Shown: positions 1 through 64,000 of the stretch, one piece after another | Position numbering within the stretch: position 1 is the stretch's first letter | Layout of the letters: every line of letters begins with the position of its first letter | Assembly: GCA_016188475.1 (NCBI GenBank) | Contig: JACPHT010000008.1 | Location: 150,192-214,191 of the forward strand | Reading direction: 5' to 3' | Length of the DNA stretch: 64,000 bases | DNA from: Candidatus Uhrbacteria bacterium | GTDB taxonomy: Bacteria > Patescibacteriota > Patescibacteriia > UBA9934 > GWF2-40-263 | The notes under the pieces: model-generated | The model's input: the letters and a program-made list of their open reading frames with translations, nothing else | What the model was told of the DNA's origin: nothing | The model's database searches: none | Translations under genes and position numbers: made by a program

Positions 1-231
1 AGTTTGAGAAAAAACTGGAATTTTTTTTTTATCAATCAATAAAAAATCTTTGCCGGCTTTGACTGAAACATTCCACTCGCGAAATACAGAATCGTATTTG
101 AGCAAATGCGCGAGAATTTTTGGTTCGGTTAAATCATTGATCGCGACAAACTCGATACCTTTTCTTTTCCAACCGACTTTAAGTGTTGTGCGGCCAATTC
201 GGCCAAAACCATTGATTGCGATGCGGAGCAT
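1..231 (-). CDS. gap: glyceraldehyde-3-phosphate dehydrogenase, N-terminal part; the gene runs off the window start
   Basis: Reverse-strand translation from ATG at 231 gives MLRIAINGFGRIGRTTLKVGWKRKGIEFVAINDL...LAHLLKYDS, the GAPDH NAD-binding N-terminus. It is missing from the ORF track because there is no in-window stop. Confidence 0.8.
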   Translation of the reverse strand, partial: MLRIAINGFGRIGRTTLKVGWKRKGIEFVAINDLTEPKILAHLLKYDSVFREWNVSVKAGKDFLLIDKKKIPVFSQT

Positions 232-235
232 AAAG

Positions 236-290
236 AAAGAAGCTGAAGAAGTTAGAGAAGTTAAAGAAGCTGAAGAAGTTAAAGATATTT
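236..290. repeat. Copy of the acidic EAEEV/EAGEA 15-nt periodic DNA motif (GAAGCTGAAGAAGTT...), just upstream of the gap start
   Basis: Seen directly; the same nucleotide motif recurs at 10988-11050, 12065-12098, 32941-32995, 33172-33212, 33655-33690 and 63598-63655. Confidence 0.5.
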
Positions 291-302
291 TAACATAAGC
301 AA

Positions 303-326
303 TAAAAAAAGACCCGAGATTGGGTC
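303..326 (-). terminator. Intrinsic terminator for the minus-strand hypothetical gene
   Basis: Hairpin GACCC-gagatt-GGGTC at 311-326 with an A-run at 303-310, which is a U-run on the minus transcript. It lies immediately downstream of the stop at 335. Confidence 0.4.
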
Positions 327-334
327 CAAGTGCC

Positions 335-958
335 TTACTTGCGAATGAACAGGAACCTGCGGTCAGCGCGCCACCCGTAGCCGAACCAGTTGTTGTTGAA
401 GATCCGCCTGTTAGAGTCGCCGCACAGCTCCGCAACACACTGAGCGCCACCACTCGTCGCGAACGAACCTAGAGCTAAGATGGAGAACTTACGCTGAAGA
501 TCAGGATGTTCCTTCTGGAATGCGTATGCCTCGATGTGAGTTGCGGGACGATAGCCAAGATTGTCCATCTCTGCGATTGCTTCCTCGGATTCGACCTTCT
601 TGTTGAAGTGCTGTACAAGGAAAACTTTCCCACCAGAGACTTCAGCGATGTTGAGATACGATGGGTGCTTCCTAAACTCTATGTCGTCGAAGATTCTTGA
701 AACGTTCCCTTTTCCGAACTCATTCTCAAGCTCGGAGAAAGACGGAAGTGGAGCGTAGGAGACATGGACAAAATACTCATTTACGCCGAGTGACTTTTTC
801 TGAGCGACTTCTGGTTTCTCGTATCGCACAAGAAAAGCCTCAAGCTCTGTCAGAAATCCGTCTTTGTTTACAAGAACTCCTGCACGATTGAACAGAGCGA
901 AGTTTTGAACTATTCCAGGCATGCCTTCACCGCCTGTCGCGTTCACACGTTCCTGCAA
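335..958 (-). CDS. Hypothetical protein (GC-richer than its surroundings). Its original 5' end (RBS, ATG and first 4 codons) is separated from the body by the IS insertion.
   Basis: 207-aa ORF. If the IS is deleted, the reading frame continues to ATG at 1975-1977 (M-S-R-Y-S-Y-P-A-W-D-K-D-L-Q-E-R-V...), preceded by GGAGG. Confidence 0.45.
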   Translation of the reverse strand: MQERVNATGGEGMPGIVQNFALFNRAGVLVNKDGFLTELEAFLVRYEKPEVAQKKSLGVNEYFVHVSYAPLPSFSELENEFGKGNVSRIFDDIEFRKHPSYLNIAEVSGGKVFLVQHFNKKVESEEAIAEMDNLGYRPATHIEAYAFQKEHPDLQRKFSILALGSFATSGGAQCVAELCGDSNRRIFNNNWFGYGWRADRRFLFIRK

Positions 959-987
959 ATCCTTGTCCCATGCAGGATAACTGTACC

Positions 988-1965
988 TGTACAGTAACCC
1001 TTCAAGGGTGACAGTTTAGTGGGTTAGGGAGAGATATTTCTCATAAGGAGTAAGACCGTCCATGCCTTTTCCAAGGTGTGGTCTTTGGTTGTTATACCAA
1101 TTTGTATATTGAGAAATGGTTTTCCAAGGACGGTTGAAGTTTAGATAGAACTCATCATCAACGGAACGATTAGCACGTTCAACCTTTCCATTCCATGGAG
1201 CAGAACGTTTAGGAATATAACGATGAGGAATGTTTCGTTTTGTGAGGTAGTTATGGAAACATCCTCGAAACTCTCCTCCGTTATCTGTTTGAATCCATGT
1301 AATGGAGAAAGGTAGTGAACGCTCGGCTCTAAGTAGCGCCTGAATACTCATCTGTGCTGTCTTAAGTGGAAGTGTCACAGAATACTGCATGTTTGTAACA
1401 GTATCTACAAAACGGAACTGATAGTTCCACCATCCTTCACCATCTGGCACATATTTCACATCTAATTGCACGTTTTCTCCTGGATTTGTTGCTTTGTATG
1501 GTTTCTCCATTGGGTTATACCAAATCTGCTTCTTTTGAGGCTTACGGATGAGATGTTTCTTTTTCATGAACCTGTAAATGTTCTTGGCAGATATCTCGAC
1601 TCCTGTTTCACGCTTAAGGTACACACGCATCTTCTCTGGACCATAATTGTACTTCTCTTTAGCCTCAACAAGCAGAACACGAACTCTGTCTTTAATCTTT
1701 GTGTGTGGATGTTCTCTTCTGTTCTTATATCTGTTTCCAAGAAAACCGTGATCACGCTTGTACCATTTGTAATAGGTCTTTCTTGAGATCCCATAAATAT
1801 CGCATACTTCAGGAACATTCATTCCTTTTACTTCTACCTGACGGTACCAACGGAATCTAAACTCACGAGGAGCTGCTGGGGTATGATTTTTAGGCATATT
1901 TCAAGGGAGTTACCCTTTGTTACCCCTAACCTAGCAGATTGTCACCTCATAAGGGTAACTGTACA
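988..1965 (-). mobile_element. Complete IS481-family insertion sequence, 978 bp
   Basis: 15-bp terminal inverted repeats TGTACAGT(A/T)ACCCTT at 988-1002 and 1951-1965; 5-bp direct duplication GTACC at 983-987 and 1966-1970; single DDE transposase ORF inside. Confidence 0.8.
1016..1897 (-). CDS. IS481-family DDE transposase (HTH plus rve integrase core)
   Basis: 293 aa with an N-terminal HTH region and the motifs WQTDNGGEF and NGKVERANRSV typical of the rve core. Confidence 0.85.
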   Translation of the reverse strand: MPKNHTPAAPREFRFRWYRQVEVKGMNVPEVCDIYGISRKTYYKWYKRDHGFLGNRYKNRREHPHTKIKDRVRVLLVEAKEKYNYGPEKMRVYLKRETGVEISAKNIYRFMKKKHLIRKPQKKQIWYNPMEKPYKATNPGENVQLDVKYVPDGEGWWNYQFRFVDTVTNMQYSVTLPLKTAQMSIQALLRAERSLPFSITWIQTDNGGEFRGCFHNYLTKRNIPHRYIPKRSAPWNGKVERANRSVDDEFYLNFNRPWKTISQYTNWYNNQRPHLGKGMDGLTPYEKYLSLTH

Positions 1966-2171
1966 GTACCTTGACATTTTCGATCCTCCGTATTGCCGGT
2001 TATCTTTGGATTAACAACTGCAAATCAGCCGTCTCTCCTATCCCGACAAACAAAGCACACGTCGCGCGCTGTGGCACAATACCCCAGCCAAACGACAATT
2101 AAAAATAACAAAAACCGACTGTTTTGTCAACAGCCGATCATCCAAATTTTATACCCTGAGCTGGTCTCCCG

Positions 2172-2215
2172 TGAGCTTGTCCAGTTAGAAGCGTCGCTTC
2201 TAACTGGACTTGTCG
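2172..2215 (-). terminator. 14-bp perfect hairpin downstream of tsf; probable terminator of the rpsB-tsf unit
   Basis: gtccagttagaagc-gtc-gcttctaactggac seen directly; only a weak U-run follows. Confidence 0.3.
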
Positions 2216-2286
2216 AACGGTCGAAGGGATAAAATTTGGTTTATCCGTTTACAGCCTTCGACTGGCTCAGGCAATAATTACCGAAG

Positions 2287-2874
2287 TCAAATACTCAACC
2301 TGCAAAACCTCTTAATCTGCATGTTCTCTCCAAGAGATGCGATTTTTTCTTTCAAATATTCTTCAATGGTTTTTTCCTCATCTTTGATAAACGGCTGTTC
2401 CAAAAGCGCGATCTCTGAAAACCATTTGTTCAATTTTCCTTCAATTATTTTTTCCATCACGTCTTTCGGCTTTGACTGGCCTGCCATTTCTTCAAGATAA
2501 ATTTGTTTTTCTTTTTCAACCATATCAACTGGAACATCGGCGCGCGAAACATACAACGGATCGCTCGCGCTCACATGCATTGCTATATCATTGCAAAAAT
2601 CAACGAACACTTCATTGCGCGCGACAAAATCCGTTTCACACAAAACCTCAACAAGCGCGCCGAGTTTTCCATTTGAATGAATGTAAGCATGCACTCGCCC
2701 TTCGTGAGTTTCGCGTTCAGATTTTTTCGCGGCTTTCACAACACCTTTTTTACGCAATATCTCTGCGGCTTTTTCTAAATCCCCGCCAGACTCTTCAAGA
2801 GAAGTTTTGGCATCCATCATTCCAGCGCCTGTTTGCGCGCGAAGTTGAGCTACAAGTTTGGCATCGATTGACAT
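2287..2874 (-). CDS. tsf: elongation factor Ts (short form)
   Basis: N-terminal UBA-like MSIDAKLVAQLRAQTGAGMMDAKTSLEESGGDLEKAAEILRKKG; sits downstream of rpsB as usual. Confidence 0.9.
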   Translation of the reverse strand: MSIDAKLVAQLRAQTGAGMMDAKTSLEESGGDLEKAAEILRKKGVVKAAKKSERETHEGRVHAYIHSNGKLGALVEVLCETDFVARNEVFVDFCNDIAMHVSASDPLYVSRADVPVDMVEKEKQIYLEEMAGQSKPKDVMEKIIEGKLNKWFSEIALLEQPFIKDEEKTIEEYLKEKIASLGENMQIKRFCRLSI

Positions 2875-2890
2875 ATAGAGAAATGTCTAA

Positions 2891-2914
2891 AAGGTCCGAA
2901 AGGACCGAGAGGTC
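2891..2914. repeat. 9-bp repeat-family copy (GGTCCGAAAGGACCGAGAGGTC) in the rpsB-tsf intergenic region; it forms GNRA mini-hairpins
   Basis: Seen directly. Confidence 0.5.
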
Positions 2915-2937
2915 AAAAAAACTAAGAAGACAAAAAA

Positions 2938-3660
2938 TTAAACTTCGATTGGTTTTGCTTTTGGAGCCATAACTGTTGCTGTTGCTTTTCCTTCTTTCAC
3001 AGCTTCGCACACAGCTTTACACAAAAGTTCGATTCCTTTTACCGAATCATCGTTTGCAGGAATAATGTAATCAACGCCTTCAGGATTTACATTTGTGTCG
3101 CAAACAGCAAAAACTTTAGTTCCTGTGTCGTTTGCTTCACGGATTGATGTCCGTTCAGTGCGAATATCAATCACGAACAAAGCCTCTGGAATTTTCGTAA
3201 GCGACTCGATTCCTCCGATTCGTTTTTCCATGTCAGCAATTTCCCACTGAATCATGAGTTGTTCTTTCTTTGTATATTTTCGAAGTTCACCTTTGTCGCG
3301 TTGATCTTTCAAAGACTTAAAACGCTTAAGCGTTTCTTTGATTTGCCTAAAGTTAGTGAGTGTTCCGCCAAGCCATCGTTCAGTTACAAACGGCATTCCA
3401 CAGCTTTCCGCGTATTTTCGAACGATCGGAGCGGCTTGAGTTTTTGTTCCGACAAATAAAACGATTCCACCGCGAGAAACAATTTGCTTCATCTGTTCCA
3501 AAGCTTGATCAAGAAGTTTTTGAGTTTCTTCAAGATTAATAATATGCACACCACTGCGTTCACCAAAAATGAACGGTTTCATTTTCGGATGCCAACGTGA
3601 AGTGCTATGACCAAAGTGCATGCCCGCTTTGAGCATGTCGATGAGTGAAGGTTTGTTCAT
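2938..3660 (-). CDS. rpsB: 30S ribosomal protein S2
   Basis: MNKPSLIDMLKAGMHFGHSTSRWHPKMKPFIFGERSGVHIINL... Confidence 0.95.
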   Translation of the reverse strand: MNKPSLIDMLKAGMHFGHSTSRWHPKMKPFIFGERSGVHIINLEETQKLLDQALEQMKQIVSRGGIVLFVGTKTQAAPIVRKYAESCGMPFVTERWLGGTLTNFRQIKETLKRFKSLKDQRDKGELRKYTKKEQLMIQWEIADMEKRIGGIESLTKIPEALFVIDIRTERTSIREANDTGTKVFAVCDTNVNPEGVDYIIPANDDSVKGIELLCKAVCEAVKEGKATATVMAPKAKPIEV

Positions 3661-4021
3661 AAAATTTCTCCTTTTAGCTTTGATGGATAGATACGCGCCC
3701 GTTATTTACGGGAGGAGGCATACCCATTTATTCCACCTGTTTATATAGACATCACATCCAAAATCGTACTTAATAACCCATTAAAATTGCGACTGGCTTG
3801 TGTTTCACTTAGAAAAATCCTCAATGTATCTACAGATACATTTGCGGTTTTTCTAAGTTGCAAAACCGCGCCATTCATCAATTTTTCTTGTGTTCTAAGT
3901 ATGATTTTGGAATGTGATGTCTATAGTTGATTAATGCCGGCAGTGTAGTGATTTTTGAAAAAAGTGTCAAGGGAAAAGCCAAAAGTCAGAAACTCAAAAA
4001 TTTGATATACTATTTTCATAT

Positions 4022-4787
4022 GATTACAAACTTAAACGAACACAAATTTCTTCGTGTATTAAGCGCGCTTGTTCTTGTCATGCTATCTTTGTTTCTTATT
4101 TTCAAAACTTGGCAAACACTACGCGAGGCAATACAGGTTGGCAAACCAACACCGAACGAGTTCACAATCAGCGTTGATGGTGTTGGTAGAGCAGAAATAA
4201 AACCTGATATTGCAAAGGTTACGTTTTCTGTTGAAACAAGAGAAAAAACCCTTGAAGTTGCGCAAAACAAAAATTCAGAAAATATGAATGCTCTGATTGA
4301 AAAAGTTAAATCACTCGATATTGACAAAAAAGATATTCAAACAAGCACCTACAACGCTTACGAAGAAAAAAAATACGATCCGCAAACTGGAACTTATGGG
4401 AACACAATCAATTGGGTCGTTAATCAAAGTATCGATTTGACAATCCGTGATCTTGAAAAAGTTTCGTCCGTTTTAGAAATAGTGGGACAAAACGGCGCAA
4501 CAAATATCTCTGGACCAAATTTTGCTGTTGAAAACGATCAGACTGCTCTTGATGAAGCGCGTCTTGCCGCAATCGCTGACGCAAAATCACGCGCACAAAC
4601 AATCGCCGAACAACTAGGTGTCAAACTGCGATCACCAATAAGTTACACTGAATGGAAAGATGGGGGCGGAATAATTTATTCCAACACTGCAAAAGCAGAA
4701 AGCGTGTCTGCCACACCACCTACAATTGAAGAAGGCCAAGAACAAGTCACGGTTCACGTTAGTATTAGTTACGCGATCAAACAATAA
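4022..4787 (+). CDS. SIMPL-domain (DUF541) protein with an N-terminal TM anchor
   Basis: Good overall resemblance to SIMPL/26 kDa periplasmic immunogenic proteins; the start was chosen at the internal M ahead of the hydrophobic segment (the track ORF starts at 3927). Confidence 0.55.
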
Positions 4788-5877
4788 ACATCGCGTCGCC
4801 AAAGGAAAAAAATCTGTATTTTTGAGCGACCGCTTCTTTGTACGCGCGCAAAACATTTTCTCTTCCAACAAAAGCTGAAACCAAAACCAACAATGTTGAT
4901 TTTGGTAAATGAAAATTCGTGATAAGTCCATCAATTATTTTGAAATCAAAACCTGGTTTGATAAATAAATTAACGTCACCTGTAAATGCGATAAAAGATC
5001 CTTCGCGGAGCTTACCCTGAGCAAAGTCGAAGGGCTCAGGATGACAACAAGAGGAAGCAACACCTTCAAGAGTCCGAACCGTTGTCGTTCCAACCGCGAT
5101 CACACGCCGTTTTTCTTTTTTTGCTTGATTGATTCGATCTGCAGTTTCTTTTGAAATCGAAACAAACTCGCTGTGCATTTCATGTTCTTCGATCGTTGCT
5201 GTTTTCATTGGACGAAAAGTTCCGATTCCAACATGAAGCGTTACAAATTCAAACTGAACGCCTTTTGATTTTAATTTTTCCATGAGATTTTCAGTGAAAT
5301 GAAACCCGGCTGTTGGCGCAGCAACAGAACCTGCCTCTTTTGCGTAAATGGTTTGATAATCTTCCAATCGCTCCGGCTTATTTTTGACGTAAGGAGGAAT
5401 CGGAATTTCGCCGTACTCATTTGCAAAAACGATAACGTCTTCTGGCGCGCGATCAAACTTCACTAAAACTATTCCGTCTGACTTTTTTTCAAAAACTTCA
5501 CAACAAAGTTTTTTAATCCCGTATTCGAGACAAATTGTCTGGCCGACTTGCACTTTTCTTCCTGGCCGCGCCATTGTTTCCCAAACATTATTTTCCCGAG
5601 CGCGCAACAAAAATATCTCAATCTCTGCTTTGACCTTTCCGACCTCTCGGTCATTTCCGACCTTTCCAATCATTCTTGCTCGAAAAACTTTCGTATCATT
5701 AAACACAAGTACGTCGCCTTCTTTAAGTTCATCAACAATCTCAAAAAATTTCTTGTGCTTCAACTTCCCTGTTTGCCTATCTAAAACCATTAGACGAGAA
5801 TGGTCGCGCGGCAAAATCGAATGTTGAGCAATCAATTCTTTTGGAAGATGATAATTGAATTCTTCAATTTGAGTCAT
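4777..5877 (-). CDS. queA: S-adenosylmethionine:tRNA ribosyltransferase-isomerase
   Basis: MTQIEEFNYHLPKELIAQHSILPRDHSRLMVLDR...VGTTTVRTLE; it carries an in-frame 9-bp repeat insertion at 5632-5667. Confidence 0.85.
   Translation of the reverse strand: MTQIEEFNYHLPKELIAQHSILPRDHSRLMVLDRQTGKLKHKKFFEIVDELKEGDVLVFNDTKVFRARMIGKVGNDREVGKVKAEIEIFLLRARENNVWETMARPGRKVQVGQTICLEYGIKKLCCEVFEKKSDGIVLVKFDRAPEDVIVFANEYGEIPIPPYVKNKPERLEDYQTIYAKEAGSVAAPTAGFHFTENLMEKLKSKGVQFEFVTLHVGIGTFRPMKTATIEEHEMHSEFVSISKETADRINQAKKEKRRVIAVGTTTVRTLEGVASSCCHPEPFDFAQGKLREGSFIAFTGDVNLFIKPGFDFKIIDGLITNFHLPKSTLLVLVSAFVGRENVLRAYKEAVAQKYRFFSFGDAMFIV
5632..5667. repeat. (GGTCGGAAA)n-family tandem repeat, in frame inside queA (encodes GKVGNDREVGKV)
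   Basis: Seen directly. Confidence 0.6.
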
Positions 5878-5938
5878 AATATGATGAATTTTCAAACTAT
5901 TGACAATCTTAGCCTGTATTGTTAATCTGCGCACGGAT

Positions 5939-6220
5939 ATGAAAAAAGCCATTCACCCAGAATTTTACGATGATGCGAAAATAACTTGCGCATGCGGAAC
6001 TGTCTACGAGGTCGGCTCAACAGAGCAAGAGATTGATGTTGAATTGTGCGCGGCATGTCATCCATTCTACACTGGAGAACAAAAGATCATTGACACAGCT
6101 CGACGTGTTGAGAAATACAAAGCACGTTCAGCGCTAAAAACAACAAAAACAACCGGAAAGAAAGTGAAGCGTGAAAAACGAGCAACTCAAAAAACAGCAA
6201 AACGAGCAAAAGAAGCTTAA
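5939..6220 (+). CDS. rpmE: 50S ribosomal protein L31 with a Lys-rich C-terminal tail
   Basis: MKKAIHPEFYDDAKITCACGTVYEVGSTEQEIDVELCAACHPFYTG. Confidence 0.9.
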   Translation: MKKAIHPEFYDDAKITCACGTVYEVGSTEQEIDVELCAACHPFYTGEQKIIDTARRVEKYKARSALKTTKTTGKKVKREKRATQKTAKRAKEA

Positions 6221-6330
6221 CAAAACCAAAAGCGTCTCTCACTTTGTGAAAGGCGCTTTTATGTTATTATTAAAATAATAAAATCCCTTACCACTCGCCC
6301 CTTTTCACTCGCCCACTGTCTTCAAAAACT

Positions 6331-7398
6331 ATGTCCCTACTCGATAAACTACAATCTACAAAAAACCGATTTCAAGAACTCGAATCGCAACTCTCTGCGC
6401 CCGAGATTCTTTCAAATCCAAAAAAACTGCGTGAGGTTAATGAAGAATACTCGGATCTAAAAGAAGTTATTGACATTGCAAAGCGGTATGAAAAAGTGCT
6501 GGCGGATTTAAACGGAGCAAAAGAAACTCTCAAAGAATCAACAGACGAACAAATGCGCGAATTAGCTCAAACTGAAATCGAAACCTTGGAGGCCAGACTT
6601 CCATCGCTTGAAAGAGAGCTCCTGTATTCTCTTATTTCACCTGATCCAATGGATAAAAAAAATACGATTGTTGAAATTCGAGCTGGCGCAGGAGGAGATG
6701 AGGCCTCGCTTTTTGCGGCAGAACTTATGCGTATGTATATGCTCTACGCAGAGCAACAAGGATGGAAAACAGAACTCATTTCCTCAAATAGAAACGAAAT
6801 CGGGGGATTTAAAGAAATCATTTTGACAATCAAAGGTCACAATGTTTATAGCCGGCTCAAATACGAAAGCGGAGTACATAGAGTTCAACGAGTGCCAGAA
6901 ACCGAAAAACAAGGTCGTGTGCATACTTCAACTGTAACAGTCGCAATCTTGCCTGAAGCGGAAGAAATAGATGTACAAATCAAACCTGAAGATTTAAACA
7001 TTGAAGCAACAACAGCAGGTGGCCATGGCGGACAAAGCGTTAACACAACCTACTCGGCAATACGCATCACTCACATTCCAACTGGAATAATGGCGTCTTG
7101 CCAAGAAGAACGTTCACAAAAACAAAACAAAGAACGCGCTCTTTCAATTATTCGCGCGCGTGTGTTTGCTTTTGAACAAGAAAAAGCTCACAAGGAACGC
7201 GTAGAAGCGAGAAAAGGACAAATCGGAACCGGAGACAGATCAGAAAAAATCCGAACATATAATTTTCCGCAAGATCGAATTACAGACCATCGAATAAATG
7301 AAAACTTTCACAATATCACCGCTTTTATGAACGGCGGACTTGATGAATTGTTCGCGGCGTTGAAAGAAGCCGAGGTTGCGGAACAATTAGATCAATAA
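6331..7398 (+). CDS. prfA: peptide chain release factor 1
   Basis: GGQ motif (GGHGGQSVNTT) and RVPETE (the RF1 PxT region). Confidence 0.9.
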   Translation: MSLLDKLQSTKNRFQELESQLSAPEILSNPKKLREVNEEYSDLKEVIDIAKRYEKVLADLNGAKETLKESTDEQMRELAQTEIETLEARLPSLERELLYSLISPDPMDKKNTIVEIRAGAGGDEASLFAAELMRMYMLYAEQQGWKTELISSNRNEIGGFKEIILTIKGHNVYSRLKYESGVHRVQRVPETEKQGRVHTSTVTVAILPEAEEIDVQIKPEDLNIEATTAGGHGGQSVNTTYSAIRITHIPTGIMASCQEERSQKQNKERALSIIRARVFAFEQEKAHKERVEARKGQIGTGDRSEKIRTYNFPQDRITDHRINENFHNITAFMNGGLDELFAALKEAEVAEQLDQ

Positions 7399-7436
7399 AG
7401 AGCGTGTTTTGAAGAAACAGACTGACGACTTCTACA

Positions 7437-7518
7437 AAAGAGCGGTTGTATCGTGTCGTAGGGAACAACGGCGACAGTCCGATGGCCCGGAGACACGATA
7501 CAACCGCTCTTTTTTAAC
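7437..7518 (+). repeat. Long-stem hairpin element, copy 1, with conserved core GTCGTAGGGAACAACGGCGACAGTCCGATGGCCCGGAGAC; followed by a T-run, so it is a likely prfA terminator
   Basis: A ~20-bp stem (aagagcggttgtatcgtgtc / gacacgatacaaccgctctt) encloses the conserved core, then ttttttaacc. Confidence 0.6.
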
Positions 7519-7519
7519 C

Positions 7520-7541
7520 TTATCCACTGAATTGTGGATAA
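7520..7541. promoter_or_regulatory. Inverted pair of DnaA-box-like 9-mers (TTATCCAC-tgaatt-GTGGATAA), immediately upstream of the ncRNA promoter
   Basis: The minus strand reads TTATCCACA, a perfect DnaA-box consensus; the plus-strand half matches 8/9. Confidence 0.35.
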
Positions 7542-7549
7542 CTCAACTC

Positions 7550-7578
7550 TTGACATGTATTTTAAGTGGTAGTAAATT
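7550..7578 (+). promoter_or_regulatory. Sigma70-like promoter (TTGACA, 17 bp spacer, TAAATT) driving the GC-rich noncoding region
   Basis: Seen directly. Confidence 0.45.
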
Positions 7579-7584
7579 AGACGT

Positions 7585-8736
7585 TACCGTCAGTCAAGGC
7601 AACGCAAGTTGCAATGGCAGACAAGGCCTTCTTCGGAAGGCTGAGCCCCCCTTCGGGGAGATCGCGAAAAGGGCTGTACCGGTGCAAACTGGTCAAACCC
7701 TTCAAGCAAACGGCTCAAAAGAGCCGGCCGGCCTAAAACCGGATCATCCAGCGGAAACTTCGTCGCAAACACGTCTTTAAAAGATCCCGAAAGGGATTGA
7801 GATTCCAAGTAAAGATCCAGACTCCGAAAGGGGAAAAGATCTCAAAAAGGATCAAATAAGAATGTGGATGCGAAAAGCAAACAAAGCTGGACAAGTTGCG
7901 AAGCCCAAATGCTGGACAGAGGTTGGTCTTTCATCAGCCAAACGGAGCAACGGGTAACTCAAGCTCAAATGGCTGTTGATAGCCGATCGAAAACACATAA
8001 AAGGCTTCAAAAACTTGCGACTCGGTATATAAACCGGCGAAGGTCAGTGGTCCTCTTATCAGAGGATATCACTCAGCGAAAACCAGTGGTTCTTCGGAAC
8101 TCTAACGGTCGTAGCGTCTCAACGGGAAACCAATGAGAAGGAATAAATAGAGATAAGTCCTGTAAAAAGGATAAACTCTCCACCTGAGTGAGAAAAGAGC
8201 TTCGGCTCAACACCAGTGATCAGTCCATCTGAGGTTGAATTCCGCGTGTCTACTACTACTTGAATGCGCAAGCAAACAAGGAGCAGTGACAAAGGCGGAC
8301 TCCAGAGTAATCTGGATGTAGTGTCGAGAAATCGACATATATCAACACAGAGCCAATTCGACAACCGTTACAAGGTCTGGAGTCAAGGTGAAAACCTGAA
8401 ACTCAAGCCTAACAACCAGTTTTTTGGAGAAGCTCTTCGGGGCATCACCTTTAAACCAGTTGTGAAAGCAACAGCACCCTAGACGGAGCAACAAACGAAA
8501 GCGCGTTGTATGTCGAAAAGGAGTGGCCCGGGAGTAGGAATTAACTTGAAGTGATATATTGCGAAGTGTTTGGTGAGCGCCTTAACGGAGTTCCTGAACG
8601 CTGAACAGTGTTTCATCAATGGTTGATCCCTTCTCCCTGCCACTGGGCAAACCACATCTTCATGTCACTCTGATGGTCTCTACCATCTCTCCACCTCTTA
8701 ACGGCGCTCGGCTCCTCCGACGCCGTTCTTTTTTTA
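7585..8736 (+). ncRNA. Candidate large (~1.15 kb) highly structured ncRNA of unknown family
   Basis: No ORF longer than ~120 aa in any frame and markedly higher GC than its neighbours. Many short perfect stems are capped by UUCG or GNRA tetraloops (ccttcTTCGgaagg, ccccCTTCGgggg, gagcTTCGgctc, gttcTTCGgaac, atcccGAAAgggat, tgtcgaGAAAtcgaca, ggctcAAAAgagcc). It has its own promoter and ends at a strong intrinsic terminator. Confidence 0.55.
8700..8736 (+). terminator. Intrinsic terminator (aacggcgc-tcgg-ctcct-ccga-cgccgtt followed by T8)
   Basis: Seen directly. Confidence 0.6.
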
Positions 8737-9086
8737 TAACAACACTTAACTGATTATGTTATTATCAAATATGTCTCTGTTCGCCGACATCCGCAGACTG
8801 CTTGCGTAACCGTTTGGTTTACAACGTCGCCTCACACAGTCGAGGAGTCGAAGAGCTGTGAGAAGCCAACTGCTTGGCTTCGAACCTCTGAGACGGGCTT
8901 TGTCCGATGTTCGACATAGTTGTCGAACAGGACAGCCCCTAAGCCGCCACCACTCACACTGGCTATCATTTTCGACACACGGCGGCGGTCAAGAACAGAG
9001 ATATATTTGATAATAACAATCTGTCCATTCTCGAAGCCCTTCAATGGGCGAACAACAAACTCAAAAAAGCTGGCATTGAGTCTCCA

Positions 9087-9932
9087 ATGCTTGATGCGGA
9101 AGTTATCCTTTCGTATATTTTGGATTTGTCACGCGCTAGATTATTTGCTCACGGAAATGACATTCTAAAACCGCATCAACAAGAACGACTGTTGTCACTC
9201 ATTGAGCGTCGGTGTTCTTTTGAACCTGTCGCATACATAATTGGAGAAAAAGAATTTTATAATAGAAAATTCTTTGTTAATTCGTTCGTTCTTATTCCTC
9301 GCCCAGCAACAGAAACGCTTGTTCAAGAAGCTTTGGATATATCTAAAAATATCAACGACATAGAACACACATTGTTTGCTGACATAGGAACTGGTTCAGG
9401 AGCAATCGCGATCACACTTACATCTGAAACAAAAATTCCAGTTGTTGCGATAGACATAAGCTCTCGCGCACTTTCTGTCGCAAGAACAAACGCAAGAAAT
9501 CATAATGTTGAAGAACTCATTGACTTTAGAGAAGGCGACCTAATGATGCCGGTTGTTGATTTATTTGAATCAATGCGAGCGTCTTCAACACAACAGGTCT
9601 CATCGGTTTTTCCGTTCAAACATCTAATAATCTGCGCAAACTTGCCTTATCTAACCAATAACCAGATGGAGATACTTCAAAAAGACGTACGTTACGAACC
9701 AAAAGACGCACTGCAAGCAGGTCCGGATGGACTTGAGGCATATTGGCGGTTGTTTAAACAAATAAAGAAAATACGTGATTTTTTACCAAGATACATTTAC
9801 ACGCTAATTGAAATTGATCCATCACAATCCACTCGCGCTGTTGAACTTATCTCACATCAATTTCCACATGCAAAAACACAAATCAAAAAAGACCTTCAAG
9901 GTCTTGATCGAATTATTATTAGCGAGATCTAA
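9087..9932 (+). CDS. prmC: release-factor glutamine N5-methyltransferase
   Basis: SAM-binding motif DIGTGSGAIAI and NLPYL (an NPPY variant); it is the conserved partner of prfA. Confidence 0.85.
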   Translation: MLDAEVILSYILDLSRARLFAHGNDILKPHQQERLLSLIERRCSFEPVAYIIGEKEFYNRKFFVNSFVLIPRPATETLVQEALDISKNINDIEHTLFADIGTGSGAIAITLTSETKIPVVAIDISSRALSVARTNARNHNVEELIDFREGDLMMPVVDLFESMRASSTQQVSSVFPFKHLIICANLPYLTNNQMEILQKDVRYEPKDALQAGPDGLEAYWRLFKQIKKIRDFLPRYIYTLIEIDPSQSTRAVELISHQFPHAKTQIKKDLQGLDRIIISEI

Positions 9933-10984
9933 TTTTCGATTTTCAAATCCGAATCATCAGCGATCACTTCTATCCATGTTACTCCGGCGTTCAATTCAAA
10001 TTCATTTCCGTCCGTACCATAGAACCTTAGCCTGTTGCTTTCCGATTCTTTTTTCCAAATTCCTTCAAACTGTTTTCCATCGCGAAACAAAAACGCCTTC
10101 CCTTCTCCTATTGTTCGAACACTTCGACGGCCTACTGAATCTAAAATTTCAACATCCGTTACAATTACGACTATGTTATCAGACGCGATTTGTGATCCAT
10201 CTTCCGTAAGATGAACCGACCCGCTTTGTGAACGCAAATACCGGAGTGTTTTTGAATCAAAAATCCATTGTGTCACATAAGAAGGCTTGTCGAACGTAAC
10301 AGATATTTTTTTTACTTCTGGATCACCAGACAAATCCGCGTCTTTGAACTTCCAAATATCGTACAATCTTTTAGGCACGACTCCTGCCTGTTCTTTTGTT
10401 CCAATATACCGCTTCAGCAACTTTGTTGACGTATAAACATTGTGTGGCGCGTAACGATTAAGCGCGCGCCAAAAATATAAATCAAACCAATACTGATTCA
10501 AATCAAAAGTCCCGCCAGAGGAAATTTGATCAAGAGCTGAATCAGAACCTCCAACATGAACATATAGCCCATCAAGTTCGTTGTTCCAATCCAAAAAATA
10601 CGGACGCGCTGAACGAACCGGACCGATCTTATCCACATCTTGATCGTCTGAATAAAACGCAAGAAAACGAGAAATTCCAGCTTCAACTGGCGCTTCAATC
10701 ACAAGAAACGCCTTATCAATACCAGCTTGCGGCCAAGCGTCAATGTGATTATCTATCATTACACCAAAAACTTGTGGCAACTCCATTTGTTCGTAGATAG
10801 GAAATCCAGTTAAAGGATGACGACCTACTGAAACTTTAGACGAGCTATTGCCAGACGGTGTTGATGATGAAACTTTTTCAACAAGCCCAGGCAAACGCGC
10901 CGCAAACAAAAACGCAATCGCGATGGCAATTGCCACGATTGCGTAATATGTTCTTGTATTCAAATTAAGCTTTAACTTTTTCAT
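9929..10984 (-). CDS. DUF3048 (YerB-like) secreted/anchored protein
   Basis: Signal/TM segment MKKLKLNLNTRTYYAIVAIAIAIAFLF followed by a DUF3048-like core; its start codon overlaps the last codons of rplY by 20 nt. Confidence 0.55.
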   Translation of the reverse strand: MKKLKLNLNTRTYYAIVAIAIAIAFLFAARLPGLVEKVSSSTPSGNSSSKVSVGRHPLTGFPIYEQMELPQVFGVMIDNHIDAWPQAGIDKAFLVIEAPVEAGISRFLAFYSDDQDVDKIGPVRSARPYFLDWNNELDGLYVHVGGSDSALDQISSGGTFDLNQYWFDLYFWRALNRYAPHNVYTSTKLLKRYIGTKEQAGVVPKRLYDIWKFKDADLSGDPEVKKISVTFDKPSYVTQWIFDSKTLRYLRSQSGSVHLTEDGSQIASDNIVVIVTDVEILDSVGRRSVRTIGEGKAFLFRDGKQFEGIWKKESESNRLRFYGTDGNEFELNAGVTWIEVIADDSDLKIEN

Positions 10985-11684
10985 TTGAAGGTTGAGCGGC
11001 CTTTCCTGCCTCTCCAACTTCTCCAGCCTCTCCAGCTTCTTCCTCTTCATCCTTCTTCTTGCCAGCCATTTCCACTGCACTGACATCGACATCAACAGCC
11101 TTGTCAAGTTCCGCCATCTCTTCCTCTGAACGAGGAGCCTCGACTCCAGCGATTGAAAGTGTTGGTTGGTCAAGGATCGTCATGCCTTCTGGAATAACTA
11201 AATCTTTAACGCGAATTGTATCTTCAAAAGTTGCCAAACCAGAAATATCAACAGCTAAACTTCGAACAAGTTTGGCAGGCAGACATCGAACAGTCACATA
11301 ATCTCGTGAAAGAACAAGTGTTCCGCCAAGAGCTTTGACAGCAGGAGATTCCCCAACAACTTCAAGATCAACATCGGCTTCAATTTCCTTGTTCATATCA
11401 ATCGATCGAAAGTCAACGTGAGTAACTTCGTTAAGAAGTGGATCGATTTGAGTGTCCTGAATCAAAACATGGAGAGGTTCGCTTTCTCCTATTGAAAGTT
11501 CAACAATCGAACTTTCTCCAGCTTGACCGTAGGTCTTCAAAAAAGCATTTCGATTGATCGTTATTGATGAAGGCTGAATGCCTGAACCGTACACGACCGC
11601 CGGAATCGCTCCAGAGGCTCGTAATTGTCGAGTCTTTCTTCCAACAAGATTTCTTTGTTGTGCTTGTAAAATATGTTCTGACAT
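10965..11684 (-). CDS. rplY: 50S ribosomal protein L25/Ctc with an acidic EAGEAGEVGEAG C-terminal tail
   Basis: MSEHILQAQQRNLVGRKTRQLRASGAIPAVVYG...; the tail is encoded by the EAGEA DNA motif. Confidence 0.8.
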   Translation of the reverse strand: MSEHILQAQQRNLVGRKTRQLRASGAIPAVVYGSGIQPSSITINRNAFLKTYGQAGESSIVELSIGESEPLHVLIQDTQIDPLLNEVTHVDFRSIDMNKEIEADVDLEVVGESPAVKALGGTLVLSRDYVTVRCLPAKLVRSLAVDISGLATFEDTIRVKDLVIPEGMTILDQPTLSIAGVEAPRSEEEMAELDKAVDVDVSAVEMAGKKKDEEEEAGEAGEVGEAGKAAQPSNEKVKA

Positions 11685-11689
11685 ATGTG

Positions 11690-12049
11690 TTATGCGCGCG
11701 CATTGTGCCTTGCCTTGCAAAAAAGGTCAAGTCCACTTATTCCGGCCTCGAGCGAGGTGTGTATTTCGATCACATCATTCACTGTCACACGACGATTTGC
11801 TCGAAATTTCAAAACATCATCAAAAACAAGATCGGTTAAAAGTCCGATTGAGCTTGCCCCAACTTTATTAATAAGAACAAGCGCAAGAACCGAGTGCTTG
11901 CATTTGCTACATTGAACATGGAGCAGACGTGTTTGATCATCTTCATTAAGAGTCTTCGTTTCAGATGGTTTGTATCGAGTTTCACAAACAGGACAAAAAG
12001 AAATGAGTCGAAGTCCTTCATTCCATTGTTCAGAAGATGTTGATGACAT
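11690..12049 (-). CDS. hypothetical zinc-ribbon protein (CPxC...CxxC)
   Basis: Cys pairs CPVC and CSKC; no further assignment. Confidence 0.35.
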   Translation of the reverse strand: MSSTSSEQWNEGLRLISFCPVCETRYKPSETKTLNEDDQTRLLHVQCSKCKHSVLALVLINKVGASSIGLLTDLVFDDVLKFRANRRVTVNDVIEIHTSLEAGISGLDLFCKARHNARA

Positions 12050-12093
12050 AGTTGTTTTACATTATCACACACGCTTCAGCTTCTTCAACCTCT

Positions 12094-13215
12094 TCAGCTT
12101 CTCTTTTCATGAATAACAATGCTCTGAACGATCCCAAGCAAGATCAAAAATAATGCCGCTGAACTTCCGCCATAACTCACAAGAGGCAAACCAATTCCAG
12201 TAACTGGAAAAAGACCAAGATTCATTCCAATGTTCACAAGTATTTGAAGAAAAAAAGTGCTTGCAATACCAATAACCAAAAAAGCGGAAAAATTATCTCT
12301 TGAAGTTCGAATAATAAAAGCAAATCTCAAAAAAAGCAAAGCAAACGCTCCTAAAACCAAAATAACTCCTAGTAAACCTAATTCTTCTGCTATAACAGCA
12401 AAAATAAAATCATTCTGACTTTCTGGAAGAAATTTCAACTGACTTTGCGATCCAAATCCAAGCCCGCGCCCGAACCAACCACCAGCTCCTATTGCAATTA
12501 TCGCTTGACTTACGTTGTATCCTTGACCAAGAGGATCAAAAGTTGGATTAAAAAAGGTTAGAATACGAGCTTTTTGATATGCGGCAAAAAGAAACTTCCA
12601 TGAAAATAGAAACAATACTGAAAAAATTCCCGTAAGCGATGCAATAAACCTAAAACGCATACCAGCAAACAATGTAAAACAAAACCATATACCTGCCAAA
12701 ATAAGCGCGGAACCAAAGTCTGGCTGGAGTAAAGTCAAAACAATTGGAACAAAAGAAATCAATGCGCTTTCCAGACATTCGCGCAAACCAAATAACGGCC
12801 GTGCCCTTTGACTAAAATAAGAAGCCAGAGAAAGAATTAAAACAAGTTTCATGTATTCGACCGGCTGAACGCTCACAAGATCAAACACAAACCAACCTCG
12901 CGCACCACGAACAGTTGTTCCAAAAAATAAAACAGCGACAAGAATCACTACTCCAAAAATATAAAGTATCAAACTGTAATTACGAAGAAGTTTGTAATTT
13001 GATGTTGCAACAAAAAATGCCAAAATTCCTGCCGCAACAATGGCAAAAAGTTGTTTCTTTATGTTAAAAAGTTCTGCGCCACGCGAAAGATCAACAGAAT
13101 AAATAGCGGCAAGGCCAAACAAAACAAAAACAAAACCCGCAAGTACAATCAACCAATCAGCGCCTCTCAATTTTCTAACTTTAAGACTTATTAGCCGAAA
13201 AATGGACGTTATCAT
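12094..13215 (-). CDS. SEDS-family cell-wall polymerase (FtsW/RodA)
   Basis: Ten-TM profile with family motifs. Confidence 0.8.
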   Translation of the reverse strand: MITSIFRLISLKVRKLRGADWLIVLAGFVFVLFGLAAIYSVDLSRGAELFNIKKQLFAIVAAGILAFFVATSNYKLLRNYSLILYIFGVVILVAVLFFGTTVRGARGWFVFDLVSVQPVEYMKLVLILSLASYFSQRARPLFGLRECLESALISFVPIVLTLLQPDFGSALILAGIWFCFTLFAGMRFRFIASLTGIFSVLFLFSWKFLFAAYQKARILTFFNPTFDPLGQGYNVSQAIIAIGAGGWFGRGLGFGSQSQLKFLPESQNDFIFAVIAEELGLLGVILVLGAFALLFLRFAFIIRTSRDNFSAFLVIGIASTFFLQILVNIGMNLGLFPVTGIGLPLVSYGGSSAALFLILLGIVQSIVIHEKRS

Positions 13216-13231
13216 AACCGGATAATCTTAC

Positions 13232-16227
<2,996 letters not shown>

Positions 16228-16231
16228 AAAG

Positions 16232-16266
16232 TTGACAATAAACAACGGCCAGTGTATTGTCTTTTC
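16232..16266 (+). promoter_or_regulatory. Putative promoter for secE-nusG-rplK (TTGACA, 17 bp spacer, TATTGT)
   Basis: Seen directly. Confidence 0.3.
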
Positions 16267-16302
16267 AGATGGCCGAACAGGCCATTTTAAAAAACCCAAA
16301 AT

Positions 16303-16503
16303 ATGAAGTCTCTAAGACTTTTCCAATATTTTAAAGAGTCAAAAGAAGAGCTCAAAAAGGTCACATGGCCTTCAAGGCAAGAAATCAACAAGTATTCATT
16401 GATTATAATTCTCCTAAGTCTTATAATAGCTGGTTTCTTCGGTGGGCTTGATTGGCTACTTAATCTTGGACTTGAAAAACTCATTGAGATTACAGCAAAA
16501 TAA
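16303..16503 (+). CDS. secE: preprotein translocase subunit SecE
   Basis: Single C-terminal TM segment; sits upstream of nusG. Confidence 0.75.
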   Translation: MKSLRLFQYFKESKEELKKVTWPSRQEINKYSLIIILLSLIIAGFFGGLDWLLNLGLEKLIEITAK

Positions 16504-16547
16504 CTCCATTGACTCCAAAACTTCATTGACTACATTGACTCTCCTCT

Positions 16548-17093
16548 ATGGCCAAACAAACCGCCAAACTAGGTCGACGTTGGTACGCTATTCATACTTA
16601 TTCCGGTTATGAAGAAAACGTCGCGGAAAATTTGAAACAGCGTATCGAAACAATGGATATGGAAGAAAAAATTTTCCATGTTCTTGTTCCAAAAGAAAAA
16701 AAAATTAAAATCAAAAACGGTAAACGCAGAACAATAGAGGAAAAGATCTTTCCAGGTTATGTTCTTGTGGAAATGGTAGTAACCGACGACTCGTGGTATG
16801 TCGTGCGTAATACTCCAAGCGTGACTGGATTTATAGGAACAGGAACAACTCCGACTCCGATCGCGCCAGAAGAAATGGAAGCTTTGCAAAAAAGAATGGG
16901 TATCGATGAACCAGAATATAAACTTGATGTTGAAAAAGGCTCGCCTGTTACAATTACAGATGGGCCGTTCAAAGGCCAGGAAGGAAAAGTCTCAGACTTG
17001 GACGAAGAACGAGGAAAAGTCAAAGTTTTGGTGTCATTGTTTGGACGTGAAACCCCTGTTGAGCTCGATTTCTTGCAAATAAAGAAGATTTAA
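16548..17093 (+). CDS. nusG: transcription antiterminator NusG
   Basis: NGN domain ([14 protein letters not shown]) plus KOW domain ([10 protein letters not shown]). Confidence 0.9.
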
Positions 17094-17118
17094 GTTAAGG
17101 TTACGCGCGCAAAAATAT

Positions 17119-17541
17119 ATGGCAAAAAAACTCAAAACCCAAATTAAACTCCAAATACCTGGTGGAGCAGCAACTCCTGCGCCACCAGTTGGTCCTGCGC
17201 TTGGTCAACACGGATTACCAATCGGCGAATTTGTCAAAAAATTCAATGACGCAAGCCAAGACCGACGCGGCGAGATCGTTCCGATCATCATCAATGTTTA
17301 TGACGATCGAACGTTTGACTTTATAATGAAAACCGCGCCAGCTTCTGACATGATCAAAAAAGCTGCAAAAATCCAAAAAGGTTCTGGCAAGCCTCTTACT
17401 GATAAAGTTGGTTCAATAACCAAAGCACAGCTCCGTGAGATCGCTGAAAAAAAACTTCCCGATCTCAACACAAAGGATGTTGAACAAGCAATGAAGATTG
17501 TTGCCGGAACAGCTCAACAAATGGGAGTGGAGATAAAGTAA
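17119..17541 (+). CDS. rplK: 50S ribosomal protein L11
   Basis: [19 protein letters not shown]. Confidence 0.95.
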
Positions 17542-17638
17542 AAAAGTTAATAATCACAACTCTTAAAGTCAGAAGTCAAAGTCTTGGAGTCACAAAATGT
17601 ATCACTCCACGACTCAATGACTATATGACTCAAAATAT

Positions 17639-18016
17639 ATGTCCACAAAAGGAGGCTCGGTCATTTTGCGAATTTATTTCGCGCTTGTATCGTTCGTGAC
17701 ACTTATGATGCTCGTTTTTTCAGTGTCAGATTTAATAAACGTTGCTCTTAAAACTTACGTGTTCAAATTTGCTGACGCGCCAGAATACCCGATGTACTGT
17801 GAACCGCAATTCATAAAAGAGAATGTCAAAGAAACGGCTGAAGAAACGGAAGCGCGTTGCGCCCGTAACAAAGAACAAGAGAAACAATCGGCGATCGTAC
17901 GCAAGCAACAGTCTCTTGTGCGTGATATCTCGATGCTGATTGTCAGCCTCCCGTTGTTCTTCATTCATTTCCGAATTGTGCTAAGAGACTGGAAAGAGAT
18001 GAAAAAAGAAGTGTAA
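17639..18016 (+). CDS. hypothetical small 2-TM membrane protein inserted between rplK and rplA
   Basis: ORF plus TM segments. Confidence 0.35.
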   Translation: MSTKGGSVILRIYFALVSFVTLMMLVFSVSDLINVALKTYVFKFADAPEYPMYCEPQFIKENVKETAEETEARCARNKEQEKQSAIVRKQQSLVRDISMLIVSLPLFFIHFRIVLRDWKEMKKEV

Positions 18017-18028
18017 AATATAGCATTG

Positions 18029-18118
18029 CCTGAGCCTGTCGAAGGCAGTAAAGATTATAGCCTGAGCCTGTCGAAGGCAGTAAAGATTATAGCCTGAGCC
18101 TGTCGAAGGCAGTAAAAA
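18029..18118. repeat. Three tandem copies of a 32-bp unit (CCTGAGCCTGTCGAAGGCAGTAAAGATTATAG); a related single copy lies at 58731-58751
   Basis: Seen directly; the copies are contiguous with no spacers. Confidence 0.7.
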
Positions 18119-18172
18119 ATACTTTAATTAAAAATAGTGGGAGTCTAAAAGACGCCAATACCACAAACTAAT

Positions 18173-18853
18173 ATGCCAAGCAAAAGATTACAGGAAGCCA
18201 GAAAGTTAGTTGATAAATCAAAAGTTTATCCTATTGACGAAGCAATTGCGCTCGTTAAAAAAACAGCGACAGCAAAATACGATGAGGCGGTTGAATTGCA
18301 CATTCATCTTGGAATTGATCCGAGCAAATCCGATCAACAAGTTCGCGGAACAATCGCGCTTCCACATGGGGTCGGTAAAACAAAACGTGTTGCCGCGTTT
18401 GTAGAACCTGCAAAAGAAGCAGAAGCAACAAAAGCTGGAGCAGATATAGTCGGCAACGAAGAGTTGATTGAAAAAATTCTGCAAAAAGGTCAAATCGATT
18501 TCGATGTCGCAGTCGCAACTCCAGCCATGATGCCTAAAATTGCAAAGCTCGCTCGTTTGCTCGGTCCGCGTGGACTAATGCCAAACCCGAAAACCGATAC
18601 TGTTGGACCAAACATCACAAAGATGATTCAAGAACAAAAAGCTGGAAAACAAAGTTTTAAAAACGACACAACCGGAAACATTCACCAAATCTTCGGACGC
18701 GCGTCATTCACCGAAGATCAACTTAAAGAAAATTTGAAAGTCTTGTTGGAAGCAATCAAACGTTTAAAACCAGTCTCCTCAAAAGGAATCTTTCTAAAAA
18801 GTTCAACCATTACATCAACAGTAGGTCCTGGAATCAAAATCGAAGTAAATTAA
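18173..18853 (+). CDS. rplA: 50S ribosomal protein L1
   Basis: Full-length L1 similarity. Confidence 0.95.
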
Positions 18854-18962
18854 GAAAACGGCCTGTTGGCCGCTTTTCTTTTTCTCTTCTTCCGTATACC
18901 CTATTTCTATCTTTCTTTATTTCCTTACCACTCACCCCCTATCTCCCTTCCATCCTTTCCAT

Positions 18963-19619
18963 ATGTCCGTTCTCACTCGACACGAAATCCTTAAAGCAAT
19001 TTCCTCTGGCGATATTCATTTCACGCCGGAGATTGATAAATTCCAACTGCAACCGCACGCGGTTGATTTGCGGCTTGGATACAAATTTTTAATTCCACGC
19101 AATTGGACAGTTGATGAAAAAGGACGTCGCGCAATCAAAGTCGCGATAGACGACGCGAGCACACATCAGGAACAGTTTGATGAGGTTCAACTTAAAGACG
19201 GACAATATTTTGATCTGCTTCCGAATGAATTTGTAATTGGAACATCACTTGAACGAATCGAAATCAACGCAATGAACCTCATGGCTGTTTTATTTCCTCG
19301 AACTTCAACAAACCGTCGTGGAATTGATCTGTCTCTTTCAGGAATAATTGATACTGGTTACAAAGGCAATCTTATTTTTCCAATGCAAAACGAGGCTGGA
19401 GATCAAGTCATTCGTATTTATCCTGGCGAACGTGTTTGCCAAGTTATTTTTCAAGAATTAAACATGTCTCTAACTCCTGAAGAAGCAAACATGCACGGGA
19501 TAACAGCTTCAAAATATACAGACTCAAATTCACAAAATTTCGTTTTGGATAAAGAAGAAGAACGTCAATTTTTAACATCAGGAAAATTGGAAGAATTGAA
19601 AAAGAAATTTGAGATATAA
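18963..19619 (+). CDS. dcd: dCTP deaminase (dUTPase superfamily), standard size
   Basis: HAVDLRLGYKF...GIIDTGYKGNLIF pattern. Confidence 0.7.
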   Translation: MSVLTRHEILKAISSGDIHFTPEIDKFQLQPHAVDLRLGYKFLIPRNWTVDEKGRRAIKVAIDDASTHQEQFDEVQLKDGQYFDLLPNEFVIGTSLERIEINAMNLMAVLFPRTSTNRRGIDLSLSGIIDTGYKGNLIFPMQNEAGDQVIRIYPGERVCQVIFQELNMSLTPEEANMHGITASKYTDSNSQNFVLDKEEERQFLTSGKLEELKKKFEI

Positions 19620-19642
19620 AAAAACGGAGCGATGAAGATTCA

Positions 19643-20098
19643 TCAAGCTCCGTAAGAACTGGTTTCAAGGTCGAGACATTCGAGTTTTTGTCTGCACAAG
19701 CCGCAAGTTTCGAGGTGCTCGAACGCGCGATCCAGAAATCCAAGATTTTCTGGATTTTCAGACATAGTGACTCTGCACTCACGTTTCTCGTCGTCAAAGA
19801 CGGCTTGAAACTGAAAGTATGGAACATACAAATGGTATGCAAGCGAACAATCCACACAAAGACGACCGTCCCAAACGATCCATTGTTTTCTGCCTTCTAT
19901 ATGATGCATATGACGTGGATCGATCGAAGCCATAATCGGCAAACGTCCTCGATCAGGAACCAACAAAGTGAAACGGATACTGTACAGTTGCGTTCGACAC
20001 TCGAAGTTGTGTATTAGGTCCAAATTCCTAGACTTGAGCCTTATCGGGCATGCCGGGACATTTTCCCAGAACCGAATGTGTTGAGTTGAAAAAGTCAT
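19643..20098 (-). CDS. hypothetical protein; third gene of a GC-rich 3-gene cassette
   Basis: ORF, co-oriented with and tightly spaced to its neighbours. Confidence 0.35.
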   Translation of the reverse strand: MTFSTQHIRFWENVPACPIRLKSRNLDLIHNFECRTQLYSIRFTLLVPDRGRLPIMASIDPRHMHHIEGRKQWIVWDGRLCVDCSLAYHLYVPYFQFQAVFDDEKRECRVTMSENPENLGFLDRAFEHLETCGLCRQKLECLDLETSSYGA

Positions 20099-20113
20099 CT
20101 ACCTTTCCTCACT

Positions 20114-20566
20114 TTACTCGTCTACTTCGACGAGCCAGCGCCAGTTGTTATTGAATCCGCCTTCTGACAAGTCAAAAAATGGAACGCAGGTCTGTCCACT
20201 GTCAGCCCGAATGCACGGAAACAGGAAATAGCTGTACTGATCCCTCCATGAATCATCAGCGATTCCGACTGTTCCACCGCCATCAGCACTCTGGAACTTT
20301 GTGATCAATACCTCACGCCATTGACCTTCTGGAATTTTGCCGTGTTCTTTTAGAATTGCTACGACCGTACTGAAATGATCGCAACATCCAATTGTAATGA
20401 GCTTGAAACGGCGCGTTTGAACGCCTTTCACGAGTTTGCCTCTGTGTCGCCATTTCTCAAACCCGACTTCCCCGCTCCTATGAACCATTTCTATCGGGTC
20501 GTTATCTGGAGCGCTTCCGTCAAGTGTAAGTTCAAAGACCTCACCAAGAGCTGGAAAACATGCCAT
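20114..20566 (-). CDS. hypothetical protein; second gene of the GC-rich cassette
   Basis: ORF. Confidence 0.35.
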   Translation of the reverse strand: MACFPALGEVFELTLDGSAPDNDPIEMVHRSGEVGFEKWRHRGKLVKGVQTRRFKLITIGCCDHFSTVVAILKEHGKIPEGQWREVLITKFQSADGGGTVGIADDSWRDQYSYFLFPCIRADSGQTCVPFFDLSEGGFNNNWRWLVEVDE

Positions 20567-20674
20567 GAGTCATTTCCCTTTAACTCACTGCTTGATTGCA
20601 GCTTTCAAAAGACGTTCTTGCCATCTTCTCAAAGCCACGATAAAACCAATAAAAGAAGCCAAAAGATTACTTGA

Positions 20675-21046
20675 TTATGACGAATCTGTCAATGTTGGCT
20701 TGACAAAAACAAGATCATCACTCGCACCAAACGTGAGGCCGGATCTGGAATCAATCCGATCAAAATTTCGAGCAACGAGTGGGCAGTAATGCTCAAATTC
20801 ACATTCGCCTTGTGGCTCGACTCCGCTGAAGGACAGAAGTACACGACGGTCGGAGATTCCAACCGACACCTCGACAATGGCCAGATCGGAACAATAAATG
20901 GCGTCCCGGTCATTGTCGTCCCAAATCTTGAGGATCGTCTGCCAACCCCACCATCTGGTGTTAGGTAGCCGTTCTTTCTCCACCCATGTCCGACTAGGGC
21001 GTGGGTGCTTTTTATTTTCGATAAAAAAACTTAATTCATATTTCAC
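20675..21046 (-). CDS. hypothetical protein; first gene of the GC-rich cassette
   Basis: ORF. Confidence 0.35.
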   Translation of the reverse strand: MKYELSFFIENKKHPRPSRTWVEKERLPNTRWWGWQTILKIWDDNDRDAIYCSDLAIVEVSVGISDRRVLLSFSGVEPQGECEFEHYCPLVARNFDRIDSRSGLTFGASDDLVFVKPTLTDSS

Positions 21047-21077
21047 TTAACTACCGATCGGGAGTTAAGTGTGATAA
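21044..21077. repeat. Palindromic element, copy A (CACTTAACT(A/C)CCGATCGGGAGTTAAGTGTGAT)
   Basis: 28-bp hairpin with one mismatch plus a TGTGAT extension. Confidence 0.7.
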
Positions 21078-21086
21078 AGTTTAATT

Positions 21087-21662
21087 ATGTCTAAAAACAT
21101 CTCTTCAAATTCTGTTCCATCTAGAATCTTCGATGTGCTCTTATCAGAAGCCGATGATCTTCTATTTTTATTTCATCATCCTCATGCAGTGTTACGAACA
21201 GTAGGAAATATTGAATCTGCACGTAACATGCTCGCACGAAAAGAACGAAATCTTCAACGAATTAAAAAAACAGAAATCAACCAGGCCTTGCAACGACTCA
21301 ATTCGCAAAAATTACTGCGGATAAGTAAAAAGGGTAATGAAATTTACTTCTTTTTGACTGAAAATGGCATAAAAGAGGGTTTGAAACGTACAATTCAAAA
21401 GAAGAAACAACGTCTTGCAGGCAAACGACGTTGTTACGTGAGTTTTGATATTCCTGAACAAGCAAGTTCTACACGGTGGGCATTAAGAAAACTTTTGAAA
21501 GATTCACACTTCAAAATGATTCATCTTAGTTTATGGAGTTCTGAATTCGACGTTGGAAAAGAAATGGCGGCGTTGATAAAAATAATGAGAGCCGAAACAT
21601 GGGTACACGTTTTCGAAGCAAGGGCTCTAACTTCCATTAACAAAAAAAGCAAAAACTCGTAA
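21087..21662 (+). CDS. hypothetical protein: an N-terminal winged-HTH-like region plus a C-terminal region with a Cas2/VapD-like sequence pattern
   Basis: C-terminal RRCYVSFDIPEQASSTRWALRKLLKDSHFKMIHLSLWSS resembles the Cas2 beta1-alpha1-beta2 core (YD[IV]...R.LRK.L...G.R.Q.SVFEC). It is flanked on both sides by the 38-bp palindrome. There is no cas1 or CRISPR array nearby. Confidence 0.45.
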   Translation: MSKNISSNSVPSRIFDVLLSEADDLLFLFHHPHAVLRTVGNIESARNMLARKERNLQRIKKTEINQALQRLNSQKLLRISKKGNEIYFFLTENGIKEGLKRTIQKKKQRLAGKRRCYVSFDIPEQASSTRWALRKLLKDSHFKMIHLSLWSSEFDVGKEMAALIKIMRAETWVHVFEARALTSINKKSKNS

Positions 21663-21693
21663 TCACACTTAACTCCCGATCGGGAGTTAAGTG
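21661..21693. repeat. Palindromic element, copy B (AATCACACTTAACTCCCGATCGGGAGTTAAGTG), between convergent gene ends
   Basis: Perfect palindrome seen directly. Confidence 0.7.
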
Positions 21694-21694
21694 T

Positions 21695-22609
21695 TTACAG
21701 TTGTCTCAAAACGTTCTTCAACATACGACATGCTTCTTCTGTGGTTTCGTATTTGATGTGATAAACAATTGCTGGATTTCCAAGCGCAAAATTTGAAATC
21801 ACTGAATCTTTTTTTGAAATAAGCACGATTGGTTTTTCAAACATGTAAGCGAGAACGAGTTCGCCACCAGCTCCCAAAGATGGATTTGAAACATCAGCTA
21901 TGAGCACATCACAATTTTTGATTTTATTTTCAGTCCAATCATAAACCGCGCGAACGTCACGCTCTTCGCGTGGTTTTTTATTTTCAGGATTATCACGAAA
22001 TGGAATTATTGGTTCACAACCTAATTCATCACACACACGACCAAGCGCTTCGTGAACAACTTTATCATCAGCCAAACCATTATTGTTTGTATACGATCCA
22101 GCTATGTAGGCTGATTTTACAGTTGGTTTAAGTGTTTTTGAATACACTCTATCGCGATTAAACTCAACATGTGCGTTTGCTAGTAAATACACATTGCGAA
22201 TTCCATTTTCAATCATCACGTTCCAACATTGCTCGCAACACCACCAATGGCCGTACAAATAAATATCCGATCCTGACGGATCAATTCCCGACTCATTTGC
22301 AACAGCAATTACCATTTGTTCTGCATGTCCTGGAGCGTCGTGTAAATGACACAAATCATATCCTGTTCCACTAGGACACTCCAACACAACTCGAGGACAA
22401 ACATGTCTCGTGCCAGAACCTTTATTAAACCCATTTCCGGCTCGAGTGAAAATTTTTCCGTCTCTAACTAACACTGCTCCAACTGGATACAACCTGTCGC
22501 CTGCACAATCCTCGCGTGCGCGCGCCGCTTCTTGCATGAATGGATCGTCCGCACTGACAAAATAAAAAACTTTTCCATCAGGCAAAAATGGATACTCTAT
22601 TTCTGGCAT
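21695..22609 (-). CDS. Fusion protein: dCMP (cytidine/deoxycytidylate) deaminase domain plus a nucleoside 2-deoxyribosyltransferase-like (Rcl/DNPH1-like) domain
   Basis: Zinc motifs HAEQMVI and PCxxC-type WWCCEQC in the N-terminal half. The C-terminal half has AYIAGSY...SLGAGGELVLAYMFEKPIVLI, matching the NDT-family Rossmann signature. Confidence 0.65.
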   Translation of the reverse strand: MPEIEYPFLPDGKVFYFVSADDPFMQEAARAREDCAGDRLYPVGAVLVRDGKIFTRAGNGFNKGSGTRHVCPRVVLECPSGTGYDLCHLHDAPGHAEQMVIAVANESGIDPSGSDIYLYGHWWCCEQCWNVMIENGIRNVYLLANAHVEFNRDRVYSKTLKPTVKSAYIAGSYTNNNGLADDKVVHEALGRVCDELGCEPIIPFRDNPENKKPREERDVRAVYDWTENKIKNCDVLIADVSNPSLGAGGELVLAYMFEKPIVLISKKDSVISNFALGNPAIVYHIKYETTEEACRMLKNVLRQL

Positions 22610-23117
22610 AAAAAATGTAGCAAAACTGCTTGATCACCAAGTTGAGTAACTTCATCCAATTTCAAATTTATTCTTCCAAATCCTGACGCAAGTGGCACGC
22701 CATCGCCAAACAAAACCGGCTCAACTGTAAGATAAATTTCGGTAACAAGCTTCTCTTTCAGAAACTGACTGTAAATTGACGACCCACCTGCGATCACAAC
22801 ATTTTCAACACCTTCTTTTTGCAAACGTTCAAGTAGTTTGCACGGTTGTTCGCTCGTAAATTCAACCTTCCCGCTTTCTTCCTTTGTCTCCAGCTGTCTT
22901 CCATTGTCCTCCCTTGTCATCACTATCGTCTTCCTCCCCTTCAACGGCTTTCCAATTGTCTCAAAAGTCTTTCGACCCATAATCAAAACTCCTATCTCTT
23001 TTGTTTTTTCAATAAAAAAACGCAAATCTTCTTTCGATGTCCAATCAAGTGACGTCTGACATTCATGCTCTGCTATTTTTCCGTTTGCAGAAATCGCGGC
23101 AAGTAAAATAATTTTCA
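22597..23117 (-). CDS. dihydrofolate reductase-like (RibD C-terminal/DHFR family)
   Basis: MKIILLAAISANGKI...IAGGSSIYSQFL...VTEIYLTVEPVLFGDG. Confidence 0.65.
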
Positions 23118-23161
23118 TAAAGATATTCTTCGTCGCTTCGCTCCTCAGAATGACGAAAAGA

Positions 23162-23996
23162 CTAATAAACATTCACCGTGATCTCCATTCCACTAATCGA
23201 CTCAAGTGGTTGATACTGTGATTTAAGCGAGGTAAAAATTTCGTTCACAAGTTCTAAATCTCCGTTCATGGCGCGCTCGTAACTTCCAACAGGAACTCTC
23301 AAAGAAACAGGTCCATGATCATTCGTGCGGGAAATAAGTTCGCGTGCCGCAGTGAAATGATTGTCGTAAATATGCGCGTTACTGATCGAATGCGTGTAAA
23401 TTCCTGGTTGAACTTCAAGCCTGTCCGCCAAAATACATTGCAAAAGCGCAAATCCAGCCGCGTCATGAGGACATCCAAGCATCATGTCATTGCTTCTGAT
23501 AATATTGTGCAAATGCAATTTTCCACCAGCGATGTTTACAGTAAATGTATATGGACATGGGAGATTTTTCTTTGAATCAACACCGAGTCCGTCATCAGCC
23601 GGATCCCATGTGATCACAACCGCATGTCGAGAATGCGGATTTTGTGTGAGATGATTTACAAGACAATCAATTTGATCGCGTCCGAAATGATGACGCCAAC
23701 GATGGCCATACGCGGCTTTTACTGTTCCGTCTTCTTCCAAAAAATCATCCCAAATTTTTGTAAACTGTTGAAGCCAAGTTGGATTGTTCTGTCCCATCAA
23801 ATACCAAATTTGTTCAGCAATAAAAATCTTAAGAGGAATCTTTCGCAAAGTGAGAAGCGGAAAACTTTCCTGAACATCAACGCGCAACGTGACTCCAGGC
23901 AACATTCTCGTTATGCGGCCAGACCATGGATTTGGAATTTCATATCCATTTTCCATGATGTCGGAAATTGCGCTTTTGTATTGAACATCAAATGGG
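23162..23996 (-). CDS. thyA: thymidylate synthase ThyA family
   Basis: Catalytic-Cys region LPCPYTFTVNIAGGKLHLHNIIRSNDMMLGCPHDAAGFALL. The track's N-terminal extension (FPHFRPFGPF) is encoded by a 9-bp repeat copy and is probably 5' UTR. Confidence 0.8.
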
Positions 23997-24006
23997 GTCA
24001 TATTGT

Positions 24007-24038
24007 GGAAAGGTCTGAAAGGACCAAAAGGTCGAAAA
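24007..24038. repeat. 9-bp repeat-family copy (GGAAAGGTCTGAAAGGACCAAAAGGTCGAAAA) in the thyA 5' region
   Basis: Seen directly. Confidence 0.5.
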
Positions 24039-24126
24039 TGTGGAAACAATTTAATTTGACCCCCATAATGTACCAGACATGAGACCAGTTTCCAACATCC
24101 TATCTTTCGGATAAAATGCCTACATT

Positions 24127-24561
24127 ATGATTTTACCTGTGGAAATCTTCAAATGCCATCCTGACGCTGTTATTCCGGTCTATTATTCAACTGGCGCTTG
24201 CGCTTTTGATTTGTCCACAATCGAAGACGTTATTATCCAACCTGGCGAAATAGTACGCTTACGCACAGGCCTTGTAATATGTGTCCCTGAAAATTATGTA
24301 ATGATTGTTGTCGCACGATCGTCATTGCCAAAAAAATACGGTCTGTGTTTTCCACAAGGCATAGGAATAGTTGACAATGACTATTGCGGACCAACGGATG
24401 AAGCTCAACTGCAGTTACTTAATTTTACAGATCAACCAGTGGAAATTAGAAAAGGTGATAGACTCGCGCAAGCAATGCTTGTCCCGTTTGCTAAAGCTGA
24501 ATTTAAGGAAGTTATAAAACTGACAAATCCAAACCGCGGAGGCTTTGGTTCAACAGGTTAA
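24127..24561 (+). CDS. dut: dUTP diphosphatase
   Basis: Motifs ARSSLPKKYG, GIVDNDYCG, GDRLAQAMLVP, RGGFGSTG. Confidence 0.85.
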   Translation: MILPVEIFKCHPDAVIPVYYSTGACAFDLSTIEDVIIQPGEIVRLRTGLVICVPENYVMIVVARSSLPKKYGLCFPQGIGIVDNDYCGPTDEAQLQLLNFTDQPVEIRKGDRLAQAMLVPFAKAEFKEVIKLTNPNRGGFGSTG

Positions 24562-24576
24562 TCTGCTATAATTATT

Positions 24577-25290
24577 ATGACATTAGGACGATTCATTATG
24601 ATTGACGGAATCGCCGGCAGTGGCAAATCCACTGTTTTGCGTGCTGTCCAAACTTGGGCAGAATCTTGTCATCACAAAATCTTTCGTCTTTCACAATGGG
24701 AAGATGTTGAACCACCAAAGTTTGAACAAATCTCAAACTACGATGTTTATTTCACATACGAGCCAACACGCACTTGGATTGGTCGCGCGATAAGATACGA
24801 ACTTTCAAGAGAAGATAAGCCATACGATGGCGAGACGCTGGCACACGCATTCGCGCTTGATCGACAAATAATGTACAGGCGTTTAATAATACCTGCGATA
24901 AAAGCTGGAAAAACAATCATTCAAGATCGCGGAGTTTCAACTTCGCTTGTGTATCAGCCAATCATGCAAAACAGTTTGCCTCTTGAAACTGTAAAAAATC
25001 TCCCAGGAAACAAACTTTCTTTGGAATACGCGCCTAACGCTCTGATTCTAACAAAACTTTCTGCTGAAACAGCGGCTGAACGAATTGCGAAGCGAGACGA
25101 CGATTCAAAAGGTGTTTTTGGACAATTAGAATTTCTCAAAATACTAGAACAAAGATTTGAAGAACGGTGGCTAAAAGAATTGTTTGAATCACATGGAACT
25201 CACATATATTCACTTGACATGTCGGGAACCATTGAAGAAACTTCAGATCGGGCACAAAAACTCATTACAATAATTCTCTCTACATGTTAA
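24577..25290 (+). CDS. tmk: thymidylate (dNMP) kinase-like P-loop kinase
   Basis: IDGIAGSGKST P-loop; FTYEPT and DRGVSTSLVYQ resemble the Tmk motifs. Confidence 0.65.
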   Translation: MTLGRFIMIDGIAGSGKSTVLRAVQTWAESCHHKIFRLSQWEDVEPPKFEQISNYDVYFTYEPTRTWIGRAIRYELSREDKPYDGETLAHAFALDRQIMYRRLIIPAIKAGKTIIQDRGVSTSLVYQPIMQNSLPLETVKNLPGNKLSLEYAPNALILTKLSAETAAERIAKRDDDSKGVFGQLEFLKILEQRFEERWLKELFESHGTHIYSLDMSGTIEETSDRAQKLITIILSTC

Positions 25291-25324
25291 TTAAAAGCTC
25301 TGCTACTTTTCTACTTCATTCTCT

Positions 25325-26206
25325 ATGCCAAAACTTATTTCGATCGGAAGAATTATTGATGAATCTTGGGAGTTATATCGCGCACGTTTCAGTGAATTCA
25401 TGAGCGTTGCAAGCTGGCTTCTTTTGCTTGCCATTCTTTATATTATTTCGCTTGCACTCTACCCTTCCGCAAGCACACTTTGGTTTTCAAACGATCTGTC
25501 AACTTCAGAAAACATCGGCATACTTCTTTTTGCATTTACAAATTACGTTGTTGCTCCTTTGCTCGGGCTTTGGGTTCTCATTGCTCTTTCAAGGCTTACA
25601 CAAGGATATTTGCAAGGAAAAAATGTGGGTATCAAACTGGCCCATGAAGAAACAAAACCTCTGTTCTTCCCCACTCTTGTTGTATCGTTAATGGTTGCTT
25701 TTCTTTTGGTAGTTGCAATGCTCATAGGTTTTGGTCCTCCGATAATTTTAGCCTCGCTTGGCGCATTGTTTAATAATGTCACTCTGATTGGAATTGGCGA
25801 CATGTTGCTCGTTATAGGAATTTTTGTCGCGCTCATTCTCTCTTTCAAATGGATGATCGAATACTATTTTTCTCCAATAGCAACAGTTTTAGATGGAATA
25901 CAAGGAAAAAAAGCTCTAATCCAAAGCCGCAAACTTATTCAGGGTCGTTTCTGGAGAACATTTCTACGATTGGTCGTTCCAAAACTTGTTTTCATTATAT
26001 TCGGAGTATTTATTATGTTTATTGTTGCGACTGTGACAGAAGTATTGCTTGGTGTCGCAAGCGGCCTTAGTCTTGATCTGCATCTACGAATTAAAACACT
26101 TGTGGAATCAATATTTCCTATTTTGATCGCTGTGCTTATAAACCCACTGATTATAAACGCGGATATTCTTCTTTATCGAGCGCTAAAAGGTGAAGATGTG
26201 TTATGA
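25325..26206 (+). CDS. polytopic membrane protein (DUF975 / GP-PDE-membrane-domain-like)
   Basis: Multi-TM; paralogous to the next ORF (GRFWRTFLRLV vs GKFWKVFLLVF); 4-nt overlap with the next gene. Confidence 0.45.
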   Translation: MPKLISIGRIIDESWELYRARFSEFMSVASWLLLLAILYIISLALYPSASTLWFSNDLSTSENIGILLFAFTNYVVAPLLGLWVLIALSRLTQGYLQGKNVGIKLAHEETKPLFFPTLVVSLMVAFLLVVAMLIGFGPPIILASLGALFNNVTLIGIGDMLLVIGIFVALILSFKWMIEYYFSPIATVLDGIQGKKALIQSRKLIQGRFWRTFLRLVVPKLVFIIFGVFIMFIVATVTEVLLGVASGLSLDLHLRIKTLVESIFPILIAVLINPLIINADILLYRALKGEDVL

Positions 26207-26952
26207 GTTCGCCGTTTGAAATAATCGCAAAAAGCGTCCGTTTATATAAAACGAACGCTTATACATTTCTAGGATATTCATCTTGGATGTTGTTAACTTT
26301 CGCGGCTTTTGTTTTACTTGGTTTTTTCCCACTTACTCCATTTGTAAAATTTTTAGCATTTGTCCTTTCCATTTTTGAAATTCTTGTTTCTCTTTGGGTT
26401 TTTATTTCGCTAGTGTTGTGTTCAAAGGCAATCCTATCAAACCAAACAAATGAAATAAAAAAAATCGGACAAACAGCAAAGTCACTGATACAACCAGTTT
26501 TAACTGTCGCGCTTTTACAAATACTTATGTTAATTGGTGGAGTGTTGTTGATTATAGTTCCTTCGTTTATCTTCATGGTGTGGTTTTGTTTCGCGCAATT
26601 AAATGTCATATTCGATGGAAAGCGAGGAATTGACGCTCTTCAAACAAGCAGAGAGCTTGTCAAAGGTAAATTCTGGAAAGTTTTTCTATTGGTTTTCGGA
26701 GGAACTTTCATTTTATTTTTTATTTATTCTGTAATCCTGTCTATATTAATGGGTGTGATAGCTGCTGCTCAAGGGGTCGACATTATAGATTTGCTAAATG
26801 GAACATTGCCGCTTTGGATTCAAGTGCTAGAAGCAATTGGAGAGGTTCTCCTACTGCCGTTGATTGTTATATATTTGACATCTGTGTATTTGGAGGTAAG
26901 AAATGAAAAAGTCATTGAGTCAAAATCACATAGTCGCGGAGAAAGCAATTAA
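26203..26952 (+). CDS. polytopic membrane protein, paralog of the preceding gene
   Basis: As above. Confidence 0.45.
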   Translation: MSSPFEIIAKSVRLYKTNAYTFLGYSSWMLLTFAAFVLLGFFPLTPFVKFLAFVLSIFEILVSLWVFISLVLCSKAILSNQTNEIKKIGQTAKSLIQPVLTVALLQILMLIGGVLLIIVPSFIFMVWFCFAQLNVIFDGKRGIDALQTSRELVKGKFWKVFLLVFGGTFILFFIYSVILSILMGVIAAAQGVDIIDLLNGTLPLWIQVLEAIGEVLLLPLIVIYLTSVYLEVRNEKVIESKSHSRGESN

Positions 26953-26993
26953 TAACTCAAAGACTTTAAATTTCGACTCCAAGACTTTCCACT

Positions 26994-28502
26994 ATGCCAA
27001 TCTACGAACCAATCATTGGTCTTGAAATTCACATCCAGCTCAAAACAAAAACAAAAATGTTTTGTGGATGTTCAGCACACGAAACAGACGTTCAACCAAA
27101 CACAAACGTCTGCCCAATTTGTCTTGGACAGCCAGGGGCGCTTCCTGTCCCAAACGAACAAGCGATTCGTTTTGGAATTCTCATGGGTCTTGCTTTGAAC
27201 TGCACGATTGCTGAGCGATCAAAATTTGATAGAAAAAATTATTTTTATCCTGATCTTCCAAAAGCATATCAGATTTCACAATTCGATTTTCCAATTGCTA
27301 AAAACGGATTTTTGGATATTGAAATTCCAAACAGTGAACGAAAACAAGCACACATCGGAATTACACGCGCTCACTTGGAAGAAGACGCCGCAAAGTCGTT
27401 TCATACAGAAAACGGAAAAACATGTGTTGACTTTAATCGCGGAGGAACGCCTTTGGTAGAAATTGTAACAGAGCCTGATTTTCGTTCACCACAAGAAGCA
27501 AAAATTTTTCTTCAAGAGCTTCGTTTAATAGCACGTTATCTTGGCGTGTCTGATGCTGATATGGAAAAGGGACATTTGCGCTGTGACGCGAACGTTTCGC
27601 TTCGCAAACTCAATAAAGACGGAACTGTAGATGGCGCAATGTTCAATCCAAAAACAGAAATCAAAAACATGAACTCGTTTCGCCATGTTGAACGTGCGCT
27701 TGAATATGAAATAGAACGCCAAACTCAATTATGGGAAGAAGAAAATCCGCCAAAAATTTCAACAACACGTGGGTGGAATGACGGAAAACAAATCACAGAA
27801 GAACAACGATCAAAAGAAGACGCGGCAGATTATCGATATTTTCCAGAACCTGACATTCCATCTCTTGAGCTTAAGGAAATCGCAGAAGAAATGCGAAAAG
27901 AGTTACCTGAACTTCCGTCCGCGCGACGCGTTCGCGTGCAAGAAGAATATGGTTTGAAATTGTCTGACGCTCGACAAATCTGCGATGATCCGGCTCTTGC
28001 AGACTTTACAGAACGGACGTTTTCAGAATTGCTTGAGTGGGTTGGAAACACTTCAGAAGTTGAAGGGTTGAAAGGTTTAGCGCGTCTTGTTTCTGGTTGG
28101 CTTTTGTCAAAACTCACAGGGCTTATGTCTGAACGAGGTATTGATATCAGGACGATAAAAATTACACCGGAAAATTTTGCGGAATTTATAACTTTGATCG
28201 CAACAAAAAAACTCAACAACACAACAGGACTAAAAGTCCTAAACTCAATGCTTGATGATGGAAATGATCCGACTCACATAATGGAGGATCAAAGGCTTGG
28301 TCAAATGGATGATGAAGGAGAATTAGCAGAAATTGTTGATCGGGTTCTATCCGCACATCCAGTTGAGGTTGTGAGATACCAAGCTGGCGAGGAACAACTG
28401 CTAACATTTTTGATTGGAATGGTTATGAAAGAAACGGAAGGGGCAGCCGAACCAGGACTCACTCGCAACATGTTGCTGGTTAAGCTAAAAAATCTGAAAT
28501 AA
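26994..28502 (+). CDS. gatB: Asp/Glu-tRNA amidotransferase subunit B
   Basis: MPIYEPIIGLEIHIQLKTKTKMFCGCS... Confidence 0.9.
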   Translation: MPIYEPIIGLEIHIQLKTKTKMFCGCSAHETDVQPNTNVCPICLGQPGALPVPNEQAIRFGILMGLALNCTIAERSKFDRKNYFYPDLPKAYQISQFDFPIAKNGFLDIEIPNSERKQAHIGITRAHLEEDAAKSFHTENGKTCVDFNRGGTPLVEIVTEPDFRSPQEAKIFLQELRLIARYLGVSDADMEKGHLRCDANVSLRKLNKDGTVDGAMFNPKTEIKNMNSFRHVERALEYEIERQTQLWEEENPPKISTTRGWNDGKQITEEQRSKEDAADYRYFPEPDIPSLELKEIAEEMRKELPELPSARRVRVQEEYGLKLSDARQICDDPALADFTERTFSELLEWVGNTSEVEGLKGLARLVSGWLLSKLTGLMSERGIDIRTIKITPENFAEFITLIATKKLNNTTGLKVLNSMLDDGNDPTHIMEDQRLGQMDDEGELAEIVDRVLSAHPVEVVRYQAGEEQLLTFLIGMVMKETEGAAEPGLTRNMLLVKLKNLK

Positions 28503-29418
28503 ATTGAAACGCTTCATCAGAACTCGAAATCCACTTAATTCTCGGGTCGCGTTTAAACCAAGTCATCTGGCGCTTCGCATAGTGTCTGGTGGCTTTTTTG
28601 GTTTCTTCGATCGCTTCATCAAGTGCAGTCTCGCCTTTGAGAAATGAACAAATCTGCCGATATCCAATTCCTGACATTGAATAAATTTCACATCCGTATT
28701 TGTCATTAAGTGAACGAACCTCATCCACAAGTCCGTTTTCGACCATTTCATCTACGCGCAAATCAATCCGCGCATTCAACTCTTGTCTGTCAACAAGAAG
28801 TCCGATTTGCAAAACATCATATCTTGGATTTCCTTTTGTTTGTTTTTCAAAAAACGTCTTGCCAGACAATTTCGTAACCTCAAGCGCGCGCACGATTCGA
28901 CGTTTGTTGTCTTTATCAATAACTTCAGCGCCTTTTGGATCGAGTTGCTTATACTCGGCGAACAAATCATCAAGCGAACGCGATTCCAATTCAACGCGAA
29001 GTTTGAAATCTGCCGGAATGTTTGTTAAATCAAAATTATCGATCAAAGATGAAACCCAAAGCCCTGTTCCACCAACAAGTATTGGAATACGTTTCCGTTG
29101 AATTATCTCGTCAATTTTCTGTTCAGAATATTTTTTGAAATCTGCAACTGAATAATCTTCATCAGGATCAACAAGATCAATCCCCCAATGTAGAATTCCA
29201 TCAACTGTCTTTTCCTCTCGGTCATATCCGACCTTTCCGACCTTTCGTTCCTTTCCGACCTTTGCCGTTCCAATATCCATTCCTCGATACACCTGCCGTG
29301 AATCTACACTTACCACTTCCCCGCTGAACTTTTTTGCAATTTCAATTCCAAGTCCGGTTTTTCCTGACGCTGTTTGCCCGACGATTGCGATAAGTTTAGG
29401 TAGCATACTTGTTGACAT
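28480..29418 (-). CDS. miaA: tRNA dimethylallyltransferase
   Basis: LIAIVGQTASGKT...VSVDSRQVYRGMDIGTAK; contains an in-frame 9-bp repeat insertion (KERKVGKVGYDRE). Confidence 0.9.
   Translation of the reverse strand: MSTSMLPKLIAIVGQTASGKTGLGIEIAKKFSGEVVSVDSRQVYRGMDIGTAKVGKERKVGKVGYDREEKTVDGILHWGIDLVDPDEDYSVADFKKYSEQKIDEIIQRKRIPILVGGTGLWVSSLIDNFDLTNIPADFKLRVELESRSLDDLFAEYKQLDPKGAEVIDKDNKRRIVRALEVTKLSGKTFFEKQTKGNPRYDVLQIGLLVDRQELNARIDLRVDEMVENGLVDEVRSLNDKYGCEIYSMSGIGYRQICSFLKGETALDEAIEETKKATRHYAKRQMTWFKRDPRIKWISSSDEAFQFISDFLA
29228..29266. repeat. (CCGACCTTT)n tandem 9-mer repeat, in frame inside miaA
   Basis: Seen directly. Confidence 0.6.
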
Positions 29419-29422
29419 TTTT

Positions 29423-30769
29423 TCACCCCTGTGAAATTTTATCAACATTCATATTCTCTCCCTCGAGTAGCCAAATGTCGGATTGAGTTACTGACACATC
29501 AACTATTCGTCCAACCAGTTCTTGATTTCCCAAAAATCGCACAAGTTTCATTTCTCTTGAATTTCCATAACAAAATCCTGATTCAAATCTATCAACCAAA
29601 ACAGAAACAATTTGACCAACAAACTTTTGATTTTTTTCAAACACAATTTTTTCCATGAGCGATTGCAAAACTTTCCAACGACGTTTCTTTTCTTCTGGTA
29701 AGACATCATCTTTGAACGCTCGAAAAGCGGCGGTCCCAGAGCGAACAGAATATTGCGCGATATACGCGATGTCAAAATTAACTTTTTTATAAAGCTCAAC
29801 TGTTTTTTCAAATGCTTCCTTACTCTCACCAGAAAAACCAACAATAATATCTGTGCCAATCGCGATATCTGGAATTCGTTTTTTGACTTTATCAATTACG
29901 TTCAAAAATTGTTCTGACGAGTAACGACGATTCATCTTTCTCAAAACTAAATCATCACCAGATTGAACTGGCAAATGCAAAAAATTTACATGAGCAGGAA
30001 GCGCCATTGCATCTATCACCTCATCTGTCATATGAACTGGATGTGGAGCCGTGAAATGCATTCGTTTAATTTCTGGAATCTGATTTATCTCCCAAAGCAA
30101 AGCGGCAAAATGATCGCCGTACGGATTATCATCAGAAAAAATTTGAGAATCTGGCGCGCGATAACTGTTTACTGTTTGTCCAAGAAGCGTAATTTCAACA
30201 CATCCTTTTGAAACAAGCTCTTTGATCTCTGACAAAATATCTTCAACAGAGCGATTTTTTTCAAGACCTCGCGCAAACGGCACAACACAATATGAACAAA
30301 ATTTATTGCATCCTGTTTGAATACTTACATACGCTTGTCGAGTCGTTTCTCTATGCGGCATGATTTTTGTGTAATCATCAACAATGTCAGCGCTATTAAC
30401 AAGGTCAGGTCGCAATTCCGCGATCCATCTCGGTAATTGCCCCATTTGAGATGTTGGAAAATATAAATCAACAACTGGCATTTTCTTTTTAAACTCAAAA
30501 TTCCGATCGCGTCCTGGCATACATCCTGTAATTCCAATAATTAGATTTGGACGTTTTTCTTTCATCTTTGAAAAATCACTCATGTGGCCATACACACGAT
30601 TTTCAGCGCTTTGTCTAACCGAACAAGTGTTGAGTAAAATGATATCAGCTTGCTCTTTTTCAGAAGTTGGTTCAAAACCCAAACCACGAAGCAAACCGGA
30701 AAGTCGCTCTGAATCATTTTTATTCATCTGACAGCCGTAAGTGATAAGGTGGTATTTGGGAGAAGGCAT
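29423..30769 (-). CDS. miaB: tRNA-i6A37 methylthiotransferase (radical SAM)
   Basis: YHLITYGCQMN...; CxxxCxxC radical-SAM cluster and TRAM domain. Confidence 0.9.
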   Translation of the reverse strand: MPSPKYHLITYGCQMNKNDSERLSGLLRGLGFEPTSEKEQADIILLNTCSVRQSAENRVYGHMSDFSKMKEKRPNLIIGITGCMPGRDRNFEFKKKMPVVDLYFPTSQMGQLPRWIAELRPDLVNSADIVDDYTKIMPHRETTRQAYVSIQTGCNKFCSYCVVPFARGLEKNRSVEDILSEIKELVSKGCVEITLLGQTVNSYRAPDSQIFSDDNPYGDHFAALLWEINQIPEIKRMHFTAPHPVHMTDEVIDAMALPAHVNFLHLPVQSGDDLVLRKMNRRYSSEQFLNVIDKVKKRIPDIAIGTDIIVGFSGESKEAFEKTVELYKKVNFDIAYIAQYSVRSGTAAFRAFKDDVLPEEKKRRWKVLQSLMEKIVFEKNQKFVGQIVSVLVDRFESGFCYGNSREMKLVRFLGNQELVGRIVDVSVTQSDIWLLEGENMNVDKISQG

Positions 30770-30893
30770 AGGAAAAGTCAGAAGCGCAAAGTGATGAAGT
30801 CGAAACACAAAGTGACGGAGTTATTGTTTATCTACTCCATCACTTTCAAATACTCTGACAGACAATAACAAAAAAGAGGCTGATCGACCAGAC

Positions 30894-31457
30894 CTAGCCC
30901 CCAGAAGACACTGCAACAGCCTGTTTCGGCTGACGCGGGTCAAGTTCAAGTCTTTTGCACATTGCAAAAGCGCAAAGGAAAATGCGAAGGTACATCTTAT
31001 GATCTTCTGAATCTTCACTCACAGCAGAACGGCGCGGTAGGTGATGTGTTTGTGTGTCTGTGTCAGACGAAACACCAACAGGATCATAGGACAGACTGTA
31101 TTCAAGGTCGCGCGAAAGAGCTATGTAGTTGGGCTCAACCGCCTTCAATGCAAGGCTCAAGCGTTCGACTACAGCCTCGCTTTGGTAATGAACCCCCAAA
31201 CGAGCCACGTCATTTCTTCCAATTGTCCAGCCCGCTGTATGCAAGTACGGGGTTAGAGCACCGACAATGAGCCGAGCAACCATCAGAGTCCCGCTGTTTT
31301 CTCGCAGAGCATCAGTCAAATACTCTGCCAACATTGGACTCTTAACGATTTCTCGAACCATTTGACCGATTCGGCTGTCGTATAAGCACAGTTCGACTAC
31401 TTCAGCTTCCCTTTCCATAACAAGGAACAACCTTTCCGCGGCATTGCCGCCATCCAC
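30894..31457 (-). CDS. hypothetical protein in a GC-richer islet
   Basis: ORF with distinct composition. Confidence 0.3.
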   Translation of the reverse strand: MDGGNAAERLFLVMEREAEVVELCLYDSRIGQMVREIVKSPMLAEYLTDALRENSGTLMVARLIVGALTPYLHTAGWTIGRNDVARLGVHYQSEAVVERLSLALKAVEPNYIALSRDLEYSLSYDPVGVSSDTDTQTHHLPRRSAVSEDSEDHKMYLRIFLCAFAMCKRLELDPRQPKQAVAVSSGG

Positions 31458-31521
31458 TTGTATAGTGGAGAAAAAAACAATATCATATAGACATCTTTTG
31501 TCAATAGATTAAATTCAAAAT

Positions 31522-33618
31522 ATGCCAAAAAAACAAGAAAACCCAGTTAAAGAGGCTCGTGAGGAATCATCAAAGAGCCCGATGTTCACAAACATTGAAA
31601 CCGCTGAAGTTGAGATGACAACGTATGAATTCGGATCGGAAGTCGAATCAACTCGTTCAGATGGAGAACTTGTTCAGGAGATTGTAATTGGAAATTCTGG
31701 ATCAAAAGAAAACGCAACTGTCGTTCTTGCGCGAAAAAGTGAAGCTGGACCACTTTTGCGTGTTGTAGGCAGCGATGAACTTGCATCAAGTGTAAGGACT
31801 GATCATCAACTTGAATTATATTCTGATGCTGTCATTTCAGCGGCTGAGTCTGCTGTGAAAGCGGCTGGTTTGAAAGGCAATGAAGCAAAAGAAGCATTGG
31901 CGCTTCTTGCTGAAGAAGCTCCAAAAGTTATTGCAAAAGCAATGGGAGAAAAAAATCCTGAGAAAGCTCTTTCTGACTTTGTCCTTGAAGAAGCGCGGGC
32001 CGTTGCTAGTGGTAAGAGTGAAAAATCTGTTTTGAGTCTTGAAGCTCTCACAGAACAATTGGCTCATGCTAGACAAAAAGCCGATACTGCAAAAAATGAT
32101 CGAGAATATAAAGCGGCGCTTGTTGAAATTCATGCTGTTGAAAAAGCCGTTTATGAAACGCGCGTCGCCTTAAATCCTGACGCTTCAAAAAAAGAAAAAA
32201 TCGAAATCGCAAATCAGGTTGATGGAGCTGTTGAATTAATTCCAGATCCACTTTACGAAGATGGTTATAAGGCTGTTAAAAATCGAATTGTTGAACTTGA
32301 AAAAATAATGAAAGATGCAGATAAAAACAAGGACGGAGTTGCGTGGACTGTTGCGCGAAACGAATACGATCGTCATCGCGCAATATTGCCAGTCCTAGAA
32401 AAAGTTGAAATGGTATTGGATGTGAAAGCTCAAATTGATGCAATGATCGCAGAAAAAATCTGGGAACAAAACGAGTACTCTTCCAAAAAACGAGAAAAAG
32501 GAACAATGCAAAAAAAGTTCTGGAAAGGAGTTATTGAAAGACAAGAAAAGCTTCAGAGAACAATTGAGGATGGAATCATGGTGTTAACTCAAAAACAAAA
32601 TGAAGATACTGGCAAAGACATAGAAAAACTTGAAGCAAAACGGCTTGAATCTCTTGAATTTCTTCAAACAGCACAAAAAAACATCCAAAAAGTTGAAAAA
32701 GAAATGGAAGAACTTGAAAACATGGGTGTGCTTATTGATTTTGATACTGAAGAAAAACCAAACGAAGCTCGATCAGCTCTTTATTTCCAACTGATGGATA
32801 CATACAAAGAAAATCCAAAAGAAGTGATGAATTACATTGACGGAATGATCAAGAGTAAAAAAGTTAACACGTCAACTCTCGGAATACTGAAGGCGGTCAA
32901 GGAAGTTATAAGAGTGATGGAATCACAGCCAAAAGTAGAACAGAAAAAAGAAGCTGAAGAGGCTAAAAAAGTTGGAGAGGCTGGAGAAGTTAAAGAAATT
33001 CCAAAAACAAAACAAGAAGCAAAAGTAATTCCAATAGAACCAAGATTGCGAAAAACAAGAAAAGAAACTTTGAAACCTGGTACTGTGATCGAATCAGTGT
33101 TTGAAACAAAACAAGCTGAAAAAACCGGCCTTAAACCAGGAGACATTGTTGAATCTGTGATGGAACCAGAAGAAGTTGAAGAAGTTAGAGAAGCTGAAGT
33201 GGTTGGAAAAGAGAACAGTCAGGAACGTAACACTGACGAGATTAAAATAATTGATTATTCAAATGAAAAAGTCCAAGATCTCATAAACGCAGGAATCGTA
33301 GAGAACGCTGGCGAATTGGAACTTTATGAGCGTTTATACATTGAACTATATATTGCGCTTGATTCACTTGGACTAAAACCACAAGACGAAGGTTTGCCTT
33401 CGAGTTTTGAAGAAATGGTAAACACAAAAGATTCACGAGGAATTTTTGGAAAAATGTTTGGCGCAAAAACAGAGCGAGTCAAGCTGTTCAACAAACTTAA
33501 AGAAGCTCACTACACATATATAGATTCTGGAAAAGTTGATATTGGAAGCGTTCTAAAAAGACAACACAGACGCTATGAAGATTACGAAAGTTCGATGAGA
33601 AGCGCTGGAAAATTCTAA
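31522..33618 (+). CDS. large hypothetical coiled-coil protein; its C-terminal third carries two copies of the EAEEV/EAGEA DNA motif
   Basis: 698-aa ORF, K/E-rich and helical. Confidence 0.5.
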   Translation: MPKKQENPVKEAREESSKSPMFTNIETAEVEMTTYEFGSEVESTRSDGELVQEIVIGNSGSKENATVVLARKSEAGPLLRVVGSDELASSVRTDHQLELYSDAVISAAESAVKAAGLKGNEAKEALALLAEEAPKVIAKAMGEKNPEKALSDFVLEEARAVASGKSEKSVLSLEALTEQLAHARQKADTAKNDREYKAALVEIHAVEKAVYETRVALNPDASKKEKIEIANQVDGAVELIPDPLYEDGYKAVKNRIVELEKIMKDADKNKDGVAWTVARNEYDRHRAILPVLEKVEMVLDVKAQIDAMIAEKIWEQNEYSSKKREKGTMQKKFWKGVIERQEKLQRTIEDGIMVLTQKQNEDTGKDIEKLEAKRLESLEFLQTAQKNIQKVEKEMEELENMGVLIDFDTEEKPNEARSALYFQLMDTYKENPKEVMNYIDGMIKSKKVNTSTLGILKAVKEVIRVMESQPKVEQKKEAEEAKKVGEAGEVKEIPKTKQEAKVIPIEPRLRKTRKETLKPGTVIESVFETKQAEKTGLKPGDIVESVMEPEEVEEVREAEVVGKENSQERNTDEIKIIDYSNEKVQDLINAGIVENAGELELYERLYIELYIALDSLGLKPQDEGLPSSFEEMVNTKDSRGIFGKMFGAKTERVKLFNKLKEAHYTYIDSGKVDIGSVLKRQHRRYEDYESSMRSAGKF

Positions 33619-33651
33619 ATAAAGAACGGGCAATTGCCCGTTCTTTTATGT

Positions 33652-35457
33652 TCAAGCTTCTTTAGCCTCTCCAGCTTTTTGAACTTCTTTAATAAGCTGA
33701 TCCTGCGCGATTGTCAAATGTTCTTCTTGTCCGAAAACATTCACATCAAACGCACTGCCTTGCGTTTCCTTTTCACCGATTACAATCGTCCATGGAATTT
33801 TCATCATTGCCGCATTTCTAATTTTCTTTCCGACTTTCACATCAGAAAAATCTGATTCTACTCGAACACCAGCATCAAAAAGTTCTGTTTTTAACTTTTG
33901 CGCAAATGCAACAAAATCTTCACTCACAGTCGCAAGACGAATCTGTACTGGCGCAAGCCACATTGGAAACGCTCCACCGTAATGTTCAATCAAAATTCCC
34001 ATAAACCGTTCTGTTGAACCAAGAATCGCTCGGTGAATAACAACTGGACGTTTTACTTTCCCATCACTATCCGCATATTCGAGTTCAAACCGTTCAGGCA
34101 AATTCATGTCAAGTTGAATTGTGGACAGTTGCCACTGTCTTCCAATTACGTCGCGTACCATAAAATCGAGCTTTGGACCATAAAACGCGGCTTCGCCAAC
34201 ACCAACTTCCTTTTTCCAACCTCGACCCTCAACAAGACGTGCAAGCGCGGCCTCTGACTCTTCCCAAATTTGTGGATCGCCAATATATTTTTCACGATTA
34301 TTTGGATCGCTTGTTGAAACGCGAACCCAAAAATCTTTGAAACCAAAAGCGCGATATGTTTCATCGATCATGTCCAACATCAAATTTATTTCTTGTTCAA
34401 TCTGATCCGATTTCAAAAATACATGACAATCATCTTGAGTTAGCGAACGAACGCGTGTGAGCCCTGACAATTCCCCGCTTTTTTCATAGCGATAACATGA
34501 AGTTGTGCAAGTCCAACGCATTGGCATATCGCGATATGAATGCGCAGTGGATTTATAAAGCATCATGAAGTGCGGACAATTCATTGGCTTGAGATAATAT
34601 TGTGCTTCAGCAGGCAAATCCATTGGAGGATACATTGCGTCATACTTTTGCAAATGCCCTGAAATTTCGTACAACTTTCCTTTTGTAATATGCGGAATCC
34701 AAATCGGGACATATCCTCTTTTCTCTTGCTGTTCCATAATAAAATTCTCGATTAGCCGGCGAAGAACAGCGCCTTTTGGATAAAAAAGTGGAAGACCTGG
34801 CCCGACTTCATCAATAATTGTAAATAGTTCCAGATCTGTTCCGAGTTTTCTGTGATCTCGTTTTTTAGCTTCTTCAAGCATTATGAGATACTCGTCGAGT
34901 TCTTTTTGTGTTTCAAAAGCAAGACCATACACGCGTTGCATTTGAGGATTTTTTTCATTACCTCGCCAATAGGCTCCTGCAATTTTCCAAAGTTTAAACA
35001 CACCAATGTCTTTCACGTTTTCGATGTGCGGACCGCGACAAAGATCTGTAAACGATCCTGTGTGATAAAGAGTCGCGACATCTGGTTTGGAAATATCAAG
35101 ATCTTGCGCTTCGTCTGTTTGAATTTTTGTCGTGCCTTTTTCTTTCAAATCCTTCAACAACTCAACTTTGAAATCCTGTCCGCGTTCTTTGAAAAACGAA
35201 ACGGCTTTGTCGAGCGAAATCTCCTCGCGAACCATCTCGTGTTTTTCCGAGATAATTTTTTTCATTTCTTTTTCAATCACGGCCAGCCCTTCGTCAGAAA
35301 TCGGTTCTGGAAACAAAATGTCATAATAAAACCCGTTTTCAACAACAGGTCCAACACCAAATTTTGCTCCTGGATAAAGCCGCTCAACAGCCGCGGCCAA
35401 AACGTGCGCGGCAGTATGTCGCATTGTGTGAAGATTGTCATTCATATTATTAAACAA
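33652..35457 (-). CDS. thrS: threonyl-tRNA synthetase with a short acidic C-terminal tail (QKAGEAKEA) from the repeat motif
   Basis: MRHTAAHVLAAAVERLYPG... and class-II synthetase motifs. Confidence 0.9.
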   Translation of the reverse strand: MFNNMNDNLHTMRHTAAHVLAAAVERLYPGAKFGVGPVVENGFYYDILFPEPISDEGLAVIEKEMKKIISEKHEMVREEISLDKAVSFFKERGQDFKVELLKDLKEKGTTKIQTDEAQDLDISKPDVATLYHTGSFTDLCRGPHIENVKDIGVFKLWKIAGAYWRGNEKNPQMQRVYGLAFETQKELDEYLIMLEEAKKRDHRKLGTDLELFTIIDEVGPGLPLFYPKGAVLRRLIENFIMEQQEKRGYVPIWIPHITKGKLYEISGHLQKYDAMYPPMDLPAEAQYYLKPMNCPHFMMLYKSTAHSYRDMPMRWTCTTSCYRYEKSGELSGLTRVRSLTQDDCHVFLKSDQIEQEINLMLDMIDETYRAFGFKDFWVRVSTSDPNNREKYIGDPQIWEESEAALARLVEGRGWKKEVGVGEAAFYGPKLDFMVRDVIGRQWQLSTIQLDMNLPERFELEYADSDGKVKRPVVIHRAILGSTERFMGILIEHYGGAFPMWLAPVQIRLATVSEDFVAFAQKLKTELFDAGVRVESDFSDVKVGKKIRNAAMMKIPWTIVIGEKETQGSAFDVNVFGQEEHLTIAQDQLIKEVQKAGEAKEA

Positions 35458-35540
35458 ACAAGGAGATAAGGGGTGAGTGGTAAGAAGATAAAGAGAAGTT
35501 TATCGTAAATAGCGTAATAAACGCAAGATGCAAAATATGT

Positions 35541-35623
35541 AAACAGAAGCGATAGCGTCATGTCGTAGGGAACAGCGGCGAGGAGTCCGCTGGCCCGTAG
35601 ACATGGCATGTCGCTTCTGTTTG
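35541..35623 (+). repeat. Long-stem hairpin element, copy 2 (core GTCGTAGGGAACAGCGGCGAGGAGTCCGCTGGCCCGTAGAC)
   Basis: Same core as copy 1 in a different, self-complementary stem. Confidence 0.6.
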
Positions 35624-35639
35624 AAACATTCAAACCATT

Positions 35640-36833
35640 CTATTGTATTTCAATATAAACATGATCCTTCAGACGCGGTATCGTGCGAACCCAAAATGGG
35701 AAAAATTGAACTTCAACTTTTGTTGCAATACCTTCTTTTGTGAGTAGCGAGTCAACATCTTTCTCTCTCATCCCAACAAATCTTCCAACGTCAAGCGCGT
35801 TATTAACGCGCGACGGGATCGCATTCCCAGTTTGCGTTATATGCAATCGCGCAACGCCTTGTTGTGAATTGACTTGCTCAACAACAATTTTCCGATTTGC
35901 TGTTCCAAGATCAATAAATTCCTGACCTTGTTCAATTCCTTCATACAGCTTCTTTTCCGTTATCTTTGAAAGAGCGGCATTGTCAAAAAATACTCCCGAC
36001 ACTTCAACATTAAGCGACACATCAAATGCCGCAACTTTGTCGCCGGCTTTTGCTCCAACTTTCTCGTCTTTAATATCGACAGAAAATTCCTCACCAGTGT
36101 ACTTGCTTGTTAGTTGACTTCTCAATGTTGATTTTGCTTCTTCAAAAAGTTCTGCCTTGAACGAAGCAACAGCTTGATCAATTTCTTCCTGAGACAAAAC
36201 GGATTCATATCGAATTCCATCAATAAACGCCTCATTTGATTTTGCGCTCACCAACTTCTGCTTTGCTGGAGTCAAACCAGGGATCGTAAAATTTGTTGGC
36301 GCGATATTTCCACTCACACCTTTTTGATCAGCATAAACTTCGGCTGTGACACTTCCATTTGCCGGAACAGTAACTCCTTTTTTCAAACGAAACAAAACTC
36401 CATCTTGTGAAAGCAAACGTGTTGTCGCGACAAGCGGTTGGGCTGAAGACATTGTATTTGTGATTGTGACGAGCCCTGTTGCTTGATCTTCAATTTCTGT
36501 TTTTGATGTTCCAGTTGGTGTAAATGATTCAGTCTTACCAACAGTTACATTTTTAACTTCACCCTGTACTTCTCCGTCAGATGTTGCGATGCGTGTTGTG
36601 CGAACAATAAAATCTGCAACAATTTCTTTTGGAACTGCAGTGACACGTATAACAGCTTGCATTGTTGAAAGATACAAAACAACAACAAGCGAAGCGGCAA
36701 CAAGAATAACAAATGTCAAAGCAATTCTACGATATAATAAAATCGGAATCGCGTTTGTGACCTGAGTTTTTTGAACAATCGGTGCTTTCTTCACTTCAAT
36801 TCGTCGAGAAGTGACAGTTTTTTTCGTGGGCAT
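35640..36833 (-). CDS. hypothetical N-terminally anchored surface protein
   Basis: ORF with a TM anchor. Confidence 0.4.
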   Translation of the reverse strand: MPTKKTVTSRRIEVKKAPIVQKTQVTNAIPILLYRRIALTFVILVAASLVVVLYLSTMQAVIRVTAVPKEIVADFIVRTTRIATSDGEVQGEVKNVTVGKTESFTPTGTSKTEIEDQATGLVTITNTMSSAQPLVATTRLLSQDGVLFRLKKGVTVPANGSVTAEVYADQKGVSGNIAPTNFTIPGLTPAKQKLVSAKSNEAFIDGIRYESVLSQEEIDQAVASFKAELFEEAKSTLRSQLTSKYTGEEFSVDIKDEKVGAKAGDKVAAFDVSLNVEVSGVFFDNAALSKITEKKLYEGIEQGQEFIDLGTANRKIVVEQVNSQQGVARLHITQTGNAIPSRVNNALDVGRFVGMREKDVDSLLTKEGIATKVEVQFFPFWVRTIPRLKDHVYIEIQ

Positions 36834-36925
36834 ACAAAGTTATTATACCACGCATTTACATCACTTTCGCATTGTAAAAAATTTAGCCATGTTTTGACGC
36901 CGGAAGCCGTGGTCACACAACATTC

Positions 36926-36955
36926 AGCAAGGAAAACATCCTTGCTGTTTTTTGT
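36926..36955 (+). terminator. Orphan terminator-like hairpin (cagcaagg-aaaacat-ccttgctg followed by T6) with no plus-strand gene upstream
   Basis: Seen directly. Confidence 0.3.
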
Positions 36956-37017
36956 GTCATTGCGAGGAGGAGTAAAGCGACGACGAAGCAATCTGACCCA
37001 TTGGGTCATTAGATTAA
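36956..37017. repeat. Partial copy of the GTCATTGCGAGG...GCGACGAAGCAATCT nested-palindrome family
   Basis: Matches the copies at 45530-45612 and 55811-55891. Confidence 0.5.
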
Positions 37018-37096
37018 AAAAGAGCAGTTTGTACTATGTCGAAGGGAACAACGGCGAAGAGTCCGTTGGCCCGGAGACATGGTACAAACTGCTCGA
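37015..37096 (+). repeat. Long-stem hairpin element, copy 3 (core GTCGAAGGGAACAACGGCGAAGAGTCCGTTGGCCCGGAGAC); acts as a terminator for the minus-strand gene 37204-37815
   Basis: 20-bp stem; the A-run on the plus side is a U-run on the minus transcript. Confidence 0.6.
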
Positions 37097-37203
37097 GAGA
37101 CCCCTCGGCTCAACGCTAAACTCGCTCGGGATGACAAAATAAAAAAAGAACTCTGCTAAATGACCCAATGAAGGATCAAAGACACAAAGTCCAAAGAGTG
37201 AAC

Positions 37204-37815
37204 TCATTTGGGAACAACGAACACGAACCGATGGTCGAAACCCCAGCGATCGCCAGGGAGATCCTCGAATGTGTCGAGCCAGAGACCATCCTTGTCGTGG
37301 TCGATGTCGAACACGTTGAGAGCACCGCGCGAATCGGAAATTGCTTCCATGGCAATCTGGAACCACTCTCCTTTGGTCTGATCCTTGTAAAACAAACGAA
37401 GAGCGGGACCAACTTCTGCAGGACAGAGCTGGCCACCTTGAGCCAGAATAGCAGAATAGACTTCCTTTGTAGTTCCACCGTTTGGAAGCCCAAGCTCCGC
37501 AATAGTTGCGGAAGTAAGGTTAACCTCGACCTCCTTTTTTGAACACGTAATCTTCTTCAGAAGGTTCCTTGCCCAATCACTGATCTTAAATCCAGCTGAC
37601 TCAAGCGCCTTTTCGTAAGCCTCTGGGGTTTCGTGAAGACCGAGAGTCACTGTCCGGATAACACGGAACTTCGACGACGCCCACGGATTCTCCTTGCGAA
37701 GAAACCGTTTGAAGGCTGTTAGCCACATTGTTCCATCAGAACCAGCGAGCTTTGTCCAGAAATCTTTCATGGGTCCGGCCACTTCGGCAAGAGTACCACC
37801 GAGCATTTCAGACAT
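37204..37815 (-). CDS. hypothetical protein in a GC-richer islet
   Basis: ORF. Confidence 0.35.
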   Translation of the reverse strand: MSEMLGGTLAEVAGPMKDFWTKLAGSDGTMWLTAFKRFLRKENPWASSKFRVIRTVTLGLHETPEAYEKALESAGFKISDWARNLLKKITCSKKEVEVNLTSATIAELGLPNGGTTKEVYSAILAQGGQLCPAEVGPALRLFYKDQTKGEWFQIAMEAISDSRGALNVFDIDHDKDGLWLDTFEDLPGDRWGFDHRFVFVVPK

Positions 37816-38022
37816 GGTCGGTCTCCTTTTGACGCGCGAGGCGTCTATTTTGCCAGCGGGCTTCTGAACATTTACTTGCCGATAGGCAGGCTTGTCAGAT
37901 TTACCATGGCAAGGAATCGCCCTTTTTAGAGCAACTTTTTGCCAGAGTCAATCTGATTTTGATAGTCAAGTCTAGCATAAAATAGCCAGTTTGTCAAGAA
38001 AAAAAGACCAAAATTACCACTT

Positions 38023-41000
38023 TTACGTCACTTTCACATTTTGCCGTCCAACAAGCGATGCGATCTCGTCCACAATCTCATCAGAAATAAAAACAGAATA
38101 ATCAGTTTCGATTTGTCTAACCCGTCCACCGGATTCAACAAGCAAACAAACTGAAGTTTGACCGGGCGATCTTTGTAATATCTCGCGCAATCGTGACACT
38201 AACTCCGGAGCCGGATTTCCTTGAAGCGCGATTGAAAGTGTTCCAGTTATTACAGGAACTTGAGCAACAACTGTTTTTGGATCAGCCCATTGACCTCGAG
38301 AAAGCATTTGGACAAGCTGTGGAAGTTGATCCTCCGTGTATCCAATAAGTCCATTTGCCAATAAACTCAATTCACCATTGCGTCTAGACACTTTCGCGGA
38401 AACAAGTGTTAGTTGATCGAGTTGTAATGAAAATTTTGATCGAGTAAAAACTTCAGGGAAAAGCACAAGTTCCACAACACCTGTTGCATCTTCAACACTT
38501 ACAAATGCCATTGGTTCTCCTTTTTTTGTAATTATTTCTTTTATTGCTGTTATAACTCCACCACAATGAATCAACTTACTGCTTGGGTGATCTTTAACTT
38601 TCGCACACGGAACAATTAGCGGCCCCAAAACACTAGCGCTTTGTTCAAATGGATGCGCGCTAAGATAAAGACCTAACAATTCTTTTTCCCATGCAAGAAG
38701 TTCTTGGATTCCTGCCGGTTCTGTTTCACGAAGTGTGATTGCAGAGTCCATCACGGTCGGCGATGATGAAAACAAACTTTGTTGGTTTGATGAAATCTCT
38801 TTTTGAATAGATTTATTGTGCATCAAAATTCTATCAACGTTTTCAAAAAGTTGGCGTCTCTCACCAAAACGATCAAGCGCTCCGGATTTTATAAGAGCCT
38901 CAAGAGATTTTTTATTAAACGCGTGATGGGAGATGCGTCCTGCAAAATCAGATAAATCTTTGAACGGCCCATTGTTTTTTCTTTCTGTAATAATTGACGC
39001 GACAACTTCTTCTCCTAAATTTTTTACAACAAGCAAACCAAAACGAATCTGTTTATCATTCATGAAAGTAAAATCCTTTCTTGATTCATTTATATCAGGA
39101 GACAAAACCTCAATTCCGAGGCGTTCGCATTCGTGAACTGCTTCAGCAATTTTTTCTAAATCACCAGCCTCTGCTGTCATAAGCGCTGTCATGTATTCGG
39201 CTGGAAAATTCGCTTTCATGTACGCGGTTTGATAAGCAACCATCCCGTAACTCGCGGCGTGACTTTTATTAAACCCATAAGCGGCAAACGGTTCAATAAG
39301 CTTCCAAAGTTGACGCGCTTTGTCGTCCGTAAGTCCGTGCGCGATAAATCCTTCAAGCAACTTGATTTTTTGCAATGCCATCTCTGCTGGAATTTTCTTT
39401 CCCATGGCTTTTCGAAGTTTGTCAGCTTCAAGCCACGAGTAACCGCCCAAATGAATGGCTGTCAACATAACGTCATCTTGATAAACAATAACTCCGTATG
39501 ACATTTTCAAAATCGGTTCCATGCGCGGATCAAGATATGAAATAAGCGACGTGTCGTGTTTACGTTTGATGTATTCAGGAATTGATTCAATCGGACCAGG
39601 ACGATAAAGAGCGACCATTGCCATAAGATCCTCAACGCGCTCTGGCTTCAAATCCATGAGATATTTTGTCATTCCTTCTCCGTTCAACTGAAACACGCCC
39701 ATTGTGTGGCCTTTTGCAAGAAGTGAAAAAGTTTTTTTGTCATTGATTGGAATGCGCTCAATATCAATCTCAATTCCTTTCAGTTTTTTCACAAGAGCAA
39801 CAGCGTCTCCCAAAATCGACAAATTGCGAATTCCAAGAAAATCCATTTTAACAAGACCTGCTGTTTCAACAGCGTGCATTTCATATTGAGTAATAACTTT
39901 TCCTTCACGAGTATCAATTTGAAGCGGAGTAAAATCCGTAAGATCAGTTGGCGCAATAACTGCTCCTGCCGCGTGAATTGAAACATGACGAGCGCATCCT
40001 TCAATTTGTTTTGCAAGATCAATAATGCGTCGCACGTTTGCGTCGGTATCAAATTTCTTTTTTAAATCCGGCGCTTCATTAAGAGCGCGAGTGAGTGTCA
40101 TTGGAAATCCTTGCGAACCCATTGGGACAAGTTTCGCGATCTCATCTACCATTGGATATGGAAACCCAAGCGCTCGTCCGACATCGCGAACAGAACCACG
40201 CGCAAGCATTGTTCCAAAAGTACAAATCTGTGAAACTTTTTCTTGTCCATATTTTCCTCGAACATAATCCAAAACTTCATCACGGCGGTTGTCGGCAAAA
40301 TCAGTATCAATATCAGGAGCTGACGGACGTTCTGGATTTAAAAAACGTTCAAACGGCAATTCATAAGTCAAAGGATTGATTGATGAAATTCCGATTCCGT
40401 AACTCACAAGCGATCCTGCGGCTGAACCGCGCGTTGTTGTGACAATCCCGTTTGATCTTGCCCAATTGATAAAATCAGAGACAATCAAAAAGTATGGACA
40501 AAAGCCTTTTTGATCGATAATTTCCAACTCATACGCGAGACGTTGTTCCATTACGTCTGTTAACGGGCCTTCTTTCTCAGCAAGTTGTTGTTCAGCGCGT
40601 TGTGTTAAAACCTGACGAAAAGTTTGCCCTTCTGGAATTTCAAATTTTGGAAAATTCCATTTTCCAAGTTCGAGCTCAAGCAAACAACGATCCGCAATGC
40701 GACGCGTGTTTTCAATCGCTTCCGGAACATCAGCAAAACGTTCTTCCATATACTGCGCGCTCACCATTGACGCGTCATAATCGTATGGATTGATTCTCTC
40801 AAAATGTTCAAGTGTTTTTCCGCCTTTAATGCAATTCAAAATTTTCCAAGCTTCTGCGTCTTGCGGCTTGAGATATAAAGTATTTTTCGTCGCAACAATC
40901 GGCACATTCATTTTTTTCCCAAGCTCAATCAGTTGCGCGTTTGTGCTTTCTTGTTCTGCGATTTCTGGACGATCAACAAGTTCTAAGAAAAAATTTCCAT

Positions 41001-41517
41001 CACCAAATATCTCTACATACTCGCGAACAATTTCTTCAACCCTTTCCGACTTTTCAGACCTTTCCGATCTTGCTCTTATTGCTTCATCAATCTCACCTTG
41101 ATATCCACCTGAAAGCGCGATCAATCCTTTTGAATACTGACGTAAAACTTCCAAATCAATTCTTGGCTTGTAATAAAATCCTTCGAGAAATCCGACTGAG
41201 GAAAGATGGATCAAGTTTCGATAACCTTCTTCATTTTGCGCAAGACAAACAAGATGAAATGGTTTTGTATCAATGTGCGCGCGTTTCAAATAACGTCCTT
41301 CGCGCGAAAGATAAAAATCAACTCCGATGATTGGTTTGATTCCTGCGTCTTTTGCTTTTTGATAAAATTCCATCGCACCATACATCGCGCCATTATCAGT
41401 AAGCGCCACAGAATCCATACCGCAATTTTTGACATGCGAAATAATCTCTTTGATTTTCGGAAGAGCCTCGAGAAGCGAATAGTGTGAATGGGTGTGAAGG
41501 TGGACGAAAGAGGACAT
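38023..41517 (-). CDS. dnaE: DNA polymerase III alpha subunit, with an in-frame 9-bp repeat insertion (RARSERSEKSERV)
   Basis: PHP domain MSSFVHLHTHSHYSLLEA...; length 1164 aa. Confidence 0.95.
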   Translation of the reverse strand: MSSFVHLHTHSHYSLLEALPKIKEIISHVKNCGMDSVALTDNGAMYGAMEFYQKAKDAGIKPIIGVDFYLSREGRYLKRAHIDTKPFHLVCLAQNEEGYRNLIHLSSVGFLEGFYYKPRIDLEVLRQYSKGLIALSGGYQGEIDEAIRARSERSEKSERVEEIVREYVEIFGDGNFFLELVDRPEIAEQESTNAQLIELGKKMNVPIVATKNTLYLKPQDAEAWKILNCIKGGKTLEHFERINPYDYDASMVSAQYMEERFADVPEAIENTRRIADRCLLELELGKWNFPKFEIPEGQTFRQVLTQRAEQQLAEKEGPLTDVMEQRLAYELEIIDQKGFCPYFLIVSDFINWARSNGIVTTTRGSAAGSLVSYGIGISSINPLTYELPFERFLNPERPSAPDIDTDFADNRRDEVLDYVRGKYGQEKVSQICTFGTMLARGSVRDVGRALGFPYPMVDEIAKLVPMGSQGFPMTLTRALNEAPDLKKKFDTDANVRRIIDLAKQIEGCARHVSIHAAGAVIAPTDLTDFTPLQIDTREGKVITQYEMHAVETAGLVKMDFLGIRNLSILGDAVALVKKLKGIEIDIERIPINDKKTFSLLAKGHTMGVFQLNGEGMTKYLMDLKPERVEDLMAMVALYRPGPIESIPEYIKRKHDTSLISYLDPRMEPILKMSYGVIVYQDDVMLTAIHLGGYSWLEADKLRKAMGKKIPAEMALQKIKLLEGFIAHGLTDDKARQLWKLIEPFAAYGFNKSHAASYGMVAYQTAYMKANFPAEYMTALMTAEAGDLEKIAEAVHECERLGIEVLSPDINESRKDFTFMNDKQIRFGLLVVKNLGEEVVASIITERKNNGPFKDLSDFAGRISHHAFNKKSLEALIKSGALDRFGERRQLFENVDRILMHNKSIQKEISSNQQSLFSSSPTVMDSAITLRETEPAGIQELLAWEKELLGLYLSAHPFEQSASVLGPLIVPCAKVKDHPSSKLIHCGGVITAIKEIITKKGEPMAFVSVEDATGVVELVLFPEVFTRSKFSLQLDQLTLVSAKVSRRNGELSLLANGLIGYTEDQLPQLVQMLSRGQWADPKTVVAQVPVITGTLSIALQGNPAPELVSRLREILQRSPGQTSVCLLVESGGRVRQIETDYSVFISDEIVDEIASLVGRQNVKVT
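41041..41069. repeat. 9-bp tandem repeat, in frame inside dnaE
   Basis: Seen directly. Confidence 0.6.
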
Positions 41518-41525
41518 ATGTGTAC

Positions 41526-41577
41526 TTCCGACTTCTGATTTCTGATTTCTGATCTCTGATCTCCGATCTCTGATTTA
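41526..41577. repeat. 7-bp tandem repeat (TCTGATT-like, about 7 units) in the dnaE 5' leader
   Basis: Seen directly. Confidence 0.6.
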
Positions 41578-41661
41578 AGAGATTACCATTTCCGAGTCCA
41601 TGAATCAAAAAAACGCAGGTCGAAGCCTGCGCCACCATACAACGCAGGCTAAAGCCTGCGG

Positions 41662-41961
41662 CTACTTACTTTTTTTCTTACTCTTTTTTGTCTTTTCCAA
41701 CCGTTTATCAACAATATACTCCATTCCTTTTGCCGCTAATTGAACCACAACTCCCAAAGACGAAGTGGCTGTTTCAAATTTAGATTGAATTCCTGAAAGC
41801 GCTGATTCAACTTTGTGCATCACTTCTTTTCCTTCATTCATCGTTTCATTCACGTTTCTCAACATTGATGCCATCTGCCACAAAAGCCAAAAAATTGCGG
41901 CCGTAAGCCAAAGCGCGCAGAAAGCAAGTACAATGTACAAAATATCAAGTGGGGAAAACAT
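41662..41961 (-). CDS. small hypothetical membrane/coiled-coil protein (DUF948-like)
   Basis: ORF. Confidence 0.35.
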   Translation of the reverse strand: MFSPLDILYIVLAFCALWLTAAIFWLLWQMASMLRNVNETMNEGKEVMHKVESALSGIQSKFETATSSLGVVVQLAAKGMEYIVDKRLEKTKKSKKKSK

Positions 41962-41967
41962 AGAAAA

Positions 41968-42006
41968 AAGGTCTGAGAGGACGGAAAGGACGGAAAGGAC
42001 GGAAAT
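41968..42006. repeat. (GGACGGAAA)n tandem 9-mer repeat, abutting the pheT stop codon
   Basis: Seen directly. Confidence 0.6.
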
Positions 42007-42007
42007 G

Positions 42008-44470
42008 TTACGATCTTAGTATAGCATGAAATTCTTCTTCCAGCACATGACGAATTTTTTCAACTTCTTGATCAACTTCTTTTGATTCTAACGTTCGTTC
42101 ATCAGATCTAAATGACAAATGAATCGCGAGAGATTTTTTTCCTTCTTCAACCCCTTTGCCGCGATAAACATCAAACAATTCAATTCGTTCAAGAAGTGTT
42201 GAAGTTTTTCCTAACTTCTCTTCGATTGTTTCGTATTCAGAACGTTCATCAAGAACAAACGCTAAATCGCGTTTCACTTCTGGAAATTGTGGAAGCTGTT
42301 TGAATGATTTAATCGATGTGCATTTCGAAAAAAATTCTGGCTCATGAATGTCAATCAAAACGCAAACAGGATCCAAACCAAAATTTTTCACGAACATGTC
42401 GCTCACTTGCCCAATTTCGCCAACATAATTTTTGCCAATATAAATTGCTGCGAGACGGCCGTCGTGATAATGCGCGATGTAGTCAGCCGGATCGCGTGAA
42501 CGTTCGAGTGACCAGTCGTTGATTCCTAGTTCTCGCATCAATCGCGCAAGCGCGCCTTTTGCACGCAAAAATAATTCACGTCCATCTTTTCCATAGCAAG
42601 CAATCACAAGATGTAATGGTTCATCAGGCAGATTGCCTTTTTTTGGAATGTAAACTGGAGCAATTTCAAACAAATCCGCTTCTGGAAAACGATGCTGATT
42701 CTGTTCGACTGTTGTGAGCATGCTCGGAACAAGAGACGGACGCATAAATTCAAATTCACTACTTAATGGATTGCGCAAAAAAACCGCATAATCTTTTTTC
42801 ATTCCGTACGCAGTGAGCTGTTTTTCGGAAATGAACGAATACGAATATATTTCTGTAAAACCAGCGCCTTTAAGAACTTCTTTTGTTCGACGCTGAAACT
42901 TTATCGCTTGATCTTCTTGAATCAACTGAATTTCGCCAGCCGGAAAAACCGACGGAAAATTCGCATACCCATACACGCGAGCGATCTCTTCAACAAAATC
43001 AACTGATGCTTCAATATCATGGTCGCGCCAGTATGGGACAGTAATCTGAAAATATTTATTCACTGAGCGAAGGCCTGTTACCCCTTCTACAAGCTCAGGG
43101 AGTAACTGGCCTGAGTCGAAGGGTCCTTTTACAACAAATCCGAGTCGCTCCAGAATTTCAACCATCTTTTTGTCTTCCATTTCAATTCCCATGAGTGCGC
43201 GTGCTTTTTGCGGATCAAAATCAAACACGCGTGATTCGTAAGACTTTGCTTGTTCTGTCATAACTGACGAAGCGGTTTTTCCACCAGTGAGTTCAGTAAT
43301 GAGTTCCACAGCTCGCGCAAGCGCCGGCTCGGTAGATTCTGTTGAAAGACCTTTCTCAAATAACAATTGCGAATCAGAATACAAATTCAGCGCGCGCGCT
43401 GTGCGTCGAACAGAAACAGGATCAAACGTCGCGCTCTCAATCAAAACACGCGTTGTATTTTCGGTTGTCGCTGTTGCTTCCCCTCCCATTACTCCTGCGA
43501 CCGCAACAACTTTTTTCGCATCAGCAATCACAAGCATATCATCTGAAAATTCATAATCCTTTCCATCAAGCGCTTTCATTTTTTCACCTTTTTTTGCTTT
43601 GCGAACAATAATTTTTTCACCATCAAGTTTGTCAGCGTCAAACGCATGAAGCGGCTGGCCGTATTCGTGTAAAACGTAATTTGTAATATCAACGACATTA
43701 TTTATCGGACGATGGCCAGCAAGCAGTAAACGTTTTTGCAACCACCACGGCGACGGCCCGACTTTTACGTTTTCAATCAAAATGGCGGAATATTTCGGAC
43801 AAAGTCTTGGTTCTTTAACTTCAATCGTAAACCTATCATCATCTTCTTTCAGACCTTTCAGACCTTTCAGTCCTTTCAGACCTTGTTCTGTAACAACCGC
43901 CCCTTCCCTCGCCTGCCCAACAATACTCATGCAATCAACACGATTACTCGTTACTTCAATATCAAAAATAGTGTCGTCAAGTTCAAGCGCTTTCGCAATT
44001 GACGTTCCGGGTTTTGCAGAAGTAAGTTCTGTTATATCCCAAATCTCATGATATCCATGTGGCAACTTTTCAAAACCGATTTCTTCAACAGCGCAAATCA
44101 TACCATGACTTTCTACTCCACGAATTTTTGTTTTTGCAAGTTCAACCAAATCCCCTTCTCCGTGCCATTTAACTTTTGCCCCAGGAAGTCCCACAACCAC
44201 TCGTTGTCCTTGCGACAAGTTCACACCTCCGCAAACAATTTCAACAGTCCCATGTCCAACATCAGTTAGAGCGATCTTTAGCTTGTCAGCGTTTGGATGC
44301 GGCTTCACTTCTTTTACAAAACCAACGACTATTTTTTCAAATCGCTCTGAAAGTTGATCCATCCGCTCAACAGAATTTCCGACAGCAGTTGTTTTCTTCG
44401 CAAATTCTTCCGGCGAAAGATCAGTGTCAAGATATTCTTTAATCCAATTGTAGGAAGTAAGAATGTTCAT
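42008..44470 (-). CDS. pheT: phenylalanyl-tRNA synthetase beta subunit, with an in-frame GLKGLKGLKGLK insertion
   Basis: tRNA-binding domain, B3/4, B5 and FDX-ACB architecture. Confidence 0.9.
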   Translation of the reverse strand: MNILTSYNWIKEYLDTDLSPEEFAKKTTAVGNSVERMDQLSERFEKIVVGFVKEVKPHPNADKLKIALTDVGHGTVEIVCGGVNLSQGQRVVVGLPGAKVKWHGEGDLVELAKTKIRGVESHGMICAVEEIGFEKLPHGYHEIWDITELTSAKPGTSIAKALELDDTIFDIEVTSNRVDCMSIVGQAREGAVVTEQGLKGLKGLKGLKEDDDRFTIEVKEPRLCPKYSAILIENVKVGPSPWWLQKRLLLAGHRPINNVVDITNYVLHEYGQPLHAFDADKLDGEKIIVRKAKKGEKMKALDGKDYEFSDDMLVIADAKKVVAVAGVMGGEATATTENTTRVLIESATFDPVSVRRTARALNLYSDSQLLFEKGLSTESTEPALARAVELITELTGGKTASSVMTEQAKSYESRVFDFDPQKARALMGIEMEDKKMVEILERLGFVVKGPFDSGQLLPELVEGVTGLRSVNKYFQITVPYWRDHDIEASVDFVEEIARVYGYANFPSVFPAGEIQLIQEDQAIKFQRRTKEVLKGAGFTEIYSYSFISEKQLTAYGMKKDYAVFLRNPLSSEFEFMRPSLVPSMLTTVEQNQHRFPEADLFEIAPVYIPKKGNLPDEPLHLVIACYGKDGRELFLRAKGALARLMRELGINDWSLERSRDPADYIAHYHDGRLAAIYIGKNYVGEIGQVSDMFVKNFGLDPVCVLIDIHEPEFFSKCTSIKSFKQLPQFPEVKRDLAFVLDERSEYETIEEKLGKTSTLLERIELFDVYRGKGVEEGKKSLAIHLSFRSDERTLESKEVDQEVEKIRHVLEEEFHAILRS
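43848..43884. repeat. (CAGACCTTT)n tandem 9-mer repeat, in frame inside pheT
   Basis: Seen directly. Confidence 0.6.
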
Positions 44471-44473
44471 AAT

Positions 44474-45520
44474 TTAAAACTGCTTCACAAATCTCAAATC
44501 ATTTTTATATAACACACGAATGTCATCGATTTTAATTCCTTCACGCATCATGAGTGTTCGCTCAACTCCCCAACCAAAAGCGAATCCGGAATAAACTTCA
44601 GGATCATGTCCGCCGGCTTTGATTACATTTGGATGAACCATTCCGGCGCCTCCAAGTTCAAGCCAACCACCTTTGCATAAACGGCAATTTCCATTTTCAT
44701 TTCCACCGCAGACTCCACATGTGATATCAACTTCGAAACTCGGTTCTGTGAATCTAAAGTGATGCGGGCGCAAACGCGTGCGTCTATTGGGTCCAAAAAA
44801 TGTCTTTGCAAAATAATCTAGAATTCCTTTCAAATGAACAACCGAGATATTTTTATCAATCATCAATCCTTCAAACTGATGAAACATCGGGATATGGCTT
44901 ATATCAATCTGACGACGATACGTCCGATTGATATTTATAATGCGAATCGGCGGCTTTGTAGTTTCCATCACACGCACTTGGGAATTTGAAGTGTGAGGTG
45001 TTAAAACTATTTTCCCTTTCTTTCCTTCAGGCAAATCAACAAAAAACGTTTCCCAATCATCGCGAGCTGGATGATCTTTCGGCATGTTAAGAGATTCGAA
45101 AACGTAATAATCCCAATCTATCTCTGGAGCGCGCACTGAAGTAAAACCTACACGCGCGAAAATGTCAGTGATCTCCGAGATGGCTTGTGTAACAGGATGA
45201 AGATGACCTTCGGATGGAAATTTTCCAGGCTCTGTTACGTCAATCCATTCTTGGTCAAGACGAGAACCAGGATGTCTCATATCAAGCTCCGATTCTTTTT
45301 GTCCGTAAGCGGTTTCTAGCGCGTCTTTTATTTCATTAGCCAACTTGCCGATTGCTTTTCGTTCTTCATCAGCAAGAGTAGCAACATCTTTGAGAAGCGT
45401 TTTGAGTTTTCCTTTGCGTCCCAAAAATTCATTTTTTACTTCTTCAAGCGCAACATGATCTTTCACATCGCGTAAAGTGTTTTCAAAATCTTTTTTTAAT
45501 TGCTCCAATTCAATTTTCAT
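44474..45520 (-). CDS. pheS: phenylalanyl-tRNA synthetase alpha subunit
   Basis: Class-II motifs. Confidence 0.9.
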   Translation of the reverse strand: MKIELEQLKKDFENTLRDVKDHVALEEVKNEFLGRKGKLKTLLKDVATLADEERKAIGKLANEIKDALETAYGQKESELDMRHPGSRLDQEWIDVTEPGKFPSEGHLHPVTQAISEITDIFARVGFTSVRAPEIDWDYYVFESLNMPKDHPARDDWETFFVDLPEGKKGKIVLTPHTSNSQVRVMETTKPPIRIININRTYRRQIDISHIPMFHQFEGLMIDKNISVVHLKGILDYFAKTFFGPNRRTRLRPHHFRFTEPSFEVDITCGVCGGNENGNCRLCKGGWLELGGAGMVHPNVIKAGGHDPEVYSGFAFGWGVERTLMMREGIKIDDIRVLYKNDLRFVKQF

Positions 45521-45529
45521 ATTATTTTT

Positions 45530-45612
45530 GTCATTGCGAGAGAGCGCCAGCGACCGAAGCAATCTCTTTGCTTAGATTGCTTCGTCGTCACTACGTTCCT
45601 CCTCGCAATGAC
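45530..45612. repeat. Nested palindromic element GTCATTGCGAG...cgaagcaatct-loop-agattgcttcg...CTCGCAATGAC, between pheS and rseP
   Basis: Seen directly. Confidence 0.65.
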
Positions 45613-45617
45613 GCGGA

Positions 45618-46727
45618 CTAAATGAGTGATTTAATCGCTCCTAATATCTCATCTCCAAAATTTACAAAATCTTTATAAGTCACAAGAACAACAAGAACCA
45701 TAAGCAACAGGAATCCTAAATTGTGAACTGCTGTTTCTATTTTCACATTGACGTTTCTTCCGCGCAACTTTTCGATAATCAAAAACATCAAGCGTCCGCC
45801 ATCAAGCGCCGGAAACGGCAGAACATTTATTACAGCAAGATTGATTGACAAAAGCGCTGTGAATTGTAAAAGATGAATAATTCCAAGCGCCGCAACTTGT
45901 CCTGTTAAAACAGCAATACCGACAGGACCTGAGAGATCGACTCCAACGCCTTTTCCAGCAATTAAACTTCCAATAATTCCAATAAACGCCGCGACAATCG
46001 CATATGTTAACTCCACGGTCGTTGTAACTCCTTGCCAGATTGCCTGAAAAAAAGGATACGACACAAAACCTGTTAGCTCAAATCCAAGTCCTACGCCAAC
46101 AAGATCTGTTCCTTCAAGCGGCTTGGAAGTCAAAACAAAAGTTTTACTAGGTTCGTCTTTTGCTTGAGTGGCAAGTTTTATTTCGCCCAATCCTTTTTCT
46201 AAAATATAATCTCGCGCGTCTTGAGCTGAATTGAAAACTTGTCCGTCAATAGAAACAATACGATCGCCTTCGTTCACACCGGCTTCAAAAGCCGGAGATT
46301 TTTCCAAAACTGTCATGATTGTAAGTTCTGGTTGATTAACTCGAGCAGACTTTGGCAAGTTGTTATCAACAACGCTCGGCAAACCAACCATAAATCCGAT
46401 TGAAAAAAGAACTGCCGCAAGAACTAAATTCATTGCAACACCAGCTATCAAAACAGAGAAACGTTGCCAGATTTTTTTTGACGAAAAACTGTCCGGATCT
46501 TCTTTGTGATCGCCAGACTCGCCTTTGATTCGCACAAACCCGCCAAGCGGAATCCAATTGATCGAATATATTGTTTCTCCGCGTTTTATTCCAAATAATT
46601 TTGGCGGAAATCCAAATCCAAATTCTTCAACTTTCATTCCAGTTTTTTTAGCAACCAAAAAATGTCCGAGTTCGTGGACAAAAACGAGCAAAGATAAAAC
46701 GATGATGAAAATCAATAATGTCAGCAT
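45618..46727 (-). CDS. rseP: RIP site-2 metalloprotease (RseP family) with PDZ domain
   Basis: HELGHFLVAKK HExxH motif. Confidence 0.85.
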   Translation of the reverse strand: MLTLLIFIIVLSLLVFVHELGHFLVAKKTGMKVEEFGFGFPPKLFGIKRGETIYSINWIPLGGFVRIKGESGDHKEDPDSFSSKKIWQRFSVLIAGVAMNLVLAAVLFSIGFMVGLPSVVDNNLPKSARVNQPELTIMTVLEKSPAFEAGVNEGDRIVSIDGQVFNSAQDARDYILEKGLGEIKLATQAKDEPSKTFVLTSKPLEGTDLVGVGLGFELTGFVSYPFFQAIWQGVTTTVELTYAIVAAFIGIIGSLIAGKGVGVDLSGPVGIAVLTGQVAALGIIHLLQFTALLSINLAVINVLPFPALDGGRLMFLIIEKLRGRNVNVKIETAVHNLGFLLLMVLVVLVTYKDFVNFGDEILGAIKSLI

Positions 46728-46733
46728 ATCATT

Positions 46734-47942
46734 TTACGAAATCACTCTAACAAAATGTCTTTTTCCTTTTTGGATTAGAACACCTTCTTTTGTTGGTTTA
46801 ATAATCTGTTCCAAATCTTCAACAATTTTTCCATCCAATTTAACTCCACCGCCTTCGATCAATCGCCGCGCGTCGGACTTTGATTTTGCAATTCCTGAAT
46901 CAACCAAAACATCAACCAAAGACATCGCCGATGTAATTTTGTGTTCTAGAATATTCTCTGGCGTTTCATGTTCCTTAAACATCTGGTCGAACCGATCGCT
47001 CGCCTCTTGAGCTTCTTTTTCTCCAAAGTATTGCGAAACAATTTCTCGAGCAAGTCGCGCTTTCAAATCGCGCGGATTTATTCCGTTTTTCATTTCTTTT
47101 TTAATCGGTTCAAGTTCAATGTCAGTTAAAATTTCAAACCCCGGTAAAATCATCCCGTCAGTCCAACTCATAATCTTTCCAAACATATCATCGCTCGAAT
47201 CAGACAGTCGGATTATGTTTCCTTCGCTCTTTCCCATTTTTTTGCCAGTTGGATCTTCAAGAAGTTTATTTGCGATCACAAACTTTTCTTTTCCTTTCAT
47301 CGCTTTCATGAGCGTGCGTCCAGCGAGCATGTTAAATGTTTGATCATTTCCACCGACTTCTCCGTCAACATCCATTGCAACACAATCATAACCTTGCATG
47401 AGAGGATAGAGAAACTCGTGCATGTAAATATCTTTACCGTCTTTTATCCTTTGTTTGAACATATCTCGCGCTAACATTTGTGGAACAGTAAAATGTGCCG
47501 CGAGTTCGATTACCTCAGCAAAACTCATTTTCCCAAGCCACTCACTATTGTATTTGAGTTCAACCGAATTTTTTCCACCAAAATCCAAAATTTTTCCGGC
47601 TTGTTCTTTATATTTTTCTGCATTTTTCAAAACCTGCTCGCGAGTTAGTCGAACACGCGTTGCTGATTTGTCAGTTGGATCGCCAATCATTCCTGTAAAA
47701 TCTCCGATGAGTAGAATAATTTTATGGCCAAGATCTTGAAACTGACGCAATTTTCGAAGTTGTATTGAATGACCGATATGTAAATCCGGTCCTGTTGGAT
47801 CAATTCCAAGATAAAGCGAAAGTTGCTTCCCTTCTTTCAAGCGCGTTTCCAAAAATTCGCGAGAAGGAAAAATATTTTCCACTCCACGCGTCAGAAGCGT
47901 TTCGATTTTTTTTGGATCTGTGTCAATAGTCATACGGTTCAA
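46734..47942 (-). CDS. tyrS: tyrosyl-tRNA synthetase
   Basis: HIGH and KMSKS motifs (HIGHSIQ, KMGKS). Confidence 0.9.
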   Translation of the reverse strand: MNRMTIDTDPKKIETLLTRGVENIFPSREFLETRLKEGKQLSLYLGIDPTGPDLHIGHSIQLRKLRQFQDLGHKIILLIGDFTGMIGDPTDKSATRVRLTREQVLKNAEKYKEQAGKILDFGGKNSVELKYNSEWLGKMSFAEVIELAAHFTVPQMLARDMFKQRIKDGKDIYMHEFLYPLMQGYDCVAMDVDGEVGGNDQTFNMLAGRTLMKAMKGKEKFVIANKLLEDPTGKKMGKSEGNIIRLSDSSDDMFGKIMSWTDGMILPGFEILTDIELEPIKKEMKNGINPRDLKARLAREIVSQYFGEKEAQEASDRFDQMFKEHETPENILEHKITSAMSLVDVLVDSGIAKSKSDARRLIEGGGVKLDGKIVEDLEQIIKPTKEGVLIQKGKRHFVRVIS

Positions 47943-47944
47943 TT

Positions 47945-49312
47945 CTATTCATTTTCTTTGATAAAAGCAATCAACTCGTCACGCTTTTCTTTCATCAACT
48001 CATCGCTGGTTGCTTCGACAATTAATCGCAAAAGCGGTTCTGTATTCGACGGACGAATAATAAACCACCAATCACGATCAAACTCACAGCGAATTCCATC
48101 GAGTTTATTCACAAAACTTGCGCGATTCACGTAATTTTTTTCGATCGCTGAAATCGCTTTTGCTTTATCACGAACTTCTAAATTCACTTCCCAGCTATTT
48201 GAATAATTGTGAAAATCTTTTGTCAGATCAGAAAATGTTTTTCCAGATCGTCTCCAAATTCCAAGAACATTTACAAAGGCAAAATCAACTGATTCAAGCC
48301 CGCCAAATTCTTTGAAAAAAAAGTGACCGGAAACTTCGCCGCTAAGCGATGCGCCAAAATCATGCATCGCGCCTATCACAAACGTTCGTCCAATTCGAAT
48401 CTCAATTATTTCTCCGCCATTCTCGCGAATTGTGTCGCTTGAAATCCAACTCTGATTTGGTGAAACAACAACTTTCGCTCCGGGTTCGCGTAAAAGTAAA
48501 TCTTTAGAGAGCAAAGCCAACATCTGATCACCGCGCAAAGTGTTCCCTTCGTTATCAACAAACCCAATGCGATCAGAATCACCGTCGAGTGCGATCCCAA
48601 AATCAGCACGCTCTGCAACAACAACTTTTCTCAACACTAACATATTCTCCTCAATCGCGGGATTCGGTTCGTGATTTGGAAAACTTGCATCTGGTTCTGG
48701 AAATAATTCAATCAAATTTATTCCAAGCCCAGCCGCAAGTGGCCTAATGCTCAAAGATCCCATTCCATTTCCATAATCAACAACAATCTTGACTCCTGAA
48801 ACATCTGGAATGCTTACGGTTGTTATGCATTTATCTAAATACAAAGGCAAAATATTTTGTTTTGAAACAGAACCAGAGGTTTCAGCATGCGAAATTCCGG
48901 ATTTTATCAACTGTAAAATCTCTTGGCCCGAAATTGGAACTCCAGTATTATAAGCCATCTTTATTCCATTATACTTCGAGGGATTGTGAGAGGCTGTTAC
49001 CATGAGGCCAGCATCTACATTTTCTTGAGATGAAACCGCGAAGTTATACATTGAAGTCGAACACAAACCAATATCAATTACATTTGCTCCCATTGACGCG
49101 ATTCCTTCAATCGCGGCGTGAGAAAGTTCCTGACTTGTGGATCGCATATCTCTTCCAACAATAACAGTTTTTGCTGAAGTTTTAACAACAAGTGCCATAC
49201 CGACTTGTCTTGCAATTTCTGGCGTAACCTCTTCAAGCAGACCTCGAATGTCATAAGCCTTAAAAATATGGTCTGGAAGTGTGTTCATAATTGACGATTT
49301 TGGCTTATTCAC
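47945..49312 (-). CDS. phosphoglucomutase/phosphomannomutase family protein
   Basis: TASHNPSKYNGIK active-site loop. Confidence 0.8.
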   Translation of the reverse strand: MNKPKSSIMNTLPDHIFKAYDIRGLLEEVTPEIARQVGMALVVKTSAKTVIVGRDMRSTSQELSHAAIEGIASMGANVIDIGLCSTSMYNFAVSSQENVDAGLMVTASHNPSKYNGIKMAYNTGVPISGQEILQLIKSGISHAETSGSVSKQNILPLYLDKCITTVSIPDVSGVKIVVDYGNGMGSLSIRPLAAGLGINLIELFPEPDASFPNHEPNPAIEENMLVLRKVVVAERADFGIALDGDSDRIGFVDNEGNTLRGDQMLALLSKDLLLREPGAKVVVSPNQSWISSDTIRENGGEIIEIRIGRTFVIGAMHDFGASLSGEVSGHFFFKEFGGLESVDFAFVNVLGIWRRSGKTFSDLTKDFHNYSNSWEVNLEVRDKAKAISAIEKNYVNRASFVNKLDGIRCEFDRDWWFIIRPSNTEPLLRLIVEATSDELMKEKRDELIAFIKENE

Positions 49313-49896
49313 GTAAGATTTACTTAGAATTAACCTACAAAAATATGGAACTTATTTGGGTCCTTGTAATTATAGTTGTCCTGCTCGCGCTTTGGCTTAT
49401 TCTAACATATAACGGCCTAATCAGCTCAAGAAATAGAGTGGATGAAGCCTGGTCGGATATTGAAGTTCAGCTCAAGCGCAGATACGACTTGATTCCAAAC
49501 ATCGTAAATACGGTGAAGGGATACGCAACACACGAAGAAAGCGTGTTTAGCAAAGTAACAGAAGCGCGCTCGGCCGCAATGGGAGCTCACACAATGAAAG
49601 ATCACGCGAAAGCGGAAAACATGTTGAGCGAAACGCTTAAGTCTCTTTTTGCTGTTGCTGAAAGCTATCCGCAATTGCAAGCTTCGCAAAACTTCCTTCA
49701 ACTTCAACACGAACTCACAGATGCGGAAGACAAAATCCAGGCCGCGCGACGTTTCTACAACGCAAATACTCGCGACTTCAATACAAAGCTCGAAGTCTTC
49801 CCAACAAATTTAATTGCTGGAACATTTGGATTTACGCGTCGAGAATTTTTTGACGCGCCTGATGTTGAACTTGAAAAACCGGTGGTTCAGTTCTAA
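49291..49896 (+). CDS. lemA: LemA family protein
   Basis: Good resemblance to the LemA family. Confidence 0.7.
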   Translation: MTILAYSRKIYLELTYKNMELIWVLVIIVVLLALWLILTYNGLISSRNRVDEAWSDIEVQLKRRYDLIPNIVNTVKGYATHEESVFSKVTEARSAAMGAHTMKDHAKAENMLSETLKSLFAVAESYPQLQASQNFLQLQHELTDAEDKIQAARRFYNANTRDFNTKLEVFPTNLIAGTFGFTRREFFDAPDVELEKPVVQF

Positions 49897-49898
49897 AT

Positions 49899-50777
49899 AT
49901 GTATTCGCAAATAACTGCGAACAAAAGAAAGACTTGGATTTTAATTTTTGCGTTCGTTGTAGTCATCGTATTGCTCGGATGGATTTTCGGAGCTTGGGCT
50001 GGTGATGGGCGATTTGGAATTATCGCGGCTGTCATTATTGCGACAATCATGACACTTGTTGGATATTACAAAGGTGATTCAGTTGCACTAGCGGTTTCTG
50101 GCGCAAAAGAAATTAAAAAACAAGATAGTCCTGAACTTTATCGGCTGGTTGAAAACTTAAGTATCGCTTCTGGCCTTCAAACACCAAAAGTTTTCATCAT
50201 TCAAGACAGATCAGCAAATGCGTTTGCAACTGGTCGCGATCCACAACATGCGTCAGTTGCGGTTACAACAGGACTTTTACAAATCATGGACAAACAAGAA
50301 CTCGAAGGTGTTCTCGCGCACGAACTTTCACACATTAAAAATTACGACATCCGTGTAATGACAATAGTCGTTGTGCTCGTTGGAGTGATAATGCTTTTGT
50401 CAGACTGGATGTTGCGCTCGATGTTTCATTCCGATCGCGACAACAAAGCCGCTGGAATTCTAGTAATTGTCGGAATTGTTTTAGCGATTTTGTCTCCACT
50501 GTTTGCAGAACTTATCAAACTGGCGGTTTCACGTTCGCGAGAATACTTGGCAGACGCGTCCGGTGCGCTTCTCACTCGTTATCCTGAAGGTCTTGCGCGA
50601 GCTTTGGAAAAAATCGCAATCCACGATAAACCAATGCGAAAAGCGAATCACGCGACAGCACATTTATTTCTCGCCAATCCATTTGATCCACATGTTACAA
50701 AAAAATTTGAACATTTGTTTTCAACTCACCCGCCGATTGAGGAAAGAATAGCGAAACTAAAAAAAATGGCTATTTGA
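49899..50777 (+). CDS. htpX: M48 protease HtpX
   Basis: HELSHIKNYD. Confidence 0.85.
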   Translation: MYSQITANKRKTWILIFAFVVVIVLLGWIFGAWAGDGRFGIIAAVIIATIMTLVGYYKGDSVALAVSGAKEIKKQDSPELYRLVENLSIASGLQTPKVFIIQDRSANAFATGRDPQHASVAVTTGLLQIMDKQELEGVLAHELSHIKNYDIRVMTIVVVLVGVIMLLSDWMLRSMFHSDRDNKAAGILVIVGIVLAILSPLFAELIKLAVSRSREYLADASGALLTRYPEGLARALEKIAIHDKPMRKANHATAHLFLANPFDPHVTKKFEHLFSTHPPIEERIAKLKKMAI

Positions 50778-50778
50778 T

Positions 50779-53223
50779 ATGCCCTTCGACATCATCGATA
50801 AATTTTCAACCCACCTCAAAAACGTGCTTACTCGCGCGCTTTGTTTTGCTGTTGAAATGAATGAAAAAACAATCGAACCTGAGCATTTGTTTTGGGCGCT
50901 CGGAACTCAAAAAGGAAGTATCGGCGCTGAACTTCTAAAAAAAGCAGGTATTAAACAACAGGAATTGCGTATGCTTGTTGGAGCAACACAACGCACAAAA
51001 ACAAAACCAACACTTATAGGCGATTCAACTCTCAATCTTTCAAGTGACTCAAAACGAATAGTTGAAAAAGCGGTGCTCACTGCGAATATCTACGGGCATA
51101 GATATGTTGGAACAGAACATTTACTTTCAGGAATTATTCAAATCGGATGTCCAGTAATCGATCAATTTTTTCTTTCACAACAAACAGATATTAAATCATT
51201 AAAACAACAACTGTCTGTTGTTTTGAAAAACACTTCAAAATTTCCAGACATCGCAGGTTCGCCAACTACAACAACCGAGGAAGAACTAAATAAAATCCCT
51301 GCTCTTGAATTTTTCGGACGTGAATTAACAAATCCAGAAATTCAAAAAACTATTGATCCTGTAATCGGTCGTGAGCAAGAAATCGAACGGCTCATGCAGA
51401 TTCTATGTCGTCGAACAAAAAACAACCCCCTTCTTCTTGGCGCGCCTGGAGTTGGTAAAACCGCAATCGTTGAAGGACTGGCAAAAAAAATTGTTGAAGG
51501 AAACGCGCCGTCAGAACTTCTTGATCGAAGAATTTTTTGCATTGACATGGCTCTTATGATCGCTGGCACAATGTATCGAGGGGAGTTTGAGGGTCGACTG
51601 CGACAAGTGATTGATGAAGTAAAAAAGAACAGCGACATTATTTTGTTCATTGATGAATTGCACACAATAATCGGAGCAGGAGCCACGTCAGGATCAATGG
51701 ACGCCGCAAATATATTAAAACCGGCACTTGCTCGCGGAGAAATTCGCTGTATTGGCGCGACAACTCAAGATGAATACAAAAAACATCTTGAATCAGACAG
51801 CGCGCTTGAACGCCGCTTCCAAACAATCTTCGTCGAAGAACCATCTATTGATGAAGCGCAAACTATTCTTCAAGGCTTGGCTCCATATTACGAAACGTTT
51901 CACAATGTGCGGATTAGTCCTGACGCGCTCATTCAAGCTGTCAAACTTTCCGCTCGATATCTACAAGATCGCCAGCTTCCAGATAAAGCAATCGATTTGG
52001 TTGATGAAGCCGCATCAGCATCGCGATTAAACAGTATTCCATCTGCTTTGTCGCAAACTCGCCGACGTTTGGAAAAAGAATTGAAAGCTATTCTCGAGAC
52101 AAAACGCCAGGCAGTGGTTGATGAACGATTTTTGGACGCGATCGAACTAAAAGAACGTGAAGACCACATAAAATTTATAATTGAAACAGCGGAAACCGAA
52201 AATAACAATAACCAGATTCCAATTATCACTGGAAAAGATGTAGCAAAAATTATAAGCCGCATGACAGGAATTCCGATTGGAGAATTAACGGATTCGACAT
52301 CGTCAAACGCAAAAGAAATTGAACTTCGACTTTCAGAACGAATACTTGGACAAAATCAGGTGGTTGCTTCCGTGGCTGGGGCTCTGGCTCGCGCCAAAAC
52401 CGGAATTGTGCATCCAAAACGCCCGCTTGGTTCTTTTCTGTTTTTAGGTCCGTCAGGAGTTGGAAAAACAGAACTCGCAAAAGCGATCGCACGTGAATTC
52501 TTTCATGATGAAAAAAATTTCGTGCGACTTGACATGTCGGAATACGCGGAAGGTTTCACAGTATCAAAGCTGATCGGCGCGCCAGCTGGTTATGTTGGAT
52601 ATAAAGACCAAGCCAATCTCACAGATCGTGTAAAACAACGACCGTATTCAGTTGTTCTTTTTGATGAAATGGAAAAAGCGCATCATGATGTTCAAAATTT
52701 GCTTCTCCAAATCCTTGAAGAAGGAGAATTGACTGACGCGACAGGAAGAAAAGTGAATTTCAAAAACACAATTATCGTAATGACATCAAACGTTGGAATG
52801 GAAAAATTTGCTAACGGCTCGATCGGATTTGAAGGATCGGGAGAAAACACAAAAATATCTCTGCACGAAGACATTAGAAAAGAATTGGATGACAGATTCC
52901 GTCCTGAACTTATTAATCGAATAGAAATGCTGTGTATTTTTGATTCACTTTCAAACTCTGTTTTAACACAAATTATTGAAAAGGAATTAAAAGAACTTGT
53001 TGCAAGAGTCAAAGAACAACAAGCGATAAGCCTGTCTTTTAACACAAGACTTGCGGAACATTTATCACAAAATTTGGACGCACGTCTTGGGGCAAGAAGT
53101 GTTCGACAAAAAATCCAAACAGAAGTGGAAACAAAGATAGCTGAACGACTAATCAAAAAAGATCGTCCAGAACGTTTGCACATTGATGTAAAAAATGAGA
53201 AAATTATTGTGAAAAAAGTTTAA
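50779..53223 (+). CDS. clpC: Clp ATPase, ClpC-like (two Clp_N repeats, two AAA+ modules)
   Basis: Walker motifs GAPGVGKTAIV and GPSGVGKTELAK. Confidence 0.85.
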   Translation: MPFDIIDKFSTHLKNVLTRALCFAVEMNEKTIEPEHLFWALGTQKGSIGAELLKKAGIKQQELRMLVGATQRTKTKPTLIGDSTLNLSSDSKRIVEKAVLTANIYGHRYVGTEHLLSGIIQIGCPVIDQFFLSQQTDIKSLKQQLSVVLKNTSKFPDIAGSPTTTTEEELNKIPALEFFGRELTNPEIQKTIDPVIGREQEIERLMQILCRRTKNNPLLLGAPGVGKTAIVEGLAKKIVEGNAPSELLDRRIFCIDMALMIAGTMYRGEFEGRLRQVIDEVKKNSDIILFIDELHTIIGAGATSGSMDAANILKPALARGEIRCIGATTQDEYKKHLESDSALERRFQTIFVEEPSIDEAQTILQGLAPYYETFHNVRISPDALIQAVKLSARYLQDRQLPDKAIDLVDEAASASRLNSIPSALSQTRRRLEKELKAILETKRQAVVDERFLDAIELKEREDHIKFIIETAETENNNNQIPIITGKDVAKIISRMTGIPIGELTDSTSSNAKEIELRLSERILGQNQVVASVAGALARAKTGIVHPKRPLGSFLFLGPSGVGKTELAKAIAREFFHDEKNFVRLDMSEYAEGFTVSKLIGAPAGYVGYKDQANLTDRVKQRPYSVVLFDEMEKAHHDVQNLLLQILEEGELTDATGRKVNFKNTIIVMTSNVGMEKFANGSIGFEGSGENTKISLHEDIRKELDDRFRPELINRIEMLCIFDSLSNSVLTQIIEKELKELVARVKEQQAISLSFNTRLAEHLSQNLDARLGARSVRQKIQTEVETKIAERLIKKDRPERLHIDVKNEKIIVKKV

Positions 53224-53234
53224 TCTCTGTTTAC

Positions 53235-53909
53235 ATGGTTCTACCTGCAATAGCCGCAACTGCCGAACGCTTTGCCGCCGGTGCCGGACGCGCGGTTGCT
53301 TCGGCTTCTTCAAAAGGTGCTAAGATTAGTTCTGTTGCTCAAATGAAAAGTCAATTTCAAAAAAACAAAAAACAACAAGAAAATGGCGAGCAACTAAATT
53401 CAGCACTTGAGCAAACAACAATGGCATCAAGCCCGACACAGCAATTCAAACAAACAATGGCAATGGCTCGAAGATTAAATTCATCAAAGACTGATGCTGA
53501 AGATACAGAACAGGAATCGGATCATGGAGATGAACAAGCGTTAAAACAAGCCGCGATAAAAAAAGTGATACCAAGAGGAGTCGCATTTCTGGCAAATCAA
53601 ATCGCAACGGCGCTTGAACTTAGCACAGCCGGAACTGCGTTTATATTTACTTGGTTTATACGACTGTTCTCACTTGGTTGGCTTAACGTTGAAATGGTTT
53701 ACGGGCGTTGGATCGCAAAAGGAAAAAGCAAAGCGGTCCCCCCGCTTGATTGGGCTCCAATTCCAATGCCGATTGATAAAGACGCAAAAATACTTCAAGC
53801 GATTGTTATTTTGGCGGATGTTTTCTGTATCGTACTTCTTCTTCTGGTATTTGCTTTGCCAATAATTTTATTAACAGCTCTTTTTGGAAGCATCTCATCT
53901 ATACTGTAA
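53235..53909 (+). CDS. hypothetical protein with C-terminal TM helices
   Basis: ORF. Confidence 0.35.
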   Translation: MVLPAIAATAERFAAGAGRAVASASSKGAKISSVAQMKSQFQKNKKQQENGEQLNSALEQTTMASSPTQQFKQTMAMARRLNSSKTDAEDTEQESDHGDEQALKQAAIKKVIPRGVAFLANQIATALELSTAGTAFIFTWFIRLFSLGWLNVEMVYGRWIAKGKSKAVPPLDWAPIPMPIDKDAKILQAIVILADVFCIVLLLLVFALPIILLTALFGSISSIL

Positions 53910-53915
53910 ATTAAT

Positions 53916-55139
53916 ATGTCAGAAAAAATTAAACGCGTTCTTCTAATAGTCGGCTTCGTCGCCTCGACCATAATAATTGTATATGGAATTTATTTTGCAT
54001 TCTTCAAAACAAAACCAATAGTTGAACAAGAAACAAAACCGACAATAACAGAAGAAGTAGGAGCGCTTCCAAGCGCGCAAGAAGGCGCGCCAAGTGTTGT
54101 TGAAGAAGGAGTAGGCGGAACCGAAGGTTTACAAACAGCTGACCAAATCGCGAAAGGCGGTGTAACAGTAGCAACAGAATTAACGCAAGCATCAGTTTTC
54201 AACACAACTATTTCATCAGAAGGCAGTGGAGTAAATTTTTACGATAATTCTGATGGAAAATTTTATAGCATAGACTCAACTGGAAAAGTTGTAGAACTTT
54301 CTGAACAGAAATTTCCATCTGTAAAAAAAGCGACTTGGAACAAAGACTCGAAAAAAGCTGTTTTGGAATTTCCAGATGGATCAAATATCGTTTACGACTT
54401 TGACGCTGAAACTCAAGTAACATTGCCAAAACATTGGGAAGACTTTGATTTCTCTCCGACAACAGATGAACTGGCAGCAAAAAGCCTCGGACTTGACCCA
54501 GATAACAGATGGCTCGTGCTTGCCAATTCGGACGGATCAAACGTGAAAAGCATTCAAGCGCTTGGTGACAACGAAAGCAAAGTTCAAGTGAACTGGTCAC
54601 CAAATGATCAAGTTGTCGCGTTTTCAGATACAGCAGAAGGACAAGGAAGTTTTGATCGAAAACTAATTGTTCCACTTGGAAAAAACCATGAAAATTTCAA
54701 AGGACTTGAAGTTGAAGGTCTTGGTTTTTCTTCAAAATGGTCTCCAAACGGAAAACAACTTCTATATTCAGTTTCAGGATCGTACAGTAATTACCGTCCG
54801 TTGTTATGGATTGTTGACGGAACAAGCGCGAGTATGGGAAAAAATCGCAAGAGCCTTTCTGTAAATACATGGGTGGAAAAATGCACATGGTCTACAACCG
54901 ATTCGATCTATTGCGCAGTACCTCGCGACCTTCCACCAAACGCAGGCTTTCAACCAGCCGCATTTAATGACCTTGCGGATTCACTCTATAAAATCGATCT
55001 CACAACAGGAACTTCATCGTTGATAGCAATTCCGGAAGGAGAAAAAACAATGACAAATTTGGTTGTGACAAGCGATCAGTCACTTCTTTATTACACAAAC
55101 GCGCTTAGTGGCCGTTTGGAATATATTAAATTGAAATAG
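53916..55139 (+). CDS. TM-anchored TolB-like beta-propeller protein
   Basis: PD40-like WSPN repeats (WSPNDQVVAFS, WSPNGKQLLYS). Confidence 0.45.
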   Translation: MSEKIKRVLLIVGFVASTIIIVYGIYFAFFKTKPIVEQETKPTITEEVGALPSAQEGAPSVVEEGVGGTEGLQTADQIAKGGVTVATELTQASVFNTTISSEGSGVNFYDNSDGKFYSIDSTGKVVELSEQKFPSVKKATWNKDSKKAVLEFPDGSNIVYDFDAETQVTLPKHWEDFDFSPTTDELAAKSLGLDPDNRWLVLANSDGSNVKSIQALGDNESKVQVNWSPNDQVVAFSDTAEGQGSFDRKLIVPLGKNHENFKGLEVEGLGFSSKWSPNGKQLLYSVSGSYSNYRPLLWIVDGTSASMGKNRKSLSVNTWVEKCTWSTTDSIYCAVPRDLPPNAGFQPAAFNDLADSLYKIDLTTGTSSLIAIPEGEKTMTNLVVTSDQSLLYYTNALSGRLEYIKLK

Positions 55140-55140
55140 T

Positions 55141-55785
55141 ATGAATCGCTGGCTCCCTTTTATCTTTATTGGTTTTTTTACTATCATAATTTTTCTTTTC
55201 TATTCTGTTTTCCTTAGCCCAGTTGATCTGGAAAGACTTCAAAAAGAACAACAACAAATATCCCTGACAGAACCGACAACAACATTTGTGAATCCTTCAC
55301 GTGGCGCAAACGATGCTAAAATCACAATCATTGAATTTGGCGATTTTGAATGCAGTGCGTGTCGCGATCTGATGCCGGCCTTGGAAACAGTTTTGAAAAC
55401 TTATCCAAACGACGTTCGACTTGTTTGGAAAGATTTACCAAATGATTCGGCTCATAAGCAAGCAATTCCGTCTGCCATTGCCGCGCATTGCGCTGATAGA
55501 CAGGGCGGATTTTGGCAATATCACGATGTGTTGTTCCAACGACAAGGATACCTGTCAGAAGATCAATACACACAAATTGCAAGCGAACTTAAACTCGACA
55601 CTGGACGATTTTCCACATGCATTCAAAATCAAGACACGCTTCCGATCGTACAAAAAGACAAAGAAGAAGGCCTCGCGCTTGGGCTTGTCGCAACTCCAAC
55701 AATTTTTGTGAATAAAGAAAAATTCGTCGGAGCAGTAAGTGTAGACGAATTACTACAAGTGATTCAACAAGAACTTTCAAAATAA
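55141..55785 (+). CDS. DsbA-like thiol:disulfide oxidoreductase
   Basis: CxxC motif (FGDFECSACRD). Confidence 0.65.
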   Translation: MNRWLPFIFIGFFTIIIFLFYSVFLSPVDLERLQKEQQQISLTEPTTTFVNPSRGANDAKITIIEFGDFECSACRDLMPALETVLKTYPNDVRLVWKDLPNDSAHKQAIPSAIAAHCADRQGGFWQYHDVLFQRQGYLSEDQYTQIASELKLDTGRFSTCIQNQDTLPIVQKDKEEGLALGLVATPTIFVNKEKFVGAVSVDELLQVIQQELSK

Positions 55786-55810
55786 TGATTATGAAACAGT
55801 CGCAAAATAT

Positions 55811-55891
55811 GTCATTGCGAGGAGCGAAGCGACGAAGCAATCTATGCGAATTAAGAGATTGCTTCGCTCCCTTTTGGTCGCTCGCAATGAC
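55811..55891. repeat. Nested palindromic element (GTCATTGCGAG family); it overlaps the 5' end of the track ORF for the pilin gene
   Basis: Seen directly. Confidence 0.65.
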
Positions 55892-57410
55892 AAATAGGAT
55901 TATTTTTTTATTTCTTTCTTTGTTCATAATTTTCGCACCGATTAGAACTTTCGCGGCTTCGACTTGCTATTGTTATTTCGGAGAAAAAAATGATTGCGCA
56001 CAAACATCTGTAGATGAAAATGCGATTATTGATGAATGTCAGCTCACATGCGAAACAAAATATCAAGACACTTTCAAAAGTGTAGATTTCACTGACGAAG
56101 CAGGTGGAGCAAACGATGTATTGGCACTAATGGATTGTTCATCAGCTCACGCAGACGCAAATGAAGCAGCAACAAAACCTTTCCAAGGAGGCGTTATTCC
56201 AAAATTGAACGTGGATATTCCAACAGTCACCTTTACTCCAGTTCTTCAAAAAGGCGGAAACTTATCAATCAATTTTTTAGCTGACTACATTCAGGGCGTT
56301 TATATTTATCTTTTATCAATAGCGGCAATCATCGCCGTAGTTTATATGATGATTGGAGGTTTGAGGTGGGTGCTTGCGGCTGGAGGCGCATCAAACATTG
56401 GCGAAGCAAAAACAATGATAAAAAATGCTGTGATCGGACTTGTTTTATTATTAAGCGTTGTTCTTATTTTAGAAACCGTAAACCCGCAACTCGCAACATT
56501 TAACCCATTTACAATTGAACGAATTCAAGAAGTAACAATTGATGAACAACAACATGCGCAAGATGCTGAAGAAGAATCTCAAGAACCTACAACACCTACT
56601 CAAGTACCAGCACCTTCAGGAACAGAAGGAACAAAAGTTTCTCTTGCATATTCAGATGGTGGAAGATTAAAAATGGAATATATCCAATTACCGCTTGATG
56701 CTGGCGATGAATATATCACTCCGCCACGCGTTTGCACTGTTCCTGTCCCTTCTGAACCAGCTTCATTGAGTGGTGTTGAAATAAATACAAAGTTTCTTGG
56801 TAATCTAGATTGTAATATCTCAAAACAAACGAAAAATAAAAAACGACCAGATAGTCAGATCAAGATGGTTATTCTACATCAAGGTTTTAAAAGCGATGGA
56901 GGACAAAATGGAAGTATGTGGTTCCAAAATTATGTTTATGGAACAACTGTGGTGTGCAAAAAAGAAAAATCTGGTGTGTTTAATTACAAAGCCTGCCAAC
57001 GAAACGGACAAAAATTGGTAAAACAGCCGACATTAAACCAAACGCCAATCGGAAGTCATTTTGCTGTAACTTTAGGTGGAACGATCTATCAATTAGCTGA
57101 TGTTGGACATATAATGAACCATTGCTGCGCGGAAAACAAAATTTCGGTTGGAATCGATTTGCAGTACGACATCGAAGGTGGAAAAAATGTATATTCAGAT
57201 TCTCAATATAAAAGTCTAGCAAAACTTATCAAAGGACTTAGTGAAAAATATAAATTTCCAATTGACGACAGCACGATAAAAGGCCATTGCGAACTTGGGA
57301 AGCATTCTGATCCTCCAAATTTCGATCTTAAAAAACTCGGAAACTTAATGGGCGTAACATTGGACCCAGGTCAGCATGGGAATGCAAAATGCAGCTGGGT
57401 CGCCTCATAA
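55887..57410 (+). CDS. TrbC/VirB2-like pilin domain protein fused to a C-terminal N-acetylmuramoyl-L-alanine amidase (amidase_2/PGRP-like) domain
   Basis: Signal peptide MTNRIIFLFLSLFIIFAPIRTFAAS; hydrophobic pilin-like segment (YIYLLSIAAIIAVVYMMIGGLRWVLAAGG); C-terminal ISVGIDLQYD and KGHCELGKHSDPPNFD amidase-like motifs. Confidence 0.55.
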   Translation: MTNRIIFLFLSLFIIFAPIRTFAASTCYCYFGEKNDCAQTSVDENAIIDECQLTCETKYQDTFKSVDFTDEAGGANDVLALMDCSSAHADANEAATKPFQGGVIPKLNVDIPTVTFTPVLQKGGNLSINFLADYIQGVYIYLLSIAAIIAVVYMMIGGLRWVLAAGGASNIGEAKTMIKNAVIGLVLLLSVVLILETVNPQLATFNPFTIERIQEVTIDEQQHAQDAEEESQEPTTPTQVPAPSGTEGTKVSLAYSDGGRLKMEYIQLPLDAGDEYITPPRVCTVPVPSEPASLSGVEINTKFLGNLDCNISKQTKNKKRPDSQIKMVILHQGFKSDGGQNGSMWFQNYVYGTTVVCKKEKSGVFNYKACQRNGQKLVKQPTLNQTPIGSHFAVTLGGTIYQLADVGHIMNHCCAENKISVGIDLQYDIEGGKNVYSDSQYKSLAKLIKGLSEKYKFPIDDSTIKGHCELGKHSDPPNFDLKKLGNLMGVTLDPGQHGNAKCSWVAS

Positions 57411-57413
57411 TCT

Positions 57414-58706
57414 ATGTTCATCTGCACTCACTGCGACGCGCAATCCCAAAAATGGGCCGGACGGTGTTTTGAATGTCAGAAATGGGGAACGCTTGTTGAG
57501 CAAGAAACATCAATTAAAAAAACATCATCAGTTTCAAACGCTCGCGCAAAAGAATCAAAAAAACTTTCGGAACTTTCCGGGCAAAACGAGCACGAACGAA
57601 TTCAAACACTCGAACCTGAAATAGATCGTGTGCTTGGAGGAGGGATTGTAAAAGGATCTCTTGTTCTTTTATCTGGAGAACCCGGAATCGGTAAGTCAAC
57701 GCTTGTGGCTGAAATTGCAAAACGTTTTGTTGAACAAGGAAATCCTGTTTTGTACATCTCTGGAGAAGAGTCAGCGCCACAGCTCAAAACAAGATTTGAT
57801 CGCTTGAACACAAAATTAGATCAACTTTTTTTTCTAGAAGCAGGTTCTGTCGAAGCAATCGTTCAAACTATTGAAAAAGAAAAACCAAAAGTTGTTGTGA
57901 TTGATTCAATTCAAACATTATTTTCAGATGGAATCGACAGCACTGCCGGAAGCCCGACAACAGTTCGCTACGCGACTTCCCTTTTGCTTGAACTTGCAAA
58001 ACGAACTCATGTTTCAATTTTTCTGATCGGCCAAGTTACAAAAGACGGCATGGTCGCAGGCCCAAAAACTCTTGAACATTTGGTTGATGTTGTTTTATCG
58101 CTTGACGGAGATTCATCGCATTCATATCGCTGGCTCTCATGTTCCAAAAATCGTTTTGGAGCAATAGAAGAAGTCGGAGTTTTTGAAATGACATCTCATG
58201 GCCTTGAGCCGGTCACAAATCCATCAGCAAAATTTTTAGAAGAACGAGTTGCGGTGCCTGGTTCTGTAATTGCCGCGACAGTTGAAGGTTCGCGAGTATT
58301 TTTGGTTGAAATTCAAGCGCTTGTTGAAAAAACCGCTTATGGAATTCCGGTTAGGCGCGCGTCTGGATTTGATCAAAACCGTCTGCAAATGTTAATTGCA
58401 ATACTTTCAAAACGAGCAGGGCTCAAACTCGGAGAACAAGATATTTATGTAAACGTGATAGGCGGAATGAAAGTTACAGAACCGGCTGTTGATCTTGCGG
58501 TTTGCGCGGCTATTGTGAGCGCGTCAAAAAATATCGCGTTCGCAGATCCAGTGGTTTTCTTCGGCGAAGTCGGACTCGGTGGAGAAGTTAGACGTGTGAC
58601 AGCATCTGAAAAACGAAATGCTGAATCAAAACGTCTTGGAATCAAAAAAATCTTTGGTCCAGAGATTGAAAATGTAAAGCACATCGTTTCATTGCTGTCA
58701 TCATAA
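57414..58706 (+). CDS. radA: DNA repair protein RadA/Sms
   Basis: Zn finger (CTHCDAQSQKWAGRCFEC), RecA-like GEPGIGKST, and Lon-like C-terminus. Confidence 0.9.
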   Translation: MFICTHCDAQSQKWAGRCFECQKWGTLVEQETSIKKTSSVSNARAKESKKLSELSGQNEHERIQTLEPEIDRVLGGGIVKGSLVLLSGEPGIGKSTLVAEIAKRFVEQGNPVLYISGEESAPQLKTRFDRLNTKLDQLFFLEAGSVEAIVQTIEKEKPKVVVIDSIQTLFSDGIDSTAGSPTTVRYATSLLLELAKRTHVSIFLIGQVTKDGMVAGPKTLEHLVDVVLSLDGDSSHSYRWLSCSKNRFGAIEEVGVFEMTSHGLEPVTNPSAKFLEERVAVPGSVIAATVEGSRVFLVEIQALVEKTAYGIPVRRASGFDQNRLQMLIAILSKRAGLKLGEQDIYVNVIGGMKVTEPAVDLAVCAAIVSASKNIAFADPVVFFGEVGLGGEVRRVTASEKRNAESKRLGIKKIFGPEIENVKHIVSLLSS

Positions 58707-58760
58707 GCCCTTCGACTTCGGTAAAGTTATTGCCTGAGCCTGTCGAAGGCCATAACTTTA
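58707..58760 (+). terminator. Hairpin containing the TTGCCTGAGCCTGTCGAAGGC repeat unit, downstream of radA
   Basis: agcccttcgac ... gtcgaaggcc inverted repeat. Confidence 0.35.
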
Positions 58761-58787
58761 ACTGCGCTCGAGATGACGCGATGTATA

Positions 58788-60839
58788 TCATTCCAAATGT
58801 GCTTCCTCAAAAGTTGCACGGATTTTTTCTAAAATGAGTGGATACTTTTCAAGTTCTGGATCCTCATTGAGCAATTTTGTTGTCCAATCAAAAGTCATTT
58901 TCATAATATCAACATCAGCCGGTGTCGCAAATTGAAAATCTGGAAAACCTGATTGAGCATTTCCAAATATATTCCCTGCTCCGCGAAGTTCCAGATCTTT
59001 TTCTGCGAGTTCGAATCCGTTTTGTGTTTGTTCAAGTGTTCGCAAACGCTCAAGTGCGATCTCGCTTGCATCATCCGACAGTAAATAACAATATGATCTT
59101 AGATCGCTTCTCCCAACACGACCACGAAGTTGATGGAGTTGCGCCAAACCAAATCGTTCTGCCCCAAAAATTACCATAACAGTTGCGTTAGGAACATCAA
59201 CTCCAACTTCCACAACAGTTGTTGAAACAAGAACATTTGTTTTTCCATCTTTGAATTTTTGTATAGCTTCTTGTTTTTCATCAGACTTTAATCTTCCATG
59301 CAAAATACCAATCTTGTAATCTTTAAGAGGACCTTTTTTAAGTTGTTCGCTAACATCGGTAACACTTTTCGCTCCTTGTTTATCAGATGGATCAATAAGC
59401 GGACACACTATATAAACCTGTTGCCCAAGCTTTATTTGACCCTTCACATGTTGCCACATTCCAGTACGGTGATTAGATGAAACAATCGCAGTTCCGATTG
59501 GTTTTCTGCCTTTTGGAAGCTGTGAGATAGCTGAAATATCTAAATCTCCATAAACAGTAAGGGCAAGCGAACGCGGAATTGGAGTGGCTGTCATTGATAG
59601 AAGATGTGCTGAAATTTGTCTCCCCTTCTCTAAGAGAGCATGACGTTGAGCCACACCAAAACGGTGTTGTTCGTCCACAATTACAAATGCAAGATTTGGA
59701 ATCTCGACCATCTCATCAAGCAAAGCGTGCGTGCCGACAACACAACGAACGTCACCGTTTTTTAATTTTTGCAAAAGTTCATCTTTTTTAACATCTTCAT
59801 CTCCAATCCGTTTTTGTGAACGAGTAAAAAGCGCTACTTTATACAATGGTAAAAATTTAGAAAAAACCGCTTGTTGTTGCGCCGCAAGAATTTCAGTTGG
59901 CGCAAGATATACAACCGCAAGATTATTTGAAAGAACGCTGTTTGCCGCGATTGCCGCAACAACAGTTTTTCCAGAGCCAACGTCCCCATGAAGCAAACGA
60001 TTCATAGGATTAGGTTTTGCAAGATCCTGAACAATCTCCCATGCGGCTTTTCGTTGGGCTGATGTAAGTTCAAACGGCAGTTGAGCAACAAATGTCTTCA
60101 AGACTTGTTCATTGATAGGAATTGTATGCGACTTACGTTTTTTGCGATCTTGTCTTGAACGCGCAAACATAAGTTGATGTAAAAATAATTCATCAAACTT
60201 TAAACGCTCGATCGCTTGGGTTAAATCTTTTTGATTTTCAGGAAAATGCACACTTTGGATTGCTTGCGACAAATCTGTATAAGCCGCTCTTTCTCTAATT
60301 GATTCTGGAATCCAATCAACTAGCTCATTTGAAGCTGAAAGAGCCGCGTTGATTGCTGTACGCAAGCGCTTCATTGTAAGCGAACCGGATAAACCATAAA
60401 CAGGAACGATCCTGCCTGTATGAACCCGCTTTCCCTCCGCCTCAAACACAGGATTTACGAGTGCTTTTCCAAAACGAAAATCTACTCGTCCAGAAAACGA
60501 AAGTCGTATGCCAGGACGTATGGTTTCGGTTAGATATTTTTGATTGAACCAAATGATCGGCAGTGTCCCGGTTTCATCTTCGATCACCGCGTCAACAATA
60601 GTCATTCTGCGACTTTTTGCTGGTCGTGAGTTAATAGAAACTATTACCCCACTCACTGTTACTGTTTCACCAGCTTTTACTTTTACGATTGGTTTGATAT
60701 TTGAAAAATCGTCATAGCGAAACGGAACATAAAACAAAAGATCATAAACAGAAAGAACCCCCATGTTTTTGAGGTCTTTAACTGCTTTTCCTCCAATTCC
60801 TGGGAGTTCAGAAACAGATGAGGATAAATGAAGCGCCAT
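58788..60839 (-). CDS. recG: ATP-dependent DNA helicase RecG
   Basis: Wedge domain plus helicase motifs (GDVGSGKTVVA). Confidence 0.9.
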   Translation of the reverse strand: MALHLSSSVSELPGIGGKAVKDLKNMGVLSVYDLLFYVPFRYDDFSNIKPIVKVKAGETVTVSGVIVSINSRPAKSRRMTIVDAVIEDETGTLPIIWFNQKYLTETIRPGIRLSFSGRVDFRFGKALVNPVFEAEGKRVHTGRIVPVYGLSGSLTMKRLRTAINAALSASNELVDWIPESIRERAAYTDLSQAIQSVHFPENQKDLTQAIERLKFDELFLHQLMFARSRQDRKKRKSHTIPINEQVLKTFVAQLPFELTSAQRKAAWEIVQDLAKPNPMNRLLHGDVGSGKTVVAAIAANSVLSNNLAVVYLAPTEILAAQQQAVFSKFLPLYKVALFTRSQKRIGDEDVKKDELLQKLKNGDVRCVVGTHALLDEMVEIPNLAFVIVDEQHRFGVAQRHALLEKGRQISAHLLSMTATPIPRSLALTVYGDLDISAISQLPKGRKPIGTAIVSSNHRTGMWQHVKGQIKLGQQVYIVCPLIDPSDKQGAKSVTDVSEQLKKGPLKDYKIGILHGRLKSDEKQEAIQKFKDGKTNVLVSTTVVEVGVDVPNATVMVIFGAERFGLAQLHQLRGRVGRSDLRSYCYLLSDDASEIALERLRTLEQTQNGFELAEKDLELRGAGNIFGNAQSGFPDFQFATPADVDIMKMTFDWTTKLLNEDPELEKYPLILEKIRATFEEAHLE

Positions 60840-60967
60840 AATTTTAATTATGGTAGTCGTTTGTTTCAGTCAATGCAAGGTTCATCAATCAAAAATTTTT
60901 AACTTTTTCCGTATTTGAATGAGTAGAATTATACTAAACAAAATAAGAATCCTTAAAAAAGTTCAAA

Positions 60968-61000
60968 CACTTAACTCCCGATCGGGAGTTAAGTGTGATT
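60968..61000. repeat. Palindromic element, copy C (CACTTAACTCCCGATCGGGAGTTAAGTGTGATT), upstream of recG and downstream of the tRNA cluster
   Basis: Seen directly. Confidence 0.7.
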
Positions 61001-61183
61001 TAATAATTTCAATTTTTAATGTGTTAAATTTTAAATTAGCTAATAAATTTTTCACGGATTTCGTCTACTAAGTTATCAGTTCAATTATTGTTAAATTTTA
61101 ACTGGGGTGAATAAATGTCAACAAACTCTCACATTATTCCATGCACAAAAAACAGCTCTCGCTGTTTTTCCTGTAATCAAATT

Positions 61184-61260
61184 CTGGTGCGCCCGACAGG
61201 GTTCGAACCTGTGGCCTACAGCTCCGCAAGCTGTCGCTCTATCCAGCTGAGCTACGGGCG
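61184..61260 (-). tRNA. tRNA-Arg, anticodon read as GCG
   Basis: Cloverleaf GCGCCCG-TAGCTCAGCTGGATAGAGC-ACAGC/TTGCGGA/GCTGT-AGGCC-ACAGGTTCGAACCCTGT-CGGGCGC-ACCA, with an encoded CCA end. Confidence 0.75.
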
Positions 61261-61322
61261 CAGATATTAGCCAAAGAATGGACATTTTATTTCCGAGCGA
61301 GGCGACGTGATTTGATTCCATC

Positions 61323-61344
61323 AGATCCAGCTGAGCTACGAGCG
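61323..61344 (-). other. 22-nt duplicate of the 5' end of the tRNA-Arg (one mismatch); a pseudo-tRNA or att-like remnant
   Basis: tccagctgagctacgagcgc vs tccagctgagctacgggcgc, 62 bp apart. Confidence 0.5.
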
Positions 61345-61384
61345 CAGACACAAGCCAACAGATCGCCAATTTTGGAGGTTTTGC

Positions 61385-61900
61385 CTAAAGTTTATACATG
61401 CGACGAGCTATATCTGTCAACCGCTCTTCCTTTCGATTCAAATTTTCTGCACAAAACGGCAGTAAAGATGTACGAACCTGGTTTGGATCCATTTCCTCAA
61501 GAGGAATTGAAAGCATGGGATGCCATCTGTTTTGAAAATCAACGTATAAAATCTTCGTAACTGGCGGATCGTAGATAATAGAAAAATCACGAATCGCATC
61601 AAAGTCATAGTATGTATCATCAATCAAAACACCTGTTGAAGTAATCATGACAGGCACTCGGTCTGGTTCTTTGAAACTTGAAATAAGCATTATCACTCCG
61701 ACCATCAGAATAATCACGGCAAATAAAAAGTTAGCTGTTGCAATCGCATATACAATAAGGGCCACCCCAACTAAAACAGCAACAATATACCAAGTCCTAG
61801 AGCGCTCATGTCGTGGATATTCATCAACTTCCCACTCAAGGATCGGTTCACCGATATCAAAGCTTTGTTCTGTTTGTGATGTTATATTTTGTTCTTCCAT
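61385..61900 (-). CDS. hypothetical 2-TM membrane protein
   Basis: ORF. Confidence 0.4.
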   Translation of the reverse strand: MEEQNITSQTEQSFDIGEPILEWEVDEYPRHERSRTWYIVAVLVGVALIVYAIATANFLFAVIILMVGVIMLISSFKEPDRVPVMITSTGVLIDDTYYDFDAIRDFSIIYDPPVTKILYVDFQNRWHPMLSIPLEEMDPNQVRTSLLPFCAENLNRKEERLTDIARRMYKL

Positions 61901-61984
61901 ACAAAAGATATTTTATCACAAATAAGAAAGAATGAAAAAACATCTTTATCAAAAAACCCGGAACTAATCCGAGTATATTTTATG

Positions 61985-62073
61985 TGGCGGAGAGGGCGAG
62001 ATTCGAACTCGCGAGGGCTATTAACCCTGACAGTTTTCAAGACTGTTGCCGTAAACCGCTTGGCTACCTCTCC
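61985..62073 (-). tRNA. tRNA-Ser (anticodon TGA), type II with a long variable arm
   Basis: GGAGAGG...ACAGT/CTTGAAA/ACTGT...GAGTTCGAATCTCGCCCTCTCCGCCA. Confidence 0.85.
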
Positions 62074-62149
62074 GTGTTTGATAAGTGTTCGAGTTAACTG
62101 ACGGATCTGTATCCAGTTCAATCAAGCCAAGCAGTTGGCTTCATTGAAC

Positions 62150-62244
62150 TGGCGGAGAGGGAGGGATTTGAACCCTCGCGCCGGTTTTAACACCGACCTA
62201 GGAGATTAGCAATCTCCCCCCTTCAGCCTCTTGGGTACCTCTCC
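62150..62244 (-). tRNA. tRNA-Ser (anticodon GCT), type II
   Basis: GGAGAGGTACCCAAGAGGC...GGAGA/TTGCTAA/TCTCC...GGGTTCAAATCCCTCCCTCTCCGCCA. Confidence 0.85.
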
Positions 62245-62289
62245 AAATGTGTGAGCAAGATACATTATTTAGAGAATAAAATCAAGGTT

Positions 62290-63036
62290 TTACATATTCC
62301 CTTTCGCGATCACGAGTCCCCACACGCTTTTCACACCATTCTCTTTCAAACATCGAGCCGCGGAATCCATTGTCGCACCGGATGTAAAAACATCATCGCA
62401 CAACACAACTTTTTCTGGTAACGAAGAGATCCTTCGGCCTTCGGCCTCAGGATGACAATCGGATGTATTTGTCACGTTAGGATTAATCGCAAACAATCCA
62501 TCAAGCTCGCCTAGTTTTCTTACTTCGTGAGATTTTTGCGCCTGTGAAGATGTCTGGCGAGTTCGAACCAATAAATCGTAAACGGGTTGATTATAAATCT
62601 GTCCGCACCAATCTGCCAAAACTCCTGCCTGATCAAAACCACGTGATCGTGTTTTGAAACGGTGAAGAGGAACCGGCGCAAAAACAAAATTTGAAAACGG
62701 TGGTTGAAGCGCTGGAGCTGCTCGAATAATCCATCGAAACAAAACATCGTTCACTGTTTTGTCGCAGATATATTTCCATTGATGAATCGCTTCGCGCACG
62801 ACCGGATTTCCGTAATGAGCAAAAACAGAAAGCCCATCTAAAAAACTTTCGCTTCGACAATCTGAACAAACAAACGACATCGAACCTTTTCCGCAAAACG
62901 GACAACCAAATCGAACTGGTGCCGGCCACCAAGTTGTCGAACATGTTAAACACCAAAGGGTGCCCTCAGTGTGGCACCCTAAACAAAAACGCGGAAATAG
63001 AGAATTTATTGCCAGTTGGCCGATGTGACTTTCCAT
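62290..63036 (-). CDS. comFC: ComF family phosphoribosyltransferase-like competence protein
   Basis: N-terminal Cys-rich zinc finger; C-terminal PRTase motif VVLCDDVFTSGAT. Confidence 0.75.
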   Translation of the reverse strand: MESHIGQLAINSLFPRFCLGCHTEGTLWCLTCSTTWWPAPVRFGCPFCGKGSMSFVCSDCRSESFLDGLSVFAHYGNPVVREAIHQWKYICDKTVNDVLFRWIIRAAPALQPPFSNFVFAPVPLHRFKTRSRGFDQAGVLADWCGQIYNQPVYDLLVRTRQTSSQAQKSHEVRKLGELDGLFAINPNVTNTSDCHPEAEGRRISSLPEKVVLCDDVFTSGATMDSAARCLKENGVKSVWGLVIAKGNM

Positions 63037-63584
63037 ACACCTTCAAGCCTAACAAGTTCAAGCAAGATTTCTTGATTTTCAACATTTGTGTTTTGTGGGG
63101 AATCTTTTGAAATTTGTCTCTGTGTGTTTAATCGAATCGTTGCAAAACCTTTTGTTTCATCAATATTTTCAACAGTGATAATCAGGACCTTCGTAGTCAC
63201 TCCATAATATGTTTCAGGAATAGTGGATTTTGAAATTATATTTTTCGTTTCTTCCGCAAAAGCAGGAGTCATAAGCGGAAGTACATCTATCAAATTCTGA
63301 AAATTAGCTTCGTTTGAATAACTCCCGTATCGCTCAACGAACATCTTTGCAACAGAAGTGACTCCGGCGGCCTGATTTCGAGTGTCTTGTTCTTGTTTGA
63401 GTTGCTGTTCTTTAAGAGTTGGTTGTGTTGTTGTTTCTTCATTCGTTTGAGAAGTTTCAACTGTTTTTTCAACTGTAACTGGTTTTTCAGGACGAGACAA
63501 AAACCACAAAAACCACAAAATCAACAATAAAAGAACGAGCACAATCAAACCGATAATTGTTAATCGCATTTTACGTGTTGTCAT
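63006..63584 (-). CDS. hypothetical TM-anchored, Thr/Gln-rich protein
   Basis: ORF. Confidence 0.35.
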   Translation of the reverse strand: MTTRKMRLTIIGLIVLVLLLLILWFLWFLSRPEKPVTVEKTVETSQTNEETTTQPTLKEQQLKQEQDTRNQAAGVTSVAKMFVERYGSYSNEANFQNLIDVLPLMTPAFAEETKNIISKSTIPETYYGVTTKVLIITVENIDETKGFATIRLNTQRQISKDSPQNTNVENQEILLELVRLEGVWKVTSANWQ

Positions 63585-64000
63585 AATGTTTCTTTAGCTT
63601 CTGCAACTTCTTTAGCTTCTCCAGCTTCTTGAGCTTCTTCGCTCTCCTCGAATTCTTTCTTCGCTCGTTCTATTTCGAGTAGTTGCTGTGGACTCGTTGT
63701 GACAAGCTGATCTTCTGTGTACGAAGCTACAACTTTAATTGCCGCGTGTTTTTGTCCTGCAAAGAAAATCCCTTCTCCAACACCGGATTCAAGCAATAAA
63801 TATTTTTCACCATCTGTAAGATTAAAAGTTTTTTGAATAAGATCAATCGATGATGGCGATTGTTTTAATAAGAGTTGCAAAGCGGAGTTAGTTACAATCG
63901 CCTGCCCATACGGCGAGCGCAAAAAGTCATTCACGTCTTGGGTGATAGTCGTAACTCCAAGCCAATACTTTCGCGCGCGTTTAACAAGCGCGAAAATAAA
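63581..64000 (-). CDS. Probable C-terminal part of a larger protein running off the window end; its tail is reminiscent of VirB4/TrbE-like transfer ATPase C-termini; acidic EAGEA tail
   Basis: TFNLTDGEKYLLLESGVGEGIFFAGQKHAAIKVVASYTEDQLVTTSPQQL; the frame may stay open to the window edge. Confidence 0.3.
   Translation of the reverse strand, partial: FIFALVKRARKYWLGVTTITQDVNDFLRSPYGQAIVTNSALQLLLKQSPSSIDLIQKTFNLTDGEKYLLLESGVGEGIFFAGQKHAAIKVVASYTEDQLVTTSPQQLLEIERAKKEFEESEEAQEAGEAKEVAEAKETL

Follow-up and report, generated by a model that had tools for sequence, protein, structure and literature searches.

Few bacterial RNAs besides rRNA exceed 500 nt and keep a conserved complex fold (PMC5737381), and earlier large RNAs proved to be ribozymes, scaffolds of ribonucleoproteins or, lately, RNA-only nanocages (PMC12286853), the last being formed by GOLLD (PMC12286853). 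GOLLD, many members of which are longer than 800 nt (PMC12286853), is a stand-alone non-coding RNA with a multi-domain 'ornate' fold, many capped hairpins and unknown function, and ROOL (Rumen-Originating, Ornate, Large), 581 nt on average, combines multistem junctions with few highly conserved nucleotides (PMC5737381), that is, high structural content with low sequence conservation, again without known function. OLE (Ornate Large Extremophilic) is likewise large and structured; it cooperates with partner proteins and dimerises by itself as well (PMC12286853). The raiA motif RNA is chromosomal, widespread and non-coding and has a conserved multi-stem architecture, its function being unknown as well (PMC12968392).

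Several of these traits, among them high structural content with low sequence conservation, are shared by an RNA predicted between prfA and prmC of a Candidatus Uhrbacteria bacterium (GCA_016188475.1 JACPHT010000008.1:150192-214191; this 64-kb stretch, analysed as a whole, is the window in what follows), which falls into the size class of GOLLD. Our preferred reading, to which we give a probability of roughly 0.6, is that 7585-8736 on the + strand encodes a large structured non-coding RNA that stands alone, is inherited vertically, probably serves as a scaffold and has its transcription linked to DnaA, whereby function, expression and transcript ends are inferred. What characterizes a large ornate non-coding RNA, a length above ~500 nt without coding potential and a conserved multi-junction structure with compensatory changes, is met in both respects, the second on the basis of few sequences and alignment-derived structures. 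The RNA matches no described RNA family, and in the literature searched no description of it was found.

The prfA-prmC gap and its contents

The neighbours of the RNA are ordinary housekeeping genes (prfA, prmC, a DUF3048 gene and the L25 gene), with gyrB ~5 kb from the locus, and in all loci obtained the flanks are rpmE-prfA on one side and prmC-DUF3048-rplY on the other. The Pfam domains PCRF and RF-1 were found on a protein identical to PrfA (Logan contigs). The conserved N-terminus of PrmC starts at 9021 with CTG, the first ATG being 9087, and the PrmC proteins of relatives (~303 aa) can be aligned from 9021. From the end of prfA at 7398 to this N-terminus extend 1622 nt with a longest ORF of 123 aa, which bears out the earlier note's claim, made before any comparison, of a gap of ~1.7 kb without an ORF above ~120 aa. 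The further claims that 7437-8990 is one unit and that it was 'inserted' failed: three things had been mixed, of which the RNA proper is ~7585-8736 (Table 1), and the RNA is ancestral to the lineage and not an insert in the genome studied.

Table 1. Features of the prfA-prmC region, with positions counted from the first nucleotide of the window
Feature	Position	Strand	Remarks
prfA (peptide chain release factor 1)	6331-7398	+	355-aa ORF; upstream neighbour
Long hairpin, 25-bp arms and T-run	7433-7516	.	inverted repeat I2; dispersed palindromic repeat
DnaA box pair, palindromic	7520-7541	.	TTATCCAC-tgaatt-GTGGATAA; second box is TTATCCACA on the minus strand
Predicted sigma-70-type promoter of the RNA	7550-7578	+	-35 TTGACA, 17-nt spacer, -10 TAAATT
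Large structured non-coding RNA	7585-8736	+	5' end inferred from the -10; 3' end is the T-run of the terminator
Domain 1	7589-7726	+	five successive hairpins capped by GCAA, UUCG, UUCG, GCAA and AAAA; helices 2-7
Domain 2	7727-8038	+	long-range closing helices 7727-7745 / 8019-8038; helices 8-22
Optional 53-nt hairpin module in Domain 2	7799-7851	+	clean presence/absence, alignment A2
Domain 3	8042-8221	+	closing helix 8042-8051 / 8212-8221; helices 23-32
Domain 4	8223-8648	+	best-conserved part of the RNA; helices 33-56
Pyrimidine-rich (C/U) tail	8649-8700	+	between Domain 4 and terminator; contains CACCUC
Predicted intrinsic terminator	8701-8736	+	bulged GC-rich stem, 5-nt loop, T7; helix 57
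262-nt insert, 26-bp inverted repeat at its ends	8757-9018	.	inverted repeat I1, 96% complementary; z = -10.4
prmC (release-factor glutamine methyltransferase)	9021-9932	+	downstream neighbour; 281-aa ORF from ATG 9087

Two palindromic elements lie outside the RNA. The hairpin behind prfA likely terminates this gene and does not belong to the RNA; related copies are found at 37015-37087 and 35558-35603 and, with several copies in the window, it qualifies as a dispersed palindromic repeat (REP/MITE-like), a criterion not met by the RNA body, which has no second copy within the 64 kb. Assemblies break inside this hairpin. The element in front of prmC, absent at the equivalent place in L006, L007, L008 and L012, is a mobile-looking insert between the RNA terminator and prmC, separate from the RNA. 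Part of its interior is similar to an insert found within the post-prfA hairpin of L006.

The predicted promoter of the RNA conforms to the consensus at 10 of 12 positions and is the top site within 6000-10000. Both of its hexamers (-35 and -10) are unchanged across the three close relatives that were aligned, and a TTGAC(A/G/T) -35 followed by a plausible -10 stands at the same place in every locus. Next to it the window carries the exact consensus 9-mer of the DnaA box, TTATCCACA (consensus taken from PMC8203912), within a palindrome the columns of which are nearly invariant among close relatives. This promoter-linked box had been missed in the earlier note. A DnaA box adjoins the RNA promoter in 25 of 25 loci and, in 197 kb of loci, 29 of the 33 copies of the box 8-mer are located at the RNA promoter, with ~6 copies expected in all, so that the linkage across loci is shown. 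The gaps between box and -35 fall into classes of 8-9, 16-17, 27, 31, 38 and 49 bp, roughly one-turn steps, of which one, the 31-bp spacing, is out of helical phase.

DnaA is an established activator and repressor acting via such boxes (PMC8203912), and a consensus box near a sigma-70 promoter is just what is found at DnaA-regulated promoters such as those of dnaA, sda, ywlC and others (PMC8203912, PMC4447404), although the regulon members in the review are protein-coding genes or operons (PMC8203912), whereas the product here would be a large non-coding RNA. Since a consensus box always lies at least one helical turn 5' of the -35, DnaA-coupled synthesis of the RNA is inferred: as a transcription factor, DnaA may couple the RNA to replication status, an inference from sequence alone that includes DnaA binding and the sign of its effect. 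It is also conceivable that one or two boxes serve a DNA-level purpose unrelated to the RNA.

Over 976 nt the RNA body folds with z = -10.1 against dinucleotide shuffles, as compared with z = -0.5 for an equal length of prfA. When perfect stems of at least 4 bp with UUCG or GNRA loops are counted on the + strand only, 8 of the 18 such hairpins of the whole window fall in 7.6-8.4 kb, and GNRA or UNCG sequences make up 15 of the 22 hairpin loops predicted in the consensus fold, the type being kept while N and R vary. Domain 1 starts with the 5' motif UUACCGUCAG, common to many groups, and its helices 3 and 4 contain three double-change pairs each in the consensus fold; two of its hairpins (7627-7662) are lacking in L007. 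Domain 2 harbours the longest invariant stretch, AACAAAGCUGGACAAGUUGCGAAG, and its core pairs are mostly unvarying and thus neither supported nor contradicted by covariation; its 53-nt module occurs only in the window and L007. The latter locus has deleted the interior of Domain 3 (8061-8211) and retains the closing helix. In Domain 4, GUCC 8223-8226 pairs with GGGC 8645-8648 and UCGAC 8358-8362 with GUCGA 8512-8516, and a long arm (8522-8644) is closed by AGUGGC...GGGAG / CUCCC...GCCACU.

The pyrimidine-rich tail is unpaired in the consensus fold and, save for a 6-bp stem-loop at ~8672-8687, in the MFE fold, and a C/U-rich stretch is present at the equivalent place in other groups. In some members this tail resembles an anti-Shine-Dalgarno sequence. 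By eye, 8364-8400 and the tail partly resemble the 3' end of 16S rRNA (CGUUACAAGGU, CACCUC), a likeness that is unproven and not matched by the rRNA models. The predicted terminator, which escaped a simple scan because its stem has a one-base bulge, is seen in the MFE fold and in the consensus fold, where it is 95.7% paired with two double-change pairs and followed by T7, and in every locus the non-coding stretch is closed by a hairpin with a T-run. All the same, the promoter, the terminator and the ends of the transcript are pattern-level inferences without expression data.

Judged against this anatomy, which is shown, the earlier note's sigma70-like promoter (7550-7578) and strong intrinsic terminator (at 8701-8736 for a claimed 8700-8736) held, as did the eight hairpins it listed, all of which are present in the sequence. 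Its 'at least a dozen' UUCG/GNRA stems held in part, with ~8 perfect ones, though 15 of 22 loops are GNRA/UNCG in the consensus fold, and a body GC content 'far richer' than the flanks was overstated (0.45-0.51 vs 0.37-0.44).

Conservation, coding potential and family searches

Relatives' loci were gathered through PrmC, with PrmC identity down to 52%, and in all of them the gap from prfA to prmC is at least 700 nt. The equivalent layout of DnaA box, -35/-10, non-coding body, terminator and prmC is found in all 25 Uhrbacteria/Patescibacteria loci (the window and 24 relatives), with a non-coding RNA length of 536-1171 nt in 19 loci and 777-1083 nt in four more, and the RNA is likely characteristic of Candidatus Uhrbacteria. 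It always lies directly 5' of prmC on the same strand, even where an extra gene parts it from prfA. The promoter and 5'-motif pattern gave 4 matches in metagenome contigs in a single scan, one of them an already known locus.

RNA identity amounts to 78-81% where four-fold sites of prmC are at 45-60% and, as the former is well above the latter, the RNA is under purifying selection, which acts on sequence and on pairing. In the window clade (6 sequences), 315 consensus pairs are 91.3% paired and include 40 double-change pairs, compared with 17.7 +/- 3.3 in shuffles (0 of 500 reach the observed value) and 10-18 when the pairing partner is slid. In a distant clade (4 sequences), 162 pairs are 94.6% paired with 23 double-change pairs, as opposed to 8.8 +/- 2.3 in shuffles and 2-4 with the partner slid. 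These tests draw on only 6 and 4 sequences, all related, and take their structures from the very alignments under test, two circumstances that favour the observed values, and many core long-range helices do not vary in the window clade, so that there is no covariation evidence for them. The constraint is at the RNA level and on the + strand: G.U cells number 160 versus 43 A.C cells, and pairing is 91.3% on the + strand versus 84.8% when read as minus.

Between relatives, hairpin modules have been gained, lost or tandemly duplicated, and the 3' domain and closing helices persist and are recognisable in window-type groups. A covariance model of the region 8509-8651 (R1) finds an equivalent element, at the right place and on the right strand, in seven more distant loci, and the closing pairs of this element are preserved in 11-13 of 13 sequences, GC/AU and UA/CG exchanges included. 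As R1 represents nothing but one long arm, it also scores on the opposite strand and picks up an unrelated hairpin (37010-37100), and groups D, E and F were beyond its reach. Cross-group BLAST showed almost no shared sequence, searches for universal-core motifs (GUCCAUC, CCACAAGC, GGAACCC and others) yielded only group-specific motifs, and aligning all 19 RNAs globally with MAFFT gave a result that could not be trusted outside close groups. Given this alignment and the near-empty cross-group BLAST, no family-wide consensus structure is claimed, and the case for homology across the whole family is built on position, the arrangement of the promoter, the 5' motif and chains of partial similarities rather than on a single global alignment.

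There is no coding signal in the RNA region. In the window each of the six frames contains 10-20 stops, mismatches are distributed over the codon phases as 69/67/68 and most indels are not multiples of 3. The 123-aa ORF (7409-7780), which crosses a terminator hairpin, the DnaA boxes and the promoter, has no Pfam match. Gene callers place antisense ORFs over the region in L030 (231 aa) and L032 (135 aa), which likewise lack a Pfam match and have no conserved protein counterpart in the nearest relatives.

Searched with Rfam 15 (4227 models) at the gathering score, the whole window gave only three tRNAs, far from the RNA. At E up to 10, matches in 7300-9150 were confined to microRNA-like noise on the 7433-7516 hairpin, with none in the RNA, and at E up to 1 seven diverse homologous loci had no match in the RNA; no riboswitch family matched in the window or these seven loci. 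ARAGORN called no tRNA or tmRNA gene in 7300-9100, blastn of 7580-9010 against 50,697 phage records returned no match, and the promoter and 5'-motif pattern had 0 matches in viral contigs. No reverse transcriptase or homing endonuclease was encoded by any gene called in the loci. Two sets of candidates were thus not supported: a group I/II intron, with no Rfam match, a position between complete genes and its own predicted promoter and terminator, and RNase P RNA, tmRNA, SRP RNA and 6S RNA, with no Rfam match and an empty ARAGORN result.

The earlier note had proposed an independently transcribed structured non-coding RNA without a family, to be refuted by a confident Rfam match, by a conserved protein reading frame in homologs or by a lack of conservation or covariation. 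No such match was found in the window and seven homologous loci and no such frame by phases, indels and stops; homologs, which it had suggested looking for between prfA and prmC of relatives, are in place in all loci obtained, with compensatory changes in two clades. The proposal is supported, transcription itself being inferred, and the GOLLD/ROOL/OLE look that was noted holds as a kind only, as membership of each family was tested and not met.

Proposed function and rival readings

In the preferred reading, the RNA would have a strong sigma-70 promoter and an intrinsic terminator to itself, while prmC would apparently use a separate, often extended, -10 element; a plausible one (TGnTATACT-like) is present between the RNA terminator and prmC in most loci. 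The transcript is predicted to fold into four nested domains with long-range closing helices, many GNRA/UUCG-capped hairpins and a largely unpaired C/U-rich tail, of which peripheral hairpin modules would be dispensable and the 3' domain kept. Probably neither a ribozyme of known type nor a cis-regulatory leader, it may act in trans as the scaffold of an RNA-protein particle or as an RNA-only assembly of the OLE/ROOL/GOLLD sort, and DnaA as a transcription factor would tie its synthesis to replication status. Action in trans is inferred, and so is the scaffold role, for which there is no specific evidence and no linked partner protein gene. A cis effect on prmC is not excluded, because the terminator lies 20-300 nt from this gene, and remains possible. 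A bolder reading, which can only be offered tentatively, is that of an unknown class of giant structured RNA (up to ~1.17 kb), core and vertically inherited, under direct control by DnaA, whose RNA-only or RNA-protein assembly would link some cellular process to the state of replication. Translation may be this process, as suggested by the fixed place between a release-factor gene and the gene of its methylase together with the C/U-rich tail and its anti-Shine-Dalgarno likeness in some members.

The rival that survives best, though unlikely, makes the RNA a giant leader that acts in cis on prmC, like an attenuator or riboswitch; transcripts would start at the DnaA-box promoter, and 8701-8736 would be a regulated stop that decides on prmC expression. 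In its favour are the invariable co-oriented position directly 5' of prmC, kept even with a gene between RNA and prfA, a terminator only ~20 nt from the prmC start in L006, and the terminator of prfA itself, owing to which prmC needs a promoter. Against it stands a length of 536-1171 nt, a two-fold size range; typical described bacterial leaders are several times shorter. Furthermore, the -10-like, often TGn-extended, element lies between terminator and prmC in most loci, the 262-nt insert parts the two in the window, apparently without harm, and neither an alternative anti-terminator pairing nor a riboswitch family match is apparent.

Much less credible is a divergent or expanded known RNA (GOLLD, ROOL, OLE, raiA, RNase P RNA, tmRNA, SRP, 6S or a group I/II intron). 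The RNA evolves fast, its groups are not alignable by BLAST, and such divergence could hide a core from covariance models. However, none of the 4227 Rfam models matched, including in seven diverse loci at E up to 1, ARAGORN reported no tmRNA, no gene is interrupted and no reverse transcriptase or homing-endonuclease gene was called, nor is there a phage or tRNA-island context or a match to phage records or viral contigs. RNase P RNA, tmRNA, SRP RNA and 6S RNA are also two to three times shorter than the prfA-prmC RNA.

It is equally hard to uphold that the locus holds no functional RNA and has merely accumulated palindromic elements, mobile or repetitive, or represents some other DNA-level feature. 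Palindromic elements do flank the RNA on both sides (7433-7516 and 8757-9018), and hairpin modules come, go and duplicate between relatives. On the other hand, the body has no second copy in the window and consists of nested long-range helices, not just local palindromes, the excess of G.U (160) over A.C (43) is not expected of DNA palindromes, conservation is well above that of four-fold sites, promoter and terminator are kept in 25 loci, and GNRA/UNCG loops are kept as well.

That the locus mainly serves DnaA binding at the DNA level, as an origin or as a titrating site like the DnaA-box clusters of Bacillus, and that transcription or structure of the sequence beside it is secondary, can be regarded as very improbable too. 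No other feature of the locus is as constant as the perfect DnaA box, and gyrB is ~5 kb off, but there are just one or two boxes and no cluster, the cumulative GC skew does not turn near 7.5 kb, the box keeps phase with the promoter, and the downstream 0.5-1.2 kb are under RNA-level constraints not to be expected from a DNA site. An origin of replication at the locus was accordingly rejected, the GC skew being without inflection and a box cluster absent. A protein-coding gene or pseudogene, possibly antisense, for which the antisense ORFs of L030 and L032 and the 123-aa ORF overlapping the RNA 5' end could be quoted, is practically ruled out by 10-20 stops in all six frames, no codon periodicity, indels mostly not in threes, called ORFs without Pfam match and antisense ORFs unconserved in nearest relatives.

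Significance and comparison with known systems

The hosts belong to the candidate phyla radiation, tiny uncultured cells with stripped-down genomes, and as such a reduced genome keeps a non-coding RNA of 0.5-1.2 kb at one locus throughout the lineage, an important job can be argued. The constant DnaA box provides a concrete, testable link from replication control to a non-coding RNA, and the family illustrates how large RNAs evolve, with hairpin modules added, deleted and duplicated around a conserved core. A family model would improve the annotation of Patescibacteria genomes, because gene callers put spurious ORFs over the RNA.

With terminator leaders and riboswitches the RNA shares a structured body with a terminator directly 5' of, and co-oriented with, one gene (prmC), but it is many times larger, has a two-fold length range and is followed by a promoter-like element after the terminator. 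The raiA motif RNA, to the model of which it has no match, is several-fold smaller. ROOL, the model of which does not match either, is associated with phages and with tRNA islands and is spread over several phyla (PMC12286853, PMC5737381), whereas for the prfA-prmC RNA, up to twice as long, the prmC locus of Uhrbacteria-like genomes is the only place of occurrence found. Dedicated partner genes such as oapA accompany OLE, and its host lineage differs; there is no match to its model and no oapA-like partner gene among the called, Pfam-labelled neighbours (small unlabelled ORFs aside). Without a match to the GOLLD model and without the prophage, phage or tRNA-island context of GOLLD, the prfA-prmC RNA instead occupies one fixed housekeeping locus of a CPR lineage, with a DnaA-box promoter. 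Among the known systems, OLE is the closest precedent for a scaffold RNA of a housekeeping type, and the GOLLD nanocage offers one model for what a scaffold RNA of such a size can do.

The gap between prfA and prmC

Between prfA, which ends at 7398, and prmC, whose first ATG is found at 9087, lies a conserved, selected and structured non-coding unit of the + strand, which carries a phased DnaA box and signals that look like a promoter and a terminator. As the PrmC proteins of relatives (about 303 aa) align starting from window position 9021, the true gap comprises 1622 nt, in which five separate elements can be distinguished, a post-prfA hairpin, DnaA boxes, a promoter, the RNA body and an inverted-repeat element (see table). 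No ORF longer than 123 aa is present in this gap, and the 123-aa ORF itself (7409-7780), without a Pfam match, spans a terminator hairpin (the post-prfA one), two DnaA boxes and the promoter.

Elements of the prfA-prmC gap and domains of the RNA (window coordinates)
Feature	Position	Strand	Remarks
Post-prfA hairpin	7433-7516		25-bp arms and T-run; related copies at 37015-37087 and 35558-35603
Inverted DnaA box pair	7520-7541		TTATCCAC-tgaatt-GTGGATAA
Promoter	7550-7578		TTGACA-17-TAAATT; 10/12 consensus positions
RNA body	~7585-8736	+	3' end formed by a GC-rich stem with a bulge, then T7
Domain 1	7589-7726	+	five hairpins
Domain 2	7727-8038	+	closing helix 7727-7745 / 8019-8038; holds invariant AACAAAGCUGGACAAGUUGCGAAG
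Domain 3, optional	8042-8221	+	closing helix 8042-8051 / 8212-8221
Domain 4	8223-8648	+	closing GUCC/GGGC; UCGAC/GUCGA helix inside
Domain 4 long arm	8522-8644	+	closing AGUGGC..GGGAG / CUCCC..GCCACU
C/U-rich tail	8649-8700	+	mostly unpaired
Terminator	8701-8736	+
262-nt element	8757-9018		closing 26-bp inverted repeat, 96% complementary; fold z = -10.4

The body contains 10-20 stop codons per frame in all six frames and, compared with the closest relative, substitutions are distributed 69/67/68 over the codon phases and 21 of the 23 indels have lengths not divisible by three. Public gene calls antisense to the RNA in two relatives' loci, of 231 aa (L030, 2154-2849, - strand) and 135 aa (L032, 1803-2210, - strand), show no Pfam match, are unconserved in the nearest relatives and are probably annotation artefacts that arose because the RNA had not been recognised.

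An earlier note had proposed a GC-rich, tetraloop-dense insertion. All eight hairpins it listed are found in the sequence, and 8 of the 18 perfect-stem UUCG or GNRA hairpins that the 64-kb window has on its + strand fall within 7.6-8.4 kb; the GC enrichment over the flanks held only in part, being moderate (0.45-0.51 versus 0.37-0.44), and the insertion claim failed, the unit being ancestral to the lineage. Compared with dinucleotide shuffles, folding of the body's first 976 nt scores z = -10.1, and an equal length of prfA scores -0.5. Rfam 15 (4227 models) gave no match at gathering score, only microRNA-type noise on a flanking hairpin when the region was searched at E up to 10, and no match inside the RNA in seven diverse homologous loci at E up to 1. 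ARAGORN detected no tRNA or tmRNA, phage records contained no match to the region and viral contigs none to the promoter/5'-motif pattern.

The post-prfA hairpin, of which partial copies elsewhere in the window are 84% and 87% identical and inside which short-read contigs of the same organism start or stop, is a dispersed palindromic repeat that likely provides the prfA terminator. The 262-nt element between RNA terminator and prmC is missing there in four close relatives. Its inner piece 8844-8910 resembles an additional internal insert in the post-prfA hairpin of the relative L006, so that both palindromic elements might belong to one mobile family. A 293-aa ORF 4.4 kb upstream of prfA (1016-1897, - strand), with integrase-core (rve) and helix-turn-helix Pfam matches, is probably an insertion-sequence transposase.

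Covariation, strand and modular architecture of the RNA

For the window clade, that is the window and its close relatives, the RNAalifold structure comprises 315 pairs with 91.3% of cells paired (alignment A2, six sequences) and 40 double-change pairs, compared with 17.7 +/- 3.3 in column shuffles (0 of 500 reach 40) and 10-18 if the partner is slid by 1-3 columns. Group D, a distant set of loci, gives 162 pairs, 94.6% paired (alignment A5, four sequences), and 23 double-change pairs versus 8.8 +/- 2.3 shuffled and 2-4 slid. These tests are somewhat overstated, as the sequences are few and related and the structures derive from the same alignments; even so, the observed counts exceed the slid controls by a wide margin. 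Many core helices are invariant in the window clade and thus escape a covariation test there.

Three independent signs, loop retention, strand bias and modular differences, agree with the structure tests. GNRA or UNCG loops cap 15 of 22 predicted hairpins and are kept while their free positions vary (GCAA/GUAA/GAAA); a random tetramer is GNRA with a chance of about 4%. G.U outnumber A.C cells (160 vs 43) and pairing falls from 91.3% to 84.8% if the opposite strand is assumed, so that the constraint acts on a + strand RNA and not on DNA palindromes. As to modules, only the window and L007 have a 53-nt hairpin (7799-7851); two 5' hairpins and the entire interior of domain 3 are missing from L007; in L009 some 190 nt inside the RNA (about 4200-4600) are tandemly duplicated; and a four-hairpin module is duplicated in L016 and L017 (A5 columns 133-232 and 360-455).

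CACCUC in the tail (8649-8700) and an internal stretch at 8364-8400 (CGUUACAAGGU...GAAAACCUG) loosely resemble the 16S rRNA 3' end (anti-Shine-Dalgarno region, helix 45); rRNA models do not score on the RNA, and the tail letters are not conserved in relatives.

Relatives, selection and the DnaA-box promoter

PrmC assigns the window to Candidatus Uhrbacteria (Patescibacteria/CPR), and 24 further loci, with PrmC identities to the window from 90% down to 52%, came from look-ups with PrmC, a single genome scan and a single pattern scan of metagenomes. The prfA-to-prmC gap is at least 700 nt in every locus with both genes, and all loci share the order of DnaA box, TTGAC(A/G/T) -35, plausible -10, 536-1171 nt of non-coding sequence, hairpin with T-run and prmC. 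As an NTP-transferase gene intervenes between prfA and the box in many loci, the unit travels with prmC and not with prfA. RNA nucleotide identity is 78-81% versus 45-60% at four-fold degenerate prmC sites in four relatives (60% versus 42% in L008), indicating constraint about as strong as that on neighbouring coding DNA. GyrB of L009 (10231 onward) has 922 aa with an intein-splicing domain, compared with about 670 aa in other loci.

Between groups, BLAST detects almost no shared sequence and global alignment is unreliable. The groups are linked by identical position and promoter layout, by a 5' motif, UUAC(C/G)(G/U)UCAG, common to most of them, and by R1, a covariance model of the domain 4 arm (8509-8651), which matches seven loci (L026, L030, L010, L009, L031, L014 and L032) at the correct place and strand (rough E of 3e-5 to 0.016), with closing pairs kept in 11-13 of 13 sequences through GC/AU, UA/CG and GC/CG exchanges. 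Group D repeats the order of closing helix, single strand, C/U tail and terminator, and shares modules, judged by eye, with the likewise distant group E. Common ancestry is likely, though not proven where the groups are most distant.

DnaA, known both to activate and to repress transcription, has TTATCCACA as its classical box (PMC8203912, PMC4447404). Of 33 copies of the 8-mer TTATCCAC in 197 kb (22 loci), 29 are located at the RNA promoter; about 6 copies in all would be expected by chance. Two of three copies in the 64-kb window are at this promoter; the third, TTATCCAC(A), falls within the DUF3048 gene on the downstream side of prmC (window 10629-10637, L006 4406, L012 5605); only the two relatives closest to the window share it, and chance or codon choice probably accounts for the match. 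In the 25 loci, the distances from box to -35 form classes of 8-9, 16-17, 27, 31, 38 and 49 bp, steps of about one helical turn with the exception of 31 bp; such phasing, inferred from sequence without binding data, would be expected of a factor bound on one DNA face and touching RNA polymerase. Compared with L006 (1207-1244), the window (7542-7549) has lost about 30 bp between boxes and -35 (TTTTTCAAAAAC...GATTTTACAG), kept in most window-type relatives; the loss shifts its box from 38 to 8 bp upstream of the -35, the spacing in groups D and E.

Relation to prmC, proposed function and known RNAs

That the RNA acts in cis on prmC is the main rival explanation and is not excluded. The terminator is just 20-300 nt away from prmC, which speaks for it; against it, a -10-like element, often extended (TGnTA...), follows the terminator in most loci and the window tolerates the 262-nt insert between terminator and prmC; we therefore regard the RNA as a unit of its own. 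A replication origin at the locus is unlikely, as the cumulative GC skew does not turn there and no DnaA box cluster is found.

The conserved PrmC N-terminus starts with CTG in the window (9021), ATG in L007 and GTG in L006; no in-frame ATG, GTG or TTG precedes 9087 in the window, and several relatives' PrmC have been called 22 residues short (280-282 aa). A -10-like element about 7 nt 5' of the prmC start codon in some relatives possibly hints at leaderless mRNAs.

Returning to the separate unit, a real, independent structured RNA gene is very likely, even in the absence of expression data. The full proposal, with a probability of roughly 0.6 and likewise without expression data, is that a discrete, stable RNA would be transcribed, its synthesis tuned by DnaA, and would act in trans as a scaffold, either in a particle with protein or in an assembly of RNA alone. 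The scaffold role is inferred from the large size, the conserved core with dispensable or duplicable peripheral hairpins, the many GNRA loops and the exposed C/U-rich tail. GNRA loops are typical tertiary-contact elements.

No earlier description was found in the literature searched, with partial coverage of journals, so a prior description is not excluded. By their models and, where relevant, genomic context, GOLLD, ROOL, OLE, raiA, introns, RNase P RNA, tmRNA, SRP RNA and 6S RNA do not include the RNA, and no model of a riboswitch family matches it. It can be placed in the informal kind of large ornate bacterial ncRNAs, outside all the families of that kind. The features that support a scaffold recall OLE, ROOL and GOLLD, RNAs that assemble into a dimer and nanocages (PMC12286853). 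Differences from the large ornate families are the CPR host, the fixed housekeeping synteny, the DnaA-box promoter and the two-fold size plasticity; typical GOLLD members are shorter than the Uhrbacteria RNA, which reaches 1.17 kb.

Follow-up and report, generated by a model that had tools for sequence, protein, structure and literature searches.

A palindromic repeat family with a conserved tip and a freely varying stem in Candidatus Uhrbacteria and related Parcubacteria

Introduction

Small palindromic repeats have been well studied in Proteobacteria, Neisseria, and Rickettsia. The REP and BIME elements are small, GC-rich, imperfect palindromes, with REP units of 20–40 nt that are dispersed in hundreds of copies and form strand-specific hairpins marked by an unpaired GTAG or CGTC at the end. 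REPs lie mainly between tandem or convergent genes and occasionally within genes, in which case they encode 20–30 extra residues. Both REPs and BIMEs are mobilised by RAYT (Y1) tyrosine transposases, whose gene is typically flanked by the repeats. The RPEs are palindromic repeats of reduced genomes (~100–150 bp, by description unrelated sequence families) that occur in-frame in housekeeping genes and are translated there as an extra, conserved peptide. Correia and ERIC are examples of bacterial MITEs, which are non-autonomous and form long hairpins. Such elements may bring along or generate terminators and RNase sites, and they are capable of inversion and of inserting one within another. In attC sites a folded single strand of one polarity is recognised, with unpaired bases marking the strand, and structure is conserved more than stem sequence; the conserved R and L boxes are at the base, the tip is variable, and the sites follow cassettes in arrays beside intI.

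Our literature searches returned no description of small palindromic repeats for the Candidate Phyla Radiation (CPR), the genomes of which are usually regarded as streamlined. Candidatus Uhrbacteria is a lineage of ultra-small groundwater bacteria. Here we describe a hairpin family based on three copies in a stretch of Uhrbacteria DNA (the window, meaning the whole 64 kb that was analysed) and on related copies from other genomes.

Results

An earlier note on the window had listed three copies of a hairpin, and all three were present whether sought by inspection of the sequence, by pattern search, or by a covariance model, R1, that was built from the three copies (Table 1). A gapped pattern of the core matched the window exactly three times, always on the + strand, and gave no match in 100 shuffles; R1, run unfiltered, found no fourth copy in the 64 kb. 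Each copy is predicted to fold into one long hairpin of -49 to -52 kcal/mol (z = -9 to -11), with copy 1 at -50.4 kcal/mol (z -10.3, and 81 bits with R1), copy 2 at -52.5 kcal/mol, and copy 3 at -48.8 kcal/mol on the + strand vs. -40.9 on the - strand. Across the three copies the predicted fold of the + strand was the more stable by 3 to 11.5 kcal/mol. Copies 2 and 3 are set in a minus-strand run of dnaE, a 203-aa gene, a 397-aa gene, and thrS, with copy 2 placed in the 182-nt spacer from the 397-aa gene to thrS and antisense to both.

Table 1. Hairpin copies, associated repeats, and neighbouring genes in the window.
Feature	Position	Strand	Details
Copy 1 hairpin	7436-7513	+	78 nt; outer stem 22 bp; 38 nt 3' of the prfA stop
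Copy 1 outer stem arms			AAAAGAGCGGTTGTATCGTGTC pairs with GACACGATACAACCGCTCTTTT
Copy 1 core	7455-7494	+	7-nt-loop class; GTCGTAGGGAACAACGGCGACAGTCCGATGGCCCGGAGAC
T-run after copy 1	7510-7515	+	TTTTTT
Outer arms of ~200-nt mosaic unit	8775-9000	+	CTCTGTTCGCCGACATCC ... ACGGCGGCGGTCAAGAACAGAG; centre is other sequence, no core
thrS	33652-35457	-	
Copy 2 hairpin	35541-35622	+	outer stem with 2/1-nt internal bulge
Copy 2 core	35562-35602	+	8-nt-loop class; GTCGTAGGGAACAGCGGCGAGGAGTCCGCTGGCCCGTAGAC
397-aa gene	35640-36833	-	
Arms of second palindromic repeat family, enclosing copy 3	36956-37135		GTCATTGCGAGG...CGACGAAGCAATCT left, ...CTCGGGATGAC right
A-run at copy 3	37015-37021		U-run on the - strand
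Copy 3 hairpin	37022-37094	+	outer stem 19 bp including one T·G wobble
Copy 3 core	37038-37078	+	GTCGAAGGGAACAACGGCGAAGAGTCCGTTGGCCCGGAGAC
203-aa gene	37204-37815	-	
Second family, core-free copy	~45530-45612		
Second family, core-free copy	~55811-55891		

The core had been described as 38 invariant nucleotides; a common core does exist, spanning 40 or 41 nt with about five variable positions. The outer stems had been thought unrelated between copies, and this was incorrect for copies 1 and 3, the arms of which agree at ~15/20 positions in a hand alignment and fit the core-proximal family consensus G(G/T)TTG(T/C)(A/G)(C/T)CAT. The compensatory change proposed for the inner helix (CAACGG/CCGTTG vs. 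CAGCGG/CCGCTG) was borne out, with the single mismatch of copy 1 being an A·A at the third pair. Over the whole family the unit is one hairpin, mostly 72–84 nt with a length mode of 75, and the tip has the consensus T-GTC / G-N-A / GGG / AA / C-A-R-C-G-G / loop CGA(N)NAGT / C-C-G-Y-T-G / G / CCC / G-R-A / GAC-A. In the predicted fold, an outer stem of ~20 bp closes at T-GTC/GAC-A. Above it come an internal loop of 3x3 nt in which G-N-A faces G-R-A, then the GGG/CCC helix and a second internal loop (AA/G), and, at the apex, a 6-bp helix (CARCGG/CCGYTG) carrying the 7- or 8-nt loop CGA(N)NAGT. The N of the core G-N-A-G can be G, C, T, or A.

The stem arms contain 0.1–0.9 bit per position vs. ~2 in the core. 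Stem positions 1–11 from the core are weakly conserved and those beyond 12 essentially free, with pairing falling to background beyond ~17–18 bp, and the sole requirement shown by the lower stem (~20 bp) is that it pairs. Conservation is much higher in the core than in the stems, and this remains true at shared sites, for example the dnaJ–tgt spacer of two loci (L043 and L101). Simple decay after insertion would not predict such a pattern, which calls either for purifying selection acting on each copy or for ongoing conversion or re-insertion.

The tip is compact and strongly conserved, it combines two internal loops with a well-defined loop at its end, and it recurs at scattered sites in the way of many small ribozymes; on these grounds it could represent a small self-cleaving ribozyme or other catalytic nucleic acid held in a long stem. 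However, nothing emerged in favour of the embedded ribozyme that had been suggested earlier: no Rfam ribozyme matched even at E up to 10, the predicted fold is a single unbranched hairpin, and copies are translated through in both orientations (see below), so that we regard this explanation as extremely improbable. In Rfam 15 the window passed the gathering thresholds only for three tRNAs, and with E up to 10 copy 1 matched only generic long-hairpin miRNA models, well below threshold. The family, being absent from Rfam and from the descriptions found in our literature searches, appears to be undescribed.

The core pattern used to search sequence collections, in which the loop was left free, matched 45 times in metagenome contigs (44 loci), 49 times in GTDB species genomes (44 loci), and not once in viral contigs. 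R1, applied to all loci (704 kb), scored 118 hits, among them ~17 copies whose variant cores escape the strict pattern. In total we count ~115 copies, spread over ~90 contigs from MAGs of Candidatus Uhrbacteria and related Parcubacteria; a genome carries at least 9–16 copies (roughly 10–20 or more), these numbers being lower bounds as all of the sequences are MAG or metagenome assemblies that are often broken at the repeats. Pattern matches numbered 16 in an unclassified groundwater MAG and nine in a second MAG. The possibility, raised in the earlier note, that only three copies exist genome-wide is therefore contradicted by the many Uhrbacteria MAGs that carry the family. The pattern-positive genomes comprise Uhrbacteria MAGs, one Parcubacteria MAG, the unclassified groundwater MAG, and several MAGs labelled Gammaproteobacteria. 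We think the last label is wrong, because proteins of the "Gammaproteobacteria" MAGs have 62–87% identity to those of other hairpin-bearing loci, including the PrfA of the window and contigs of the unclassified groundwater MAG.

All helices of the hairpin covary. In an alignment fitted to the model, a procedure that flatters the figures, 96.3% of cells are paired and 15 of the 20 pairs have changed on both sides, which 0/500 shuffles reach; in a control in which partners were slid by 1–3 columns, pairing was only 33–41%. Independent variants gave evidence of compensation in the GTC/GAC helix (GTT/AAC and ATC/GAT variants), in the GGG/CCC helix (a GTG/CAC variant), and in the inner helix, where CAGCGG/CCGCTG, CAACGG/CCGTTG, CAGTGG/CCACTG, and CGACGG/CCGTCG all occur. 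The ungapped outer stems of 85 distinct copies contain 1139 Watson-Crick pairs and, when read on the core strand, 71 G·T and 12 A·C pairs; part of the 71 is inherited within subfamilies, so that the number of independent events is overstated, and the wobbles are nevertheless found at many stem positions. Because each A·C counted on the core strand would read as G·T on its complement, foldability has been kept specifically on the core strand. The G·T excess was found in every gene-context class, including copies opposed to their genes (9:2), and in our own tally of copies antisense within tgt the core-strand wobbles were 12 G·T vs. 1 A·C, leading us to infer that in these copies the hairpin is weakened in the mRNA and maintained on the opposite strand. 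The covariation and the 71:12 ratio uphold the earlier proposal that a structure is selected at the level of a single strand, and such a strand-specific fold could also be due to an RNA.

Copies were found between tandem genes (31), between convergent genes (12), and between divergent genes (3), as judged from naive longest-ORF calls, with some intragenic, which is the distribution expected of a REP. Several copies lie just upstream of gene starts. Among copies between tandem genes, 17 are co-oriented with the genes and 14 opposed. The earlier statement that the core keeps one orientation thus holds within the window only, and the core is also flipped at one and the same site in tgt. Since mRNA usually corresponds to the other strand and not to the one that folds, the folded strand would most likely be single-stranded DNA.

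It is feasible that the hairpin is instead a host-selected structured RNA, that is, a stabiliser in 3'-UTRs or between cistrons, a site for an RNase or a binding protein, or a small RNA, with a tip that binds a conserved cellular factor. The conserved tip, the covariation of every helix through G·U intermediates, and the wobble ratio are all consistent with such an RNA, as are the concentration of copies in tandem and convergent spacers, which are transcribed, and the certain transcription of copy 1 in the direction of its core, as the 3' end of prfA. However, the orientation relative to flanking genes is random, the G·T bias persists on the core strand even in copies that are antisense to an operon or to tgt, and no conserved promoter-like motif was seen in the flanks. 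The copies are also dispensable between close relatives and translated in-frame both ways, and there is no matching Rfam family. We consider a host-selected RNA unlikely on this evidence, and favour a mobile element whose folded strand would be DNA.

A host-kept chromosomal site, acting in cis and read on one strand, such as a site where a nucleoid, segregation, or replication-restart protein binds or is loaded, or a signal for single-strand priming, would fit the near-invariance of the core across genera, the roughly 10–20 or more copies per genome, and the strand-specific fold. It would also fit the frequent co-orientation of copies on a contig (5/5, 3/3, 3/3, 3/3, and 2/2) and the concordance of 11 of 15 adjacent pairs in our own count. 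Conversely, four contigs have mixed orientations and the binomial estimate for the adjacent pairs is only ~0.06. Orientation showed no link with local GC skew (33 vs. 33 loci, with signs mixed within genomes), and an orientation set by the replicating strand was dropped for that reason. Presence or absence of copies varies between close relatives, the tgt site turns over, and the tandem arrays and nested insertions of one MAG look selfish. We judge a chromosomal site to be quite unlikely.

The earlier note had reported U-runs after copy 1 (+ strand) and copy 3 (- strand), in each case on the strand of the upstream gene, and both are present. Judged by these runs, copy 1 is likely the terminator of prfA and copy 3 likely that of the 203-aa gene, the - strand transcript of which bears the reverse complement of the core; the two copies would thus terminate transcription on opposite strands relative to the core. 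That the family consists of ordinary intrinsic terminators sharing a loop by common descent would accord with these two copies, with the A/T tracts found on both sides of some others, and with the presence of core-free terminator hairpins in the same genomes. Family-wide, however, a T-run of at least four follows the stem in only ~9/66 copies, so that termination is not a property of the family at large. In addition, copies lie in-frame in ORFs and just upstream of gene starts, and the 40-nt loop domain, needless for termination, is the most conserved part of the unit. That the copies are ordinary terminators is for these reasons very unlikely, and termination at copies 1 and 3 would be a secondary co-option of a mobile palindrome. 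The core-free terminator hairpins of these genomes are of the A-tract/T-tract type.

Comparison of insertion sites with relatives, as the earlier note had advised, revealed differences in presence and absence. In a relative with a DnaE at least 90% identical (L005), dnaE, the 397-aa gene, and thrS are separated by 21 nt and 2 nt, the latter being the spacer at the copy 2 site, and copy 2, copy 3, and the 203-aa gene are all absent. The whole segment of the 203-aa gene and copy 3 is missing from this relative and from another (L004), and ~50 kb from four such close relatives contains no copy. A composite transposon, with copies 2 and 3 carrying the 397-aa gene between them, was considered and rejected because L005 has the gene in place with neither copy. 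Copy 1 is, as judged from a relative with a 95%-identical PrfA, older: at the corresponding place, that relative shows a 5' arm related to that of copy 1 and the beginning of a core, after which come another repeat and the contig end. The ~115 dispersed copies, the lack of copies 2 and 3 in a close relative, and the scarcity of T-runs together sustain the earlier view that this is a dispersed mobile palindromic repeat and not a plain terminator.

The hairpin also occurs in-frame within genes, its intragenic hosts being tgt, queA, a gene for a Wzy_C protein, and one for an HD-domain protein. In tgt it lies between the codons for RSLRWAKRCK and FGIVQG at nine loci, eight antisense and one sense, and depending on orientation the site encodes the peptide ..SPGHRTVAAVPSD.. 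or ..SEGTTATVRRPGD... That both orientations and two peptides occur at one tgt site indicates that the nucleotide structure is kept, not the peptide. The framing motif was matched by 93 of the 120 Tgt homologues listed, and among these the site is empty (≤12 aa; mostly 8–9) in 31, occupied by the element in antisense in 13 and in sense in 6, and filled with other, longer inserts in 43, several of them recognisable as other palindromic families. In a rough neighbour-joining tree of Tgt the empty, antisense, sense, and other-insert states are intermingled. Of the sister pairs, one has the element antisense in one member and sense in the other, between homologous flanks encoded by the stem, which amounts to an inversion in place, and another has one filled and one empty site. 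Relatives thus differ by gains and losses of copies and by inversions of a copy between its own stem arms, and the copies land in tandem or convergent spacers or in-frame in presumably tolerant protein loops. In one MAG the same stem is found with different flanks at five or more loci.

Several other readings of these sites were set aside. That the stems represent an inverted copy of the target was not supported, as the filled/empty tgt pair is unclear and only the outer 6 nt (CTGTTC) match host codons. Logan contigs that end in cores might be seen as a sign of inversion within a population, and are explained by k-mers common to the copies. Mimicry of the Tgt substrate, based on the reverse strand of the 7-nt loop (ACUGUCG), was dropped because the 8-nt-loop class has no UGU, and a guide or antisense role was rejected because no stem arm matches elsewhere in the window at up to four mismatches.

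Nesting of the hairpin with other palindromic repeats was also shown. Copy 3 lies inside the arms of a second palindromic repeat family, GTCATTGCGAG...CTCGSRATGAC, of which core-free copies occur elsewhere in the window, and this places copy 3 within a mosaic of repeat modules. The idea that copy 3 had inserted cleanly into a pre-existing palindrome at its loop was rejected, since the position of copy 3 within the other family does not coincide neatly with the loop. Elsewhere, one hairpin subfamily sits centrally in a ~200-nt unit with its own terminal inverted repeats, and the outer arms of this mosaic unit, lacking the hairpin, are found in the window; blastn against the unit of another locus (L020) aligned positions 8775-8793 at 100% and 8973-8997 at 96% identity. 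Some cores are interrupted by a nested 40-nt GC-rich palindrome or by a further small palindrome, and in one MAG a hairpin with the same stem also forms tandem 69-nt arrays at contig ends. A CRISPR array was excluded: one locus (L076) has six matches at a 69-nt period, but the 29-nt "spacers" are identical and at a contig end, and the window copies are solitary.

The recurrent neighbours of the hairpin are housekeeping genes, and no transposase, RAYT, or integrase was found adjoining copies. With the RayT of E. coli as query, tblastn hits in the 788 kb around the ~115 copies were at chance level (E ≥1) and phmmer returned none, and no association with a RAYT or transposase was seen within this sequence. 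We saw neither a target-site duplication nor a conserved flanking or target motif outside the stems.

Discussion

We believe that the hairpins are copies of a lineage-specific, non-autonomous mobile palindrome of the REP/RPE kind in Uhrbacteria and Parcubacteria, the tip of which is recognised as folded single-stranded DNA, and we give this reading a probability of roughly 60%. On our analysis the distribution, turnover, in-frame insertion, and nesting of the family match those of REPs, RPEs, and bacterial MITEs. The tip would be the module by which an enzyme acting in trans recognises the element, always on the same strand and in its folded, single-stranded form. Once settled, a copy would be a hairpin of about -50 kcal/mol that, with a T-run on the transcribed strand, may serve as an intrinsic terminator or 3'-end stabiliser.

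The family shares with REP and BIME elements a small GC-rich imperfect palindrome that is dispersed in many copies, and it shares with REPs a strand-specific hairpin; its inner core, a G-N-A-G followed by a bulged hairpin, recalls the GTAG plus stem of a REP. Unlike REPs, it has a unit of ~75–84 nt and a copy number in the tens, conserves its tip and lets the base of the stem vary, bears its would-be tag (G-N-A-G, with any N) in an internal loop, and is unaccompanied by a RAYT in the sequence around its copies. Like the RPEs, it is a palindromic repeat of reduced genomes that is found in-frame in housekeeping genes and translated as extra peptide; unlike them, it encodes two peptides at one site. 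It resembles MITEs in being non-autonomous, in forming a long hairpin, in its inversion and nesting, and in the central position of some copies within a ~200-nt unit with terminal inverted repeats, and differs from them in having no fixed terminal inverted repeats of its own, no visible target-site duplication, and no recognisable parent IS. Membership of the REP/RAYT or MITE classes, to which the earlier note had likened or compared the element, fails for lack of their defining features (the GTAG/CGTC tag, fixed terminal repeats, and target duplication). The likeness to attC lies in a folded strand of one polarity that would be recognised, in unpaired bases that mark the strand, and in a structure conserved more than its stem sequence. 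The layout is the opposite of that of attC, with a conserved tip and a variable base, and the family is dispersed, with no recombinase among its recurrent neighbours.

A more speculative extension, to which we would give rather long odds, is that the ~34-nt invariant tip is the substrate of an unrecognised single-strand-specific mobilisation system of the CPR, employing a recombinase or nuclease other than a RAYT, or even nucleic-acid catalysis. If so, the tip would be continually restored or re-inserted while the stem drifts, and this would account for a core that is identical across genera at sites where the stem has been replaced.

The hairpins represent a real, statistically solid, structured palindromic repeat family in the CPR, with a small chance that the tip hides new chemistry. 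In genomes usually taken to be streamlined, this one family, together with several others seen in passing, remodels intergenic spacers and adds peptide to Tgt and QueA. Its copies break metagenome assemblies at predictable points, and they account for odd inserts of 20–30 residues and spurious small ORFs in the annotation of Uhrbacteria and Parcubacteria MAGs. The copies also provide a natural marker for population genetics of Uhrbacteria at the strain level, and the combination of an invariant tip, a free stem, and reading on one strand offers a handle for tracing the partner enzyme.

Tandem Arrays and Nested Palindromes in the Studied Hairpin

In one metagenome-assembled genome, CAYJVQ01, the studied hairpin (a palindromic repeat with a conserved core at its tip) forms tandem arrays, whose unit consists of the 5' arm, the core and 15 nt, without the 3' arm. 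Each array has one complete hairpin as its final element and all are located at contig ends; they may reflect genuine amplification in tandem or a loop created by the assembly. Several hairpin copies elsewhere carry the same 40-nt palindrome, inserted after the core segment GGCCCGG, and the copy at locus L015 has in addition a second insert, CTGCCTGCCGGCAGGCAGG, within the inner helix. Both CCGTCGCCGGCCGAAGCCGGCTATGGCCGGCGTAGG and CTGCCTGCCGGCAGGCAGG are small palindromes nested within the hairpin.

Coordinates of repeats and genes discussed in this section
Feature	Location	Strand	Remarks
Tandem arrays, 69-nt unit	L076 1-420; L064 3305-3402; L068 5047-5165		MAG CAYJVQ01
40-nt GC-rich palindrome CCGTCGCCGGCCGAAGCCGGCTATGGCCGGCGTAGG inside core	L049 12682-12778; L031 6743-6839; L015 6090-6206; L056 4455-4512
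Second palindromic repeat family, ~85-95 nt	36956-37135; ~45530-45612; ~55811-55891 (window)		Nested helices
203-aa gene	37204-37815 (window)	-	No Pfam match
397-aa protein gene	35640-36833 (window)	-	N-terminal membrane segment; no match in Pfam scan
queA	4777-5952 (window)	-	In-frame extra segment at roughly 4990-5050
IS-type DDE transposase-like gene	1016-1897 (window)	-	HTH_23, HTH_32, rve_3

Twelve of the loci (L058, L060, L064, L068, L075, L076, L079, L081, L087, L089, L096, and L097) come from MAGs deposited as "uncultured Gammaproteobacteria bacterium," a label that is probably wrong for these hairpin-bearing genomes, judging from their proteins. These have 62-87% identity to proteins of other hairpin-bearing loci; the PrfA of the window (74%) is among them, as are contigs of an unclassified groundwater MAG.

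Genomic Surroundings of the Window Copies

The 203-aa gene, which lies after dnaE, is present in the window and in the relative L003 and is absent from the relatives L004 and L005, where the 397-aa gene directly follows dnaE. The 203-aa gene thus has the appearance of accessory DNA acquired along with a block of repeats. The position of the 397-aa gene next to dnaE and thrS is conserved in relatives, and a precomputed table lists a weak Baseplate_J match for its product. A PrgI/TraC-like/VirB4-like cluster is situated just past the right end of the window (L010, ~10 kb right of the window), and neither this cluster nor the DDE transposase-like gene adjoins a hairpin copy.

Between prfA and prmC is a stretch of ~1.15 kb with few ORFs (7579-8735), which had no Rfam match at gathering thresholds. 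It may encode a large non-coding RNA or consist of palindromic repeat modules that have accumulated side by side. Short GC stems with UUCG/GAAA-type loops at their tips are abundant in it, and it contains a core-like fragment, ATGTCGAAAAGGAGTGGCCCGGGAG, at ~8510-8537. A good sigma-70-like site precedes it (TTGACA at 7550; TAAATT, with its last base at 7578), and its 3' end is a stem followed by a T-run (~8700-8735).

Other Palindromic Repeats and Shared Host Genes

In the second palindromic family, the helices GTCATTGCGAG/CTCGCAATGAC and CGAAGCAATCT/AGATTGCTTCG are nested. A perfect 30-bp palindrome, ACACTTAACTCCCGATCGGGAGTTAAGTGT, has two identical window copies (21665-21694 and 60967-60996) separated by 39 kb, and is predicted to be either a further repeat family or a site bound by a protein.

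The in-frame translation of the second family, HCEEG..PTKQS..IAS..PRND, is also found in other Uhrbacteria at the tgt hot spot, an in-frame site occupied by various palindromic repeats. The extra in-frame segment of the window QueA (..CCHPEPFDFAQGKLREGSF..) is typical of yet another palindromic family, and in a relative with 95% identical PrfA this position is taken by an insert of other sequence (..RHPACPPKPWRRRERSEGSL..). The queA gene of L089 is host to the studied hairpin itself, and the recurrent hosts include both queuosine-pathway genes, tgt and queA.

Follow-up and report, generated by a model that had tools for sequence, protein, structure and literature searches.

The window analyzed here, a 64,000-nt stretch from a groundwater Uhrbacteria (CPR) genome, carries gap, rplY (ribosomal protein L25/Ctc), ftsW/rodA, a gene for a 698-aa protein, thrS and a gene for a VirB4/TraC-like ATPase, and in or beside each of these genes we have found copies of one short DNA repeat (Table 1). 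The repeat unit is 9 nt long, with the consensus GAAGCTGAA and variants of the form GARGYTRRA, which are translated as Glu-[Ala/Val]-[Glu/Gly/Lys/Arg]. The units are arranged head-to-tail with a period of 9 nt and an 18-nt super-period according to TRF, and the copies of this Glu-Ala family range from 27 to 54 nt in length. Seven sites had been listed in a first-pass annotation and all of them are present, each with a GARGYTRRA-type repeat; the 15-nt period ascribed to them there is not borne out by TRF. A search of the window with GAAGCTGGAGAGGCT, allowing up to three mismatches, gave 17 matches against 0.95 expected, and GAAGCTGAAGAAGTT gave 37 against 4.0. The hosts are flexible, acidic tail and linker segments of proteins unrelated to one another, plus two non-coding spots; every coding copy has the sense orientation and is read in the Glu-[Ala/Val]-x frame, and about half of these copies sit in linkers inside the protein rather than at 3' ends. 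Literature searches brought up no description of such a repeat family in CPR.

Table 1. Copies of the 9-nt Glu-Ala repeat in the window, with the TRF arrays of period 9/18
Copy	Position	Strand	Site and reading	TRF array
gap	236..286	+	five units: GAAGCTGAA GAAGTTAGA GAAGTTAAA GAAGCTGAA GAAGTTAAA	236-285
rplY	11004..11048	-	acidic C-terminal tail of L25/Ctc (gene 10965-11684); reads EEEEAGEAGEVGEAG	11004-11040
ftsW	12072..12104	-	three units over the stop codon of ftsW/rodA (gene 12094-13215)	12074-12096
698a	32947..32997	+	hypervariable linker of the 698-aa protein (31522-33618); reads KEAEEAKKVGEAGEVKE	32947-32996
698b	33166..33207	+	second hypervariable linker of the 698-aa protein; reads PEEVEEVREAEVVG	33169-33199
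thrS	33652..33678	-	three units forming the last residues and stop codon of thrS (KAGEAKEA, stop)	
VirB4	63590..63640	-	five units near the C-terminus of the VirB4/TraC-like ATPase; reads EEAQEAGEAKEVAEAKETL, stop	63590-63640

Variation within the unit consists of A/G and C/T exchanges at fixed positions. The synonymous positions 6 and 9 are nearly constant (T in 36 of 39 units and A in 39 of 39, respectively), the non-synonymous positions 5, 7 and 8 are far more variable, and deviations from the consensus comprise 49 transitions against 7 transversions, as compared with a genome-wide ratio of about 1.6; both the positional constancy and the transition bias are in part an ascertainment effect of the search pattern and can be taken only as a hint of some constraint on the unit.

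The relationship among the copies lies at the DNA level. Their summed pairwise nucleotide score is 350, as compared with 217±14 when the same peptides were back-translated with the codon usage of the genome, 206±11 when codons were shuffled within each site and 179±12 for shuffled residues; the observed score was reached in 0 of 2000 replicates of every control and is about 9 SD over the control for peptide plus codon usage. The motif employs GCT for 17 of its 18 Ala residues, against a background of 28% both in general and in the Glu-Ala context (P = 5e-9), GTT for Val (11/11), GGA for Gly (9/9) and AGA for Arg (2/2). A comparison with shuffled coding sequence of the same composition had been suggested in the first-pass annotation as the way of refuting its view that the copies are not convergent low-complexity composition, and these controls, together with the nearly exclusive codons, uphold that view. 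Chance, a compositional effect or an assembly artefact is refuted by the shuffle and resampling controls and retains practically no probability, and identical VirB4 tails in independent assemblies (L206-L208) and the exact L25 protein on 4 contigs also speak against it; on its side stands the degenerate 24-mer GARGYTRRAGARGYTRRAGARGYT, which occurs, among the matches listed, in Glu/Ala-rich genes of many unrelated phyla (Prevotella, archaea, actinobacteria) and is therefore uninformative about the Uhrbacteria lineage.

We also consider it quite unlikely that the repeat reflects selection at the protein level for acidic Glu-Ala/Val-x tails and linkers, useful for solubility, spacing or electrostatic repulsion, with codons dictated by preference or tRNA supply. 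The common sense frame of the coding copies would fit such selection, as would their host sites, acidic and disordered stretches that relatives retain as a feature, and most of the motif codons (GAA, GTT, GGA and AAA) are the commonest ones for their residues in this genome. GCT and AGA, however, are not preferred codons (28% and 17%), the third residue may be E, G, K or R, which are joined by RRA codons and not by chemistry, and the same tails are filled with other sequences in relatives. The K/E insert of gyrB, an acidic insert of the same genome, is ancestral and has mixed codons, which agrees with the earlier statement that it is related to the repeat at the amino-acid level only. Protein-level selection is further weakened by the two non-coding copies, of which the ftsW-spacer copy has TAG in the motif frame in the relative L004 and the gap copy lies antisense in a leader.

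The L25 protein of the window consists of L25p and TL5_C domains (Pfam) followed by an acidic low-complexity extension. The repeat does lie in this tail, as had been claimed, at an internal and not a terminal place, with the conserved KAAQPSNEKVKA and the stop codon coming after it. An acidic tail is found throughout Uhrbacteria (in 120 of 120 Uhrbacteria/Patescibacteria homologues inspected) and GAAGCTGGA-type units occur also in the L25 tails of L001, L005, L214 and L215; the tail is ancestral and has only been rewritten. Although the rplY host site is exactly the acidic tail known from Ctc-type L25 (PF01386 + PF14693 proteins), this tail is the host and not the phenomenon: GAAGCTGGA-type units are present also in unrelated genes, and only the window lineage fills the tail with them.

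The ftsW copy stands in the +1 frame with respect to FtsW, whose end (...IHEKRS, stop) is read from AGC TGA within the motif, and the remainder of the copy occupies the spacer that separates ftsW from the following gene (ATG at 12049). The interval 12065-12098 had been called intergenic, which holds for this remainder and fails for the part overlapping the stop codon; FtsW has gained no acidic extension and was supplied with a stop codon only. The copy is common to L001-L004, with 4 units there against 3 in the window, and missing from L005, L006, L007 and L215. A frameshifted ancestral acidic tail of FtsW was rejected as its source, because the end ...HEKR[QS] is found in all relatives, motif-free ones included. 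The small ORF MKREAEEVEEAEACVIM (12110-12057, minus strand) was likewise rejected as a conserved gene, on account of the TAG in frame in L004 and a different start in L001.

In thrS, the orthologues with 92-95% identity end in ...ASKQK, a terminus that is not acidic, and nucleotide homology to them stops at 33674-33692; a new 6-residue end has been gained. The earlier proposal that the motif is grafted onto 3' ends and creates acidic C-terminal extensions is true of this gene; the L25 and VirB4 tails are older and hypervariable and have only been remodeled by the motif, the linker copies are internal and the gap copy is at a 5' end. Within the 698-aa protein, the 698a copy represents a net gain of 45 nt over the orthologue in the closest relative, L126, and L129 has an unrelated insert at that place; at 698b, L126 has a hairpin patch plus two units and L129 neither. 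The VirB4-like ATPase, whose stop codon overlaps the ATG of the next gene, carries in every relative an acidic tail that is long and hypervariable. Its closest relative, L213, reads GAAGCTCAAGAAGCTAAAGAA at the position of the copy, the window being longer by 27 nt (3 units), a separate version with 4 units is present in L212, and L206-L208, three independent assemblies of the same species, have the same tail.

The copy upstream of gap, formerly placed at 236-290, was confirmed in that place and can be located more precisely, in the 5' leader between the -10 element and the ATG of gap (231, minus strand). It is antisense to gap and gives a CU-rich, unstructured leader, with an RNA fold of -1 kcal/mol versus -14.5 in L004. 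Neither L004 nor L006 has this copy; the -10 element of L006 is about 9 nt from the gap ATG, and the leader of L004 contains a different 48-nt hairpin insert. We rejected the small ORF MRSIKKEAEEVREVKEAEEVKDILT (221-298, plus strand) as a conserved gene, for it overlaps the gap start in antisense. A signal acting at the RNA or DNA level, such as a purine-rich element bound by a protein or the ribosome, a translational-coupling device or a promoter element, might be supposed from this unstructured leader in a genome where Shine-Dalgarno-like sequences are uncommon upstream of starts, from the nearly invariant synonymous positions 6 and 9, and from the -35-like TTGAAG found 16 nt before TG-GATAAT in the ftsW-spacer copy, yet we regard it as very unlikely. 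The distance to the next start is inconsistent, ranging from 9 to >80 nt, for which reason a Shine-Dalgarno or coupling role was rejected; thrS has no downstream gene, the orientation varies among sites, and the same loci in close relatives do without the copy. In addition, the copies fold without significant structure (z from -1.4 to +1.0) and correspond to no Rfam family, only three tRNAs passing the gathering thresholds in the window.

The family is specific to one lineage. Against the seven sites in the 64-kb window, there are 0 in 908 kb of distant Patescibacteria and 0 in 33 kb of relatives orthologous to a stretch of the window with 3 sites, and runs defined by peptide (E[AV]x) are at most 2 units long in 1.06 Mb of relatives, with GCT at 16%. 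Insertion polymorphism between relatives is observed at thrS, 698a and the gap leader, where the orthologous positions in close relatives are without the repeat, which supports the view that these copies were gained recently at new places. DNA uptake sequences (USS/DUS) are oligomers over-represented at roughly 1 per kb and biasing coding frames. The Glu-Ala family resembles them as a short oligomer over-represented in a lineage and located inside genes in a tolerated frame, and differs in being tandem, confined to acidic tracts and present at about 1 site per 9 kb. An uptake sequence was rejected on the basis of the 7 clustered sites in 64 kb, all of them acidic tracts or spacers, and collagen-like Gly-X-Y and CsrA-type GGA arrays were rejected on anatomy.

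Orthologous arrays differ by whole units, as seen in the ftsW spacer (3 versus 4 in L004), VirB4 (+27 nt) and 698a (+45 nt). Identity of the third codon is 0.39 within sites, where 0.255 would be expected (P = 0.01), and this greater uniformity within than between sites points to growth in place by slippage; in a test for copy-and-paste, multi-unit blocks common to different sites numbered 0 against 1.4 expected. The host sites are already acidic or hypervariable in relatives. Per 64 kb, the window has 22 period-9 arrays, near relatives 17.6, relatives at middle distance 10.3, distant ones 5.4 and the shuffled window 4, a four-fold excess in the subclade of the window, and arrays of other periods are unchanged across relatives. 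The best explanation, to which we give about an even chance, is simple sequence generated by slippage, with its seeds in Glu-rich tracts and a certain amount of copying from one locus to another; the repeat is a young DNA-level family and probably a by-product of repeat slippage, not a designed protein motif.

We infer that slippage drives the process and that dispersal proceeds by template switching. Arrays would start in tracts already rich in GAA/GAG, namely Glu-rich disordered tails and linkers, which would explain why all coding copies are sense and in the Glu-[Ala/Val]-x frame, and would lengthen or shorten in place by whole units through unequal pairing or slippage during replication. 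From time to time, template switching or short-patch conversion at GAAG microhomology would copy units non-allelically into loci that had none before, for example the gap leader, the end of thrS, and the stop codon and spacer of ftsW. Copying from locus to locus does occur in this genome: QueA carries a patch that makes it, in net terms, 33 nt longer than in L004 and L006, and 27 nt of this patch agree with MiaA except for 1 mismatch. Selection would act only as a filter, copies being kept wherever a flexible, hydrophilic peptide or non-coding DNA can be tolerated, and the peptides would be without dedicated function; the new terminus and stop of thrS, the new ftsW stop, the -35-like hexamer and the unstructured CU-rich gap leader may be side effects.

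Codon homogeneity has been discussed as a signature of slippage, and the repeat resembles the codon-homogeneous low-complexity regions and intragenic tandem repeats, or 'cryptic simplicity', made by slippage (PMC10124876) in its head-to-tail units of a multiple of 3 nt, its single codon per residue, its whole-unit length changes between close relatives and its location in disordered tails and linkers. It differs in that one 9-nt unit recurs at no fewer than 9 unlinked loci, some of them non-coding and one in antisense, that its units are diverse at non-synonymous and fixed at synonymous positions, and that the family is part of a clade-wide excess specific to period 9. Some observations stand against slippage. 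At the gap leader there is no Glu-rich seed, and the copy runs opposite to local transcription; since the thrS end was formerly non-acidic, in-place slippage alone cannot explain either of the two. Units within an array appear to differ beyond the divergence of the flanks, and a minimum of 5 changes would separate the 27 extra nt of VirB4 from neighboring units. The constancy of positions 6 and 9 and the transition bias, with the ascertainment effect noted above, are a further hint against it. A search for an enzyme or repair defect favoring 9-bp steps identified none.

A true mobile module, that is, a cassette of about 30-55 nt inserted in either orientation by a dedicated activity, with selection retaining the pyrimidine-rich orientation before start codons and the purine-rich one inside ORFs, is in our judgment unlikely. 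The variable presence of copies among close relatives at thrS, 698a and the gap leader is in its favor, and a second family, GGAAAGGTC, does behave in this manner. Members of the latter are read in three frames (GKV, SER and GLK in QueA/MiaA, DnaE and PheT) and make up the leaders of tsf, thyA and a 99-aa gene, where they stop 3-5 nt short of the ATG; the leaders have been exchanged among relatives, dnaE of L126 having such a leader and the 99-aa gene of L126 an AGGAG leader; by reading the sequences, the tsf leader of the window resembles the L126 dnaE leader over about 32 nt with about 3 mismatches. The coding copies of the Glu-Ala family, unlike those of the second family, are all in one frame. 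An alignment of 10 copies with flanks revealed no terminal inverted or direct repeats and no conserved ends or flanks, reading the flanks revealed no direct repeats indicative of target-site duplication, and the copies have no fixed length, no overall palindrome and no multi-unit blocks in common; the spreading sequence postulated in the first-pass annotation is not seen as a discrete element. Neither a reverse transcriptase nor another candidate enzyme is present among Pfam-annotated neighbors. The sole IS in the window (987-1966, with 43-nt terminal inverted repeats) duplicates only about 3-4 bp by reading, not 9, and an IS-footprint origin of the 9-bp steps was rejected; a diversity-generating retroelement target was rejected for lack of adenine-specific variation and of a reverse transcriptase among those neighbors.

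A precedent for in-frame selfish insertions is given by Rickettsia palindromic elements (RPEs), which have been inserted into unrelated genes (reviewed in PMC10969869). Like them, the Glu-Ala repeat is dispersed DNA that ends up translated inside unrelated housekeeping proteins, is tolerated at surface or flexible positions and differs in presence between relatives; RPEs are palindromic, about 150 bp and of defined length, whereas the Glu-Ala motif is 27-54 nt, purely tandem and without palindrome or defined ends. A separate hairpin patch, GAAGGCTTTAGCCTTC ('EGFSLPE'), which is found in relatives and not in the window, looks more RPE-like.

A broader proposal, which we hold to be rather unlikely, is that a process of this subclade makes and disperses 9-bp-period modules in either orientation, the Glu-Ala repeat being one family of bidirectional 'leader/peptide' cassettes. 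Pyrimidine-rich modules would then serve as Shine-Dalgarno-independent leaders immediately before start codons (gap, tsf, thyA and the 99-aa gene, with dnaE in a relative), purine-rich modules would survive within ORFs by adding hydrophilic tails or inserts to the protein (Glu-Ala-x; GKV, SER, GLK), and a putative 9-bp-stepping enzyme would be behind them.

CPR/Patescibacteria genomes are small and thought of as streamlined. Here, essential genes (thrS, rplY and ftsW, and in the sister family GGAAAGGTC likewise queA, miaA, dnaE and pheT) have been rewritten by short repeats at ends, loops and leaders between close relatives. If slippage is indeed responsible, the tails and inserts of these proteins that count as 'CPR-specific' would in large part be mutational filler rather than adaptation, and such segments would be poor markers for homology or structure prediction. 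The clade would then become a natural system for studying what sets the 9-bp step in repeat formation and for asking how Shine-Dalgarno-poor bacteria build leaders. If slippage is wrong and a dedicated mechanism exists, the repeat would represent a new type of very small mobile sequence.

Among the matches listed for GARGYTRRAGARGYTRRAGARGYT, we also noticed a copy in an FtsK linker on a 41%-GC Uhrbacteria contig (L069), which probably belongs to the same assembly as the window.

A recurring Glu-Ala-coding sequence was confirmed in the window, which is 41% GC and belongs to Candidatus Uhrbacteria bacterium (CPR/Patescibacteria; its L25 protein matches MBI2475483.1 with 100% identity): the two 15-mers of the first-pass annotation, allowing up to 3 mismatches, had 17 and 37 matches, where chance, one of the explanations to be weighed, gives 0.95 and 4.0 in window shuffles. 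The 15-nt period proposed there has to be replaced, because TRF gave period 9 at every site, plus an 18-nt super-period. The unit is 9 nt with the consensus GAAGCTGAA and the variants GARGYTRRA, translated as Glu-[Ala/Val]-[Glu/Gly/Lys/Arg], and its runs were located by a pattern scan (see the table).

Protein-level selection, another explanation, concerns the peptides, and the similarity of the copies exceeds peptide composition. Their summed pairwise nucleotide score was 350, against 217±14 in a control with peptides fixed and codons redrawn from window usage (350 was reached in 0 of 2000 replicates), and scores fell below that control when residues, or the codons of each site, were shuffled; the copies therefore align better than all controls, and the outcome that the first-pass annotation named as refuting did not occur. 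Ala in the motif is GCT in 17 of 18 cases, the share of GCT among Ala codons being 28% overall and likewise 28% after Glu outside the motif, and Val is GTT (11/11), Gly GGA (9/9) and Arg AGA (2/2). The K/E-rich insert of gyrB, which served as an internal control for codon choice and is common to relatives, has mixed codons, with GCC in Glu-Ala-Glu and mostly AAG for Lys.

Among 39 units, two extra loci included, position 6 was T in 36 and position 9 was A in all, and the variable positions were 3 (A/G), 5 (C/T), 7 (G/A) and 8 (A/G). Departures from the consensus comprised 49 transitions and 7 transversions against a genome-wide ratio of about 1.6, an excess partly due to the search pattern that found the copies. 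A dedicated bidirectional cassette could bring copies into both orientations; alignment of ten copies with their flanks gave neither conserved ends nor any inverted repeat or duplication. As for an RNA- or DNA-level signal, RNA folding of the copies gave nothing significant, and a known RNA family was rejected because the Rfam scan found tRNAs only; a DGR target and an uptake sequence were also rejected. Multi-unit blocks common to different sites numbered 0 (1.4 expected), and the third codon was more uniform within sites than between sites (P=0.01).

Table. Positions of repeats, host genes and other features in the window
Feature	Position	Strand	Remark
Glu-Ala run	239-283	+	pattern scan
Glu-Ala run	11004-11039	-	pattern scan
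Glu-Ala run	12075-12101	-	pattern scan
Glu-Ala run	32950-32994	+	pattern scan
Glu-Ala run	33172-33198	+	pattern scan
Glu-Ala run	33652-33669	-	pattern scan
Glu-Ala run	63593-63637	-	pattern scan
rplY	10965-11684	-	L25p and TL5_C domains
ftsW/rodA	12094-13215	-	Glu-Ala copy at 3' end and spacer
Family 2, QueA	5632-5675	-	sense
Family 2, MiaA	29221-29264	-	sense
Family 2, DnaE	41039-41073	-	sense
Family 2, PheT	43843-43886	-	sense
Family 2, tsf leader	2880-2914	+
Family 2, thyA leader	24008-24033	+
Family 2, 99-aa gene leader	41966-42009	+
7-nt repeat, dnaE leader	41533-41576		seven copies
Pyrimidine-rich motif, prfA, dcd, thrS leaders	~6280-6330, 18903-18962, 35458-35510
Short repeats 5' of nusG	16503-16541
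32-nt unit	18025-18120, 58729-58760		three tandem copies and a fourth dispersed
Palindrome	21044-21075, 21666-21697, 60968-60999		intergenic
Small intergenic repeat elements	7441-7474, 35548-35581, 37024-37057, also 8839-8910
IS element	987-1966		between tsf and gap
IS transposase	1016-1897	-	293 aa, HTH/rve_3

The most widely shared location is the rplY tail, where the motif is internal and is followed by a conserved ...QPSNEKxKx*, and GAAGCTGGA-type units are also present in the L25 tails of four near relatives (L001, L005, L214 and L215). As regards selection on the protein, the acidic E/A/G/K tail was found in 120 of 120 homologues inspected and is therefore ancestral. FtsW ends with ...HEKR[Q/S]* and has no acidic tail in all relatives; in the window the motif begins, in the +1 frame, at its last codon; AGC TGA therefore gives Ser and the stop, and the remainder is spacer. 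This copy is common to the relatives L001-L004 (L25 85-90% identical) with 4 units, against 3 in the window, and L004 has TAG in the motif frame; it is missing in L005, L006, L007 and L215, which have other purine-rich repeats instead. The spacer copy holds a promoter-like TTGAAG-16-TG-GATAAT, by consensus match only, ahead of a Zn-ribbon gene and rplY. For gap, TAAAAT lies about 9 nt from the ATG in L006, 52 nt of antisense motif separate the conserved -10 from the ATG in the window, and at the same place L004 carries a hairpin insert of 48 nt that is unrelated; the leader RNA is unstructured in the window (-1 kcal/mol) against -14.5 in L004.

The thrS product ends with ...KAGEAKEA* in the window and with ...ASKQK* in five orthologues (92-95% identity), and nucleotide homology breaks at 33674-33692 and returns in the shared terminator; this is a genuinely new 3' end, six residues long. 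The 698-aa protein, with no Pfam match, carries its two copies in two indel-rich linkers, the rest being 75-82% identical among relatives, and with the first copy the gene has a net gain of 45 nt over L126. The VirB4/TraC-like ATPase has a long hypervariable acidic tail in all relatives: the closest, L213, has GAAGCTCAAGAAGCTAAAGAA, to which the window adds 3 units, and L212 carries four units in a version of its own. Extra copies were found in an M23 peptidase linker of the same species (L206:2138-2180), 25 residues longer than in L213, and in an FtsK linker on L069, probably of the same assembly. The first-pass annotation was thus right in its observation and partly so in its interpretation as acidic 3' ends grafted onto genes: the new thrS end is in its favor, and the L25 and VirB4 tails of all relatives and the tailless FtsW are against it.

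The 64 kb of the window hold 7 sites with GARGYTRRAGARGYT. Near relatives (35 kb) have 2, both being the orthologous ftsW spacer (L001 and L004), and neither the orthologues of the thrS region (33 kb) nor the distant Patescibacteria loci (908 kb) have any. When runs were defined by the peptide (E[AV]x), those of relatives (1.06 Mb) had at most 2 units, with hydrophobic third residues and 16% GCT. A degenerate 24-mer of the same type is present in many other phyla among the matches listed; this type of sequence is common, and what stands out is its concentration in the window. Period-9 is the commonest class of tandem array there, at 22 arrays per 64 kb, against 17.6 in near, 10.3 in mid and 5.4 in distant relatives (Patescibacteria) and 4 after shuffling of the window, and periods other than 9 did not differ among these sets. 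Period-9 tandem repeats are thus enriched about 4-fold in this Uhrbacteria subclade (window; L001-L007, L126-L213).

The best fit for the Glu-Ala motif, to which we would give an even chance, is a slippage-prone simple sequence stepping by 9 bp with occasional non-allelic copying; the cause of that step and the way in which copies disperse are both inferred. Arrays would be seeded in GAA-rich coding tracts, which would account for the single frame and sense orientation of the coding copies, and occasional copying may have carried them to the end of thrS, to the stop codon and spacer of ftsW and, in antisense, to the leader of gap. The family behaves like, and agrees in its testable features with, codon-homogeneous low-complexity regions generated by slippage (PMC10124876). 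Rickettsia palindromic elements (PMC10969869), selfish repeats inserted in-frame, lead to a similar outcome, but the features defining those elements are absent here.

Non-allelic copying was directly shown for family 2 only, a second 9-nt repeat (GGAAAGGTC) with 25 matches against 0.76 expected. It uses three frames, GKV in QueA and MiaA, SER in DnaE and GLK in PheT; compared with L004 and L006, QueA has its copy as an insertion (net +33 nt), which over 27 nt differs from the MiaA copy by 1 mismatch. Reversed, it forms 3-4-unit CU-rich leaders, pyrimidine-rich on minus-strand mRNAs, and those of tsf, thyA (real start ~24005-24007) and the 99-aa gene end 3-5 nt short of the ATG. Close relatives have interchanged leaders at orthologous genes: dnaE of L126 carries a 5-unit family 2 leader and the 99-aa gene of that relative an AGGAG leader instead, and the tsf leader is family 2 in L004 and another Y-rich repeat in L006. 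Family 2 is distributed across the subclade, and its leader/insert duality, together with the period-9 excess, is most worth following.

An SD-like tetramer lies within 20 nt of only about one-fifth of predicted starts in the window, and many leaders are pyrimidine-rich or made of repeats. A repeat of 7 nt, AGARATC as read on the mRNA, lies directly 5' of the dnaE ATG, where the closest relative has family 2; the leaders of prfA, dcd and thrS share CTTACCACTC[A/G]CCCC, and other short repeats precede nusG and the genes at 17639 and 26994. A hairpin-forming patch, GAAGGCTTTAGCCTTC (EGFSLPE or PGFSLG), absent from the window, behaves like the Rickettsia elements, recurring in-frame among relatives in various linkers and tails that are hypervariable (698-aa gene second linker in L126 and first linker in L129; L213:8339-8360; proteins P0128, P0151, P0155 and P0158). 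The window also contains the 32-nt unit ATTGCCTGAGCCTGTCGAAGGCAGTAAAGATT, the perfect palindrome CACTTAACTCCCGATCGGGAGTTAAGTG in three copies, and small intergenic repeat elements with related copies 3' of thrS in L127-L130. The IS element, whose terminal inverted repeats (43 nt) are imperfect and whose target duplication is ~3-4 bp as read by eye, is absent from the tsf-gap site of L004 and L006.

Follow-up and report, generated by a model that had tools for sequence, protein, structure and literature searches.

Within the window, the 64,000-nt stretch of DNA analysed here, a set of nucleotide-metabolism genes lies directly downstream of secE-nusG-rplK-rplA; the chromosome is an ordinary one of an ultra-small CPR bacterium (Candidatus Uhrbacteria). 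The genes rplK, a small DUF5671 membrane ORF and rplA (17119..18853, + strand; translations, Pfam) are followed by a gene for a 218-aa Dcd-family protein, DcdL (18963..19619, +; PF22769, TIGR02274), by three hypothetical genes on the − strand (19643-20098, 20114-20566 and 20675-21046, encoding 151, 150 and 123 aa), and by a gene for a 191-aa PaaX_M/Cas2-like protein (21087-21662, +; PF20803). The − strand then carries a gene for a 304-aa fusion of dCMP_cyt_deam_1 and Nuc_deoxyrib_tr domains (21695-22609; PF00383, PF05014), a DHFR gene (22597-23172; PF00186) whose 3′ end, with the stop, shares 13 nt with the beginning of the fusion gene, and the gene of a ThyA homologue (ORF 23162-24049). The dut gene (24127-24561, +; PF00692, TIGR00576), transcribed divergently from thyA, and tmk (24577-25290, +; TIGR00041) complete the set. 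The probable start of the DHFR is M19 (nt 23118), and that of the ThyA homologue is probably M17 (24001), which would give a protein of 279 aa (23162..24001), the length common to all relatives. The preliminary description had listed these genes, and each is present where it had been placed; it was also right that secE-nusG-rplK-rplA lies upstream and that rplJ, rplL and rpoB are missing, none of the three being found across the whole window.

The ThyA homologue retains E. coli ThyA positions Cys146 (Cys149, nt 23555-23557), Glu58, Tyr94, Arg166, Ser167, Asp169, His207 and Tyr209, together with a C-terminal tail of the TS type. It carries Asp180 (nt 23462-23464) at the position of E. coli Asn177 and Pro150 at that of His147, and its phosphate site (R127→His, R21→Trp) is unlike that of both E. 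coli and Xp12. Asp occupies position 177 in 121/121 close homologues. Positions 177 and 147 best separate the TS homologues of cytosine-modified from those of unmodified DNA, and the Asn177→Asp change turns TS from dUMP to dCMP (PMC8670742). With the phage Xp12 TS the window protein shares Asp177, Pro147, Phe83, the HFGRDQ motif, the WDPxxDGxG..KNxPCP insertion and the C-terminal tail. Production of 5-methyl-dC has been demonstrated experimentally for Xp12 TS and for 5/7 related Asp-type enzymes (bioRxiv 10.1101/2024.12.05.627091).

When representatives from a library of 1.84 billion proteins were ranked by similarity to the window ThyA, the best 78 of 150 were Asp-type, and the first Asn-type enzyme appeared at rank 79. 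In a neighbor-joining tree, computed with no bootstrap, the clade uniting the window ThyA with the TS of a Bradleyvirinae phage comprises 92 leaves, 0 of them Asn-type. The window protein scores 161 bits against Xp12 TS (36% identity), 144 against the best Asn-type enzyme, 110 against E. coli ThyA and 42 against T4 gp42 (24% identity). Its identity to the nearest Asn-type enzymes is about equal to that to Xp12 TS (∼36%), and what places it in the Asp clade is its signature residues and indels, along with the tree without bootstrap. This ThyA had been described as canonical-looking, a view that does not hold: with Asp and Pro at the positions of Asn177 and His147, it is Asp-type and groups with the Xp12 dCMP methyltransferase.

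These residues suggest that the ThyA homologue is a dCMP C5-methyltransferase, which would yield 5-methyl-dCMP and dihydrofolate. A methyl rather than a hydroxymethyl product is favored by the TS-like tail and by the adjoining DHFR, since a DHFR is required only where dihydrofolate arises (PMC6400193, PMC5175136). The DHFR (PF00186, 9e-21) adjoins the ThyA homologue in 44/47 well-flanked loci, and 71 relatives conserve its GxxT[FY] motif and its GG motif.

DcdL matches PF22769 at 1.6e-26 and scores 91.2 against TIGR02274, slightly below the cutoff of 92.8. Its Pro140 (nt 19380-19382) corresponds to the catalytic Glu138 of E. coli Dcd; in the alignment with M. tuberculosis Dcd:Dut, LIFPMQN of DcdL stands opposite ITLELSN. 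Pro was found at this position in 44/44 cluster-linked relatives, which retain R110, S/T111, R115, D128, G133 and N141. The residues for nucleotide binding are preserved, as is the Asp of motif III. In only 28/47 well-flanked loci was DcdL found no further than 10 kb from the ThyA homologue, a point against its part in the pathway. Deamination of dCTP by DcdL is unlikely. The preliminary description had listed it as dcd, but the catalytic Glu of dCTP deaminases is missing, and because this Glu is replaced by Pro a dCTP→dUTP→dUMP→dTMP route is unlikely. The retained residues suggest a (d)CTP or 5-methyl-dCTP pyrophosphatase that would yield dCMP from dCTP, a role like that of human DCTPP1, which with human DCTD and DNPH1 takes part in the sanitation of modified dC nucleotides.

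The N-terminal part of the fusion is a dCMP-deaminase-family zinc deaminase (HAE at aa 95-97, CCEQC at aa 124-128; PF00383, 1.5e-11), and the C-terminal part is a DNPH1/Rcl-like 2′-deoxynucleoside-5′-phosphate N-hydrolase (PSLGAGGEL at aa 243-251; PF05014, 7.6e-9). The PDB matches of the fusion are DNPH1/Rcl only, with an alignment that spans the catalytic-Glu motif. Among 61 cluster-linked deaminase ORFs covering the domain, H[AS]E is present in 60, the remaining one having HGE, and GHWWCCxxCW is held with minor variation in all 61. The deaminase is linked to the ThyA homologue in 41/47 well-flanked loci. It is 30% identical to the Mallos phage deaminase over 103 aa, and no match was obtained with the ZQG1 phage deaminase. 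We propose that the deaminase domain would turn a 5-methyl-dC nucleotide into a dT nucleotide, the choice between the mono- and triphosphate level being equally a matter of interpretation, and that the DNPH1-like domain would cleave the N-glycosidic bond of unwanted dNMP. The DNPH1-like domain occurs in 14/47 well-flanked loci; several Uhrbacteria have it in decayed form.

Dut is a canonical trimeric dUTPase (PF00692, 2.9e-20; TIGR00576 score 102.0 vs. a cutoff of 102.55) with conserved motif III Asp and motif V GGFGSTG. It was found in 13/47 well-flanked loci and is an accessory member of the cluster; it co-occurs with the DNPH1-like domain (odds ratio 7.5, p = 0.01, uncorrected for phylogeny). 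Tmk scores 92.3 on TIGR00041, over the cutoff of 83.25. Its thymine-recognition residues are conventional: Arg96 and Gln127 correspond to R70 and Q101 of S. aureus TMK and are invariant in 27/27 relatives, and retention of this thymine-binding pair argues that dTMP is an intermediate.

The region is a compact deoxypyrimidine module, very probably with thymidylate as its end product, since a conventional Tmk is adjacent and the DHFR is tightly coupled. The plain thymidylate synthesis favored by the preliminary description stands as to the probable product, but hardly as to the route. ThyA and Dcd carry the active-site changes of phage dCMP-methylating enzymes, so that thymine nucleotides would probably be made through 5-methyl-dC. 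We therefore read the core of the island, with a probability of roughly 0.55, as a conserved CPR housekeeping cluster in which thymidylate would be made by methylation first and deamination second (dCTP→dCMP→5-methyl-dCMP→dTMP→dTDP). In this scheme, (i) DcdL would hydrolyze dCTP to dCMP, or else bring 5-methyl-dCTP back to the monophosphate; (ii) the Asp-type ThyA, with methylene-tetrahydrofolate, would convert dCMP to 5-methyl-dCMP and release dihydrofolate; (iii) the translationally coupled DHFR would recycle the dihydrofolate; (iv) the divergent dCMP-deaminase-family enzyme would turn the 5-methyl-dC nucleotide into a dT nucleotide; and (v) Tmk would convert dTMP to dTDP. Dut and the DNPH1-like domain would be accessory, taking dUTP to dUMP and then to uracil and deoxyribose-5-P, dU nucleotides being useless to such a pathway. 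All substrates and products, and the functions given to DcdL, to Dut and to the DNPH1-like domain, are our reading of residues and neighboring genes. A route through 5-methyl-dC would probably then operate in a cell; previous descriptions of it come from phages only, Xp12 among them.

The closest parallel is the 5-methylcytosine module of Xp12/PaMx74-type phages (Bradleyvirinae), with a PRA-PH pyrophosphohydrolase, a TS(Asp177) dCMP methyltransferase, a dCMP-deaminase-family enzyme and DHFR. A likeness to phage base-modification modules had been raised and then dismissed in the preliminary description, and this parallel bears it out. In both systems the four functions, predicted ones in the CPR cluster, are adjacent and DHFR is coupled. 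Unlike the phage module, the CPR cluster is chromosomal and housekeeping, occurs in many lineages beside rplK-rplA and gatB, and includes Tmk and sometimes Dut; its pyrophosphatase candidate is Dcd-derived, whereas that of the phage is MazG/PRA-PH, and its deaminase belongs to a subfamily of its own that is very divergent and in some cases carries a fused DNPH1-like domain. The T4 dC-replacement system (gp56 dCTPase, gp42 dCMP hydroxymethylase, cd, frd, td, gp1) likewise combines hydrolysis of dCTP to dCMP and C5 modification by an Asp-bearing ThyA homologue with a deaminase and DHFR. However, gp56, an all-alpha protein of the dUTPase_2 family, has no relationship to DcdL, gp42 hydroxymethylates and has no C-terminal tail, and T4 has a separate true TS. 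In human cells a dCMP-family deaminase (DCTD) and a DNPH1-type N-hydrolase also act one after the other, but as separate proteins in salvage hygiene; in the CPR fusion, which has the catalytic PSLGxGxE motif, the deaminase would be biosynthetic and the hydrolase domain is optional.

Canonical thymidylate synthesis, in which Dcd plus Dut or a dCMP deaminase would supply dUMP to ThyA, DHFR and Tmk, with Asp177 as a tolerated quirk, is what every source annotates (thymidylate synthase, dCTP deaminase). The gene set is the textbook pathway (Dcd or Dcd:Dut, Dut, ThyA, FolA, Tmk) at the domain level, sharing its protein families, folate recycling and dTDP end; Dut, DHFR and Tmk look conventional, and the nearest Asn-type enzymes are nearly as similar to the window ThyA as Xp12 TS is. 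Dut and the dCMP-deaminase-family gene are also equally expected there, a point against methylation-first synthesis. We nevertheless consider the canonical pathway unlikely: Asp177 and Pro147 are invariant in the clade and mark cytosine-specific homologues, N177D makes TS a dCMP methylase (PMC8670742), none of the 44 relatives has the deaminase Glu in its Dcd-like protein, and most clusters are without Dut. The CPR scheme also differs from the textbook pathway in that its deaminase would have to act after methylation, not before. The T4 gp42 or MilA/BcmA kind of (d)CMP hydroxymethylase also has Asp at position 177 (Asp179 in gp42; MilA), and an N-glycosidase-family domain is fused to the neighboring gene. 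Such an enzyme might serve an N-hydrolase that frees the modified base (MilB/BcmB-like) or a cell that makes 5-hydroxymethyl pyrimidines, and human DCTD and DNPH1 handle 5-hydroxymethyl-dCMP in this same order. The low similarity of the window ThyA to gp42, the TS-type tail that hydroxymethylases lack, a DHFR linkage unnecessary for such an enzyme, Ser167 and Arg126, which point to a deoxyribo substrate and not to a ribo one as used by MilA, and the patchy, partly decayed N-hydrolase domain make a hydroxymethylase very improbable.

A fully Xp12-like cell would go further: DcdL would destroy dCTP, and 5-methyl-dCMP would be raised to 5-methyl-dCTP, part of which would be deaminated to dTTP and the rest incorporated, so that genomic cytosine in these CPR bacteria would be largely or wholly 5-methylcytosine. 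The four-function parallel fits this, as do the phage deaminase mSCD-B5, which acts on 5-methyl-dCTP and not on the monophosphate, and the finding that a phage Asp-type TS beside a deaminase marks cytosine-modified DNA (bioRxiv 10.1101/2024.12.05.627091). That the characterized phage deaminase takes triphosphates, not monophosphates, also counts against the monophosphate order proposed above. An M.HhaI-like C5 DNA methyltransferase was not found in ∼1.5 Mb of related loci and the window, a weak point in favor of global substitution. However, we know of no cellular organism with globally substituted cytosine, and a literature search found no report of it in CPR. The cluster-linked Tmk keeps the thymine-specific Arg and Gln, which fits dTMP and leaves no obvious 5-methyl-dCMP kinase, and many clusters have no DcdL nearby; we regard global substitution as quite unlikely.

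In many CPR lineages ThyA(Asp) clusters with DHFR and the divergent gene of the dCMP-deaminase family, and often also with Tmk and the Glu-less Dcd; the usual location is between rplK-rplA and gatB. Of 83 related loci, 39 have rplK and 30 have rplA no more than 10 kb from the ThyA homologue, and the order rplK-rplA/cluster/gatB recurs in dozens of CPR genomes of different classes; the surroundings are cellular (gyrB, ribosomal, tRNA-synthetase and dnaE genes). Because the cluster is conserved across many CPR lineages, usually at the same location, the island is ancestral, and the proposal that it had been grafted in place of rplJ-rplL-rpoB is refuted. An assembly chimera is refuted by the same synteny comparison.

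What stands between DcdL and the fusion gene, namely the three hypothetical genes and the PaaX-like gene with its flanking palindromes, is lineage-specific filler. The hypotheticals gave no Pfam, NCBIfam, PHROG or PADLOC match, are restricted to the closest relatives among the related loci, and are probably a lineage-variable spacer outside the pathway. They had been called GC-rich and the DNA foreign-looking: their GC content (0.45-0.48) is above the window mean of 0.41, but mildly so (PaaX-like gene, 0.36), and a foreign origin is not supported: the 150-aa middle product has a Candidatus Uhrbacteria match at 100% identity, and its family is spread across CPR, with homologues in unrelated contexts. 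The PaaX_M/Cas2-like protein matches PF20803 at 7.4e-10. Two copies of the perfect palindrome CACTTAACTCCCGATCGGGAGTTAAGTG (28-30 nt) bracket its gene exactly (21044-21072 and 21665-21694), confirming the cassette noted earlier. Among the related loci the gene-palindrome unit recurs in L004 and L005 only, and a third palindrome copy, with 0 expected by chance, lies at 60968-60995 in the window.

The ThyA homologue of the cluster is encoded on the minus strand at 23162-24001, in an ORF that extends to a TTG at 24049. In E. coli ThyA the Asn at position 177 hydrogen bonds to uracil O4/N3. When the window protein was aligned with solved thymidylate synthases (TS) by HMMER, Asp180 fell at this position (RSNDMMLGCPHDAAGF opposite E. 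coli RSCDVFLGLPFNIASY), and LPCPY stood opposite E. coli APCHA, placing a Pro at His147. A MAFFT alignment with E. coli ThyA was then made of 121 sequences, the window protein plus its top 120 homologues. Asp was present at position 177 in 121/121 sequences and Pro at 147 in 120/121, and Trp83→Phe and Arg127→His were also general. Kept in this alignment were the catalytic Cys146 as well as Glu58, Tyr94, Arg166, Ser167, Asp169, His207 and Tyr209. The TS fold was recognized by PF00303 (2e-54) and the broad TIGR03284 model was passed (127.6, cutoff 108.35); the score was far under the cutoffs of the equivalog models NF002495-NF002499 of NCBIfam (best 155 vs. 327). The protein departs from a canonical dUMP-specific ThyA in that Asn177, His147, Trp83 and Arg127 are replaced by Asp, Pro, Phe and His. 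The enzyme had been called canonical-looking in the preliminary description, a view that does not survive the exchange of Asn and His at 177 and 147. The Asn177→Asp change is the classical dUMP-to-dCMP switch in TS, and positions 177 and 147 are the best discriminators between TS homologues of phages with cytosine-modified and unmodified DNA (PMC8670742).

The Asp and Pro at 177 and 147 are common to the window protein and the TS of phages Xp12, Mallos and ZQG1, and a shortened YGxRWRxHFGRDQ loop and a WDPxxDGxG..KNxPCP insertion are common to it and the Xp12 type. The window protein is 36% identical to Xp12 TS (161 bits), and it scored 144 bits with the nearest Asn-type representative, 110 with E. 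coli ThyA and 42 with T4 gp42. In a library of 1.84 billion representatives, the best 78 matches were all of the Asp type (named after the residue at position 177), the first Asn-type match appeared at rank 79, and the overall count among the 150 representatives considered was 127 Asp vs. 23 Asn. The best phage matches were Bradleyvirinae, the group of Xp12 and PaMx74. The clade joining the window protein with the Mallos TS contained 92 leaves and no Asn-type sequence in a rough neighbor-joining tree without bootstrap. Formation of 5-methyl-dC has been shown experimentally for Xp12 TS and 5 of 7 related Asp-type enzymes (bioRxiv 10.1101/2024.12.05.627091). On sequence grounds, the window ThyA homologue belongs with the Xp12-type dCMP C5-methyltransferase subfamily.

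The 6.3-kb interval opens with a plus-strand Dcd-family gene (18963-19619). Three short minus-strand hypothetical genes (19643-21046) follow, and then a plus-strand PaaX_M/Cas2-like gene of 191 aa (21087-21662). On the minus strand, thyA, dhfr (22597-23172) and a gene for a deaminase fused to a nucleoside-deoxyribosyltransferase-family domain (21695-22609) run head to tail, the dhfr stop overlapping the fusion start by 13 nt. A 125-nt spacer separates thyA from the divergent plus-strand pair dut (24127-24561) and tmk (24577-25290). All families assigned in the preliminary description were found in the interval, and the gene set is real at the protein-family level. The remainder of the 64-kb window holds ordinary CPR housekeeping genes, including tsf, rpsB, queA, prfA, prmC, ftsW, gyrB, secE, nusG, rplK, rplA, gatB, miaA, miaB, thrS, dnaE, pheST, tyrS, glmM, clp, radA and recG. 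As had been noted, rplJ, rplL and rpoB are absent from the window, and neither ThyX nor a second ThyA was found within its 64 kb. Between rplK and rplA, usually a contiguous L11-L1 pair, lies an ORF for a 125-aa membrane protein that weakly matches DUF5671 (17639-18016). A transposase gene with HTH and rve_3 integrase-core domains (1016-1897) was the sole clearly mobile element observed in the window.

In a scan with one genome per species, relatives of the window ThyA homologue were found in at least 370 species-level genomes, and the best 80 of the 370 were all CPR (Uhr-, Kerfeld-, Magasanik-, Woese-, Nomura-, Falkow-, Kuenen-, Gracili- and Peribacteria, and Paceibacterota). Genes within 10 kb of the ThyA homologue were counted in 83 loci, 47 of them well flanked (at least 6 kb on both sides). 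DHFR was present in 70/83 loci (44/47 well-flanked loci), the deaminase in 61/83 (41/47), the Dcd-like protein in 46/83 (28/47), gatB in 42/83 (27/47), rplK in 39/83 (27/47), rplA in 30/83 (20/47), tmk in 29/83 (21/47) and dut in 25/83 (13/47). No ThyX was detected within 10 kb of any cluster when window proteins were compared with the window and the 83 loci by phmmer. Outside Uhrbacteria the usual order is rplK-rplA-thyA-dhfr-dcdL-deaminase-(dut)-(tmk)-gatB; in Uhrbacteria the thyA-dhfr-deaminase block is inverted, with a variable spacer between it and dcdL. Because this order recurs across CPR loci, the position after rplA is an old CPR arrangement, and neither the graft proposed in the preliminary description nor an assembly chimera accounts for it.

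The first gene of the interval encodes a 218-aa Dcd-family protein, here DcdL. Its fold was recognized by PF22769 (1.6e-26), and its TIGR02274 score was just under the cutoff (91.2 vs. 92.8). Among solved structures, the bifunctional Dcd:Dut of M. tuberculosis is the best match; its ITLELSN stands opposite LIFPMQN of DcdL, so that Pro140 takes the place of the catalytic Glu (Glu138 in E. coli, Glu129 in M. tuberculosis). This Pro was found in 44/44 cluster-linked relatives, and Arg110, Ser/Thr111, Arg115, Asp128, Gly133 and Asn141 are retained. Asp128 of the Dcd fold is the motif III Asp, which serves hydrolysis in dUTPases. Deamination by the known mechanism was rejected for DcdL, given the loss of the catalytic Glu in it and in all 44 cluster-linked relatives. 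We infer that triphosphate hydrolysis is the sole superfamily activity left to DcdL, which would hydrolyze dCTP to dCMP and PPi, or else 5-methyl-dCTP. Homology to the T4 gp56 dCTPase, which fills the dCTP-hydrolysis role in T4, was also rejected: no significant similarity was detected, and gp56 belongs to a different fold family (PF08761, dUTPase_2, all-alpha), so that the likeness is functional only. In Xp12-type phages, the pyrophosphohydrolase role falls to a PRA-PH/MazG-like protein encoded just upstream of the TS gene and likewise unrelated to DcdL.

The N-terminal half of the 304-aa fusion protein belongs to the zinc-binding dCMP/cytidine deaminase family (PF00383) and carries its zinc and catalytic motifs as HAE (aa 95-97) and CCEQC (aa 124-128); the subfamily is distinguished by GHWWCCxxCW and an insertion rich in Cys. 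Among cluster-linked deaminase ORFs covering the domain, H[AS]E was present in 60/61 (HGE in the remaining one), and GHWWCCxxCW was recognizable, with the CxxC kept, in 61/61. No solved (PDB) relative of this half was found at E<0.01. Similarity to the phage Mallos counterpart was marginal (30% identity over 103 aa) and none was found to the ZQG1 phage deaminase; substrate specificity is therefore not transferable from the phage enzymes.

The C-terminal half (PF05014, 7.6e-9) carries the catalytic motif of the 2'-deoxynucleoside 5'-phosphate N-hydrolases of the DNPH1/Rcl type (ADVSNPSLGAGGEL vs. rat and human AEVTQPSLGVGYEL), with the catalytic Glu in a PSLGxGxE motif and the N-terminal Y-x-x-G-S loop as AYIAGSY. 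This DNPH1-like domain is optional: it is present in 14/47 well-flanked loci and is a separate gene in some Paceibacterota. In the Uhrbacteria loci L001, L008, L009, L010, L013, L014 and L021 a remnant of ∼85 aa keeps just the first and last segments (...NVLRQL), and within this lineage the domain seems to be degenerating. In L004, the locus of a 94% identical relative, the fusion gene is split into two overlapping ORFs (11401-12316), by a frameshift or a sequencing error. Both dut and the DNPH1-like domain were present at 8 loci, dut only at 5, the domain only at 6 and neither at 28 (odds ratio 7.5, p = 0.01, with loci counted regardless of phylogeny). Since a dCMP-specific methylase cannot use dU nucleotides, the two may form a disposal line for them. 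Dut is of the trimeric dUTPase type and has the Asp of motif III and the GGFGS[TS]G arm of motif V (TIGR00576 borderline, 102.0 vs. 102.55). Tmk passes the TIGR00041 equivalog cutoff (92.3, cutoff 83.25) and has the P-loop and DR motif, and its thymine-contacting Arg and Gln (S. aureus R70 and Q101) are invariant in 27/27 relatives. A more distant CPR genome (L002/L003, 13865-14416) has an extra 183-aa AAA_18/AAA_17 (adenylate/cytidylate-kinase-like) gene between the deaminase and a Tmk-like gene, a candidate kinase for a modified dNMP.

The most likely route is dCTP → dCMP → 5-methyl-dCMP → dTMP → dTDP, in which (i) DcdL would convert dCTP to dCMP; (ii) the Asp-type ThyA would methylate dCMP to 5-methyl-dCMP, with DHFR recycling the DHF; (iii) the deaminase would turn 5-methyl-dCMP into dTMP; and (iv) Tmk would phosphorylate dTMP to dTDP. 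That Tmk passes its equivalog threshold and keeps the thymine contacts speaks for dTMP being genuinely formed along the route, and so for deamination of the monophosphate. The sole characterized phage deaminase of this kind acts on the triphosphate (bioRxiv 10.1101/2024.12.05.627091). All database sources name the cluster proteins thymidylate synthase and dCTP deaminase. A canonical thymidylate pathway is unlikely, because it would have to ignore invariant changes in two enzymes. We regard a hydroxymethylase or free-base reading as highly improbable. The ThyA homologue keeps a TS-like C-terminal tail that aligns with E. coli residues 258-264; the tail, which T4 dCMP hydroxymethylase lacks, closes off the folate site of TS so that hydride can be transferred (PMC6400193). 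DHFR, which is required only if dihydrofolate is the product (PMC5175136, PMC6400193), is the immediate neighbor of the ThyA homologue in the window and in 44 of the 47 well-flanked loci, and is also present in the Xp12, Mallos and ZQG1 modules. The retained tail and the linked DHFR argue for methyl over hydroxymethyl transfer, and Ser167 and Arg126 suggest that, in contrast to MilA, the enzyme takes a deoxyribo substrate.

Xp12-type phages already provide a precedent for the chemistry of the methylate-then-deaminate route and for its four-gene logic. It appears quite unlikely that Uhrbacteria and the other cluster-bearing CPR run the full phage program, with dCTP depleted and 5-methyl-dCTP serving both as dTTP precursor and as DNA building block. 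In that case, most or all of the cytosine in their chromosomes would be 5-methylcytosine. This would be the first global substitution of a DNA base in cellular organisms, with effects on restriction, phage resistance, mutation bias and methylation-sensitive library and sequencing behavior. A narrow query for M.HhaI-like C5 DNA methyltransferases found none in a small sample, the window and ∼1.5 Mb of related loci. Global 5-methylation of the DNA of a cellular organism becomes directly testable here.

No earlier description was found in the literature on CPR/Patescibacteria thymidylate synthase, dCMP, dCTP deaminase or 5-methylcytosine, nor any of a cluster like this one, conserved as a housekeeping unit on the chromosomes of cellular organisms and combining a candidate pyrophosphatase derived from Dcd with a fusion of deaminase and DNPH1; the 5mC-deaminase preprint leaves cellular carriers unmentioned. 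If the proposed route is correct, much of the CPR/Patescibacteria radiation makes thymidylate by dCMP methylation followed by deamination, without a dUMP intermediate, an order so far described only for a few phages. Metabolic reconstructions of such organisms would then contain thousands of erroneous 'thymidylate synthase' and 'dCTP deaminase' annotations, and the clusters would offer new dCMP methyltransferases and possibly 5mC-selective deaminases, of current interest in methylome sequencing. The data also suggest an evolutionary link, in either direction, between phage 5mC modules and a cellular pathway.

The three hypothetical genes are modestly richer in GC than the window (0.45-0.48 vs. 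a mean of 0.41), gave no family, phage (PHROG) or defense (PADLOC) match and occur only in the nearest relatives; one matches a protein from a Candidatus Uhrbacteria MAG with 100% identity, and homologues of the 150-aa one adjoin unrelated housekeeping or glycosyltransferase genes. The PaaX-like protein gave two PADLOC matches, LmuC (E = 0.00078) and a type II methyltransferase model (E = 0.0088), both marginal, and a defense or mobile-element reading of the spacer was rejected. A perfect 28-30 nt palindrome with GATC at its center, CACTTAACTCCCGATCGGGAGTTAAGTG, has three copies in the window, with none expected by chance. Two (21044-21072 and 21665-21694) bracket the PaaX-like gene, and the third (60968-60995) lies between recG (58788-60839) and a 171-aa ORF. 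Elsewhere, the PaaX-like gene with its flanking palindromes was found only in L004 and L005, a further related locus. The palindrome may be a REP-like hairpin or terminator, or the PaaX-like regulator may use it as its operator. In other Uhrbacteria, the spacers between dhfr and the deaminase gene or between the latter and dcdL hold quite different unannotated genes, such as a 760-aa or 1112-aa ORF or two ∼106-aa ORFs (e.g., L001, 11349-13631 and 13678-15324). The spacer position is a hotspot for lineage-specific genes in Uhrbacteria, and we regard the hypotheticals and the PaaX-like unit as lineage-specific filler in a permissive spacer, outside the pathway.

Many CPR contigs with the cluster (L008, L010, L015-L017, L023 and others) bear the database label 'uncultured Gammaproteobacteria bacterium' or 'Candidatus Saccharibacteria'. 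Both the genes on these contigs and a ThyA 75-82% identical to Uhrbacteria proteins indicate that this taxonomy is mislabeled. Elsewhere in the window, a T4SS-pilin-like segment and an N-acetylmuramoyl-L-alanine amidase domain are joined in one 541-aa protein (55785-57410). Encoded next to it are a DsbA-like thioredoxin and two ORFs that lack annotation, and the protein may belong to the surface apparatus for type IV secretion or competence in CPR.
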